A stretch of 64,000 bases of DNA from Takakia lepidozioides. Taxonomy: Eukaryota > Plantae > Bryophyta. The stretch is from positions 22,506,001 to 22,570,000 of the forward strand of contig CM060734.1 of assembly GCA_030704615.1 (NCBI GenBank), read 5' to 3'. Position numbers and translations under genes: made by a program. Positions within the stretch are counted from its first letter, which is position 1, and each line of letters opens with the position of its first letter. The notes beneath the pieces are model-generated. The model was not told where the DNA came from and did no database searches. It was given only the letters and a program-made list of their open reading frames with translations. This document shows positions 1 through 64,000 of the stretch, piece after piece.

Positions 1-634
1 ATGGCATTCATTGCACGGACACCATATTTGCCGCATATGCAGTCTCCTTGCATTTTGTTCTTCTTGTTGCCATAGAATTGCGTCTAACAGACGATCTGGG
101 TCAGAAGCTTCTGCCATGGTCTGAATGACTTGACCTCCCCACAAACTTACTAATTGTTTACTGTCTACTGCTCCAACTGACTACTATGCGTGCGTGACAA
201 TGTGAGTATGAGCCCTCACCCTGAGGTCTATTCTTTTTCTTTGTTCCAGTGTCTCCTTGTATGCATTTTCACCCCCTGGTGAAGCTCTATGAGGTGTCAT
301 TCTGTGATCTGGGCGACATTTCCAGCGACGATATGAAAGAGACTGAGAGGAAGAGTGCATACGAGGCCGCGAGAGATGCACGAGTGAAGAGTAACCTGGA
401 AACGCTGGCAATGCTAGACCTAACAAGCACGAAGGAAAGGTTCATGGTGCTGCATTGAAGTGAGCATATTTTGGCTTTCCGCAATACTTTAGTTTTTGCT
501 GCTTCTTTTCAAATTTTAGATTTTGGTTCTGTGCAAAACAAGGATGCGACGTCGCTGGCATTGTGCAGCTTAGCACAATTATCCTGGAGGCCAAGTAGGA
601 AAGAGAAGTTCGTGCATACTGGCCCTCCCCGCCA

Positions 635-740
635 GGGGTTGCTATTTCATGAGCGGCATGAGCATGAGCGAAAAAAAAAAATGCATGAGCGGACAATTGT
701 GTGTCCACGAAAATAGGGTTAGGAGGCACGGAAATAGGGT
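635..740 (+). mobile_element. Orphan terminus (TIR plus CATGAGC subterminal repeats) of the MULE group
   Basis: GGGGTTGCTATTTCATGAGCGGCATGAGCATGAGCG is nearly identical to the reverse complement of the 15795 terminus (GGGGCTGCTATTTCATGAGC). No matching partner end was identified. Confidence 0.75.
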
Positions 741-2304
741 CATTTGAAGCTGGAATGTGGCACCACTGGACTCGTCATAGCAATGAAATGCAACATTTTA
801 TTGCAAATTTTGTGGCAAGCCACATCTATACAAGTGTGTTCTAACTGTCATAGCCGGAATGGGCACTACTCTCCTACACCCTCCGAGGAACTTGCCCCAC
901 CTTCCTCCTCATCCCCCTCATCCCCCCCATCCTCTGAGCTTTGAGATGCATCAGTTCCACTACAGGTGGACCCTCCTCTACTGAGAGTGGTCTATCCAAT
1001 CCTGCAGGAATATGAAAATGTCCCCTGACTTGGGGCGAGAAGTCCCACGGGGTGAGATGCTTGTTAGGGCAGTTGCTAGGATCCCGGCACGCCATCGCCG
1101 ACTATTGAAAAGGCTGCCAGGAAGCAGAGAGGGTGCGCAGGGAAGTGGGAGTGTGGGAGGAGAGGAAGTGAGAGGAGCTCGGAGCGAGGAAGTGCTGTTG
1201 CAGTCTCGGTTTGAAACGCGTGGGTGACAAAGCCAGTGTCTCCCTCTCCTCTTCCCCTCCCTTTCCCGTGCCCCCCTATTTCCCTCTTCCCTCTTCTTGT
1301 CTTTCTCCCTCTTCCTTTCCTCCTCCTTCCACCTCATTGCGGCCTCCTTTGAAGCCTCCCTCTTCTCCCAAGGTGATGAGGAAACCCCCCCCCCCCCCCC
1401 CCCCCCCCCTTATAAGCCCTCTTGGCTATAGGAGAAGGGGAAAAGACATTGGTGCTGGGGGTAAGCTCAAGTTGCCCATACTTGGCGCCAGATCTGAGAA
1501 TGCGCTTCCCCACGTAAGTGTCAAGGCCCTCCATCAGCCCGTGGGGTGGCATTCTAGCCTGAACATTGGATGCACCACCCTGAAGTGGAGGCTCATCCTC
1601 AACCTCGACCTTCAAGGGCGTGGAGGCCTCGACGGCCTTATGGCTCGGTCCTCTCACATAGCTGCCTATAGGGCTGGTGAGTTTGCTCTTAGGGTTTTAA
1701 GGGTTACATAGTTTAGTTTAGGATTTAGTTTCATAGGTCAGTTTAGGGTTAGTTATAATATAGTTTGGTTTTTAGGGTTTCATTGTTGCGGGGTGGGGAC
1801 ATATGGCTTTACGTTTGGAGGGTTTGTTTTCTCAAGGTTTTACTAGGGTTGGGAGTGTAACTCCACCGAGGTTACAGTGGATCACAGTACGGTTGGGAGT
1901 AACATAACTCCACTAGAGGGGGGGATACGATTAATTAGGTTTTTAGAGTCAAGATGCAATAATTCCTCTACCTCTCTCTTGTGCTAGGTCATGCCGCGTG
2001 TTTATCGACGTGTCACGCCTGAGGATTCGCTGCCGGACGTACCGGCTGTGCCACAGCCACCTGCTGAGGGCGAGACATCACCTTCGCCTCGTCCACGAGT
2101 TAGGCGCCATTGCCATGTCCACCCTTTGCCCCCACGGCCACCACCCCGAGGTCGTAGGCCGCCGAGTCCAGAGGCACGAGCCCTGGGGAGACCCCGCCTC
2201 AACCGCCTCCCCAAGATTGACTGTTGGTGCAGTTGGTGTTGGGCATGACTACCGGTTGGGAGCACCAGACCGATGATGCGGCGACCCCATGTTGTGCATA
2301 AGAG

Positions 2305-3410
2305 GGAAAAAACAGGGTGAAATGTGTCGAAGAAGGTACCGTCATTCAGTGCCTGATTTTATCAATTGAGCCGCTGCTGCTGCGACTTCCAGTTCACCAT
2401 CTACCCATGCAGGTTTCTTATAACTATCCTTCCATAGGGAATCATAGGTAATCTGGAGCTTGAAATTCGGCCCTCTTGGATGAATCTGGACCCACACTCT
2501 ATCCCTGCTCCTTCAGCTATCCAGGCCTCTGCACAAATCATGCATACATCCTTGCCTTGCTGCTAGCAGCTGACAATGACAACCTAGAATTGTTTCAGCA
2601 AACACCCCAACCCTACTGACTTAGAGGCTGTAGTGTCCAAAGCCATGTCTATTTCCAGAAAATTATCTGATGAAAATGAAGTTAGGCAGAAAACTTCCCT
2701 GGACTTGTTTCTAGTCTGTGACATGGGGGAGGACATCTTGGATGACCTCAAGGGTCTTCCTACTCTCGGCACCTGACTGAAATTTAACTCAGGGTAGGAA
2801 TCCTTTGAATAGCAAACAAAAGCAAAGAGAAATGGAGAGTGCAATTGCACCCAACTCAACTAATCACGCTAGTTCCTATAGTCAATTGCATCTGCTACTC
2901 TCTGTAATCTGACAGGCATTCACCTTTTTGCCTCGGTTGTCCCACCATTTGTTGGGGTCAGAAGAGTATTCATCCCACAACTTCTCCTCATATCTATTAG
3001 CTATTTTTGGATATTTTCTTGTTGTCACATTGGTAGTATCATGTCAAAGTCTCTCCAAACAAGATTCACTCAACTAGCTAACTTGCAGAATTCAACATGG
3101 AAATTTAGGGCAGATTCTGATAAGAAGGAAAAACAGGGTGAAATGTGTTGAAGATGGTGCCTTCATTAGCAGTGCCTGATTTTATCCATTGTGCTGCTGC
3201 TGCTGCGGCTTCCAGTTGACCATCTGTTTCTTGTAGCTATCCTCCACAGGGAATCATAGGTAATCTGGAGCTTAAAATTCGGGCCTCTTGGATGAATCTG
3301 GACCCACAATCTATCACTGCACTCCTTCAACTATCCATGCCTGTGTACAAATCGTGAATACATCCTCAGCCTTGCTACCGCTAGTAGCTGACACTGACGC
3401 CCTAACCCTA
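2305..3410. repeat. Diverged direct duplication of ~285 bp (2305-2590 and 3126-3410)
   Basis: Both copies read gaaaaa(a)cagggtgaaatgtgt..gaaga...cagtgcctgattttatc...ggaatcataggtaatctggagctt..aaattcgg..ctcttggatgaatctggacccaca. Confidence 0.85.
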
Positions 3411-3582
3411 CCTACAATAACATGTCAAAATCACTCCAAAACCACCAACGAGCTTCTCCTCATCTATGTTATCTGTTTTTGGATACTTTCCTACTGCCAC
3501 ATCGGCAGTAACTTGTCAAAGTCACTCCTAACCACCACAGATCCACCTAACGAGATAACTTACATAATTCAATATGCATCTC

Positions 3583-4256
3583 AGGGCCGAGTCTGACAAG
3601 AGGGTAAAATAGGCAGAAATAGGTTGAAGAAGAAGGTGCCCTCACCACATTGTCAACCTTGACCTTGTGTCATGACCCATGGAGGATTTGACCAACCATC
3701 AACCCAATGAACCTCTTGTGTGTGCTGCTTGCGACTGTAGTTAGGTACTGTCGGATTGGTCTGTGATGGTACAGCTGAGCAGATATAGATTGAAACACGG
3801 CCTGCTAAGACCAAGCTGACTCTCCCAAGAACCTTGTAAACATCAGGAAGAATACCAAATCATGGTACTAACAGGAGCCAAGAGCCCACAGTTGCGGGAT
3901 AGACAAACTTCTTCACATTGTACATTAAGAAAAAGCCATACCTTGCGATTGCAGTTGTCGCACCATCATGAAGGATCTTTAAAAAAACTCATGCCAGCTC
4001 TACTCCGTGCTGCAAGTTCAGGGCTGAGTCTGATGAGAGGGCGAATCAGGCTGAAATAGGTCAAAGAAGAAGGTGCCCTCACCACATTGTCCTCGACCTT
4101 GTGTCATGACCCATCGAGGATTTGACTGACCACCTCTTGTGTGTGCTGCTTGTGTCTGTAGTCAGGTAATGTCGGATTGGTCTGCGAGAACCACCATGGT
4201 GCAGCTGAACGGGCCGAGATTGAAACACGACCTACTAAGACCAAGCCGACTCTCCG
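3583..4256. repeat. Diverged direct duplication of ~240 bp (3583-3825 and 4020-4256)
   Basis: Shared aagaagaaggtgccctcaccacattgtc...gaccttgtgtcatgacccat...tgtcggattggtctg...agattgaaacacg...ctaagaccaagc. Confidence 0.85.
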
Positions 4257-4489
4257 TACTATTGAGGGAAAGGGAAAATGCTGAAAGCAGGCGGTTCACA
4301 ACCACCACAGAAAGAGACATTGCCATGGGCAATGAACAACGTGCCAGCTCGCTCTCCCTCTCTTAGTGCTCACTTTGCTCACACAGCTTCTCTCTCTCAC
4401 GTTTTGCCACAGCCACTTTGTAATTCTCAATTCCAATATGCAATGTCGTGATCTCTTCTCTACTTCCCTGCTCTGCCCCACACTTGTTC

Positions 4490-5017
4490 AAAGCACCCCC
4501 CTACTCCACCACCCCCCCCTCTTTCCCCCTGTCGCGATTCAGTGCTGCCATTGCGCGCGTGATGAGCATTCTGGACCACCTGCAATCCATGACGCAAAGT
4601 ACCACGTCCCTACCAACACACCCTGCACTACCCGCTCTTTCAGCCACTACTCCCCACATAACATCCGGTGCAATGCATGGCTTCCCCACTGTTCGTTCCC
4701 CATTAACATACATAACTACACCCCCACGCCCCGCCTCTTCCTGCCACCCTCTCACATCCTTCGCCATCGCCCCAGAGTGAGCAGCTTTCCACTCCCTGCC
4801 CACCCAACCTTGCCCGTCACAATAACCCATCACATGCCCTGCTCCTGGCACGTGGCTGATGATCATATGCGCCACATAACCCCTATTCAAAAATCCCAAT
4901 CATTCCGCCTGGATAGTCCATGGCACCTTAACTGTCATTTCCCCCACTCACGAATGCCCTCATCAACACTCATCCTTACCCCCACTCATCCAGCCACGCA
5001 ACTCATCCCCCCTGACC
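4490..5017 (+). mobile_element. Probable 5' portion of LINE copy 1, separated from the rest by the MULE insertion
   Basis: The same extreme C-rich strand bias resumes at 15796, and a degenerate 9-bp target-site duplication (TSD) links the two sides. The 5' boundary is uncertain. Confidence 0.55.
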
Positions 5018-5847
5018 GAGGTTTACTATTTCATGAGCAGAAACCATGAGCCATGAGCCATGAGCCGCATGAGCCGCATGAGCGGTGAGCCGAAGTCTAA
5101 GACACGCGGATTTCATGAGCGGACTCCTCCAAATTTGGAAATGCGGCAGATTAAACAAGTATTAAAATAATAGTTTTATATTTGACCTTGCCGTTTTTGG
5201 AAGTTACAGATCCTGTAATGCGGCGAAGATATGTCGTCAGTAACAACTCCGCTCATGGTTTTTTAGATCCGCTCACGGAAATGAGTGACCGTGCAACGAG
5301 AAATCCAGTATACCACGGCAAAAGGACGTCGCATACTGGCCTGTATAGAGTATTCCGCGGTTTTACATGCCTTAACATTGGAATGAAGCTGACCCTTTTG
5401 CCGCGACTGAACCAATAGAGTCTGCACAATTCTATCATCTTCCAGTATTCGGCGGGAAAGTTTTGCAAGTGAACTAGGAAATGCGGTGCCGCATTAGGGT
5501 TTGCACGTGCGAAATTTCTCAGCGGTTTGGTGTTGCTGACTGCCGCATCTACCAGTACCTACGACGTTACTTGGAAATGCGGCGCCGCATTTCCTTGCTG
5601 GGGGTCGAATGAGGAAAGCAAAGTTTGGGAGAGCTGAAAAACATGAACCCTCCAACACACAAAAATACATGCACGTGGAAACACGAGTGAATGACATAGT
5701 ATTATCGACGTTCGAGCAAAACAGGTTACTGGTAGGCAAGACATAAGTCGGACCTTTCTGTGGCCAGAGTCAGAGCTACTTGTAGCAGTACAGTTCTACT
5801 ATCCGAAAAGGATGGGCGTACCATTGTGTTGGGACCGCAAGCCAAGG

Positions 5848-8800
5848 TCACTGGTCCCCTGGATCCATATTCAGAAGAGTGTGCACCTCTTGGGGGCTCA
5901 ACCCTGGTGCATGTATGAAGTGATGAGTTGTGGAATTACACCGGAGTCTCTTTAGGTACACGTAGTACATATGCTTGCAAAGGCAGTATGATGCCCCCTT
6001 GTTCGCCATGATCTGAAAGTCGGTGCAATTGCAGGTGGGTAATTCTGAAATGGTGATGGTGTACACCTCATTGCGAACAGCTGAGCCTGCCGTGGCCATC
6101 TGATACACACGCCCAAAGCCTGGTGGGGGCACTTCTGTCGAGCTCTGGATTGTACAGTTCATCCGAAGTGCATTCCCCATCCTCGTCTCATTCACTTTTG
6201 AGGGAGGTCGCCGCCTCTTCGGTTTCCCCCAACGGTGTGTAGGATGCTTAGAGCTGTCGGGTCCCATTGTTCTTGCTCTCACAGGGGTCGGTGGTGGAGG
6301 CTGTGGAAGCGGAAATGGTTGTCTGGGGACGTCAGTGCGCTGCACCATCCGAAATCCTGCGGCGGTAAGGGCGTCGGCCTCAACCTGACTCAGATCGCAG
6401 CCTGGTTCCACCGGCCACACCGGGGGAGCCTCTGGCATTGTTTGTATGCCATACTTGGGCTTTCCATACACGCAAGTCATAATGTCGTGCCTGCAGAACC
6501 AGAACTGGGTGGTTGTCGCCTCCGCAAACTTTGAATCTTCCTGTAAAAGTAGGAGCAGGGACAGCACCATCTGGATTCCTCCTTATCATCTCTAAACAAC
6601 GTTGGCGTGTATCCACTCGAATTGCGGAACACCTGCCTCGAAACGACGGCTTTGTGCGAGCAATTCTCCACTGTGACGCAGACACAGTCGTCTCCACAAT
6701 GGCTTGGCCATACTGCATAACAGCGGGCGGAATCTGGGGCAAGCGAGCGGTGGGAATTTCTCGCACGGAATCCCCGCTTGAAGGCGATGGCGATCTGGAA
6801 TTCCTTGGGCTTCAATTGCTGGAAGACACATTGTGCGGCAACATGACGGGCCCTCGAGGTGCTGTCCGAATGTTCCTGTCGGATCTCCAGGAATCCTCTT
6901 CGCACCCGGGTTCCTCTTCAATCCTCCGCCTCACAGGGCGAGTACGGACGTACCCCTCTAGGTGTTCACCTCTGCGGTGCAGAGGCGTCCCTTTGATCTT
7001 CTCTCGCAATGCTGTCGCCCATTTCAGTGGATTCTTCGACCTCGAAGCTGTTCGCACCAACAATTCCTCCCTATCCGGCCCAAAGCCCCATTGTTTCCCG
7101 CTCATGAACTTGTAGTATGTGGCTTGCTGCATGATTGCTCTGTTGATGTCCTCCGTTGTGGCCGTCATTACGTCCACCAGATGTGCGGCAGAAGACGCTC
7201 GCCAGGAGGAGTGCACTGATTTTGCCATATTCGTGTTCGGCATGTCCGTGTCGGAATCCAAGCACCGCTCCTACAAAGACACAGACAATGGTGAGGAACC
7301 AATGGAAAGGTCCGTAATAGAAAGACAATTGCACGAAAATGACAGCATCATACCTCCCGCATGTACTGTCTGAACTGTCGATACCGGAAATGCCACCACC
7401 CCAACCAGCTGTGCAAGGCTCCCAAATTGGTTGTCTCCACTGCACCTGACGTGTTCCACCAAGCCTCGATGATAGCAAACTTAACCTCCGCGTCATCAAA
7501 TGTGGGTGCATCCTTCCACTCGTACAAAGGACACGGTGTTTAGCCTGGAATGAGCTAGCAACAAATTTGGTAGTGTAGTGGGATAGACTCTACATCCAAT
7601 GGAATCCACAGGATCTCTCTTTCCCCTCCATTGGAACATTGGGGTCCTCACCGTACACACACCGCACCGCTGCCTAGTTGGCCTGAGCGTTGTCTGCCAT
7701 GAATCCCCTGAAATTGGGCTCTGGCAATCCCGCCCTTGCCATCTGCTCGTTTATGCCCTCCCACAGATGCATCTCCGACTGTGTGTCCTCCCCTTTCATC
7801 TCGCTGATTGCAATCGTCATGAGCCTCTTGGAGTGATAGTCATAAACATGCGCACCCATAGTCACCCACTGATGGTTTGTAATTCGCTTGATGTGATCAA
7901 ACATCACCCAAGCATTCGACAGGTTTCCAGTTGTCATGCGAGTGACCAAGTCGACTCCACTCCCAGGCCCACACGTCGACATTTTAAAAATGTAACAACG
8001 ATCGGATTCGCTGCCTTGCCCTGGAAACCTGCTACCTTGGATGTAGTCATATCCAGTCATTCGTTTCACCTCCAGGATTGAGTGCATGTCCGACCCCCGG
8101 CCGAACTCCTGCTTGCAAGATACGATGTGATTCCGCACATTCGGACTACAAACGTGCGAGACGGACTCCAACAAGTCAAGCATCTCCTTTTCGTTCAAGG
8201 GCACTCGGTCTGAACCATCTTCAGACATGATTTTTCCAAGAGCAATCTTGTGGGCTGCCTTCAGCTGAATCTGCTTTGGTCTTGCTCCGGGGCTCAATTT
8301 TACCTCCTCTTTTATGATGTCGTGTGCTTCCTGCACAGCCTCACGCATGTTGCCTCTCGCCAAGGGGTGGCAGTGGACCCCAACGTGTATGCAAGCTCTA
8401 GTCAAGTCCGGGAGCAAATGGATAATGTAATATTGCTTGGCTCTGCACATGGACATGCACGTCGGTGGTTCTTTTGCAATGTGCGCACTTGAAAGTACCC
8501 GCAGGAGCTTGGCTGGAGACAATGAATGGATGATGCGTTGTGCCAGTCCAATCCGTCTCGTTTCTCCGCCCTCCTTTCGAAAGAAAGTGGAAGCAGGCGG
8601 GATTCAGGCACCTCAGCTTCCCCGCACAGAGGACGTATCGTACATGAACACCATCAGCAATTTTCGTGCTACTGGTCTTCGTCACACACCAGGGGTGTCC
8701 GTCATGCTTTCGATCCATGTCTGTTAACATCCCTGAGGCTTTGTTTGAGGAAGTGACAGGTGGAAACTCGAAGATGACATTGCCATCGACTTCGGGAGGC

Positions 8801-9447
8801 AGATACGTTACCTTCCTGACCGGAAATTTGGCATAGTCGAGAGCAGCCAGCTCGGAGCAAGAACCATCGAGGTGATGTTGCCGTAGGAGCTGCACAATGG
8901 ACCGGGTTGGAGTTATGCTCGAGAGTACTTGCGTAGCACCTGCAGAGACGTCCATGTCGGATTTGAACGACCGTGTGGAGGACATGGGGATCTCAATGCA
9001 CTCATCTTCATCGTCGGAAATGTCGAATACGTCCACACGAGAAGCTATGGAGGGTCTTGACGGTCCAGGTCGGGAATGATTATCGTTGCATACCTCTCTG
9101 TCGGCAGTGGCCGCCTGTCGGTTTCCGGACTCCTTTGTGGATGGTGTGGGCAGCGACTGATTCAGAAAGGGAATGGGCATTCCCACAGCTCGGTATAGGA
9201 TGGTGTCTAATGGGGGTACGTGCCATTCGATTCCGCAACCTCCGTCATTACCTAGCACGACAATGGTCTCGTCAATCTGTCCAGGAACATCCTTCCTTTC
9301 TTCTTCCAAGTAAACTGTGCCCGGTTTGAGCTTGAATTTAGAACAAAGGTAAGTTTCAGTCACTCTACAAAGTCCTCCCTCGTTTGGGATCCAGGCTCTC
9401 CCAAGTTGCGGAGGACAGCAAACTATAGCGTAGGAATTCGGAGCCAT
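5848..9447 (-). pseudogene. MULE-type transposase: GCM/WRKY-like zinc DNA-binding domain, DDE core, C-terminal SWIM finger (frameshifts and stops)
   Basis: GCM-like region DGHPW...CAGKLRCLNPAC...CAHC...IHVGVHCH. Core motifs WVMFDH and FMADNAQAN*, then CxxH motif SCGFHW (~7596-7613) and PNTNMAKSVH (expected catalytic E appears as K). SWIM finger YTITISELPTCNCTDF...CKHMYYV. Frameshift near 8480-8520; probable intron near 7265-7370. Confidence 0.85.
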
Positions 9448-9825
9448 CGAACACCACACGAAGTTGGCAAGTGCGAGGTTCAGTATAGCGACAGACGAAG
9501 GCTCACAGTCACTATGCGGAGTCCATCGACGATTGGAAGTCGCACATTGAAGTGGAAAGTATAGTTTCAAGCTACATGCATGAAGGTGGGAGGTGTGATT
9601 CCATAGCCAGTAAGTTAGACAATGATGGCCGAATCGGCGACGAAATAACATCTCCTGACAGTTTCTCCTGAGGGTGGATCCAGCAGTATTCTCGGTACGG
9701 ACAGGAGCGTTCGCACTGACAAGTGCCAGGACTGTTAGTTAAAACGGTCAGACAACCTAGTGTGCTCATCAAGACTGGCCGCAATTCTGTTGTCGGAACA
9801 ATGCAACCCATTCAGGTTCAGCATG

Positions 9826-11436
9826 CGGAAATGAGGTTTCAGATTTCCGTCCGGAGTGATTCTTTCGATTGCTGCTGGACGGAAATACGGAGCCGCATTT
9901 CCGTATTGCGTCTTGGTCATGCACCAGAGCGACGGAAATGCGGCACCGAATTTCCGTCCGGGGGAAACCTTTACACTCTCCAGAACGGAAATGCGGTAAC
10001 GCATTTCCATCCAGCAAGCACGGTATGTGAAGGTGGAACGGAAATGCGGTACCGCATTTCCGTTCTGATTGAGAATCATGAACAAAGGGAAAAGAAATGC
10101 GGCACCGCATTTCCGTCCGAGTCGCACTTTCCGACATTCCATAACGGGAATGCGGCGCCGCATTTCCGTCCGAGTCGCACTTTCCGACATTCCAGAACGG
10201 AAATGCGGCATCGCATTTCCATCCGGGTGAGACCTTCAAACTCTCCAGAACGGAAATGCGGTAACGCATTTCCATCCAGCAAGCACGGTATGTGAAGGTG
10301 GAACGGAAATGCGGTACCGCATTTCCGTTCTGATTGAGAATTATGAACAACGGGAACAGAAATGCGGCACCGCATTTCCGTCCGAGTGGCACTTTCCGAC
10401 ATTCCAGAACGGAAATGCGGCGCCGCATTTCCGTTTTGTATCTGATGCATGGAGCCGAGTGCAATTGCGATCGCTGAGACAGCGCAATTCCGACCGCTTC
10501 AGACATTCAGACTATCCAGAACGGAAATGAGGTACCGCATTTCCGTTCTGACTGTAAATCGTGAACCATCGGAACTGAAATGCGGCAGCGCATTTCCATC
10601 CGAGTCGCACCTCCCTCACAAGCTAGAACGGAAATGCGGCACCGCATTTCCATTCTTATGAAAAATCGTGAAACTTCGGAACTGAAATGTGGTACAGCAT
10701 TTCCGTCGGAGTCGCACCTTCCGACATTCCAAAACGGAAATACGGCGCCGCATTTCCGTTTTGTATGTGAGGCATAGAGCTTTGGAACGAAAATGCGGCA
10801 CCGCATTTCCGCCAGGGTCAGACCTTAATACTCTACAGAACGGTAATGCGGTACCGCATTTCTGTTCTGACTGAAAATCGTCAACAGCAGGAACAGAAAT
10901 GCGTCGCAACTTCCGACATTCTAGAACGGAAATGCGGCGCCCGCATTTCCGTTTTGTATATGAGGCCTTGAGCTGTGGACGGAAATGCGATGCCGCATTT
11001 CCATCCATGTGAGACCTTCAAACTTTCCAGACCGGAAATGCGGCACCGCATTTCCGTTCAGCTGAGACCTCTATACTTTCCCGAACGGAAATGTGGCACG
11101 GCATTTCCGTTCATCAACGAAGGTATGTGAAGGGGGAACGGAAATGCGGTACCGCATTTCCGTTCAGATTGAAAATCATGAACCACGGGAACTGAAATGT
11201 TGTGCCGCATTTCCCTTTTGTATCTCATACATGGAGCTGTGGGACGGAAATGCGGCACCGTATTTCCGTTCAACAACTAAGGTATGTGAAGGTGGAACGG
11301 AAATGCGGTGCCGCATTTTCTTCCAACAAACACGGATGTGTAGCTTCGTGATGGTACTTAACGGAAATACGGCGCCGCATTCGCATTTTCACTCCAACTC
11401 CAAATTTGAACACGTGGAGCAACGGAATTGCGGCAC
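9826..11436. repeat. Palindrome array 1: about 30 copies of ACGGAAATGCGG-YR-CCGCATTTCCGT, mostly at a 53-bp period, with about 5 recurring spacer types
   Basis: Units start near 9879, 9932, 9985, 10038, 10091, 10144, 10197, 10250, 10303 and onward to ~11297. Recurring spacers include ccgagtcgcactttccgacattcc, aaggtatgtgaaggtgga and ctgattgagaatcatgaac. Confidence 0.95.
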
Positions 11437-11707
11437 ATGTCTGCACTCTATCTGATTGAAGTGGCATGAGGCGGCGCGGCCTGACCGTTGGATAATGATG
11501 TTTGTTTTCGGACGACAGTCGTATCCTGATCGATTTGAATTTCGTAATGACGCAAAGTCCACGAGGAGACACTTTCCTCCAACCCTTTCGAACCCAAGTG
11601 TTACATCACCGCCGTTTCATCTGCTTTTGTTGTGTCTCCTCAGTCACCCCTCTCGCGCCCTTTCCATCTGCACTCTTCGCCCCTTTTCCCTGTCTCTTTT
11701 CTTCTTA

Positions 11708-12613
11708 TGCTCGAACTGAGAGGGAGGGAGTGCGTGCACCAGAGAAGAGACATCGTCGCAAGCTCCGAAAATTGTACTTCGGACGTAGGCCAATGCCGAA
11801 GGGAGGAAGCAAATGCGTCTACAGGAGGAGATTGCCATCTCGCAGCATCAGGCCACGCAGGCAACCCAGCCACCAGTGAGAGCTCCGTGCTATCGGGATT
11901 CGCCAGCTGATCGAGCACCGAAACCCGCCTCATTTTTCTTCTGCAATTCTTAGACTGTATGCTAGGAGACTTGACTGCAGAAGATGTTTGCATGCCTAAC
12001 CGGAAAGGTGGACGTGCTGGAGGGATCGCAGGAATCCGAGGAGCCGCAGGCAGAGTCCGTGGAGCTAGCTGCAGCACGCACACCCAGCCGATCCACGAGC
12101 ACGGGTCTTCCTGCCGGTCCTAGCCCTGTGCGTTTCAAGGACGCGGCTTCCAAGGCCAAGTCTTTGCAGTTCAAAGCCCCAGAGAGCGACTAGAAGAATG
12201 TCTCGTTCTTTGCGAGGGCCGACTTCATGACGAGCCGGTGAAGGACTACTCCCTTCCTAGTTATGCAGCTAAACTCGCAAATACAGTGATTAGACGATGT
12301 GAGAATCCCAGTAAAGTATAGCAGATTTTGGAGAGGGCTAGGGAGGACAGAAGGATAAGGAAAGAGTTAGCAAACAGCTGAGGCAGGTAGACGGGGTGCG
12401 AAAGTTCATATGTGATTCAGCGATGAGAGCGATGCAGACAGGGAGGACGACGAGCCAACGGAGGTGAGATGGTCGGTTCTGCAAGGTGAAGATGGGATTT
12501 TCGAAAGCCTGGCCAACGACCAGTCCGCTGGAGATGAGAAAGGCAATGACAAGGTGGAGGCGGAGCAGGACAGTCAAGAACAGGCCGACAGTAGTGATGA
12601 TTTTCAAGATTAA
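11708..12613 (+). pseudogene. Degenerate unknown gene between the two arrays, with an acidic C-terminus
   Basis: Broken ORFs (…EGSQESEEPQAESVE…, …SDESDADREDDEPTE…DSSDDFQD*) with several in-frame stops; no recognisable domain. Confidence 0.35.
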
Positions 12614-12750
12614 TACAATTTTAATGAACTCTCTGTACATTTAAATTCAATTCTAGAGTATAAAAATGGAATTCTCCCCGTCCTTCATGTCCCCTCTCCC
12701 ACGTGCTTCTAAACGACAACATCGTCCAAACCTGGTCCCTCCCAAAATCA

Positions 12751-13757
12751 GAAATGCGGCACCGCATTTCAATGTCTGAACGGAAATGTGGCAACTGCAA
12801 AAACCTCATTTGGAAATGCGGCACCGCATTTCCAAAACCGGGGCAAGAACAAATTTCCGATTCATGGTTTGGACATCAGAAACTGTTCGGACAAACGGAA
12901 ATGCGGTGCCAAATGCAGTTTGCCGATTGGCAGCTCCTTCCATGGATGTAAATCGAAATGCGGAGGTCGAACATGGAAATGCGGTGCCGCATTTACCTTT
13001 TGGAGATGGACATTTTTCCAACTGCAGACCCATCGACGTTCTTGGGCTCCAATTCCATGATGCTAGACGGGAATGCAACACCGCATTCCATTGTCCAATA
13101 AGAAATTTCGATGACGTACATGGAAATGCGGCGCCGCATTTCCAAAAGGGACATCGTTGTTTGCCCAATTCCAGACCCTTTGATGGAAATGCGGCACCGC
13201 ATTCCATCGTCCTATAGAAACTTTCAATTGCCCAAAATGGGAAATGCGGCGCCGCATTTCCAAAACAGACATCGTTGTTTGTCCAATTCCAGACCCGTGT
13301 GGGCATTCCGTCTTGATGGACGGAAATGCGGCACCGCATTCCATTGTCCGATTCGATATTTTGATGACAGACATGGAAATGCGGTGCCGCATTTCCAGAA
13401 CGGACATCGTTGTTTGTCCAATTCCAGACCCTTCGACGGAAATGCGGCACCGCATTCCATTGTGCTCTCCGGAAATGCTGTGCCGCATTTCATTGTCCGG
13501 TACGAAATTTCGATGACAGACATGGAAATGCGGTGCCGCATTTCAAGTATGGACATGGACAAGCATTAGCGACTGGACATGCTTGGATAGTTCAAGGTCG
13601 AATATGGAAATGCGGCGCCGCATTTCAAATTCGAAGTATGGTAATGCCATGTTAGGAAATGAAATGTTGTACAACATTTCCGTTACGACGACAACGGAGG
13701 AAAGGGAGCTGCCAGAAATCGCTTCATGGAGAAAATGGAATGCGGTGGCGAATTTCC
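12751..13757. repeat. Palindrome array 2: about 17 full or partial copies of the same GGAAATGCGG-YR-CCGCATT(T)CC palindrome with a different spacer set
   Basis: Copies near 12751, 12812, 12975, 13069, 13122, 13185, 13240, 13322, 13375, 13438, 13471, 13524 and 13606. Spacer gacatcgttgtttg.ccaattccagaccc recurs. Confidence 0.92.
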
Positions 13758-14033
13758 GAGCTTCGGCGTATACATGTTTCCTACAACTCATACTTGGATT
13801 TTCTTCACCTCAGGACTGTGATATCGCTGACTCTGGTAAATTCATAAGGACAGACACATTGTAGAAATGAGATCTCAAATTGTAAACAGTGGGCCAATTA
13901 CGGCAGTTCTTGAACACGATGAAACACAAGCACACAGAAGTGAGGTACGATGGGTTGTTTTATTGATCGAACACGGTGTCTCACATTTAGTAGCTCCAGA
14001 CAAATCTAAGCCCTTCCTCCTTCTACATGGGTG

Positions 14034-14613
14034 TCACCAAGTCGACGGAACTTCGATAGCCCTCAAAACTAGCTCATTACTGATGCGGCATCTCGAGGTA
14101 AACTGCAATGCGGTCGATCTGGTGCCCTTGGTGGAGCTGACGACAATGTCATACCCATCAATCATACCACCATCATACATCGACAAGGTCACTGTGGGCC
14201 TCCTGTGCCCGTGCGATTCGTCTTCGCAACTCAGCCGAATGTCTCCATACACTGAAAAAGCGGAGTGAACTCCACGAATATAGTTTTCCCCGGTTGCCGT
14301 CCTCCCTGGTCCACTGGCAGCAGTTCCAGCGCCAAAGTGAGGCCGTGCGTGATCTGTCTGGCATCCCATTCCACCTTGGTATATCGAGGTCAACAATTTT
14401 CAGGACCCACGGACCGCATTGACCCTCGCCCTCACCTCGCTCAAAGCGGTAATAGCCCTCCAGATACTCCATTGCGCGCAAAGACTCCCGCTTGATTCCA
14501 GATGCGTCTGTGAAAAGTGAAAGCCAGACAATGATGTCTCCTGATTGTGGTTTGAACATAGCATAATCGTGGCCATGATAAGGGCAGTCAGCAGGATTTC
14601 GGCGGCACGGCAT
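14034..14613 (-). pseudogene. Cargo gene copy A (unknown ~190-aa protein; one frameshift near 14295)
   Basis: MPCRRNPADCPY...SGDIIVW...WRWNCCQWT then GENY...YGDIRL...YDGGMIDGYDIVV...LQFT aligns end to end with 15170-15727. Confidence 0.8.
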
Positions 14614-14871
14614 CCCTGAAAAAGAGTAGCGCAGTACGCTCAATGACAGCAGCTCCCGGATGGAAGAGGTAGCAGCGCGGTGGCTGGAAGAAATTCAAGC
14701 AAACGCTGCAATTCGTCACAAATACTCCAGGGCACATTTAAATTTCCCCCCTACAGGAACCTGCAGGGATGAAGATTGGCTCATCCATGGATGTAGCCGA
14801 TTCAGTTTCCTTCCCTGCCATGCAAACTATGGGCAGTAAGTGCCAGGTGGGCCTATAGCCACTCGAGACGA

Positions 14872-14934
14872 CGAAGTCCATCCCCCCTTCGATGTAAATG
14901 TGGCGCCGAATTTCCATCCGGGGGATGGACTTCG
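14872..14934. promoter_or_regulatory. 63-bp inverted repeat centred on a degenerate array palindrome, between the divergent cargo genes
   Basis: Arms cgaagtccatccccc…gggggatggacttcg enclose taaatgtggcgccgaatttc. A regulatory role is inferred from position only. Confidence 0.5.
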
Positions 14935-15169
14935 GTGGCAGATTTCAAACTATACCCCGTGGATGAGAAAGAGGTATCGGTTCATCCACCGCTGGCTTGT
15001 TGAACACGTTACACGATGATTGGTGGGTACTTGTGACCCAGATGGTCCATTATTGGAGCCCGCACTGCTCTTCCGCTTCTCATCATTTCGAAAATCTAAG
15101 GGCTTCGTTGCTGTCCGCAAGGTGATTTTCATCGGCATCAAACACGTCCTCAGGTCCTCCTTTGCAGGG

Positions 15170-15727
15170 ATGCCGTGCTTCCGGAACCGGGACGACTGCC
15201 CTTATGGAGGCATCGATTATGCAATGTATTCGGCCACATCGGGAGACATCGTTATCTGGTACACAGATTACACAGAAGATACTGGTTCGAATGTGGAAAC
15301 ATTGTTCGCTTTTGAGTATCTCCTAGGCCAGTACGCCTTCGAGCGGGGTGACGATCTTGGTCTGAGGAGTCCGTGGCTCCTGCGCATCATTGATTCCGAT
15401 TTTCCTAGCTACGACGGGCACCCATGCAGAAGAATGCGCACTGCTATGCTGTTGCGGTGGAACTGCTGCCAGTGGACGTGGGTGGACTCCATCGGAGAGA
15501 CTTATACTCCTGAAGGAGTGCGCTCATCTTCTCCATTGTATGGGGACATTCGCATTGGTGTGGACGGCGAAAACGTGAAGCTTTCCATATTCGATGGTGG
15601 TATGATTGAAGGGCAGGACATTGTGGTGAACATCAACAGGGGCGGTACAACGGCTGCAATCCAGTTTACCTGGAGGAGCCCGAAGACTCATGAGCTATTC
15701 CCGCGGACACTCATTTCCGGAAAATAG
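15170..15727 (+). CDS. Cargo gene copy B, intact 185-aa protein of unknown function
   Basis: Open frame MPCFRNRDDCPY…FTWRSPKTHELFPRTLISGK* with two diverged homologs in the window. The ATG is preceded by tttgcag|gg, like copy A (ttttcag|gg), suggesting an upstream intron. Confidence 0.8.
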   Translation: MPCFRNRDDCPYGGIDYAMYSATSGDIVIWYTDYTEDTGSNVETLFAFEYLLGQYAFERGDDLGLRSPWLLRIIDSDFPSYDGHPCRRMRTAMLLRWNCCQWTWVDSIGETYTPEGVRSSSPLYGDIRIGVDGENVKLSIFDGGMIEGQDIVVNINRGGTTAAIQFTWRSPKTHELFPRTLISGK

Positions 15728-16203
15728 TCCTGCTCATGTTTTTTTCGACACTTACGACTCTGCTCATGGCTCATGGCTCATGAAATAGCAGCCCCCCCTT
15801 GGCCCTCACCCTACTTCCATCCAGATCCCACCCATACCACCCTACAGCCGCCTACTCTACCCTGCCCCCCTAGCCACCATCCTCCTCTAACACCCTCCCC
15901 TTTCCCGTCCACCCGCCCCACCAGCCACCTCCCCACCCCCGGATCCCAACCCCCAAGCGCTTACCTTGGGCTCTTATACATACCTCCTCCACCCACTCAA
16001 TCTCTTCCCAACACTCCACCCCCTTTCCAATCCACCACACCATTACACTAATTATCCAGCAGCTCTTTAAACCCCCGCCAGCCACTCTTAAACCCCACCA
16101 TGGATCCCAAACCCCACCCTCCATGTACTCCCCCCGAGGTCGATATCCCCTAGATAAGTCAAAACACTTTTATCATCACCCCCCCAAACCAAACAACCTA
16201 TAC

Positions 16204-16266
16204 ATGGACATCTGCCTGACCCTCCAACTTCTCCGCTGTGGGGACATACATCCAAATCCCGGACCT
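16204..16266 (+). other. 2A-like (StopGo) peptide motif upstream of the LINE APE domain
   Basis: MDICLTLQLLRCGDIHPNPGP compared with the consensus D(V/I)ExNPGP; His replaces Glu. Confidence 0.6.
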
Positions 16267-19200
16267 TCTACCCTTAAGGAAATCATCAGCGAGTCCCCCA
16301 TCGATGCACAATACAGATATGCATTATACTTCCAGCCAAACACCATGTCGCTAATGCATAACTATCGACATATCACCAACCACTTTGCTCCCTTCTTCCC
16401 CCGCGACCCATCCACACACCACCCACCAATAGCCCATGTTACAACCTTTGGACTCCCCACTAATCTTTGCCAGCGCTATCTAAAACCCTACAAAACCTCC
16501 AAGCATTTCCACAGTCCCACCTTCTATTTGCTCTCATAATACTCATCTCTCCCTTGCCGGATACATGGAACGGCTTTCTTCACTCCCACTCTTCATCCCT
16601 CCTCCATCCTTTTCTTTCACAACTACAAGACCTACCCCCGCACCCCCATAACTACTTAGCACTGCCGCACCCCCTACACATCATCCATTCCGAGGGCTTT
16701 ATGAATTGTACCTGGGTGGGACCGCAGAAGCCACCACCCCCCTTCCGAGCTTCTCCCCATCCTAGCCACCTAACCCACCCCCACCCCCCCCTATCACTAC
16801 CCACTCCGCCTCACCAGCCTCTCTGCCCACCACTAGCAGTAGCTCCCTTAATATCACCTCCTGGAACGTAGGCTCCCTAGCTCCCAGTATACAGAGCCTC
16901 ATCCACCTCATCACTGACTCCCGCCCCCACATCATCCTACTACAAGAAACCAAACTGCATACCAGTAACACTAATAGCTCATACATTAACAAACTTCTCC
17001 CGGACTACTACTTGTTATACAACAACCCACTCATTGCGCCACAGTGCCTCCTCAGGTGCTCAACACCTTATAAACCCACAAGAGGTGGGGTGGCATTTGG
17101 CATCCTGCACTCGCACCACTCCCCTAGCTCCACCACTAAAGATAACCGTACCCATCCATCTTCGCTCCCACCTCCAAATCCTACACCTTCACCCCCCGGC
17201 CCTTTGCCCTATTCTACTCATTCATCTCTACATGCCATCCCACACCGAGGACCTCTCATCCATCCCTGAAATTCTCAGTACCATATCCGCGGTACTTACT
17301 CACCCCACACATCAACATGACCACGTCATAATGGCCGGGGACTTCAACATAGATGTTGCACTCCCAGGGCACACTTTCAATGGCACACACCTACCACCAT
17401 CCCAAGCTGACCGAGACTGGGCCCAATTCACCTCCCATCATCACCTCGCATATATCACCTCAGACCACCATTATTCTAGAGGCCTCAATTATTCCTCACT
17501 AAGCCTCATTGATGAAGTCTACTCACGTACCAGCGAGGCCATCCCTCCTCACTTGCAAAGCCATGTACATATTGATAGCCTATGTAATTCCGACCACTAC
17601 CCAATCTCCCTTTCCCTCCCACCATCACTCATCCCTTTCGACCAGTTCCTGTCACGCAGGCACCACCCTTTCAACCACGTCTCCTCTCCCCTCTACCCTA
17701 TAGTAATATAGCCGCATTCAAATCCCATTTTCACCTAGCCGCCTCCGCCTTAACACTCACCCTCTCGCACACCCTATCCAACTCGAACCTTTCCCAACAC
17801 CCGGAAACTATGTGGTTTGCAGCTGAACGTACCCTCACATCCATCCTACAACTCATGACCATCAGCGTGCTCGCCACTTGCTCTGCTCCCCCGGAACTCC
17901 CTCAAACCCCCCGTTCACAACAAAACGGGGGCTACCTTACACACACTCAAAAACGCGAGTGGACCTCCCATCTCAACACATACCACACCATACGTCGCGC
18001 CCTCACGATTATCCCTAGCACACCCACCACCACCCCACTCAACAACTGGTCCACCGATCGCCATATCTTGTGCTTAACGCTATCCCCCTCTGCCAACCAC
18101 TTCTACCCCCGCCGTCCGACCCCACAGCCATACCCAGTTGGATTGCTACCCTAGCCAAAATCGGTAGGGATGCACAGAAGGCCGCATATAACATCACCAA
18201 ACAAAAAGCCACTGCCAATCACAAGAAATTCGTCTCATCCTTCGGGAAACTTTTACGTGATCACCCTAAGCCCGCCCACAAAGCCATCTTCAACCCTGCC
18301 CTCAACCCCCCTATCGACTGCCTCAGACACCGACATGGCCACCTCATAAACCAACCGGACGATATTAAGAATGAAATTTGGGCGCAAGCCTCAGCCTCCT
18401 ACACACCCACAATCAAGCACTGCCTCTACAAACATACTAACGACTGCTTATGCAGCGTCAAACACTACCCTTGGCATGACATCGACGGATTCTCCTTAGA
18501 TAAACATGGGGCCCCTGAGGATACCATCCTCTTGTTCTTCACCATAGCTATTTACGACTCATGTCTCAAATCCCCATCCAAATCCAAAGCCCCCGGTCCC
18601 GATCTCATCCCCAATGCCATACTCCAAGCTCTAGATCCTCATCTTCACTCCCTCTTATTCAATTTTTTCCACCTCTGTTATCGCCTACGACGTATTCCTC
18701 CATCTTGGAAACATAGCCGTACTATCATTCTCTACAAAAAAGGGGACCCCACAGATCTCGGTAACTACTGCCCCATAGCTTTAGCCAACACCATATACAA
18801 ATTCTTCACTAGTACGCTAACCACAATGCTCTCCTGCTATGGAGAGCTGCACCGCATTCTTAGTGACCCCCAAGAAGGCTTCCGTGCCACTCGTAGTACC
18901 ACTCGCCAAATACAATATGTCCTATCCGCACTCGAAGACGCCAAACTCACTAAACATGACATCTATCTCCTCTACATTGACTTTAAAAATGCCGTTGGAT
19001 CTCTTGACCACGCCCGACTTCTCGCCATTATGACGGACCTGGGCTATCCCACTGACGCTATACAACTCATCGGCAACATCTATACCGACAGCTCCACAGA
19101 ATATTCTGGCTCATACTACGGTTCCACTCCCCCTATCCCAATTTTGCGAGGCACTATCCAAGGAGATACCCTCAGCCCTTGCCTGTTCATCATCTTCCTA

Positions 19201-19542
19201 GAGCCCCTTCTTAGATGGATCGACCGAGGTAAGATAGGCTACTGCTATAAAACCTCTAACAATACCATCTCTGCGGCGGCCTACGCAGACGACCTTGCCA
19301 TCCTCGCCCACACCCCTCAACATATCAACCGACAAGCAGACAAACTATTTAGATTTAATCAATGGTCTGGCATGGAGCTCATCCTCCACAAATGTGCTGT
19401 CACCGCAGCTACCCATCATAGCAAACTCACCAAAGCCACGACAGCCTCACACTGCAAATTGTATATCCACTACCAAAACAAAAATTTCCCCTTCTTAGGC
19501 CCTGACAAACCCTACACCTACCTAGGCATACAACTAGTCCCC

Positions 19543-19639
19543 TCCCTATAGGGCCCACCCCCGAAAGGGGGCAGTAGCCAAAAGGTGAAGTGGCTCTTAG
19601 TTATGCCGGCTTCGGCCGGAGTCTTCTCTCTCTTTCTCT
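19543..19639 (+). mobile_element. 97-bp highly structured insertion (SINE-like or 5'-truncated retroposon) in the LINE RT region
   Basis: Exact 9-bp duplication ctagtcccc (19534-19542 and 19640-19648). Removing it restores QLVPTFTWHLQ, matching QLVPSITWHIQ in LINE copy 3. It has a TC-rich tail and four hairpins. Confidence 0.8.
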
Positions 19640-22600
19640 CTAGTCCCCACCTTTACTTGGCACCTACAAAAATCCACTACAATCGCTAAATTGACTGACA
19701 GAAGTACGACCCTCCTCAAATCCCCGGTATCCATCCGTCCCAAACTCTCCCTCATTCAAACCGTACTCAAGCCACAAGTCCAATACTCTTTCCACGCAGC
19801 CCCCTTCTCTCTCCCAGATCTCAAATTAATTGACAAACACTTCATCCAGCTCACTAAACGCATTTGCGGCCTACCCACCAGCACCCCCAATGCTCTTACC
19901 CAACTCCCCACCGACAACTTTGGCATAGGTACTATCCCGCTACTTACCTCCTATGCCCGCACCCTGGGCAAGCAACTTCAAGAAGCCCTCAATGACCCTG
20001 GCCGGCTAGGCCTTATCTATAGAGGTCTCCTTCAATTCCTGGCTACCAAATATAACGGCCTCCACTCCCTACCCACCCTCCACCCCCAATCTTGCCTCCA
20101 CTCTCCTACCACTAGAACCCTCTACATCCTCCGACAAATGAACATTAGCATACAAACCGATCTACCCGGCTACCCAACACCATCTCACCTCTTGAACAAG
20201 CCTGGCTTGCCAGCCCACTCCTCTCCGCACTTGAAGAACGACATTCCCGCCAGAAGACGACCATACTTGCCTACTTTAAACTCCGACACATCACGACTCT
20301 CATCCAACTCACCACAGCCTCTGGCTGCAAACTTCTCTCACCCCGAGAATTCACTCTCAAATACTCCAAAGCAATTGTTAAGACATGCCGGTTTTTGTCC
20401 ATCCTTCAGTCCAAGTCCGACGGGGAGGATCGGATGGACCAAGACGATACAATACGGGTAATCGTTACCAAAGGCGACGAGATGACTATAGAGGTCATGA
20501 AAGAAACTCAAATTTCCCTGTCAAGAACCTCACACGTACAGGCAGAATCAGGAAAGATAGTACAGTGCATTTTTAAGCTTCTACCTTGGAAGCTGCCTGT
20601 AATAAATGGATTGATGTCGACCATGATACTATAGGCTCACTTCCAGCACTCTACACACATAAGCTGCTGCTCCATCAGGTTGGTCTCTCTTGCTCAATCT
20701 TTCCTAGTCTTTTTTTACTGATATAAAGGGGATGCAGGGAAGATCGCCAGCAAGCCCAGGCAAACACGGTATTAATCAGCTGGCCATCTCTCTCATTAAA
20801 GACAGTGGACCCAGGCTAACATTTGATTCTTTATGCAAAAGAGAGACTCCACCTATACCCATAATTTGTTTTCAGCTGTGTTTAGCTGCATCCATCCTTG
20901 CCAATTGGAAAGTGAATGGGCTTCCCAAATTGGAGCCTGGTACAGATTAATGTGGTAGAATAATATGCATTGAATAAATCCCCACCACCACCATAAACAA
21001 AACCACCCGCTTACCCAGTCGCCATAAGCTCGGTTCAGTCTGGTCGGGATTCTCAAACAGGTAGGTATTTAGAGGCAGAGAATTACTCATCTGAAGACTG
21101 CAGCCAAGTCCGCTCTGAGCAAAAGCAGCCTGCACTTGCCTTGTACCAGAGATTACCTTAACTCAGCTTTTGATAGACAGGAGCTGCCACTATTCCACTA
21201 AGCAAATACAATATAGCTCCGAGTGTCAGGAGTAGGAGTTGAGACAATTGACGCCTGACGGACTTCAATTCAACTCAGTTTTGCCAATCGACAAGGACCA
21301 AGGAATCAATGTCCTTGCTGTGCTCACAAGTGCTCCCTTGCTGTGATATTTGTAGCCTAATATGGATGGATGATAAATTACGGATGAGAAATTATGGGCC
21401 ACACCACCTCCTTTTGAGTTGTAGCGATGGCGGGGCCGGGGAAGAGCTCTGGCAGGGAAGAGCTCTTCCGGGGATGAGAGAAGAAGAATCATTAGCAGGT
21501 GTTGTGGAAAGAATGGATGACAGAAGAAGAAGCTTTAGCAGGTGTTGTGGAAAGAACTACAGGGTGTATAAGTTTGTGTGACAAAAGGAAGTTGCATCTT
21601 ACATCAACGATGGTCTCCAATGCCTCTGGGCCTCCAGTGCGACGGTCTCCATATGGCAGACCTCCTCAGATCCGGAGCTCTTCAAGAACCTTACGCTGCC
21701 AGCTCCCTCGCACGCCATCAACCACAGATGCTGGAGTCCCTCCAACAACATCATCGGATGTGCCAGCTCCTCCAGCAACGCCATTAGATCCAGCTCCAGG
21801 TGAGTAGGTGTGTAGGTTATGTTGAGTTGAAGCGTCACACTAACAGCTTTGTCACGAGTAGATCTAGGGTAAGCGATTATGAGTAGCAGTTACTTACCGA
21901 AGAACTCAAGAGACACATGATAGCGTTCAACTGACATCAGTGGCATGAACATGGTGATAGCACTCACTCAAGTATGATGTATATGGTCTTCCAAGACAGA
22001 TGCTTCTTGTAATACAAGCTCACTAGCCTAGGTTGTTGATCTCTGGTCGTTCTTTGTTTTATCTATTCTCCTTTTCCTGGAGTGCTGTGTGATTTCTACA
22101 GGTTACTCTTCCAAATGTGGCCACAGACCACATCAGAATTGCTAGAATTAATGCAAGATTGTTGTTAGACAACTAGGTGATTCATATTGATCACTAACAC
22201 ATTTCATGTTCACTTAGAGCATGTACCAGAAGGGACTCTCTCTGCATCTGAGAGGATCCTCCTCCAAAAATTGAGGAAAGAGACCAGAGAATAGGCCATG
22301 CAGATCAGCAAGCTAACCGACCTTCTTGGCGTGTCAATAAAAGAGAACCAAGCAACCCTACCCTGCACTCAGGTAGATATTCATGTGAAGAATTTGTTTC
22401 ATGTGCTCTCAGCTCTTTTAGAGAGTTAATGAATTGTTGTAGTGCAAGTCCAATTAACTTGTGTTTAAACTAGTCTCTTGTTGATTTTGCAGAAGAAGTT
22501 ACCCAAGATCGCTCGGTCACTTATGCTTGGCCATAATGCAGCTGTTTGCAAGATGCACCCCTCCCATCAAGTCATCAAAAAGAGCATCAATTTCAGGGTT

Positions 22601-23259
22601 CTTTCACTAAGGTTTGGCAGTTGGGATCCTTGGTGCTGACCTCTCCCTGGATTCTCAACCAAGGAGTTTGATGATGCCATGTTCAAGAGCTGTCCATTGG
22701 ATTTTCTGGCTTACAGGTTCCGAAAAGTCTACTTGTTGTTGAGATGTTCCCTGCCTGTGTTAATGTGTGTCCACTTCTAGTTCACAATGTTGATCTCGTT
22801 TTGTATATAAGCTGCCTGGTTGCCCTCTCATTTTGATCATGCTGCATTAGATCGCTATACATTCGACTTTTGTGCCTCAACAACTTCCGGGTTCAAGGTA
22901 ATCATGCTCATTGTATTGGTTATTGTTTGAAAATCTACCTCGGGAATCAGTAAAGACTATGTGCATACTTCATGGATATTTCAAGTATCATTTGAATTGC
23001 TAAACCATCTGTTTGAGTCTTCAAGTTGAGGGCCTGAAATTTCTGGATTATAGACATGAAGAAACAAATGATGTGGTCGTAGGGCGCTGGCAGCAACTGT
23101 GGCAACAGGGCTGCCCACCAGGACTCTCATTCGGAGGTGGTGACAAGTACTGAGAAATGGAAAATTGTGCGGTGTCCCGCCCTGGACATAGAACTGCGCC
23201 GCTATGGGCAGTCCTCAGTAGTGCCACAAGCCTTTGTCTTACATGGTCCTCGTGGTGTG

Positions 23260-24918
23260 GGCAAGCGTACTACCATCGAAGGTTAGCCTGGCCTTCATAT
23301 ATATGCAATTCATACTTTGGTTTCTTTATTGGTGCCAACATTCTGGTATGCCCCTCCTCCTACCTGCAGTACACCCTATTCTCTTTGTCTTCTTGCCTCT
23401 GCTCATAGTGCAGCCACATTATCTTGCATCATTTATTGTCGTAAGCTATAGGGCTTGAGAAGCAGTGCTGTAATCAAACCTGCGATTTCTAGGATGATGA
23501 TAATGCTAACCAATAGTTGAACAAGGAATTCAGTGTAACTGGATTGCCTGGTGTGTGCAAGCATTAAGGAATTTGTTCGAAGTCTTGCATACCCCTGTGG
23601 CTGAAACTCTACAATTGGCTCGAGGAGGGTCAGTATGTGGGGACTATACCCTGAAGGGCATGTCATAGCAACCTGGACTTTACGAATGCAATGTTGCTTT
23701 GGGGTCAATGGTGGTACTAAAGTAGTGGTATGCGTGCATGCTTGCCAAACTTACCTGGCAATGAAGATAGTAGAAGTATTTTCACTTTACCACATTGTTA
23801 ATGAATGGAAATCCCTGTGGTGGCATGGGCAGGTGAAGTACCTGGGAGAAGAAGGGGCAGCCACACCCATTGGTGCTGCAGTGGCTGTTTGCTGTCCTTG
23901 GGATCTTGTGGTGTGTGCAAGAATCGTATTATGTGTTATTTTTATGGTTCTGGACAGATTGCTATGTCATGCAAGATTCTCTTTGTCACTGCCATCTGGT
24001 AGTGTGTCTTTCAAATTGGGTTAGTTGTAAAAGGAACATCTATCAAACTGTCTTTCTGATGCAACAAGTTTGCTACCATGTAATACACATGACAGCTGTG
24101 CAACAGATTCTGGTCAAGGCATGGAGTACAGTCACCCTACAGCAAAGCTTTGGCGTTCAGTCTTCGCCAGTATGCACGAATGTAAGTAAGCAAGCCCACC
24201 TGCGTACTGGCTCATTTCTGCTAAGGATGTAAAGGTCTGACCAGTATTTTGTCAAACCTCTGTGTCACCATCTTTGGGGCATGCAACCTCTTACAAATTG
24301 TATCACGTACCATAGATTTGCAAGCAAGGTTTGAATGTCTGTCAAAAAGGTTGGCCAAAATGTTATTTTTAAATCTCTTGTGGCCACTGTGCAGACACCA
24401 AAGTGCTCTTTCTCGGATTGCGGATTGGGATCTTTTGATAAAGGTTAGTAACTGAAATTTCTGTCACTGTCCAACCCAATCTTGAACTTTTGTGTATGGG
24501 GTATTGAATCTAACTGCTTACTTGTCATTTGTTTGACAGAATAGGACATTACACGATTTCGATAATCATTGTACACGGCTAGCTGGAAATTACAAGGTTT
24601 GTGCTGACTTTCCCATCCGGTTGCCAATTGCTAGGCAGGGGCTTTTCAGGGGAAGGGATGTGCATGTTCACAGGGGGATATTAAGTGAGAACCCAAAAGC
24701 TTGGATTGGTAACGCTTGCACTGGAAATTATAAATTGCAGTCTGGTTCTGGAAATTTGTTATGACTTGTGTTTGAACTGGACTGCAGACATTGGACACTT
24801 ATTATCGGCTATGCAGCAGCATCAACTACTTAGCAGATGTTACTGTCCCCCTTCTCTGTTTCAGTGCCTTGGATGACCCAATTTGTACAAAAGAGGCTAT
24901 TCCCTGGGATGAGTGCAA
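23260..24918 (+). pseudogene. Fragment of an EMB8/ABHD1-3-like alpha/beta hydrolase host gene (about 5 exons)
   Basis: GT-AG exons ending at 23345 (GFFIGANIL), 23833-23910 (VKYLGEEG…AVCCPWDLV), 24096-24181, 24395-24443 (HQSALSRIADW) and 24788-24918 (DTYYR…VPLLCFSALDDPICTKEAIPWDEC). The nucleophile Ser position reads Phe and one expected exon was not found. Confidence 0.8.
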
Positions 24919-26795
24919 GTGAGCTCCATTACTTTCTCTCAGCAGTGGCTAACGGAAAGTTGGAACTAGGGTAGAGTTTTTGAGCCACTTACTCAGACAG
25001 CTTAGTTCTCAGGTCACCGTCCACTTCATGGACAAGTGGTCAAGGTGCTTATACCTTGTAGTCATGTCTTGGAAGTTATGCTGTGTGCTCTATCCACATA
25101 GTACAGGGATGCGTCTACAGAAGGTAGTTAAGAGAGATACTGTGTCTCTTCTGGCTATGGAAAATTGTTGTCAGTGTTTCTAAAAGGTTCCATACAAGAT
25201 GGAAGCCCTATTGTGTCAGGAGGCAGGATCATGTAATGATGGCAGTAGGTGGAATCTACAGTCCACCTAAAAGGTATGGTTACAAGGATACTCAAACAAC
25301 ATGTGATGAGATGTATGAAAGATGGGGATCTCCTATATGACACTAAGTGACACTTAGGACATGACACTTCTAAACCCACTTAACAAGGATGGCAGGGTCA
25401 GTATCTTTTAATACCCCTTGTGCCTCTTCATACTGCTGCCTGTTGGTAGACAGACTGACAGGCCTGCCCAAAGAACATGTAAGGCAAGAAGCTATGCTGG
25501 GTACTCCCAGCTTTTCAACTCAACTCCTTGCAGAACTCACGTGTGCCATTCTGCAGTAAAGAAAGGTGGGCTCCTGTGAAAGCAAGCGTAAAGTATTGTG
25601 TCTCTTCACCCTGCCACAACCTCCCAATTGAAAGGTGGACACCTTCTAACCCCAAAACCTTTCACTTTCAACTCAATGGCCCCCAGGTACACATACATTA
25701 GGTGACTGGTTAAACCAATGACCCCCCTTTTAATGTGGTTTTTGAACCAGTGACCATTGCAAGGCAGCCTTGTGCCCTAACCACTAGGCCATCTTTCGGA
25801 TGTTTCATTTTGCAGCAAAGATAATGAGGTGCCATGAGTATATTTGGTTTCAGCCCTGCTTTGAAGTCCTGCCTGAGTGTCTGTATAACATGGCAGGTGA
25901 ATTATTTAGGTGGAGGCAAGGAGCTCTTGGATGATCCTGCAGCTCTTGCGCTTGTGGAGGTGGGCTTCCTTTAGTGCACATGTGCCCCCTCTCCTCTGCT
26001 TTGTTTCAAGGAAAGGGGCACCAAGATCAAACTTAAATATATAACTTGTTCAAGCAACATGTCAGCAAAACCCAGATAGCCGGAAAGGGCAAGCAGCAAC
26101 AAAAAATTGTAAAGACCCTCTAAAGTTTTTGAACAGAGGCCTTTCTTCTTTCTGGAGGAGGGAGTGTCAAGTTGCACAACAATACTCATGTCAGCTTAAC
26201 CCTTATAGCCAGAAGGCAAATATCTTTCATCTCTTTCTTCCCTTGCTACCTCCCCCCATGCAAATTAGGTCTGTTCCATTTAACTTGGAATTGTGAAAGA
26301 AATCATTCATGCAGCTCACGAGCATGTTGAAAGCACATGGACAATCTGAAGAAATACTCAGTAATTGGAACAGAAAGGAAACAGAAGCTATATCTGCCAG
26401 ATCATGAAGATTGGTTTAGCAACATTGTTTCTATCTCCAGAGTAAGGAAGGTTGGACAACATTCCTGTAATGTTTCAGAAAGCCTGGGGCTTAGAAAGCC
26501 TGGGGTTTTGTTTTCCAACCTCAAGGCCCAGTCGCTGCGCGGGGCTAGTGTTTCCTTGGAAACCCTAAATAGATACAAAATAATTTAAATATTACTTGAT
26601 CTAACAATGCACGCTATGGCACATCAACAATGTTGTAACTCTTATACCCTGCAATATCACATCCGGACTACATTGTCACCATACCAATTGACATTCAATA
26701 CTTGAGTGTCACCATATCAATTCACAGTCAATAGTCCAACAGTATTGATTTGATGTTGTCCGTGTCACCACATCAATTCATAGTCACTAGTCCAA

Positions 26796-27045
26796 CAGTG
26801 TATGATTTTCACAGCAGGACAACATCAAATCAATACACCATATGAATTTACACTCAATGGTCGAGCAGTATTGATTTTCAAGGCAAGACAACATCAAAAC
26901 AATACAGCATATGAATCTATACTCAATGGTCGAGCAATATTGATTTTCACGGTAGGACAACATCAAAACAATGCATCATATAATTTATATTCAATGGCTC
27001 ACCAGTATTGATATTCAAAAGCAGGACAACATCAATACAATACAC
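26796..27045. repeat. 69-bp tandem repeat, about 4 units, with an inverted partial copy near 26744-26761
   Basis: (g/a)gacaacatcaa at 26817, 26886, 26955 and 27024. Confidence 0.85.
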
Positions 27046-27294
27046 TGTGCTTAGTCAATATAAGTTGTTTCAATGTGGCATCATCACTATAATCTGTATA
27101 GAATCAGTTTGTTCGAAGCATCTTGACAATAGATTGATTACGTAATTATTGGATGCAACAACAATACTTATTCAAAAATTATTATATCAATGTGGTGTGT
27201 GGACTTTAGAGGCATTGAACTCCAAAGCAACGGTTTACGCATTGTTAATGTGTTGATTAATCACTGACTCCATTGGGTCCAAACATTTAGGTGA

Positions 27295-28741
27295 GTGCAA
27301 CGGGCTGACTGAGCGATTCAATAAGACCACTGTGCTGTTGGAGAATAATGGTTCTCTGTTGGGTGATTGGGATGTGGCTCTTCATGTGTTGATCTTTGCT
27401 TATAGGACGTCGGTTTACTCAAGTACCAAATGTTCTCCCTTTGAGTTGTTGTATGACAGCTCTTTACAATGACATTCCATTGATAACTGGCAGCACTGAA
27501 CCAGTTGATTGGGATTCATTCCTGGTTGACATGAGTGCAAAGTGGCAGAGGCTGTAATCCTTTTCTAAGACTAACATTGCTAAGGCTCAAGTTGTTCAGG
27601 CTTGCAATTATAATTGCCGTGTGTGTTATTCTGAAGAATTCCTGCAGGGCCAGTCTGTTTGTGTGCGACTTCAGCAAGGGAAGATCACCTCCAAGGCCTC
27701 CAAACGGATTGAATGACCATATCTAATTGCAGAGGTCTTGCGTGGGCGACAGTATAGGCTGTTGCCTCAACATCACTCTGTCTTACCTCTTACCCAAACT
27801 GTTCACTCTCTTGTACACTGCAAATTGGTATTTGATCTTACGTGTATCAATGCTGAAGGGAGGCGTGTAGTTCTGACCCCCGGCCGTGCATGAGTGCAGA
27901 TCATGAACTGTTTGTTTTTTTGCTCTTGATTTGGCTCTGTGCAGCGGTGGAGCTGCATCAGTGTTGTGTTGATTGGATTGACTTCACCAACTAGTATTAG
28001 TTTTTTTCAGAGTAGATAAGAGAGGGGATGGGGGCTTAAGGGACAACTCGTGTTAAGCTTGCATCACTTGTATGGATTGGGGTTTTTCCTGCTGGGCAAC
28101 TTGAAGGGTAAGGTTTTCCCCCGGAGGTTTTTTCCATTCCTATGCCTAGTCTAGATTTATTTGAATTAGTAGAATTTGGCTCGGGGAGCCTTGCTTTGGT
28201 ATTTTGTCGAAGCTTGCTGGAGCTCGCTCCTCCTAGCGTGGGCGAGTCTTACATATGTAAGATGATGGATTCCGCCTAATGCAGATACTCTTCTGTTCGT
28301 CTGATGGATGAAAAGTAGATAGGTTGTCCAATTAAGTGTGCCTAATTTTGGCCAAAGCCCTTGTCTCATTCCAACAGTACCGTAATCGGACAGGGTGGCT
28401 GCTGATGTGTGAGGGAGGATTAAGATAATCCATGCGGCCAATAAGAAGCCACCACATGCCATTCTAGATTTCCCATTTCTTTAATATAAAAGCCTCCTGG
28501 CTTAGCCCAGAGGTAGTATGTTTTGTATGATCATTATAGTGTACTTGGACAAGCTGTGCGTTTTGGATGTGAAACTCATGATGCTCCTGCATGTGATTTG
28601 ATTGGACCACCTGCTAGTTTCCTCTTGTATGAGATCCCTCCTTTCAAGCTTGGCGTGTTCTACCTGCTATTTTCCCAGCTTAGCGCCCAAGCCCACGTGA
28701 GGAAAAAGGCATATACCCCGGGTAGAGGGATTAGTCTTACA
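27295..28741 (+). mobile_element. Decayed Ty3/gypsy 3' end: integrase remnant, polypurine tract (PPT) and 3' LTR (27866-28741)
   Basis: NGLTERFNKT…DWDVAL…FAYRTS…SPFELLY, then a GPY-like remnant and a purine tract aagggaggcg followed by TGTA…TACA. Confidence 0.7.
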
Positions 28742-28758
28742 GTGGATCACAGCTTGCA

Positions 28759-29514
28759 GGGTAGTTGCAGGCTAGGGTGTCTCAGTTTAGGCAGATGGTG
28801 ACGTCCATGATAGTCCATGATTTTTTATTTTTTGTTGGAGCATATTTTTCCAGTTTAATTCTTATAAAGGTAGACAATAGTATACTTAACATCTTTAGTA
28901 AAGGGTCTAAGCCCAAATATTATAGATGTTTTTTTATTAGAAATTTTAATCTTTAATTGGAAAAAAACTTTTAAGACACAAATCCTAGAGTGTATGGCCA
29001 TTTGTCCATATACCACCTGGCCATCCTAGATTATATGTTTGTATATTTATTAATAAAAGATGATCTCCCAAAAACCCAAAAGACAATATGCTATGGACTA
29101 ATGAAAACCACCTATTTTTTGGTGTATATAAAAAAGTCCATAGCTTGGTAAAAATTTGATAGAGATCCAAACTACTTTCACCTAATGAAACATTGCACAA
29201 TTTCTAAACATGGCTTTTTGTCCTTATCACAATTGGTTAATTTTAGATATATTTTTTAGAGTCCATAGCACAATAAATTGTGCCGATGACAAAACAATGT
29301 TTTGAGGTTCAAAAATCCATAGCATTCTTATAATTCATCCAATTTACGAAAAAAATTGTTACATTATATAGGTCTTGTAGGTGTTATACAAGAACCAATG
29401 TCCTTTATAATAAAGATGAACTATCTTGAACAGAGAAAAAGATAACATGAAGCACAGTCAGTGAAAAACTGCCCGATGACGTCCAAACTGAGACACTGTA
29501 GCTCGCAACTACCC
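28759..29514. mobile_element. AT-rich non-autonomous TIR element (MITE-like)
   Basis: Left end gggtagttgcaggctagggtgtctcagttt and right-end reverse complement gggtagttgcgagctacagtgtctcagttt. No ORF; superfamily not determined. Confidence 0.8.
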
Positions 29515-30387
29515 TACAAACTTACTTGACTATTGGTTGGAAGAATCCCCGCAACTCTTCACACAATATCTGGCAAGATGACAGACAATGTGAGATTCCA
29601 AAACCCGAGCTGTGGTGGATTATGCACACTATCAAAGACCATTCTGTTTGACAACTCCATCCACTAAAATGTTCTTAAAGCTCTCAATCGAAAGACTGGC
29701 AGAAGGTGCAAAATGAACGAACAAGTTGGGGTGACAAACATGGTAATATGCGCATCAAGATGTTTTGTTCTGATTCTTTGAATAAAGTAAAAGTGGCCCA
29801 TGGAAAACAACCAATTCTTCTCTTCCAGTTTCCTTGGCTTGCAGACAGTAGGTACTAATGAATAGTGATGAGGAGCGGGTTGACTCTATGGTTATAGTTT
29901 TTGAGTGCTGGTGAACTCAGGCAAAGAAAAATGATGAGGGTCATTGTGTAATTACTAACAAGTTCTTGTTTGATATGTCGTGCGCATACATATCGCTACA
30001 CTACATCGTTGTCCAAAACCACATAACACATGTGCACACCACACACTAGTATACCACTAGTCCAACCACTAGTCAGTCACTAGGCTGCCATTATGTTGCC
30101 CACTATGGCAGTCACTAGTCCACCACAATCGCCCCCCTAGCTGGTGCTTAGGTCCTTCTAAGTCCAGATAGCCACAAGATGCGATAGTGACCGTAGCCTC
30201 ACTAAGTCCTCCACCACTGTCCTTACTACACTCAAACTCGATAGATCAAGAGGCCGGGTGCAAGAGTTGCTCCATCGTTAGTCGCCGTCTTGCAACCTCT
30301 GAACTTGAGCCTAAGATCTCGTGTATTGACTCCAATGAGCTTGGCCCCCCATGTCTTGTTAGTTGCCACTAGTCATATCCACTACCA

Positions 30388-31690
30388 CTATCCCAAGCAG
30401 TGTGGACATAACCAATCTCCATCAGGAACCCTCTCAAGAGGTGGTGTCAAGCATCCCATGTGCCAACCTCTTGAGCATCGATCACACACCAGCATAGTGG
30501 CTGCCCCTTTGGCAGACCCACAGAGCATGCACCTCAAACCTGTAGGTACCACTACCAAATTTGGGTCAACACTGCCATCGACATTGAGAAGGTGACATGG
30601 CACACAATTACGCACATAGTCCTTCCAAGTCATGTCATCCCGACCCTCTAAGATTAGGACTCCTGAGGGCAACACCTCTCGAACCCTCAGAATAACACGC
30701 CCTGCAGTGACATCCAGGGTCGTAGGAACAGTTTGCTGCAAATAAACATAGTCACCAAGGCTAAACCTCTGAACCCCAGGACGATATCCTCCACCACGTA
30801 TAGTGGCATACCTCAACGTATCACGGTGTTGTGCAATGGCAAGGTTCTCTCAAAAGCCATGGGCATGACTTTCTAGAACAACTCTGCACGTTGATCACAT
30901 GCACGTACCCACATGTCCGGATCGTCAAGGTTAAGGACTTGAGCAGTGTCCCTACGAATGGCTGCAGGCAAATCCGGCTCTCGGCCAAAGAGAAGGAAAT
31001 ATGGTGAGAAGAAGGCAAGTGATGTTTGCTTGCTGAACCTGTAGCCCATGGCTAACCAAGGTACCTGAAGATCCCAATCTCCTAGGTGTCACTTGCGCAA
31101 ACCCCTTTTCACCGTCTGAACAACTCTCTCTGCCAAGCCATCGGCCTTAGGATGATCCCGAGAAGTGGTGCGGTGGTCTATCAAGGCTTTATCACACAAA
31201 GCCTGAAACTCCCCCAAGAACTCTCTCCCTTAGTCCGTGAGTACCTCAGCTGGAGCACCGAATCGGCTAAGCACACGATCCAAGAATGCATACGCAGCCC
31301 CCTCACTAGCCTTGTTAGGCAACGGAACCAACTCAATCCACTTGGAGAAGTGCTCCACCACCACCAACACATATCTGTGGTGGCGCATCGTCAGTGGCAA
31401 CGGTCCTGTGAAGTCAAGACTCCACCTGTAGCCCAATCCCATGATCGGAAGAGGATGCAACTGGGGTGTAGGGGCGTTGAATGAAGCACGCACCTTGTCA
31501 CACACCATGCACCTAGCCATGAACTGTTGCACCTCTGTGTGCATACCACGCCACCAATATTGCCCCTGCAGTAGACTGTGAGTGCGTCGCACTCCAAAAT
31601 GCCTCAACTCCTCATGGGCATGCCACACTAACCGTGCATGCTGTGTTGGGTGAGGCACAATCCTCACCCGACCATCTTCCCACACTCAGA
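30388..31690 (-). pseudogene. Integrase (HHCC zinc finger plus core) with C-terminal PHD finger
   Basis: HEELRHFG…CMVC; WSLDFTGP; VEHFSKW; EVLTD; PHD C4HC3 pattern CMLC…VCDRCSRGWHMGCLTPPLERVPDGDWLCPHC. Confidence 0.92.
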
Positions 31691-31994
31691 GTAGGTGTAT
31701 CCCCTCCCACTTGAACCTCTTGGCTTGTTGCAGGATCCGATCTCTCTCCTTGGCAATCACAGTGTATGTCGTGTCTCCAGTACGGAGGTAGTCCTACACA
31801 GCCGAATCCTCATGTATAGCTCTGGCACCACCTGGCTCGTCACTAGCCTCAGGGTCCTCAGACACTCTATCTACAGTCATCCCTGTTGTAGGCCCAATCT
31901 GGCCTCCCGCTGCCAAGATACACAGAAATGCGGATGCGTGCCATCCCGGCACCATCTTGTCCGTCTCACCATGCCACCGAGCTCCAGTGTCATC

Positions 31995-33191
31995 CTACTG
32001 GCTCGTGCATGGATTGCGACTCAATCCATCCGCATCCCGATTGACCAAACCCGGTCGATGCACAACCTGAAAGTCATACTCCTGGAGTATGAGTGCCCAC
32101 CGTGCAAGCTTCCCCGTAAGCTTGTCTGACTCTATCAACCATTTGAGTGGATGGTGATCCGTGACAAGGGTGAAGAGATTGCCGTATAGATAGCACCTGA
32201 AGTGTGCCACGGCCCACACTGCAGCTAAGCACTCTCCCTCATATGACCTATACTAAGCCTCTGCAACGTTGTTCGAGCGGCTAGCATAAGGCACTACAAA
32301 CCCTCTTCCCTCATCATCGACCTGTGTGAGCACCGCTCCAAGCCCCAGCATGCTTCAATCTATGTGTAGCTGAAAGGGACGCCCCCTGATAGGTCGTCTC
32401 AGGATAGGCGCTGAGGTCAACCTCGCGTTGAGCTCTTGAAAAGCTCGTTCCTGCTCATCTTCCCACTGCCACTCCTAGTCCACCTTGGTCAGCTTGGTTA
32501 GAGCCTTTGCAATGGCAATAAATCCCTTGACAAACCGTCTATAATAGTTTGCCAACCCCATGAAAGCTCGAACTCGGCTCACATCCGTGGGGCGTGGAAT
32601 TTGTGCAATGGCCTCTACCTTAGTCTGCTGTACCCCCAATCCTCCAGGATATATCATGTGACCCAGATACTAAATCTGGTTGTGGAAAAACTTGCACTTC
32701 CCCGGATGCAGCTTCAATCCGTGCGCTCTCAAGCGCTCCAATACCACCTGAAGGTGTCTCTCATGCTCCTCCACCGTAGCACTGAAGATGATGATGTCAT
32801 CTATGTAGCACTGAGCAAACTCTACCCTTGCTAGAATCCTGTCCATGACTCTCTGGAACTCTGCAAGAGCGTTCTTAAGCCCGAATGGTAAGAATCGCCA
32901 CTGATATAGGCAATCCTTGCCATGCTCATTGATCCCCCATAATTCCGTCTTCTGCTTATCCGCCTCCTTGATCGGCAACTGATGATATCCGGATCGTAAA
33001 TCCAAAGTGCTAAAGACCTTAGCATGCCCAATGGCATCAAAGATCTCCTCCGGTGTTGGCATGGCATACTTATCGGACTCGGTCTGACGATTAACAGGTC
33101 GGTAATCACCGCACATACGTCTCTCCGTCCAATTGCCATAGACATCATTCTTGGCTGGCATCACTGTGGCTGAAACCGCCGTATACGTCAT
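31995..33191 (-). pseudogene. Gypsy reverse transcriptase and RNase H
   Basis: RRMCGDYRPVN, LDLRSGYHQ, LPFGLKNA, CYIDDIII, FMGLANYYRRFV, LVTDHHPLKWL, ARWALILQEYDF, DADGLSR. Confidence 0.95.
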
Positions 33192-33619
33192 CTCTCTCCT
33201 CCGGTGACAATGGGTCCAATGTCAGGCTCCCAATTGTCCTCCGTAACTGCAACCTTAAGTCGAGTGGGCTTAGAAATAGAGGACGCGTCCAGTGGTTGCT
33301 ATGTTGCATCCTCTTGAGCAGTACTCCCTGCCTACTCAGTCAATGACAAGGCCTCATCCTGCCCCATCATCTCATCCTCGAGGACTTCCTCAACCCGAGA
33401 AAAATCCCCAACCTCGTCCATCACCGCCGCCTTGGCTGCCAACTCCCTCTGAACCTCAAGCACCTCCCACGTGTGCCATGGATGCCTGCACCCCGTGGTC
33501 CTCACATGATCGCCCCCACTTGCTGCCTGTACCGTCTCGGTAGGCAAGGAGCCTGTCAAGGGAAGTGTAATGGGAGAATCAGTCCGCAACTTGCGCTGCT
33601 CAGCCATACTTAGGCTAAT

Positions 33620-34560
33620 GATCCAGGTCAAGCAATTGAGATCCATTGCTTGCCCCAACACCTGACGATGTGATGCCTCAAAAAGAGATGGCACCGCCGT
33701 GGTACCAGTGGTGAATCCATTGCCCGCTCACGCTCGTTGGCATTGGGCTCCACTAACCGCTGCAACTGGGTATCCCACAGGAAGCCAGGTCCACTATCCC
33801 GGAAAGCATGCAATCCTGGGATGCTGAGCAATGTAGGTATTGCTGCTCGTGGTTGACCCACCTTGTTGACCACTGCCAAAGGCGAACAGTCATCGTGTCT
33901 CACACGCTGAAACTGCCTCTTATGTCCAAAATGCTATCCACAGTCAGGTGCGGTGGCCGTTGCACCCCATCAAATGCACGCTTGAGTGGTGGTGTTGGCA
34001 TCAAGTTGGTTCACCATAACCGTGGACGATGAGCTCGTGACCCCACTGCAGCTGCATCCAGCAACACTGCTGACCCAAGCCACGACCAAACTTGATGCAC
34101 ACTAGCCATCACCCCGGCCCAAGTATCACCCATCAGTGGCACATTCTCCAAGATATATGTTGGAGATACAGCTTGATGAAGCTGTAAGTGTCGTAAAATC
34201 CGCACCATCTCCCAAAACAGACCCGACCTCGAGTCTCGCAATCCATTGCCATGCCCGGTCGATGAATGCCCTTGGCAAGGCCAGCCTGCCACTACCAAGT
34301 GGATGGAGCCAACCCGCTCCAAATCTTGCGCCCCCAGCAAGGAAATGTCTGCTGGTAATGCTTGCTGGTATCCACGAACTGCAGAAACCGGCAACAACTC
34401 AGGGTACTGCTGTACCAACTGGGCAACATGGCGTAGTGAGATGCGTCGTGCAGTCTCATCCCTCTCCACATACAGGTATCTCTTAACCCATACACCTGCC
34501 TATAGCACATCAGCCAATCCAGTGCTGATCCCGCCAAACAAGTCCAGAAGGCAAATGCCT
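33620..34560 (-). pseudogene. DNMT3-like C5 cytosine DNA methyltransferase domain within the gypsy polyprotein
   Basis: Motif I LLDLFGGISTG, IV AGWPCQGHS, SGLFWEMVRIL, VI ILENV, VIII RAHRPRLW, IX ERERAM, X RQVLGQAMD. Two stops and one frameshift. Confidence 0.92.
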
Positions 34561-34887
34561 TCATCCGGATACTGCCACACGATAGGTGTGGTGTCCAATG
34601 GCGACAACTGAGGTGGTCTTGGTGCAATCACCGCACTCTGCTCCTCTCCTGATGGTACAAAAGCCTCTACCCAGGCTTGTTGCACCCGCCAATCAGCAAC
34701 CCGCTGCAAATCCTTGCTCGCGCCCCATAGTGTGGTGTGAGCAATCATGGCAGACAACTCCACCGTGCCATGCATGTCATCATGCTCTGCTGGAGGTGGC
34801 ACATCCTGTCCAGAGTTGTCCAGGCATAGCTCTCCAGGCCAACTCACTGCAGCTGTGAATGCTGCTAGTGTCGGCATCTTGCCCCGC

Positions 34888-36567
34888 TGGGATGCAACTC
34901 TCCTACAAGCGGCCCAACCCACCTTAGCAAATGTGTTTTTGCTAGCAGAGCGGATAGAGCTCAACATGGTGGAGGAACGAGTGATCATGGTGGGATTTGC
35001 TAAAGAGAGACCACGGGGTAGTGATGCTCCTAGCCAACCACTACCTCAACGTGCTCAAGGCAACAAGGGGGCTCAGGTGAAGCCCAGGGAAGGACAGAGA
35101 GGACCTCAGATGCAGGGGTCTCTCCCTTCATTTGCAAGCCAACAACGGCCGGATGTGGTGTGTTGGACATGTGGAGGACCCCATGTCAAGAAGGATTGCC
35201 CAGAGAACGGCAAAGGGTTAGCCCATGCACAACCCGCACAATTGTAGTGTGGGCATTGTAGCAAGTATGGGCATGGAGACGCCCAATGCTATGACTTGCA
35301 TCCTGAGTTGCGGTCAAGCCAGTTCCAACGGAACAATGGTGGCCGGGGGCGAGGTGGAGCAGCTCAGAGAGGACGTGGTGGTCAGGCACGAGGTGCAGGC
35401 CAAGGGCAAGCTCAGCATGGCTAGGGACGTGGAGGTCAGGGTGTTGACTAAGGCATGGCCAACCGGCTTCAGCAGCTGGAGCAGAGGCTTGCTGCCATGG
35501 CCACAGCTCAGGTGGTACCAGTTCCAAGGCTTGAGGGTCCACCTCCTGCTCCTGAGGGAGGAGATATGGGAGGCATGGGATTCATGTGCGGGGCAGCTCT
35601 ACCACTAGTGCAGATAGAGTCTGCTACAGCCGTGACTCGAGGAGCAGCACGAGTTCCTAATCCACGAGGTGCAGAGGTGGAGTTGGATCCACAGCGTGGG
35701 GAGGCAAGCCGTCAGGCTAGGCTGCCCCAATCATTCACATTGGCGGAGACAGTGTCGACACCATCCATGGCACCTAGTTCTCGTCCGACTGCTATCGAGG
35801 CAGAGGTTACTATGTTATTGGGGAGAGCCACATGGGCAGCACCACTACCTGCTGCCAAGGCTACGGCAGCTAGTGTGCTGTTGGGGGCGGCCAAATCTGT
35901 GTGCCAGGCTCCATTGTTCTCGGCTACCATGATTGCGACGCCGGGGGTACAACCAGCTGCAGTGTTTAGATTGGCAGCTACACTCTATGAGAGTAGGGAG
36001 GTCACTTCATCTTCTGCGGAGATAGTGGAAGATGTAGTGGCGGAGGGATCCTCGGATTTGAGGGTCAAGACTACCACGGCGGCGCCATGGTAAGCTGCAG
36101 CTGCCAGCTAGGCCAGCCATTGAGCGGGCCATGGTGACACCTGAGGTTTTCTTGTTAGACAACCAAGATGACATTTTCTGTTTGAGTGGACCGGCAGGCA
36201 AGAGGTACCGACCACTGAGGGTCTTATTGTACTCAGGAGCTCAGTCACTGATGTTGGGTAGAGCTGCTATTGCAGGTTTGGGCCTCACGGAGGCGGATTT
36301 GGAGCCATGTCCTTTCCAGATACAGACATCTCTGGGGGGATCAGAGCAGGCTCGGGGCATGATACGGCGAGAGTTGGCTATCAGACTACAGCCGGATCAC
36401 CCTACAGATGGCTCAGTAATGCGAGCCAAGGCCATTGTGACAGACGCGGTCTCTTACGATGTCCTAGTTGGTGGGGCTTCACCCTGGATTTTTGGGAGGA
36501 GACAACCTCCTATAGGCCTGGATGGCAATCAGGGGAGGGCCGACGTGTGCAACTCCCTATGACATTC
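34888..36567 (+). pseudogene. Inverted gag C-terminus (zinc knuckles) plus aspartic protease of the DNMT-gypsy element
   Basis: CWTCGGPHVKKDC and CGHCSKYGHGDAQC; protease RVLLYSGA (Y at the catalytic D) …YDVLVG. Joins the minus-strand gag (36568-36880, …GILDKELRRRV) when flipped. Confidence 0.8.
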
Positions 36568-36920
36568 AACCCTTCTCCTCAGCTCCTTGTCCAATATCCC
36601 ATACCAGAATTGGATTGCCTGAGCTTCTGTAACCTCTTGGGTTACATTTATCAAGCGCCTCATGCGAGTGAAAGCCTCCCTCAAGCTCTCAGTAGGCTTC
36701 CGTTGGAACTCTTGCAAGCTCCGCAACTTCTCTGTCATCACCCCTTGGTAGTTCCCTCTCAACTCTTCGAAGAACTCCACAACAGGGTTGAAGGCAGGCA
36801 CGGGTCACTTGCATGACCATGGGAATATCATGGCGATACTCCTCAAACCGTCCTCCATGAGCTCCTGAAATTTGGCCTTCAAACACCCATGCAGGTCCCC
36901 AAAACAGTCCGCCAAAGCCT

Positions 36921-37078
36921 CCACAGGTCACAGGCCCACACAGGTCACAGCCCATCACAGCCCCACACAGGTCACAGGGTCACAGCCATCACAGCCCCAC
37001 ACAGGCCACAGGTCACAGCCATCATAGCCCATCACAACCCGTCACAACCCCACACAGGTCACAGGGTCACAGCCCCCT
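36921..37078. repeat. Imperfect short tandem repeat built from cacaggtcacag / cacagcccc
   Basis: Directly visible reiteration. Confidence 0.8.
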
Positions 37079-39623
37079 CCATGGCCGCTCATGGCAGTTT
37101 AGCCATTTCTCCAAGGGGTTTAGCCACACCAAGCTAGGGTTTGTATCTCCTTGAACTCTAGGCTTCCTTGCACCGAGCTATGGCGGCTGTGAAGAAATCA
37201 ACAAGGTATTCTTGCTCTCTTCGACTCCCACACACCACCAATATTAGCTCTAAGTCATGAGGAAGATGCTTGCCTCAATCCAAGCCCTCTTTCTCACTTA
37301 AACTCCCCGAACACGCCACTCAAGACCGTGATAAGCAACCATGCCTTGCTGGTTTCCAGCCCTTGTAAGCACTAATTCATGCGCTCTCCTGGGCCATAAC
37401 ATGTATCTTAGAGCCTATTCAGCCCCCTACACCTGCCACTTTGAAAAGAGCCATGCTCTATCTAGGCTTGAAGTTGGAACCCCAACTCAAAACATGCTCT
37501 ACAAGTGCCGGACTGTCACCTAAGAGCAAATCAGCCCCTTACCTTCCCTTCTAGCTCTCCAAAGCTTAAAGATGGCGGCCTAACTAGGCTGAATGCATGC
37601 TCCACACATGCACTACTCCCACATAAGAGAAATCAGCCCTTCCCTTTTCCTTGCTTGCTCTCCAAGCTTGAAGATAAAAGCTTCAATGGGCTGAATGCAT
37701 GCTCCACACATGCATCCCTTTCACACAAGAGGTAATATGAGCCCCTATCTTGGCTCCTTGGCTCCTTGATGCTCTCTAAAACAAGACTAAGCACTCCATA
37801 GCCTTTGCCAAGCTCCTGAAACCCTAAGGCTTACATTTCCAGCCACAAGACACTCCTCTTGTGGTGCAAGAGCTCTTCTTCGAAGCTATGAAATCCTAGG
37901 TGCACATTCCATGGCCTTGCCGCACCTCTTAGCTCATGTTCCAGCCCTGCTCTTGTCATGGCAAGAGCCCTCTCAATGCTGAAGCTCGAGATTGAAACCC
38001 AATCTCAACATACTCCACAAAGTGCACGGATTTGCCCAAAGCCAAATCAGCCCTCTAGCTTGGTCTTTTAATCCTTCGCACAATGAAAGCTCACATTCCC
38101 AAGGCCAGTTCTCAGCCACTATAACTTGCTCTTGACTGATCCTCTTCCCAATCGTGCTTGCTCATCCCTGCTCATGCATGTACACAATCTGAAACCATCA
38201 AGGTGCTCTGGAATTACCTGCAGCACGGTGCTTTCGTCTCTGAAGCTGAAGATCGAATGCCAAGGTCCACCTTACTCGTAACGAGCATCGCCTCCGCTTC
38301 TAACAACCAAAAGCTCCATGGTGCTCTTTGCATACCAACCTGATTTCTCTCATTTTCATGCAAAAACCACAAGTGCTACAACTAGCTCGTATCTGGCACT
38401 AACAGATACGAGCTCATCTTTCTTGAGTGATAAACATGAAGAATACAAGCTCTCTCGAGCTCACAAACTTGCACATGAAACATCACTCATATATTAAGTC
38501 GAGCCAAGTACACCCCATGCTATGGGGAATCCATACTACGGCGCCATGGCTAGGCGCGGTGAGGCTCAACTCGAGAAAGATGAGCCTCCCGCGCTTGCCA
38601 TGAAGATAACCACTCCAGGGCCTGAAATCTGCCTTGACCCCTGGATTCACACTTGGGCCAATCTCAAATGTCAATATGTAAAAGCTAGCTACTTCCTAGC
38701 TAGTTTCACACTAGTGGTGAAATAACTTGGGGGATGCTAGTCCGTGAGCGGCTCACGTGAGCGGGAAGATGCTCACGCCAGAGGTTGTTGGGGCCCACAT
38801 CCGCGGACGGTGATAACCAGGGGACCTATTCCCGTGGGAACGAGCGAAAATGTAATGCATACCTAGATGTGCAGTTGGATGAATGGTGGATGGATGAAAA
38901 ATATTAGATGGATGGTGGATGGATGAGAAATTTTTAATGGATGGTGGATGGATATTGGTTGGATGTTACATGCATGATGGCTGAGTGTGGGGCGAATGAT
39001 GGATGATATATGCTGGAACACTGGATGAATGACGGAGTGACAAATTTGGAATGGTAGAATTTTCGGACAGTTGATGGATGGACTTATGTTTTGGATGCAT
39101 GAACAATATACGTACATATGTGTAAAGACTGGAAGTATTATGGACCCACAGAGATTGTATGAATGGACTTGCAAGTGAAGAGGAAATTTTTTATGTCCAA
39201 AAATGTCTTATGTAGACTATGTTTTGAAGGGAGGCACGTAGTTGAAGGAAGAGAAGCAATCTCCTCACAGTGGATTCCCTAGATATTCTCAAACAGGTGG
39301 AACCAATCGGAAAATGTCTATGCACTGGAACTTGTGGTAGCACCGGACTCCGACGCACTAATGTCCATAAAGATCCTAGCCCTGCTGTCCACATTTTCTA
39401 CACGATTGAAGCAATCTAGAGGGGGAGAGTCGCAGAGAGTAAACTCCCTAGTGGCAGCCTCCGCATAGCATGGCAACTGTAGGGGGGCATCTGGGCTCGG
39501 AAAAAATTCCGGGTTAGCAAAGAAAGGGATGCTTCTCCTTGTTTCTGGTGTCCTGCAAAGATTCCCAAAGTGGCAAGCCCAGTAAGCAGAAAGACAGGAC
39601 CGCGTTTGTGACAAAAACGAAGG

Positions 39624-42600
39624 TCAGAAAAAATGAAAAATCCGACATGTCATCCAAAACAAACCGGACTTACGTACACTCAAAGTCGGAGTCCATGTCG
39701 AGGTCTTCATCTGGAAGTTCCCGTTTGTCGAAAACTGTTTCCTTGTGTGGGGCCGATGCCGAGCCGGAGGTGAGTTGTTTTTAATCTCGCATGAAAACAG
39801 CTCCGTATCCCCCTCCATGCTGAAGAAGTGTCTACCGGCGCTCTTACAGGCATGGAATGTTGCACCTGCAAATGCACAGAACGAATGGTTAAAAAACCAA
39901 CCATCATTACAAAATTCCAAGATCATAGATACGGCAGAGAGACTTGGCAGGGCAAACCTGTTCCCAAAGAGAAGTCCACCACCCGCCCCCCATGCCGGCT
40001 GCAAGTCTCCACCAGAGTCTGCATGAATGCTGGAGATTTCTCCCGAGCACCTCTCTAAGGGACACCATTCATCCTTTTGATGGTCCGCCCGGAGTCCACG
40101 TAATTGTACAGGACATCGTCCCCCACAGGCTCGCAGGTGGGGTCGATGTGTGCTGCAAGATCTCTCAACTGGAACTCCGCAATACCGGGAGGGAGGGTGT
40201 CCTTTCGCATCCTCACCAAGCATAAAGCCTCGAACACCCGAGTCTGCATTGCCCCCCCAAAACACTCAGTTCTCGAATTTGCATAATGAACTGAACTGAA
40301 TGAAATTACCAGAAGAGGCAGTCCACCATTCTGAACTCACCCTCTGTCCTGTTAACTCTCCCTTGGAAAGTGGAAGAGTGTTGATACACGTCCATGTTTT
40401 GATGACCTTAAATCCGGAAGCCTTCATATAACTGAAAAGGGTTCTGCGCGCCAGCATGTCTTTTGACTGCAAAAGAAGAAGTGCTCCTGCATCAAACAAA
40501 AATTTGTCGATGAAGGAAAAAACCCACTGCCAGAAGAGGGCATCTGACTTGTTCCACGATGGCGTTGTGTTCGATGGGAGGACATCCGGCACAGGCAGAC
40601 CATCTGGAATGTCCAGCACCACTAGGTCTGTTGCGTACGCTTGCTGGCTTCCATTCACCCATTCAGGTCTTTTGGTGACCTGTTCCACATAACAAAAACA
40701 GTGGAATAGTTAGGAGCACAACACAATCTTGAACAAAGTAAAAAACACACCAAGCAAAGTTTTGTGTGGGCACCTTTGTGAGGAAAGAAACCAAGATGTC
40801 CCAAGTCTTCGATCTCTCTCCTTTGAATGTGGATTTTCTGGATTCCATCATTGCCAAGAAGCTCTCGTTAATCACCTCACTTTCATACTGACCCAAAACC
40901 CGAGAAGGGTGCTCTCTGGCCTCGTAAGGCTGTTCTTTAGTTTCGGAGTTCTCCTGTCCTTGCGAGTTGGAGAGGGCTGACGCTCCGTGGTGTCCTGCAC
41001 AGCCTGTTCCTGCCCAGCCACAATCTTCCCCTTACCCTTCCCATCACCTGCGCCCTTCCCTTTCCGTTTGGGAGTGCTACTTTTCTCCGGCTCCTTTGCT
41101 GCGAGGGTTTGAATTATTCTCTCCTGAATTTCCTTGTCACTGAGTGGTGAGGCAAGAGCTACTGCATTGTCATTGAAGTTGCGCATGACCACCTCCTCGA
41201 ACGGTGTGTTCTGTTTCGGCAAGTCCAGGTACCAAGCACAGTCTCTGAAGTGCCCCCTGCCCCAGTCCTTCGCGATTCCCGCAGTGTACATTGTCTTGTC
41301 CTCAGTGGGGTCCGCCCACATGAAAATGAAATCCGGTTCATCACTGAGGTACTTGCCGGGAATGAGGACATGATATATGTACCTGGAGAACACACCCAAA
41401 TGAACAATTTAGTGAAGGCCATTGTCCAGCAGACACATAAAGGTGGAAAAACAAAGTACCTCGATCAACCTTGCGTTGACGCAAGGTTGTTTGAGGCATC
41501 CCCACGAATTGCCAAAACCAGTAATGAAAACACAAAATTTGAAAATTACGAGCGTTGTACAACCTTGCATCAACGCAAGGCTGGACAATGCATTGAAGTT
41601 TAACTTAAATCTACAGCTAAAATCAAGCCTCAAACAACCTTGCGTTAACGCAAGGTTGAAATGAGTCTGTAAAATGAATATTGAGAGGCAGAATTTGAAA
41701 CGAAGAGACAGTGGAGAAGAAGAGAATGAACGGAAAATGTACGTCTACGTGCAGACAATTTCAAAAAAATCCTGTTCTGCAGGACCTACATCCAACCTTG
41801 CGTCAACGCAAGGTTGGAACATGCCTGGAGAAGTAGCATACAACAAAACGGAAAAATGTTCATGAAGTGCAGAACCACCAGCCCGAATCAACCTTGCGTT
41901 GACGCAAGGTTAAATTGCGTCTGGAAAAGGAACGGCAGACGATCAGAGTAGCCTCACATTGGCAGTCCCAAACCATGCCTTGCAACAACATAAGATTGAT
42001 TCGATGAGGAAAAACGGAACCACAAAAAGAAGAAATGAATAAACATGATACCTGTACAAGACTTGCTTCATAGCTTGCTCGCTATTGTACTGATTCTTGA
42101 ACTCATTCGACCTGGAAATGCCTTTGTCTCTTTCAAACTCCCTGAAGAAACAGTTGTTCCATATAGCACCTTTCCAGCTCCGAATGTATTGCTCAAGAGA
42201 GATTCTAGGTGTTGTCATGGTGATTTTATAGTCAGTCAAGGACTCTCCCAGTGCTGAAATAGCACGCTTCTCCAGCTGTTCCAACAAGGCAAATGTGAGG
42301 CTCTGGAGCCAAGCAACACGGAATCATGAAAAAATGGGGACTACAAGAATGAATGTTAGTTTCTCTCACCTGGCTCCAGAATGTAGCTTTGTGAAGCCAT
42401 TGGTCGAAAGAGTGGTCACTCACCACTTTTATCACATTGGTTTTGGGGTCTTTCTCTGTTCTTGGAAACCCATACGTGTCATTCACCAGAGGATCCGAGT
42501 TCCAAATCTCCATCCATCTGATTTTGGTTGCGGTGTACACCATTGAAATGGACAGGCGATGAAGTTTCTCTTGTGTCATTTCGGGTTTAGTTCCATACTT

Positions 42601-43520
42601 GTCGTAGTGCACTTTCACCTGCTCCAGGAACTCCGAGCCGAGATCGGGATCTGCAATGCGGATTTGTTTGTCAAACACACTCAGCAGGTTCTTTCTGTGG
42701 TTATCCATCTCAAACCGGATTGCCTCCGCCACCCCCACAACAGACCTCTCCTCCTCTGCGTGAGTGGCGTAGTATTCGGCCTTCGCCTTCAAGCCTGTCT
42801 CCGCTATCTCTTGCTGCAAACAATCCAAAATATATGATCATTTAGTTCACATCCATTGAAAATAGGGAACAAACTAGTCTGAATTTCAATTCGGTTTAAG
42901 TTTCCTTACCGTGTACATGTAGTCAAGAAATGCCTCTCTTGTCAGGCTATACCAGGTGACGAGCTTCTTCTCCCTGCATCTCTTCATTTGACTTGTACTC
43001 AACACGTTCGCAAACGATTCCAGAGGCATCATACCGATCTTCTGGATCCGAAAAAGAGTGTGGCAGAGGTTGGTTGTTACGTGCGAGGTTTCGTTTGATT
43101 TGCATTGAACAGTCACTTTTCCAATTAAGAGAAAAACAACCACAAACATAGCAATGCAATCACACAATGCACAACAATTTCGGAAAACTTACTTGTTGAT
43201 GTCGTGCATGGCAGTGAGCAGTTGTGTGATTTGTCCTTTGTGATCCAGGACCGTAGAATGAACGCTACAGTGCCAATCCTATTCGTTAGAGTGCAATTCG
43301 GATATGTAGTCCATCCAGGCAAGCAACCGGTGATTGCCATCCCATACAAAAAACATCTTCCCCATGAAAACTTTCGTGGAAGCCTTCTTGGACAATTTGG
43401 CCTCGAACTCCCTTTTAACTTCAAGCCAACATGCATCCCAACCTTCCTCTATCTCTTCTGATACAGGGCACTCTTCGCCCTTCGTGTCAGTGGTGGAAAC
43501 ATAAAACACCGCAGAACCTT
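39624..43520 (-). pseudogene. Multi-exon gene: ParB/Srx-like domain fused to a beta-class N4-C/N6-A DNA methyltransferase fold (5'-truncated, nonsense mutations)
   Basis: ParB-like FFVWDGNHRLLAW (~43324-43348). MTase motif IV region DLVVLDIPDG (~40600-40629), DKFLFDAGALLL, motif X REKSPAFMQTLVETCS, motif I GRVVDFSLGT|GAT (spliced ~39958 to ~39865), motif II GRHFFSMEGD. About 9 exons, mostly with GT-AG boundaries. Confidence 0.8.
41466..41912. repeat. Five copies of the 24-bp palindrome CAACCTTGCGT-YR-ACGCAAGGTTG in one intron
   Basis: Copies at 41466, 41560, 41635, 41793 and 41889, separated by unrelated sequence. Confidence 0.95.
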
Positions 43521-43526
43521 TCACAT

Positions 43527-44815
43527 GTTGGCCCACCATGTCGGGAAGCTCTATATTACTTGCATTAGTCGCTTGCAAGCAAAATGAGTGTACTCCCTGA
43601 ATTCCTTGTCCGTATAGGTGAGAGGTGTGCCAATGACTTTGGAGTAGTGTAAGTATTTCCAAGCCTCATGTCCCTTATAAAAAATATCGTCAGGGCCCAA
43701 TTTTTCCTTGGTCAAGTTGGTCCAAGCCAAATTAAACCATGAACGAAGTTGAGAATCCTTCTGCAACATGACTTTCGCATCATACAGATACATATGGGGT
43801 GGAATTGAAGGTAAGACCCAATGATCCCCAGTGGAATAGCTCAGAAATCTTGACTGCATCTTCTGCTGCTCAATGTGATAACGTGCGATGAAACAAGCAG
43901 CATAGTATAATCCACAACCCATGACCAAACTAGATACCTCCTTGGTCTTGTGTAGATGTACCATGAACAACCTGGAAGCAATAATTTCCTTCAACATGGT
44001 GCCTGCCTCAGACCAGTACCTTGCAAAATGATGATCCTCAATGGGTCGATAGTTCAGTGGTCTGATCTTCTTGGGCGTCTCAGGAATCCTGCGTGGCATA
44101 CAGTGTTGGCCCACCATGTCCGGAAGCTTAAACTGTACTACTTGCATCAATCGCTTGCAAAGAAAATGAGTGTACTCCCTGAATTCCTTGTCCGTATAGG
44201 TGAGAGGTGTGCCAATGACTTTGGAATAGTGTAAGTATTTCCAGGCTTCATGTCCCTTATAAAAAATATCATCAGGCCCAATTTTTCTTGGTCAAGTTGG
44301 TCCAAGCCAAATTAAACCATGAACGAAGTTGGGAATCCTCTGCAACATGACTTTCGCATCATATAATACATATGGGGTGGAATTGAAGGTAAGACCCAAT
44401 GATCCCCAGTGGAATAAACTCCGAAATCTTGACTGCAATCTTCTTCTGCTCATGTGATCACGTGCGATGAAACAAGCAGCATAGTACAATCCACAGCCCA
44501 TGACCAAACTAGATACCTCCTTGGTCTTGGTGTAGATGTACCCATGAACAACCTGGAAGGCAATTAATTCCTTCAACATGGTGCCTGCCTCAGACCAGTA
44601 CCTTGTAAAATGATGATCCTCAATGGGGCGGTTGTTCGGAAGAACCTTAGTCCGAGTTGCCACTGGCAACCAAATGCGCATGATATGGTAATAATGTGTT
44701 AAAGACTGTGGAGGACTGAATCCCTTCCAAGCCAAATCCATCACAATGGGAATTTGGTTGAAGGGCATTATCATAGCCCGATTGTACTCAAGTGCAGCAG
44801 GAGTCTTAGGATCTT
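43527..44815 (-). pseudogene. Tandemly duplicated (~577-bp period) coding segment of an unknown protein
   Basis: RPIEDHHF(A/T)RYWSEAGTMLKE…MGCGLYYAACFIAR…LPDMVGQH occurs twice (43527-44050 and 44104-44630). Confidence 0.7.
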
Positions 44816-47790
44816 CGAATTCAAACTCGTGCAAGATTATTAACCATCTTGCTATCCTGCCACTTATCAAAGGCTTGTTCACCAGATAAATCAAAGTCTG
44901 ATGATCCACATCGCGCTTCACTGGTGTGTATAAATTACTTGTAGGGTTCTTTACTTTACTTTGCGTCTTCCTTCCCAATAGGTAATGCCTGAATTTCTTG
45001 ACTGCATATATCATTGCCAATGCTTATCTTTCAGTGGTGCTATAGTTCCTTTCAGCACTGTTCAACAACCTACTAGCATAATACACATGTGAATCTATGT
45101 TTCCTGTGATATTTTGGGCTAACACAGCTCCCAATGCTTCTCCTGAGGCATCACAGTGTACATGAAATACTATATGCCAATGTGGGTTAATCAGCACAGG
45201 TGTAGTTGTTACTGACAATGTAAGTGCCTCAAATGCCTGTTGACATTCAGCTGTCCATGCAAATACTGCAAACAGCCAACAGAATTGAGCAGTTAGAAAT
45301 GCTCAGGAGAGAGAAAAGGGATGATGTGGACTCTGAAGATGAGTCAGATGAAAAAGAAGAGCAAGAGCTCAAGATGAAAAGTAAGAAGAAAAGTTGGAGA
45401 GGGATAACTATGAGAAAAGATTGGAGGAAATCTTGAGAAAGTATGCCACAGAGGCTGCAACACATTGGATGAAAGGTGTTTGGTGTGCAAAATGTCAGAA
45501 TGAAGGCCATACCACAGCTGAATGCCACATGAAGGAGAAACATTGTACTATTTGTAAAATGGATAACCATTCTACTGAGAATTGTTATTACAACAGAAGG
45601 ACAGCTGCAAGAGAACCTAGGCAAGTAAGGGTGCATCAAGTGCAGCCCCAGCCAAGAAGAAACAATGATCAGGACCACTATGGAAGGCTTGGTGGTTATA
45701 ACAATGGTATGGCAGGGAGAGGTAATCCAAGAGGGAATTACCAAGGCAATCCCAGGGGCAACTATCAGGGTAATCCAAGGGGGAATTACCAGCCAGGGAA
45801 TCAGGATTATAGAAATAATTCCAGAGCAGACCAAGGGCGAGGACCCAATGGTGAATAACTGTGTTATTATTGTAACCAGGCAGGACATCGGAAGGTAGTC
45901 TGTCCATTCTGGATCAGACACCAGAATGAGATGAGAGCTCCTGTGAATGAGGGCCCAGTGGTGGCAGCTCACATGGTTAGGCCATGTTTTGTACCAGAAG
46001 TGAGTACAATGATAGTGACTTAAGCAAAGTTAAACTAATACCTCCAGTGGATGAGGAAGAAGATAATAATAGGATGGCAGTGATGTGCCTGAAGATGATG
46101 AGGCTTGGAGAGATGAGAAGGAACTACACAGAGAAGTGGCTCACACCATAAGGGAAATGTAGAAGAATACTGATATCCCTATGGCAGATTCTTTTTACTC
46201 TGATAGAGATGATAGAGAGGGTGAAGATGAAGTGAAGAAAGTTGCACAAGTGCAGAGTAATGAAGGGACTCTGGCTGAAGTAATATGCCAGACCAAAGCT
46301 GAGATTAACATTGGACAGCTATTGGCTGTAGCACCTCATTGTAGGCACAGGCTGTATCAAGCAATTAATCAGATTGCTCATATGACAGAGAACGCAGACC
46401 TGAGCAGCAAGGTGGCAAGTTATAATGTGAAGCCTGAAGGGCAAGAACAGTCCTGGACTTTGATGATTCTATGCCAGTAATCCAATTGAGAATTGGAAGC
46501 ACAAACTTGACTGATGTACTGATAGACGGAGGCTCAGGAGTGAATATTATGACAGACCAATTAAGGCAGAAGCTTGGTATGAGTAACATGAAACCAGCCC
46601 CATTTACAGTAACAATGGCAGATCAAAGGAGTGTACAGCCTTTAGGCTTGATAAGAGGAGTGAAGATACAGATCCAAAAGATGATTTTTAAGATCACAGT
46701 GACTGTGTTGAAAATGGATGATGTTATGGAAGCTTACTCCTTATTACCATGGTTGAAACAGGCCAGGGTATTCCATGACTGGAATTCCCAGTTACTAACT
46801 GTACATGATGGGAAGTACAAGATACAAGTGACCACTAAGAAATCTAGTCGGCTACCTGCTACCAGAAGACCTCGTGGAGTCAGAGAGTATGACTGAAGGG
46901 GAGGACTTGATGAAGAGCAGGAGGCTACCCTGTTTGCTGCACACCCAGAGTGGGAGCAGGTTGCAGAAATGCAACTGGGAGGCCTGAGTTGTTTTAAAGG
47001 TATCTGTTGTGGTGCAGTAACACCAACACCAATTGAGGATGAAACAAGTAGTTACCCACCACATTTCTATGAGGAAAGAGAGGGAGAAATGGAAATCCTA
47101 GAAGAACCAGCCACTGTGAGTTTACAGGATGAAGTAGTGGCTGGGTGGACAATCACAGCTGAGGAGCAGGTGAGAGACGTGAATGTGGGAACTGAGGAGG
47201 AGCCAAGAATGGTGAAAGTAGGGGCTGACTTGGAGCCAGAATTCTTTGAGGAAGCTAAGAGCCTGTTTATCAAATACAAAGATGTATTTGCTTGGAGCTA
47301 TGAGGATCTGAAAGGGATACCACCTGAGACTTGCCAGCATAAGATTGAACTGGAACCAGGGTCGGTACCAATCAAACAGGCTAGGTACAGGATGAATCCT
47401 AACTATGCACAGAAGGTTGGGGAAGAGATCAAGAAGTTGGCTGAGGCTAAGTTCATACCCCAAGGAGTATACAACTTGGTGTCACCCATTGTGATAGTTC
47501 CCAAGAAGAATGGCAAATTGAGAGTTTGTGTAAACTATAAGAAGTTGATTCAGTGGGTATAACCAAGTGCAAGTGGCAGAAGAAGACCAGGGAAAGACAG
47601 CCTTCATAACGGACTGGGGTGCTTATGCATACAAAGTCATGCATTTTGGACTTTGTAATGCACCAGCAACTTTCCAGAGGGTGATAAGTGAATCTTTTCA
47701 TGAGTATCTGGATGATTTCATGCAAGTGTTCTTAGATGACTTCAGTGTGTACAGCTCTAAGAATGAGCACTTGCAGAAGTTGGAATTATG
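44816..47790. mobile_element. Rearranged Ty3/gypsy remnant: RNase H on the - strand (44816-45240); gag, protease and RT on the + strand (45245-47790)
   Basis: HCDASGEALGAVLAQ, YYASRLL, ARWLIILHEFEF (-). CAKCQNEGH, (GNPRGNYQ)x3, VLIDGGSGVNIM, YRMNPNY, FGLCNAPATFQR, FLDDFSVY (+). Confidence 0.88.
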
Positions 47791-47814
47791 TAATTCCATG
47801 AATAGCTTCAATGA

Positions 47815-49088
47815 TGAAGGCATTGGGGTTGTCTGGTTTGTGTGGGGAGGTTGGGGGTGGCATGAGTGGGGTTGATTGAAGAGAGGCAGGGGTATTTGAC
47901 AGGTCGTTAGGGAGGGTTGAAGGAGGTGGGGGGCAGCCGTGGCCTGTTGTGTTATGTGGAGTAGGGGACGATGAGGAGGAAAGGTTAGGGTCAATGGATG
48001 CAGAGTTATGATTGTTGTATGACGCTTTAAGCTTTTTGGATAATATCGGGCAGACCTATATTGGGGTAGCAAGTCTTGGGGAGTTTGTGGAAAATGCAAA
48101 CAGGGGATCTCACAGTCAGGGATCAGCGGTAGGTCATCTGCGTGTGAGGGCATGTATAGATGTATGAGGGCGATGGGGTGGAGTGCAGGTAAATGCAATT
48201 GGATGATTTGAAGATGGGAGCGTAGAGGAATAGGAATCGGTAGCTTAGTTGTAGTGCTGGGGGAGTGGTGTGTGCGCAGGATGCCTAGCGCAACACTCCC
48301 CCGGGTAGGGTGGTACGGGGCTGATCGCCGTGTGAGGCACTGTGCGGCAGAGAAAGGGTTTCCATATAATAGGTAATAGACGGGGAGGAGTTTGTTTATA
48401 TAAGAGCTGTTAGTTTCTTGTATAAGAATAATGTGTGGAGGCGTAGAATCCGTGAGGAGACGTATGAGGCTATGGATACTGGTAGCCAAGGAACCGGCAT
48501 TCCAAGTGGTTATATTAAGTAAGTTTGTGTGCTGGGAATGGATGGGTTGGGAGTGACTAGATGCAGTGGGTGATGGAGAGTCTCTGTTTTGGGTAGGTGT
48601 GAGTGTCGAGGGTAGGGGTGGAGGTGGCGCAGATGATGGTTGATAACCGGCAATGGTGGATCTGGCCTGGGTGGTGGCAGTTAGGATGCTTTCGGATAGG
48701 AATGGAAATTTACTGGCGATAGTATCTGAGTCAGCATGGGGTTGCTAATTGTTCACCGAGTATTTTGTGAACTTCCCCGGGTTTGGATTGTAAGAGGTGA
48801 AGTGATGTATGGAGGTCAGATAGGTAGTGTGGGAGGGCTTGGTATTGGTGGGGCTGCTCGGGCAGGGTTTGTAATTTGAGTAGAAGGGCGTGGATGTGTG
48901 CGTCTGCATGAGCTACAAAGTAGTCGTTACATATCTCGGTTAGTGGGGAGATGATGATGATCAGGTGGGTGAGAGTCTGTAGTAGTGGTGACCATAGTGG
49001 GACATCTAGTGCAATTTCCAGCCGGATACCAAATAGGGTAGGGGCTAGAGCCAACAAGATAGCGGAAGAAAGGTAACTGGGTGGTTGG
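47815..49088 (-). mobile_element. LINE copy 2 fragment (pre-APE region and APE N-terminus, rearranged)
   Basis: ITTWNAGSL, HIILIQET, IHLYMPSHADDL; homologous to ~16450-17270. Confidence 0.85.
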
Positions 49089-51733
49089 GGGGATTGCTAT
49101 TCCATGAGCTCATGAGCCATGAGCCCATGAGCGGGCATGCATTGCATGAGCCGCCATGCAACACACTACCAATAACGGTAGGTTTTTTTTTCGGGAAAAT
49201 AATAATAAAATAATTGGAAGTTTTTTCAATACTTTGTGAAAATTAAAATTTGGTTTTCGAAGATTTCCGCGCTCATGCTCAAAACACTCCGCTCATGGAT
49301 AACAGTATCCGCTCATGACCTTGAGCCCAAGCTCATGTACCGCCAGCCCAGATCATGGAAAAACTGCATATTGGCCAATAACGGCGCCGCAATTACCCCA
49401 TAGGAAGGGGCGCCTGCGGAATTACAATCGAGGTTTCCAGACTCCCAACACACAATGTGGACCTGTAACCATGGAGAGTACTTTTCCAGAAATGCATGAT
49501 GGTTGGGGATAACGGCGCTGAAATTGGGCACCGGAAAATAAATAGCCGGCTGAAGGCTACGGAGTGAAGGCAATAACGGCTCCAGAATATAGGACAGGGC
49601 CCGGGACTGCCAGATGCAAATTGTCCTGAAACTTGTGCGTATTTGTTTAATAAATGCAGACATGTGGGAGAAAATTTGAGTTATGCCGCATACCACATTG
49701 GCAGTGGAGCAATGATACATCCCTCTTCCGCCGGGCTCACTCTCATTCTGCTCTTATCTCTTCTTTTCTGTGCACATCTCCTCTCTGCACTGTGTTCTTA
49801 CTCTGTCTTGAGGCCATGACGTGCCCGAATCACATCTATCGACGCCAGATGGGACTCGTCACCCCGAAATCAGACGACATCATTGTCTTTCTAGATGTTT
49901 ACAGGGACGATCCTTGGCATGTTCAGCTGAGAGCAATGGAGTTTCCTCTAGGATTTCACAATTCTCCAGGACCTCGTTTGGCAAGCAGGTGGTTCCTGCA
50001 CATCATCGACCTGGACCTTCCGCTTCACTGGGAGCCGAACAGATCACACACAACGTTGTTGTATCGATGGAACAATTGTGAGTGGACGTATGATGAGTGC
50101 ATAGGTGAAAGCTATACGCGTGGATGGAGTGGCTCGCAAACCCAGTATGGGGACATTCTCTTGAGTTATGAGGATGAGCAGTAGGGGAACACAGGGCCCA
50201 CAATGAAGATGTCGTTGTACACAGGGGGCACTATCGATGGACACGACATCATCATTAGTTTCACGGGGGTGACATAAACCTCTGACATTGCATTCACATG
50301 GAGAAGCCCGGTCACTCAGGAGCTCGTTGAGAGGCCAGTTCGAGTTCCTTCTAGTTGGGCGAGGGGACCATAGCCGCCCTTCTTACATGTTTAGAATAGA
50401 CATGTTTGGACTCCCAGACACTCATGCACATATATTTTCCTGCAGAAGTAGCGTAGCTTCCCTGTGGCATATGGGGAATATACATGTTTGGACAGTCTTT
50501 TGTAAATGTTATTTGCAATTGACGGTCAGTATTGCTGGGACGTGTCGTCTGTGTATGGATTGGTCTGTGTGCACAAGGTCCAGTATGTGAATGCAGGAAT
50601 GTGCAATCGGAGCCTTGGCATTGGAACACAACACTTGTAATCTTGTAAAGGCATCACATTTGCCAAACAGTGTCATAGCATTGGAAGCAAAGCCGAGTTA
50701 TGGGATAAAGGCGCCGAAATACGCCACAATGGGCTACTGCATCTCCACAAAATGAATGCTCGGCACTAACCCATTAACATACAACGGCGGATTTGAAGGC
50801 ATGCTTATTGCAAGCAGTATGCAGTGCAACACTTCTCCCCAATCTCCTCAAAATGTATGCTTTGTACTGATCCACTAACAATGACATGAAGAAATGGAGC
50901 CATGCTTATTGGAAACAAGCTGCAGGGAGAGACTTCGACTATTACGGCACCCTAATAGTCCACAGTCGGCCCCTCCATCTTAGAAAATTTTATGCTTTGT
51001 GCGACCCCATATTAAACCAAATTCAAGAGGGAAGCCATGCTTATTGGAAACACGGCACCGTTAATAGGCGTTGCGATTGCAAATGTGAGGGCACAAATGA
51101 GGATTTCTTTTTTCTCCGGCTTCGGGATGTAGGCAGGGTCTCACTTTCAGCCCCCATGTCACATGACGGCACTGAAATAGGCTTCAAGGGGACCCTGCAT
51201 ATCCATAAAATATATGATGGGCAATGACACATCTCCTACGCTGGCACCGCCATCGGCAGGCCATGCAAACACGCCGTGACCAAGACGTTCTCTAAAAGTT
51301 TCAGTTGAATAAAGGCACCAAAATAGGTCACAATGCCCCTGCATCTACAAACAATGTTCATGCTTTCCCTCGATCCAATAACAGACAAAAGCACAATTCA
51401 AAGCATGCGAATGCCATTGAGGCTCAAAGGTGACAATTCCTCTATTGCGGCACCAAAATTGGCCTGGCCATGGAAACGCGGCACCACCAAATGTATAATT
51501 CCTGCCAAAAAACTATGGTGCAAAAGGACGAATGTAATAAAATTGGGTCGGAACGTGAGTTCCACATGTCTCAAAAATAGAGTACCGCCGCAATTGTAAC
51601 ACTGAAAGTGGCTATGATGTAGCACACTTTACACTTTCTCAATCCCGAATGTGGAATGTCAACCACTTCTCCCCGTATCTTGCCTGAGGGCCTTGTGCAG
51701 CTCGTGGAAGCTCAGTGTTGGAGCATGGATGAA
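49089..51733 (+). mobile_element. Truncated MULE-group element (E4): terminus, cargo gene and dispersed quasi-palindromes
   Basis: GGGGATTGCTATTCCATGAGC plus CATGAGC repeats. actccgctcatgg…atccgctca (~49285) matches ~5246 of the E1 left end. Cut by the LTR at 51734. Confidence 0.78.
49816..50373 (+). pseudogene. Cargo gene copy C (185 codons, two in-frame stops)
   Basis: SDDIIVF…LRAMEF…WFLHIIDLD…LYRWNNCEWT…IGESYT…YGDILL…YTGGTIDGHDIII…FTWRSP aligns with copies A and B. Confidence 0.8.
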
Positions 51734-54343
51734 TGTCGCGGCCCTTTGCCTTGAGGGCGGGGGGTCGGGACACAAGAGGGGCTGCCCCTATGGTGGGGGC
51801 AGTGGCAGCAAATCAGAAAGGGGGCTGAAGCACCCTTGAGTGCCAAAGGCACTCAAGGAGGTGGTGGCGCTCACTGGGTGGCGCCCCGCAAACCGGGTGG
51901 CGGTGGTGGGGCCCCCACGAGGGGTGGTGGTAGCGTAGGGAGTCGTAGTGGGGGTGACATAGGACTCACCATGAGGCTGAGGCCTTGCATGAGAGCTACC
52001 AAAAAGGATGTGGTATTTGTACTTTATGCGACTCCGATCAAGACCACAACAGACAAATGGTGGGAGTCGTTGGGAGTCTTGGGACTCATCACGGTCCATT
52101 GGGGCCATGGTGGGTGGGCCAAGACTCACCGCGGCTCACCACTGGGACGATCGAGGGTCTAAGTGGCGGTGCACCAGATTTGGACTGGGCTACTTGTGGA
52201 ACCCCCGTGGACACCTACAGAAGTATATGTAGGGAGTAGTAACCCCGAGAACGGTGCAAGCCCGTTGGTGACCAAAAACTAATGAGTAAGCGTGCGAACC
52301 GGAAAGCGATCAAGGTGTGGGAGCTGTTCCGGACTGCCATCTACCAGAGGGAATTTCCACTGAGCCCAACAGGTCGAGGGTGGAGTGGGAGTGTGAGGGG
52401 GACCGTTATGCCCCAGTGAGCAGCCGAAGCTCCGAGTTGGCCCGGCGGCCAGTTTGGGAGTTAGGCGCACGCATCAAAGCAAGTAACTATGACTTGAAGG
52501 GGAGCTTACCGAAGTGAGGTGCGTGACACTTGGTATCAGAGCTTAGAGTTCAGTACGCGATCGTCCTTGAGATCGGCCTCATCATGGGGTCGGGCAAGAC
52601 AAAGCGAAAGCGGAATGGCCCGAAAGACGATGATCCTGGTGAGCCCGGTGGGGGTGACGTGTCACCGAAGCGGCAAATGGAAGAGGCAATCTATGCTTCT
52701 GAAAGCAAGGCCGCTCAAGAACAGGAGGAATTTGGGAAGTCGGAGCCCGAGGACTTCCCAAAGGCTCTGCCAGACCAACAGATGTCTCCCATGCCAGCAG
52801 CCTTTAGGGAAGGGTTGTTGGCGCAGTTTGGCGGGACGTTGAAAGACATGATGAGGGCGGCTAATGCCACTTCCACTAAGGCAAAATTTAAGATCAAGCC
52901 TAGAGAACCCGACACCTTCGAGGGTGCCCGAAATCAGAAGGCACTCAACACCTGGCTCTTGGAGCTGGAGCAGTACTTCCGGGCGGCCAAGTTGAGTGAC
53001 GAGGATCGAGTGGAAGTGGCTCCCACCTATTTGAGGGGCTATGCTCAACAATGGTGGCAGAAGCGTCTTCATGACCAAGGGCCAAACCCAGAAACCTTGA
53101 GCTGGAGTGGGTTCAAGGGACTTATGAAAATACAGTTTGTGTCCATCAACGCGTACTGGCTCGCCCGGGACAAGATGAGGAACTTGAAGAAAACGGATGA
53201 CATTCGGAGATATGTTCAGGCTTTCAATGTGCTGTTGCTCGAAGTCGCAGATATGGCGGAACCAGAAATGGTCTTCAACTTTGTGGCGGGACTGGCCCCA
53301 TGGGCCAGGCAGAAGTTGGAGGAGAAGCCACCTAAGACTTTGAACGAGGCAATTGAAAGGGCTGAATGTTTCTCGGATGTCCCTAGGGGCGAAAGACAGG
53401 GCCGTACGGAGCTTAACCACAAGAAGATCCGGCGGGAGGGTGACTCTTTCCGACCGGAAAAGAAGTGGGATAGGCCACGCGGCGACAATGGCACATGGAA
53501 ATCGAAGGGAGGGCCTTCGCACGTCAAGGCGGCACCCCGGTGCTCAAAAGAAAAATCAGATGCGGCGGCTTATGGCGGACAGAAGGCAACCTTCGATGGA
53601 GTGTGCTTTAATTGCGGGGAGCCCGGGCACATAGCCAAGAAGTGCGCAAAAGCCAGACAATTGACATGACTCGGGCGACCACGGAGCTGTCCGAAGATTC
53701 CATTAGCCGCTTGGTGGAAGCGGTGGTTGCCAAGACTTGCAAGGTAGGCAACTACTCTTGTGAGTTGTATCAAGAGACTGGCCCCTTACGTAAAGGGAGT
53801 CAGTTTCATGTTCGTGAGTGGGATAAATTTCCGGAAATAACGTGTCGTTGTTGTGAACACAAGAGTGTCGCACTCCTTCATGACACCGGGCAACGGCACG
53901 GAAACTGGGCCTCCCGACAAGTGATGTGGGGGCTTCTATTGAAGTGCGTTCTGCCAAAGGAGAACCGCAACTGCGACGAGGTGGGCGTTCGATGTTCCTC
54001 TTCAGCTGGGGAGTTGGGTGGGACGTGAGAACTTGACCAGTTGCGAGATCAATGGAGTGGATCTCATTTGGGGGATGACCTTTTTGAGCAAATCCGGATC
54101 GATCATAGATGGCCGCAAGAGAATAGTCACGCTACCGTGTGGGAATGGTGGCGAAGTTTTACGGGTGTCAGAAACGCCCAACCGAGTGGGAGGGCGAATA
54201 AACCTGCTGACAACAAAGGAGTGGGCCGTGGAGAGCCACGAGCCCCAATTTTTGCTTTACGTGAGACAAGTGGAAGGAGAAGTCGATAGGGAGCCGAGCC
54301 CAGATTGGATCAAGGGGATCCTGGAGAAATACCAGGATGTGAT
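51734..54343 (+). mobile_element. Ty3/gypsy element: 5' LTR 51734-52528, tRNA-Met primer-binding site (PBS) 52531-52542, gag, decayed protease
   Basis: TGTCGCG…CGTGACA followed by tggtatcagagc; protease remnant DLIWGMTFL. Confidence 0.92.
52584..53669 (+). CDS. gag: Intact retrotransposon Gag
   Basis: EPDTFEGAR…WLLELEQYF…YLRGYAQQWW…; zinc knuckle CFNCGEPGHIAKKC. Confidence 0.9.
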   Translation: MGSGKTKRKRNGPKDDDPGEPGGGDVSPKRQMEEAIYASESKAAQEQEEFGKSEPEDFPKALPDQQMSPMPAAFREGLLAQFGGTLKDMMRAANATSTKAKFKIKPREPDTFEGARNQKALNTWLLELEQYFRAAKLSDEDRVEVAPTYLRGYAQQWWQKRLHDQGPNPETLSWSGFKGLMKIQFVSINAYWLARDKMRNLKKTDDIRRYVQAFNVLLLEVADMAEPEMVFNFVAGLAPWARQKLEEKPPKTLNEAIERAECFSDVPRGERQGRTELNHKKIRREGDSFRPEKKWDRPRGDNGTWKSKGGPSHVKAAPRCSKEKSDAAAYGGQKATFDGVCFNCGEPGHIAKKCAKARQLT

Positions 54344-55490
54344 TGCCATGGCCCTTTGCCTTGAGGGTAGGGGGTCGGGACACAAGAAGGGCTGCCCCTG
54401 TGGTGGGGGCAGTGGCAACAATAGGTACGGGGGCTGAAGCACCCTTGAGTGCCCAAGGCACTCAAGGAGGCGGAGGCGCTCACTAGGTGGAGCCCCGCAC
54501 ACCGGGTTGTGGTGGGGGTGGTTCCACGAGGGTGGGTGGTAGCTTAGTGGGTCTTAGTGGGGGTGGCATAGGACTCACCGTGGGGCGGAGACCTTGTGGT
54601 GGGAGTCGTGGGGAGTCTTGGGACTCATCACGGTCCATTGGGACCGTGGTGGTGGGACCAAGACTCACCGCGACTCATCACCGGGAGTCAAGGGTCTTCG
54701 TGGTGGTTCGCCATAAAAAGACGGTGTTGTTTGTGAAACCCCCGTGGATAGTCACAGAAGTATATAGGGAGTAGTAACCCCGAGAACGGTGCAAGCCCGT
54801 TGGTGACCAAAAACTAGTCAGTAAGCTTGCGAGCCGGAAAGCGACCAAGGTGTGGGGAGCTGTTCCGGACTGCCAACAACCAAAGGGAATTTCCATTAGG
54901 CCCAAAGTGAGCGAGGGTCTTGTGGAGGAGCAAAGGGGGGCCGTTATGTCCCGGTAAGCAGCCGAAGCTCCGAGTTGGCCCAGCGGCCAGTTTGGGAGTT
55001 AGGCGCGCGCATCAAAGCGAGTAACTATGACTTGAAGGGGAGCTTACCGAAGTGAGGTGCATGATACTTGGTATCAGAGCTTAGAGTTTAGTACGCAATC
55101 GTCCTTGAGATCGGCCTCATCATGGGGTCGGGCAAGACAAAGTGAAAGTGGAACGGCCCGAAAGATGATGATCCTAGTGAGCCCGGTGGGGGCGACGTGT
55201 CACCGAATCGGCAATTGGAAGAGGCGATTCATGCTTCTGAAAGCGAGGCCGCTCAAGAACAGGAGGAATTTGGGAAGTCGGAGCCCGAGGACTTCCCAAA
55301 GGCTCTGCCAGACCAACAGATGCCTCCCATGCCAGCAACCTTTTGGGAAGGGTTGTTGGCGCAGTTTGGCGGGACGTTGAAAGACGTGATGAGGGCGGCT
55401 AATGCCACTTCCACTAAGGCAAAGTTTAAGGTGAAGCCTAAGGAACCCGACACCTTTGAGGGCGTCCGAAATCAGAAGGCACTCAACACC
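54344..55490 (+). mobile_element. Second copy of the same LTR family inserted in the first: LTR 54344-55066, PBS 55069-55080, partial gag
   Basis: LTR, PBS and gag start closely match 51734-52950; no PPT precedes this LTR. Confidence 0.9.
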
Positions 55491-57732
55491 TCCCCATTAT
55501 CCTTATACACTTGTACATGCCCTCACATGCCAAAGATCTCCCCCTGATCCCTGATATCCTACTGACCATCTCCAACACATTAACCCAATCCTCCATCCAT
55601 TCCCAGCACTACATTCTAGCAGGCGATTTCAACAGGGACATTGCCCTCATGGGTCACACATACAACGGTATACACAAAACTCCATCCCTTGCAGACCAGG
55701 AATGGGCCAAATTTACTCAATCACACCACCTCCGTTATATACCCGCCGATCACCATTATTCCTGACAAGGTGGACCTAACTACTCATCCATAAGCCTTCT
55801 TGACAGCTTCTACCTCAAGACACAAAATGACATCCCAACGTACCTTAACAGTCACGTGCACATTAATAGTTTATGCAACTCAGACGATTATCCCGTTTCA
55901 GTAACCATCCCACCATCCCTCATCCCCTTTAGACCTATTCCACCCATACATGTTCCACCGCCGCAATCTAGAATTTTATCCCCACTCCCCCACAATAACA
56001 TAGTCACATTCCTAAAGCACTTCCAACCAACATCCTCACACCTTATGCTAAAACTCTCCGACATACTCTCCGAAGCAAACCTCGCGCAATCCCCTGACAA
56101 AGCCTGGATCGAAGCCGAGATATACTCACAACTTCAATGAGAGAAATGACCAAAAGTGTCATTGCCACCTGCTCTGCCCCTCCTGAAATCCCACAAACTA
56201 CACGCTCAAAACAAAATGGTGGCTACCTTACCCGTACTCAAAAACGTACATGGACATCACATCTTAACACATACCACACACGTCAACGCGCCCTCACTAT
56301 TATACCTACCACTACCCCCATACACCCGGGGAATAACTGGACATCGGATCCACGTATCACTTGCCTAAATACCCTAACAACATGTCAAGCACTTATGTCT
56401 CCAACTGTATGTGTAAAGCTAAACACTATCCATGGCATGATATAGATGGCTTTCTGATTGATAACAGAGGATCCCCAACGGACCGCATTCTAGACTTATT
56501 CATAATAGATTTCTACAAATCATGTCTCAAAAAACTATCTAAATCTAAAGCCTCGGGCCCCGATCTTATACCAAATGTCATACTTCAAGCATTGGACCCT
56601 CAACTTCATCACCTCATTTTTAAATTCTTTCAACTATGTTACAAACTGAAACTAATTCCACACTCCTCGAAGCATAGCCGCACCATTTTACTCTTTAAAA
56701 AAGGTGACCCTACATATCTCAGTAATTACAGACCCACAGCACTGGCCAATATCATATACTAGCTATTCACCAGCACGTTCACCACAATGCTCTCAAGCTA
56801 TGGCGAACAACACCAAATTCTCAGTGACCCCCAAGAAGGATTCCGAGCTACGCGTAGTACAACAAGACAAATACAATATGTTCTATCCGCCCTCAAAGAC
56901 ACTAAACTTACAAAGCAAGACATATATCTCTTATATATCGACTTTAAAAATGCCTTCGGTTCTTTAGATCATGCTAGGTTACTCACTATCATGCTTGATC
57001 TTGGGTACCCCACTGATGCCATCCATCTTATAGGAAACATCTACACAAACAGTACCACTGAATACTTTGGTGCCTACTATGGCTTCACCCCGCCTATCTC
57101 CATCCTCCGAGGAACCATCCAAGGAGACACCTTAAGTCCTTACCTATTCACTATCGTCCTAGAACCCCTACTCTGATGGCTAGCCCGTGGCAAACTTGGT
57201 TATCAATACAAAACCTCCTTAAGTGACATCTCAGCTGCAGCATATGCAGACGATTTCGCCATCCTGGCACACAAACCACAACACCTAAACCGACAAGTTA
57301 ATAGATTCAATCTATGGTTAGGCATGGAACTCAGCTTACACAAATGCGCCATCACTACCGCCACACATCACAATCGGCTCACTAAAGCAGCCATAGCCTC
57401 ACATTGCAAACTCTATGTACACTACCAAAACACACATTTCCCCTTCCTAGGACCAGATGAGCCATACACCTACCTGGGTATCCAATTAGTACCCTCCATC
57501 ACTTGGCACATCCAAAAAGACTCTACATCATCCAAACTCGCTACCAAAAGTTTGGCCCTGCTCAAATCCCCAATTGTCATCCATCCAAAACTATCAATCA
57601 TTCAATCTGTACTACAAATACAAATTCAATACTCATTTCACGCCGCACCCTTCTCCCTACTGGACATCAAAAAACTTCATAAAAGCATTATTCAACTTAC
57701 AAAGCGCGTATGTGGCTTACCAACTAGTACCC
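55491..57732 (+). mobile_element. LINE copy 3 (APE C-terminus and RT; stops, internal deletion)
   Basis: LAGDFNRD, YIDFKNAFGSLDHARL, RGTIQGDTLSP, AYADDF, YTYLGIQL; collinear with copy 1. Confidence 0.92.
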
Positions 57733-60585
57733 GACCGGTTTAAATGATTTTCTATGGATTTCATTGGAGGAAAAGGCTCAAATTCGCCCTTAAGGGTTGA
57801 GCGGATGATAACCGCCACCTAGCGGTCAACAAGGATGAGGAAAATCCCTTTGACCGGTTTCCTGGATGAGTTCCATCCAAATATTTGTTTATTGAACTTT
57901 AGTAGTTTATTATTATATCTCCCTCTAGTTTATATTAGTTTAAGACTATCCTACAATATTTTAAGAGCCCCAAAAACAGTATAAAAGAAGGGCAAGGCTT
58001 CCTTGTTTCTTCACCTAGTTCATTTCTTTGCTTTGTTCTTGCTTTGTTGTAGTTTAGTTTGCTAGAGGGAGCCTAGGTCTAGGGAGTGGAGCTTGAAGCT
58101 CCCTAATTAGGAAGGAGTGTTGATTTTGAGAGCTAAGGCGAGGAAGCTAGCTCGTTGTGGGCCTTGAGGCCATTTGCTTTGATAAAGAAGGAAGTTCGTG
58201 ATCACTAGAGAGTAGATTGGAGTGACTTGGGACAAGTAGAGAGCTATGGGTGGACAATGTTGACATGCACCTAGAGAAAGGGCCTCACAAGAGCCACACC
58301 ATCGAGCCATTAGAGCATCCCAAGCTCACATGGCTCCTAAGGTTGATAAACCACTTACCTTACTTTGCTTTGATGTTTGTTTTGCTATTCCATTTGAGTT
58401 TGCAAGACAGGCCCACGAGAGGTTGTCTCTTATATGTGAAAAACTAACCTTCTAGGGAAAGAGGAGAGCTTAGTTAGAGAGAAAGGTTGATTTGTTAAAG
58501 GACCAAGGACTCCATTGTGGGTTGAAGTCATATGACGTGGTACATGTGTTAAGGAGAAGGAAACTTCCTTAAAAGCTAAGAGTGAGAAGGCCTCTTAGGC
58601 CATAGATCCATAGGATCATATATATATTTCTTTATTGCTGTGCTTTGAGTTTTTAAAGTGAAAAGGTTCCGGAAAGAGAGGACCAGCAAGGTGGTTAGTA
58701 TCTAGGAGGGCCAGGGTGGCTATACTACCTCACTAACCCCCCTAAAAGACAGGGAGATCTTAGAGTAGGGGGTGGGGTTTCATTCTTTTGTTTTTTGTTG
58801 TTTATTCCCATTATGAGGCGCCATTGAGGCCCGCTCAAGCAGGGATAGAGTCGCCATAAGCTTAAGAGGCGAGGGAACTTTGTATGTTGGGCCCCCGCAG
58901 CCACGCGCCGAGGCGCTGAGGGCGCGGGGCCTGCGTTGACTGTCGTACTTGAGGAAAGGACACACACGCGCGGCAGAGCAGAAGCGTGCGGACAGGCTGA
59001 GAGCCCCGCGCGCAAGACCGCCGGGCCGCCGCAATTGGCTGGACGGCGTAGCAGACATACACTGAACGAACCGCTGGGTAACCCGCACGTGCGGCCGCGC
59101 CTAAGTGGGCTCCGCCACGCGTCCAGGGAGCTTTTACCCGACGGACGCCCCCGGGGGGGGGGTGTTTAAGGGGTTTTTGAACCCTTCTCTATTGTTTATT
59201 GGGGAAAACCCCTTAGCTTTGATTTTTGCTGTATCAACAGATTTAAGGGTAGCAAAAATCCGAGAGCCGGGGAGGAGATAGCTTAGAGAGTGGCCTCTCT
59301 TTTGGATCGGCCTTTGAGAGTGAGGAGCCCCGAGCCCCGAGCTACACGCCGAGACAGCGGCAAAGAGGTTTTGGGTACAAACTACTCTATCCTAGTTTTT
59401 AGGCTACAGTAATGAATAGTGAAAGGGAGAGAGGTAGGGGATGACTTATTCTAAGATAGGAAAGCGCTCTTGCTCCCTTATTTAATTATATTCTATAAGC
59501 GCCTGGAGGAAGAATCGGCTGGGCCCACCAGGTAGGGTAGGTCGCGGCAGTACCACGTACGTTTTGGCTGGTGGATGAACTGCGATTTCATCCGCCTCTG
59601 TTGTTTTCATCCGTCGGGCAGGGGTTGTGGTTCCCCCCCCCCCCCCCCCACGGGAACAGGTTCCCGGGGTTCCCAACGATCAGGTGCGTTCTCAGGGCAT
59701 TCCCATGGCCCCTACAGGTAATTCCTGGATCCCTGGGATCTGGAGCAGATTCTCTGCCCAGTGGTCATTTTTATTATTTTTCCATTTATTTATTTATTTG
59801 AGGTTATTTGTTGGGAAGGAAAATAGGAGAAATTGGCTTATAGCTTTGGAATCGATTTAAACCCTTCGCCCCTTAGATTTGGGAAGTTCGGAAGGAGTGT
59901 TGGCCCGTCCTGAGAGGTGTTTGAATTCAACCACTCAAGAATCCTGGAGGAAGAGGGGATCTCCCTTTCTCCCTAAACCCGGTAGGTGCTTTGTGAAGGG
60001 ACGAAGGGAAGTCCCGGCTATAAGCGGCTCGGGGGTTTAGGCTAGTAGGACTTAGTAATAAACAAGACTTGGAGGGCAATTAAAAAACTAAAAAAACGCA
60101 TAAAAAGACTGTAGGAACTAGAAGCGCAACCTCGCCCTGTGAAGTAGAAATTGTATTCTCTTTGTTGGTAGGATTAGAATTGTTTAAGGATTCGCGCCAC
60201 TAGCATTGCCGCGGACCCCTGCACTAAACACAGTGGGGTGGGCGGTTCCTTGAGCCCAACCCATTCCGCTACACACCTCGACCCATCCTAGCTAGTATGT
60301 CGTCACCCCGACAGCGCACGTCCAGGGCTCGTCATATAAATGGTGCGTCTGCCGGGAGGTGAGTAATTAGTCAGGAAGCTTCTATTTTTTTTATGGATGA
60401 AGTAGCAGGCATTGTACTCATTCTTGTAGCTGCTTATACTTTGTTATACATTGCATATATGCGTTTGATTATTTTGGGTGTTGTTGAGGAACCACCTACC
60501 AGGGAGGATTGAAACCCCCATTTTATAGGCTGAATGTTGAATTCCTTTGGAAATACTAACGTCATGGCATTTATGGAGATGTAGT

Positions 60586-61317
60586 ATGACTACTCAGATG
60601 GATGCCCATCGCTTCTATCTATCATTTGAGGCACGTGTCACCGGCCTCTATCGCGTCATTTCTGGAACTCGATCAGGTGAAGTTCTGACGGAGGATGCCA
60701 TTGTTATTTGCAAATTGATGCGAAGACACATCTTGGATATCGCCGAGGAGTACAGGGGATATTGGATCTCGGCTAGGGTAGGCCCGTTGGGAAAGAAGGC
60801 CTTCATGGCGCCCATTTCTTCTTTCTTCAGGTTCAACGCGTGTTGGCCTAGGTGCTGTCAACCTCCTTTTTTGGGATATCTTAATGTGCAATCCGCAGTG
60901 GAAGCACATCTCGCTTGGCAGGTCGCTTACTTGGGTTGTTGCCCATTGTGCCGGACCATCGCCGACCAGGTCATCAATTTCCAAGGACCGCTCCCCACCA
61001 CCCGAAGATCGGGAGAGGCCACCCATTTTTTAGGCAGGAAAATTCATGTAGATCTTACTTTTGATTGGATTTGTTGGTTGTTTGGTTGTGCATTAGAGGA
61101 TTACCTGGAAGCAGAGGAATGCCTCCCTCATCCATCAAGTACTACTAAACTCATTTGTCACCCAAGGTTTTACAACAGCCGCAGGAACAATGCGGCAACA
61201 CTCGTCATCGAGTTGATCACAGACGGGCGATTGGATTTAGCCGCGACAGTGCACGATTGTGTGTGGATCAAAGATCGTCCTCACGAAGCGCCTCGAGGCC
61301 CCATTCCAGATCTGTAG
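60586..61317 (+). CDS. Unknown 243-aa Cys/Trp-rich ORF upstream of gag
   Basis: Uninterrupted frame on the same strand as gag; no recognised domain. Confidence 0.5.
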   Translation: MTTQMDAHRFYLSFEARVTGLYRVISGTRSGEVLTEDAIVICKLMRRHILDIAEEYRGYWISARVGPLGKKAFMAPISSFFRFNACWPRCCQPPFLGYLNVQSAVEAHLAWQVAYLGCCPLCRTIADQVINFQGPLPTTRRSGEATHFLGRKIHVDLTFDWICWLFGCALEDYLEAEECLPHPSSTTKLICHPRFYNSRRNNAATLVIELITDGRLDLAATVHDCVWIKDRPHEAPRGPIPDL

Positions 61318-62184
61318 CAACCACCACCGTTTCACTTTGCGAAGGACATCCCTACTAGTTTTCTTCCAATCATTCTTCTAAGGGTAGTGCATTCCCTTTC
61401 GTCTGCTAGCAGCTCCCCGTATACCTCAGTACCCGGATCACCCATTGGTAGGGGAGAGGAAGTGACGGCCTCTGTCTAGGTAAGTGCTCTCGCAGGTTTA
61501 AGAGAGATCTTGTAACTTAATACATTGTTCATTTTGTCAAAACGGCCAGTGATGTAGTGCCGATAAACTTAGTACGCGATTCTTCCATTAGTTTGGATCG
61601 ATGATTACTCTTCCATGTTGTCTTAAATGTTATGTCTTTTGAAGCAAAGATTAAAAGGATTTACAGATTCTGGAAACATGATCGAGAGGTACGAGTAAGG
61701 GTAGAAGCCTTTATCGATCCAATGGCTCGGAGAAAGTCCATTAGAAAGGGGTGGATAGACGAAAGAGTCTGGTGTGCGACCCGCAACAAGTGGAGCTCTT
61801 GAACATTTCTATTGGAGTAGGGACAGACCTCACTGGCCTTATTGCTCGTGTCCCGGAATATACTTAGGGGGCTCTACACCCCCGATCATCTTTTGTTGCG
61901 CACCTAAGGTGGCAGGTAGATTTCTTCACCCATTGTAGGGTATGCCAGCTTCTCGCAACACATTATTCAAAAACTAGAGAGGAGTGTGGGTGTTGTCATA
62001 GTCCTGTGCCTGCAGAAGATTGGATCTTGCATGGTATGTTACACCACGGATGTACCATCATCACCAAGGTTCCACGGTAGGTATCCGGATTTAACCTCCT
62101 TCATTCTTGATATGGTCCTTCAAGGGAATATAGGTCCTTTGGGGCAACCAGAAGTAGGAGAGTCATCATTGCAACAGTGAGTGT

Positions 62185-64000
62185 ATGTCTAGCTCAGGAT
62201 CAAGAGAAACACTCCCAAGTCTAGATAGTATATCTTTTGACACTAGGCTGCAGCGTCGGCTAGCCAGAGAGGCAGTCAGGGACCAATCGCTAGGAAAGAG
62301 TCCAGCATTAAGTCCAAGGTCCGATTTGGACACCCGAAGTCTAGAAAGGATAGATTGGGAACAAGAGGACACCGATAGTATGTCTTGTAATGAGTATTCA
62401 CGGAAGGTCTCCCCAATACCCAATCCTCCATTGTCACCTCCGGCGAGGTCAGTCAGTCCTTCGCCATTAGTAGTGTCAGTCATGGCCCATATTCCAAGGC
62501 TGCCTGAGGTACCCATTGTGGTTCCGGCAGGTCTTGCCCTGCTAACATTGCCCAGGCATTTGCCTTGGTTTTCCGGGGAGGCACATGAGAACCCAGAGTA
62601 TCGTGTGAAATTTTTTATTCAATGTTGCTATTCTAACCAAGCATTGGACGATGCTTATTGGCTGATCTGGTTTCCCACAACCATGAGGGGAAGAGCATCT
62701 ACTTGGCATTGGCAGCAGGCACCAGGAACATTTGTCATTTGGTTGCAGATTCGCGACGCCTTTTTGGATCATTTCCGGGCGGTGCACCAATTCACTAATG
62801 TCTTGATGGCATTAGCACGAATTCGTCAAGGTCCTGCGGAGGAAGTAGCGGACTTTGAGACGAGATTTAGGGAGCTGATGAGGCTTCAGAATCCCTTGAC
62901 CCCTTTAGACGACGGGGTACTCAAGGATTTTTTTCTGAGTGGTCTGCGAGAGGCCACTCATTTCCATGTGTTGCAGCAATGACCTGCAACTTTGGCAGAT
63001 GCCATCCAAGCCGGCAAGGAGTTTGACAACATGCACCAACAAGTACAACGGGCCAAGATGTCGGAGATGGCCTTACCATCGTACATCACAATCGAACCAA
63101 CACAGAGTCCGACACCATTGGCGGTAATTCAGCCCGCTCTTAAATACACGCCTTCGTATGTGGGAGGAGCAGGACCATACGTTCCACCATCGGCCCCAAC
63201 ACCAGTTGCGGCGACAATGGCTCCCCAATACGCAGGTGCAGTGCCCACCAGCTCACATGCCGATTCGAGTGGGCAATCTGATTCACGAGTTGGACATCTT
63301 GAAGCCCAGGTGACGTCTCTCATGAAGACAATGGAGACAATGGCCGATCGCATGAGCTCCATCGGTCAGCAGATCACCAGCTACGTAGGATATCGGGATG
63401 CAGCCCCGATTGGCGAATCCGGCCCCAACCCAGCAAAGGTTTGGTGTTCCAACTGCAACAACTCCGGTCACTGTTCACAACATTGCCCTTACCCAATCAG
63501 GGATAAGCAGGTAAACCAAAACCCAACTTATCAGGATAGGTAGAGACGTAATTCCAACCAGTCACGAGGAGGTTGCCAAAAGTGTGGACATCCGCGCCAC
63601 ACCACGGAGGAATGTTGGAGTGACATCATTTGTATTCATTGCGATAAGCGTGGCCATCCACTAGAGAGATGTCCTCGCCGACAGGTGGATCGACCCGCTC
63701 CTGCCACTAGGCAACAGGTAGAGAGGAATTTGGAAGGGCAACGGGCCCCCTTCCCGGATCAGTATGCTACTGAACCTCCCAACCCTCTTCCTTCTCAACA
63801 TAGCATGTATTTTGCCACGCCAACACCGATTGCGCAACGGCCTAGAGTGGATCCAGTAGTCCCATCATATGTAGGGGACAATGCAGCCACGGGATCGAAT
63901 TCCTGGGCGGCTTACTCAAATCCTGCGGCTCAGATAGCCCAGGGTTCTTCTAACACGTGGTCTCCTCCTCAGGATGTAAGAGTGCAAGGGGGACATCAGG
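62185..64000 (+). pseudogene. gag: Gag with three CCHC knuckles; in-frame stops at 62980 and 63541
   Basis: LPWFSGE…FPTTMRGRASTW…IRQGPAEEVADF…FLSGL; CSNCNNSGHCSQHC, CQKCGHPRHTTEEC, CIHCDKRGHPLERC. Confidence 0.85.

Follow-up and report, generated by a model that had tools for sequence, protein, structure and literature searches.

The locus at 5018-15795 of the window, by which we mean the whole 64,000-nucleotide stretch of Takakia lepidozioides DNA that was analysed, raises the question of what purpose is served by two internal arrays made of many copies of one CpG-rich palindrome, and which protein might bind them. We give about an even chance to the following answer: the locus represents one inactive member of a plant cut-and-paste transposon family of the Mutator superfamily with very high copy number, and its arrays are selected cis-acting sites for a dimeric protein supplied by the transposon family.

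Boundaries and ends of the element

The anatomy of the element, as established here, starts from its matching ends and their surroundings:

5018-15795: DNA transposon with matching inverted ends, 10.8 kb
5009-5017, unstranded: putative 9-bp target-site duplication, left copy, CCCCTGACC, from direct reading
15796-15804, unstranded: putative target-site duplication, right copy, CCCTTGGCC, from direct reading
5018-5120, plus strand: left terminal inverted repeat, GAGGTTTACTATTTCATGAGC and then seven CATGAGC sub-repeats
15689-15795, minus strand: right terminal inverted repeat, GGGGCTGCTATTTCATGAGC with CATGAGC repeats; CGGAAATGAGTG at 15713
5135-5594, unstranded: left subterminal region with half-sites and two solo palindromes

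The two copies of the presumed target site are identical at 7 of 9 positions, making an imperfect duplication whose exact cut is ambiguous because of a G/C run at the boundary; both flanks of the element lie within one C-rich, strongly GC-skewed tract. The ends conform to the consensus G(G/A)GGnT(T/G)nCTATTTCATGAGC followed by CATGAGC repeats, starting at 5018 on the plus strand and at 15795 on the minus strand. Their terminal 21 bp are common to two other ends in the window (at 634 and 49089), and the CATGAGC repeat is a conserved feature of all four. For a transposase, this end repeat would be a more natural binding site than the internal arrays.

The left subterminal region contains an exact half-site of the palindrome (TTGGAAATGCGGC) at 5135, a weaker half-site at 5212 and CGGAAATGAGTG at 5276. 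Outside the arrays, the best PWM matches were found at 5584, 5571, 5135 and 5475, and the right end yielded a weak half-site only.

The transposase gene

5848-9651, minus strand: decayed transposase, assigned to the Mutator superfamily, in at least five reading-frame pieces collinear with intact relatives

The pieces (8398-9651, 7677-8603, 7351-7539, 6815-7270 and 5851-6582) are collinear with the intact relatives L001 and L003-L005, and homologs share up to 40% identity (E 5e-58). With E limits of 1-10, Pfam gave no match to the MULE domain PF10551 for the pieces or for the intact relatives, and its only match on the pieces was to SWIM, below threshold (E 1.4); precomputed Pfam domains are absent from 64 homologs. 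Language-model features of a relative, on the other hand, match PF10551 clusters at 0.95 (175 of 256 features), and its ten best matches all belong to one family or clan. Alignments reveal an N-terminal Cys/His zinc region, the aspartate motifs MFDH and FMAD, and a C-terminal CxC...CxH (SWIM) motif, which in the form P.C.C.DF...CKH is conserved family-wide and is found here in piece 5851-6582. They also show MFDH, FMAD, CQFH and NLSETVHNKW in an order that we take to be the D, D, C(2)H, E expected of MULE transposases; in this copy a lysine stands where the family has the NLSE glutamate.

A preliminary description of this DNA, made from the letters alone, had called the locus a Mutator-like element. 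The shared ends, the collinearity with relatives, the language-model features and the D/D/C(2)H/E and SWIM motifs bear this out, and the transposase appears to belong to a divergent lineage of the superfamily that Pfam does not detect. The distant relatives, at 40% identity, have no palindrome arrays, and therefore transposases of this family do not intrinsically require them.

The palindrome and its arrays

9827-11384, unstranded: array 1, with 28 palindromes and a period of 53 bp
11385-12749, unstranded: unique 1.3-kb stretch separating the arrays, in which no domain is recognisable
12750-13757, unstranded: array 2, 15 palindromes at irregular spacings of 33-163 bp
14894-14915, unstranded: solo degenerate palindrome with 3 mismatches

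The palindrome has the consensus GGAAATGCGG-YR-CCGCATTTCC and is present in 46 copies in the element, with 0 expected by chance. The pattern GGAAATGCGGYRCCGCATTTCC with up to 3 mismatches gave 41 matches, all of them between 5477 and 14915 (0 expected from 100 shuffles). Allowing up to 5 mismatches, we obtained 46 non-overlapping copies (28 in array 1, 15 in array 2 and 3 solo), where about 47 had been counted previously. The single copies that had been reported near the left end and between the cargo genes were recovered at 5477-5498 and 5573-5594, in the left subterminal region, and at 14894-14915. The palindrome is also specific to the element: elsewhere in the window the half-site has just two occurrences, each with one mismatch.

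Array 1 begins upstream of the transposase gene, at a distance of 176 bp from the ATG. Of its 27 intervals, 22 measure exactly 53 bp, a spacing that is kept although the five or so spacer types are unrelated; the units form a 265-bp higher-order repeat with 94% identity, and the palindrome extends here to 30 bp, GAACGGAAATGCGGYRCCGCATTTCCGTTC. Array 2, which is located downstream of cargo A, does not keep the 53-bp phasing and consists of 118/135-bp higher-order units whose flanks are unlike those of array 1. In the DNA runs, depth in the array bins was no higher than in the rest of the element.

The interval between the arrays (11385-12749) contains no ParB, methyltransferase or SAP domain and has no similarity to the remaining window. 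It includes a candidate plus-strand terminal exon with an acidic tail (12416-12613), beyond which lies an AT-rich stretch, and contigs from two runs that we guessed to be RNA overlap 12354-12769. The preliminary description had the palindromes filling two internal non-coding intervals; the arrays are indeed there, but their surroundings may contain a gene, since a plus-strand exon may end at 12613.

Constraint on the palindrome

The palindromes share 82-84% pairwise identity and the intervening sequence 34-46%, so that their conservation well beyond the spacers, claimed earlier, is confirmed. Between spacer types the palindrome diverges by 19.6% and the spacers by 74.4%, and within one spacer type by 14.5% and 29.6%, respectively, all of these statistics being inflated because the higher-order repeat units are non-independent observations. 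The AAT/ATT core is unchanged in all 34 distinct palindrome variants. Changes in the arms are one-sided in 52 cases and compensated in 3; therefore what is kept is the sequence and not the pairing, and the constraint on the palindrome is not that of a hairpin.

The CpGs of the palindrome differ in their fate. Those in the arms are kept in 36 and 41 of 45 copies and the central one in 9 of 45, the centre reading TG, CA or TA in 34. Outside the element, the observed/expected CpG ratio in the window is 0.47-0.52. The contrast between kept arms and decayed centre may be, at most, an indirect hint of local methylation loss. Short-tract conversion, for its part, could homogenise palindromes.

Cargo genes

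14034-14643, minus strand: cargo A, a frameshifted copy of an orphan gene, frame break near 14290
15170-15727, plus strand: cargo B, an intact 185-aa orphan ORF ending 68 bp from the right end

The element carries two divergent copies of one gene, as the preliminary description had it, and a further copy lies in a second element that shares this end family (49089-50370); the part of that element inside the window lacks the palindrome. The start methionine is conserved in 3 of 3 copies, and in all comparisons identity is highest at codon position 2, followed by 1 and then 3, the pattern of a real coding family. A run that we guessed to be RNA yielded a 477-nt contig over cargo B, at 15104-15580. 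Cargo A and cargo B are arranged head to head; inverted-repeat arms I2, I8 and I14 are centred on their axis (14884-14893), and the solo palindrome at 14894-14915 lies about 12-21 bp off it. Some genomic copies are without cargo A, as seen from a joint between 13948 and 14724.

A word search of 5.8 billion clustered proteins and a phmmer search of 1.84 billion representatives (E 0.001 or better) found no homologs of cargo B, and it matches no Pfam family. Given a cargo without any homolog, we make no claim of DNA-binding ancestry. The earlier observation that the cargo has no VANC similarity agrees with these protein-database and Pfam searches. Cargo B is acidic (pI 4.7) and is predicted, with low confidence, to be all-beta with no confident fold, properties that do not suggest a DNA binder. 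Both structure models made in this analysis (pLDDT 45 and 47) are too poor for classifying a DNA-binding domain.

A possible role as protein-binding sites

On our preferred reading the two internal arrays would be cis-acting arrays of putative dimeric protein-binding sites, namely palindromes with CGGAAATGCGG arms, retained by selection on the transposon lineage and recognized by a sequence-specific protein that the family supplies. We infer that a protein binds, which protein this would be, and what binding would bring about. Among the candidates we would rank the transposase N-terminus first, an accessory protein acting in trans second, and the orphan cargo as the least likely. The N-terminal zinc-finger region of the transposase might act as its own regulator or as an anti-silencing factor, with the 28 helically phased sites just upstream of its gene serving as a platform for its binding. 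The second choice would be a ParB-like accessory protein that sister elements supply in trans.

A more specific version, which we put forward tentatively, is that the arrays form the cis-acting part of a self-recognition or anti-silencing system without a ParB or VANC gene. Here the transposase, or less likely the orphan cargo, would bind the 28-site array as a dimer; the sites, lying directly upstream of the transposase gene, would be five helical turns apart, and the survival of the arm CpGs beside a decayed central CpG would be an evolutionary footprint of occupancy. If so, large operator-like arrays would have evolved on a transposase-only regulatory circuit, and co-evolving palindrome variants with a TGCG-N-YR-N-CGCA core would define incompatibility groups among sister families within one genome.

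Alternative explanations

The arrays could instead be targets of a ParB-like (ParB-methyltransferase) protein of sister Mutator elements, the present copy having lost the gene or never had it and depending on supply in trans; we consider this rather unlikely, though worth keeping in mind. Plasmid centromeres such as F sopC resemble the arrays in layout, and the red-algal protein PAG3 is a precedent for a ParB accessory protein. The window itself contains a ParB gene, and its region has four copies of CAACCTTGCGT-YR-ACGCAAGGTTG, which has the inner core TGCG-N-YR-N-CGCA in common with the array palindrome. The two palindromes have different outer arms, however, and therefore this gene would not obviously recognize the array sites. 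It is also not flanked by ends of this Mutator family, its region (38730-43520) has no similarity to the element, and searches of the element with tblastn, tblastx and Pfam (E up to 10) found no ParB or methyltransferase traces.

It is unlikely, too, that the arrays are functionless minisatellites in which a palindromic seed was spread by slippage and unequal exchange, with the similarity of its copies due to short-tract conversion or recent amplification. DNA transposons commonly carry internal tandem repeats, the higher-order structure of array 1 is clear, array 2 is irregular, and array length differs among genomic copies, as judged from joints, all of which fits such an origin. Harder to accommodate are the exactly equal lengths of unrelated spacer types, the conservation of the palindrome over spacer types, both arrays and the solo copies, and the opposite fates of arm and central CpGs within the same 22 bp; homogenisation of whole units could not produce conserved palindromes beside unrelated spacers.

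We regard as improbable a self-contained, VANC-like system in which the orphan cargo family binds the palindrome, a possibility raised in the preliminary description. The cargo is a real coding family with an intact copy B covered by a probable RNA contig, it travels with the end family into the second element, and a solo palindrome lies near the axis between its two divergent copies. Yet cargo B is acidic and predicted to be all-beta, the cargo has no homolog at all, the second element bears it without the palindrome in the part inside the window, and cargo A is missing from some genomic copies.

Finally, it is very improbable that the palindromes act as nucleic-acid structures, either small-RNA hairpins or DNA cruciforms: each unit does fold into a hairpin of 13 bp (-14.4 kcal/mol, z = -8), but 52 arm changes break pairs against 3 that are compensated, Dicer substrates have longer stems and larger loops, Rfam gives no match, and the arrays are nearly absent from contigs of the runs guessed to be RNA.

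Relation to known systems

The design resembles known transposon self-recognition systems, the closest being VANDAL/VANC, Plavaka PAG3 and the AtMu1c transposase. Fixed-period units with an inverted repeat bound by a dimeric protein occur in F sopC, P1 parS and the subterminal repeats of En/Spm, where a 12-bp motif is bound by TnpA as inverted pairs. Unlike sopC and parS, the arrays described here belong to a eukaryotic transposon without ParB, and unlike the TnpA repeats they are internal. To our knowledge, experiments have established sequence-specific self-recognition encoded by a transposon in Arabidopsis alone (VANC, TnpA and AtMu1c), and in red algae it has been inferred only.

The Arabidopsis elements VANDAL21 and VANDAL6 (PMC5735166; PMC10398659) are likewise members of the Mutator superfamily with extra genes. 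Their VANC motifs have multiplied into tandem repeats (PMC5735166), and the account of VANC biology in the preliminary description is correct according to the same source. In both cases the non-coding parts, among them the sequence upstream of the transposase gene, contain dynamic tandem repeats of a short element-specific motif at a density unique to the family. The motif is an oriented one of 8-9 bp in VANDAL and a CpG-rich palindrome of 22-30 bp with a fixed 53-bp period here. The present element differs further in having no VANC homolog, cargo without relatives, and clear inverted ends that contain CATGAGC sub-repeats; any binding or hypomethylation in it is putative.

Red-algal Plavaka elements have tandem inverted-repeat arrays beside accessory genes, including the ParB-type PAG3, a ParB plus 2OG-oxygenase protein, and giant transposons of the Plavaka and Chondrus Mutator kinds have been described (10.1101/2025.02.11.637652). 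Arrays of this kind, proposed to be sites for self-binding, are shared with the present element, and the accessory gene PAG1, of unknown function, is comparable to our cargo. The suggestion that the system is possibly independent, in the sense of unprecedented, thus does not stand, the Plavaka arrays having come before it (10.1101/2025.02.11.637652). In contrast to the PAG3 elements, the present one has no ParB, methylase or oxygenase gene, and it is a Mutator element of a plant rather than an EnSpm/Plavaka element of red algae.

Acting by itself, the transposase of AtMu1c binds motifs in the ends of its cognate copies, which it activates and hypomethylates (10.64898/2026.08.24.746577). Relief of silencing by a Mutator transposase without accessory proteins is the mechanism that we would favour, by analogy, for the present element. 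The AtMu1 sites lie in the inverted ends; here there is a large internal phased array, and near one end there are only half-sites.

The family described here is a high-copy Mutator family outside seed plants with a large, strictly phased, constrained palindrome array and no ParB or VANC gene. It therefore allows one to ask cleanly whether a self-recognition system can be built by a transposase alone, and it suits tests of co-evolution of site arrays and binders among sister families. Since the site is short and contains CpG, methylation-sensitive binding can be tested directly. Should the arrays prove inert, they will still represent a well-documented higher-order minisatellite inside a transposon.

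Palindrome arrays inside the element

The palindrome GGAAATGCGGYRCCGCATTTCC has 41 matches at up to three mismatches, all of them within 5477-14915, where shuffled sequences led us to expect none. At up to five mismatches the element holds 46 non-overlapping copies, and the preliminary description was right about their number (about 47), places and nature. The 10-bp half-site occurs just twice outside the element in 64 kb, each time with one mismatch, and JGI metagenome contigs contain no exact match to the palindrome.

Palindrome copies in the element
9827-11384, array 1, 28 palindromes
12750-13757, array 2, 15 palindromes
5477 and 5573, two solo palindromes near the left end
14894-14915, one solo palindrome between the cargo genes

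Tandem Repeats Finder reports a 53-bp unit in array 1, with higher-order periods of 106, 159, 265 and 325 bp, and 118/135-bp units in array 2. When units are anchored on the palindrome, that of array 1 is 30 bp in full, GAACGGAAATGCGG-YR-CCGCATTTCCGTTC, and 22 of the 27 intervals measure exactly 53 bp. This period is about five helical turns, and the phasing is a property of array 1 only.

The earlier claim of a conserved palindrome among diverged spacers is borne out by pairwise identities of 0.84 for the 22-mer versus 0.41-0.46 for its flanks in array 1, and of 0.82 versus 0.34-0.36 in array 2. Spacers of array 1 fall into about five types that are alike in length alone. Divergence between spacer types is 19.6% for the palindrome and 74.4% for the spacer, and within a type 14.5% and 29.6%, respectively; because the higher-order repeat units are not independent, these values are descriptive and do not amount to p-values. 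Homogenisation of whole units was considered and rejected, as it cannot yield conserved palindromes together with unrelated spacer types.

Among the 34 distinct 22-mers the AAT/ATT core is invariant, and changes in the arms comprise 52 that are one-sided and break a pair and 3 that are compensated. It is thus the sequence of the arms that is kept and not their ability to pair, a pattern that speaks for a putative dimeric protein site over a hairpin or cruciform function. Each array unit can fold according to fold prediction; the arrays have no match in Rfam.

CpG o/e is 0.47-0.52 in the window outside the element, 0.6-1.0 in the element, 0.70 in the array spacers and 1.65 in the palindromes. 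Of 45 palindromes, 36 and 41 retain the one and the other arm CpG, and 9 retain the central CpG; in 34 the centre reads TG, CA or TA, as results from deamination. The contrast could reflect selection on the arms, protection of the arms from methylation, or no more than a need for a pyrimidine-purine step at the centre; each of the three is compatible with a bound site.

The transposase

Searches were run with separate reading-frame pieces of the transposase and of cargo A. Of the transposase, five pieces are collinear with genes that lie uninterrupted on ENA and NCBI contigs; core identity is about 40%.

Transposase reading-frame pieces
8398-9651, minus strand
7677-8603, minus strand
7351-7539, minus strand
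6815-7270, minus strand
5851-6582, minus strand

Four ENA contigs, L001, L003, L004 and L005 (ERZ25073694 / ERZ25073677), carry near-intact relatives whose catalytic core is about 40% identical; these genes are 3.6 kb long with few or no introns, and lie on AT-richer eukaryotic contigs. Pfam searches of the pieces and the relatives returned nothing but a sub-threshold SWIM match, precomputed Pfam domains were present in 0 of 64 homologs, and Pfam annotation is absent from all four near-intact relatives. The language-model features of a relative match PF10551 MULE clusters with a score of 0.95, the ten best all belonging to one family/clan. In family alignments the motifs MFDH, FMAD, CQFH and NLSETVHNKW follow the sequence D, D, C(2)H, E of the Mutator catalytic scheme, and a conserved CxC...CxH SWIM motif is found at the C-terminus. 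Language-model features, motif order and the SWIM motif all point to a Mutator transposase, of a lineage that the Pfam MULE model appears to miss.

The N-terminus carries a conserved Cys/His region that ends in ...RACIHxGTHxHP. A profile search of PDB sequences for the DNA-binding domain gave nothing significant, and the AlphaFold model of the N-terminal half of a relative has a pLDDT of 47. The region may contain a finger of the WRKY/GCM1 type, and ATGCGG may resemble the GCM site. At the position of the glutamate in the family's NLSE the element's own transposase has a lysine; this substitution and the several frame breaks indicate that this copy is dead.

Element ends and copy number

The terminal sequence G(G/A)GGnT(T/G)nCTATTTCATGAGC stands at both ends of the present element, with CATGAGC sub-repeats behind it. 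Between the flanks CCCCTGACC (5009-5017) and CCCTTGGCC (15796-15804), 7 of 9 positions agree, and a C-rich tract with a GC skew of -0.4 to -0.6 lies on either side (4400-5017 and 15796-20500). The similar flanks within a single C-rich tract fit insertion with a 9-bp target duplication, and the presence of the skewed tract on both sides supports the insertion boundaries.

Two further ends of the same family, at 634 and 49089, occur in the window. The first (634-800) is solitary, with no partner end within the window, and consists of AGGGGTTGCTATTTCATGAGC and CATGAGC repeats, with CGGAAAT at 729 and a decayed palindrome-like AATGAAATGCAACATTTTATT at 782; its surroundings are CpG-poor (CpG o/e 0.45). 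In the second (49089-50370) the subterminal CCGCTCATGG repeats recall the main element's left end, and a third copy of the cargo comes next; neither a palindrome copy nor a partner end accompanies this family end within the window.

We queried sequencing runs with 9800-15795 (5,996 letters). More than 24,000 contigs from DNA runs of the source organism matched and all bins were covered, so the family must be very high-copy; a run labelled 'plant metagenome' also contains the region. In the DNA-run contigs the arrays show no excess over unique parts of the element, summed depth not being copy number. Contig joints in these runs reveal copies with shorter arrays, some copies without cargo A (13948-14724), and an inversion between cargo A and cargo B in some elements, where one contig links 14337 to 15420 on opposite strands.

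The orphan cargo

Cargo A and cargo B are head-to-head copies of an orphan gene near the right end of the element.

Cargo copies in the window
15170-15727, cargo B, 185 aa, intact
14643-14034, minus strand, cargo A, one frameshift near 14290
49804-50370, third copy, 700 bp inside another family end, in-frame stops at 50182 and 50275

The two divergent copies of an unknown gene noticed earlier thus belong to a real coding family, intact in B and frameshifted in A. All three copies keep the start methionine, codon-position identity follows 2 > 1 > 3 in every comparison (0.72/0.68/0.55 for B versus A), and the non-coding spacer between A and B is no longer alignable; the codon-position pattern and the unalignable spacer indicate that the family evolved as protein. 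No homolog was found by a word-based search of 5.8 billion clusters or by exhaustive phmmer against 1.84 billion representatives, nor any Pfam family or protein atlas match, in agreement with the earlier remark that no VANC similarity was seen in the cargo. The AlphaFold model is all-beta and unreliable (pLDDT 45). With a pI of 4.7 cargo B is acidic, which does not point to DNA binding. A 477-nt contig from a run guessed to be RNA spans 15104-15580 at 97% identity, a weak indication that the cargo is expressed somewhere in the family.

Cargo A and B (14034-15727) together make up an imperfect inverted duplication of 1.7 kb. Its axis of symmetry, at about 14884-14893, adjoins the solo palindrome (14894-14915), and fold-back at a palindrome may have given rise to the duplication.

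Candidate binders of the arrays

That the arrays are binding sites for a protein of the family is, on present sequence evidence, a putative reading to which we give an even chance, and the element's transposase is a candidate binder. Outside the arrays the half-site matrix scores best in the left subterminal region, at 5135 (exact) and 5212 (weaker), and at the solo palindromes. Each of the four family ends in the window has a CGGAAAT within its subterminal 300 bp; these account for 4 of the 11 copies of this 7-mer that lie outside the arrays, in about 2% of the sequence. Array 1 begins 176 bp upstream of the transposase ATG. There is also a precedent in AtMu1c, whose transposase by itself binds motifs at the ends, lowers the methylation of cognate copies and activates them (preprint 10.64898/2026.08.24.746577). 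These four points favor the transposase. Against it we count that the feature common to all family ends is the CATGAGC repeat, that the half-site is weak at the element's right end, and that arrays, cargo and CATGAGC ends are all absent from the distant relatives on ENA contigs.

Alternatively, the arrays could be the target of a ParB-type factor supplied in trans, which we regard as unlikely. In the region of a ParB gene in the window another palindrome, of 24 bp, occurs four times (41466-41912), namely CAACCTTGCGT-YR-ACGCAAGGTTG. It shares with the palindrome of the element the inner core TGCG-N-YR-N-CGCA and the CG/TG/CA/TA pattern at the centre. However, the outer arms differ, and the element itself has no trace of a ParB or methyltransferase: tblastn/tblastx against the rest of the window and Pfam at E up to 10 gave no signal of a remnant.

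Comparison with known systems

VANC21 binds YAGTATTAY. In VANDAL21 the motifs build up as dynamic tandem repeats within non-coding sequence, among other places upstream of the transposase gene (PMC5735166); the account of VANC in the preliminary description agrees with this source. In the red-algal Plavaka elements PAG3, a ParB and 2OG oxygenase protein, adjoins tandem arrays of inverted repeats, and self-binding has been proposed (10.1101/2025.02.11.637652). The present element has the logic of these systems and a Mutator frame, but it lacks the defining feature of each, VANC and ParB, respectively. What stands of the proposed self-recognition system is that a constrained, element-specific array of protein sites is the best reading of the arrays. 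To the known systems the element adds a strictly phased 53-bp array (array 1) and an orphan cargo.

The interval between the arrays

The interval 11385-12749 has no recognisable domain in Pfam and no relative in the window. A SAP-like exon on the minus strand (12174-12005), an impression from the sequence, was dismissed as it has no Pfam SAP match. Contigs of two runs guessed to be RNA overlap 12354-12769 and continue into unlike sequence on either side. On the plus strand, a reading frame with the acidic tail ...DSQEQADSSDDFQD ends in a stop at 12611-12613, followed by an AT-rich stretch; the frame may represent the terminal exon of a gene in divergent orientation to the transposase, with array 1 between the two.
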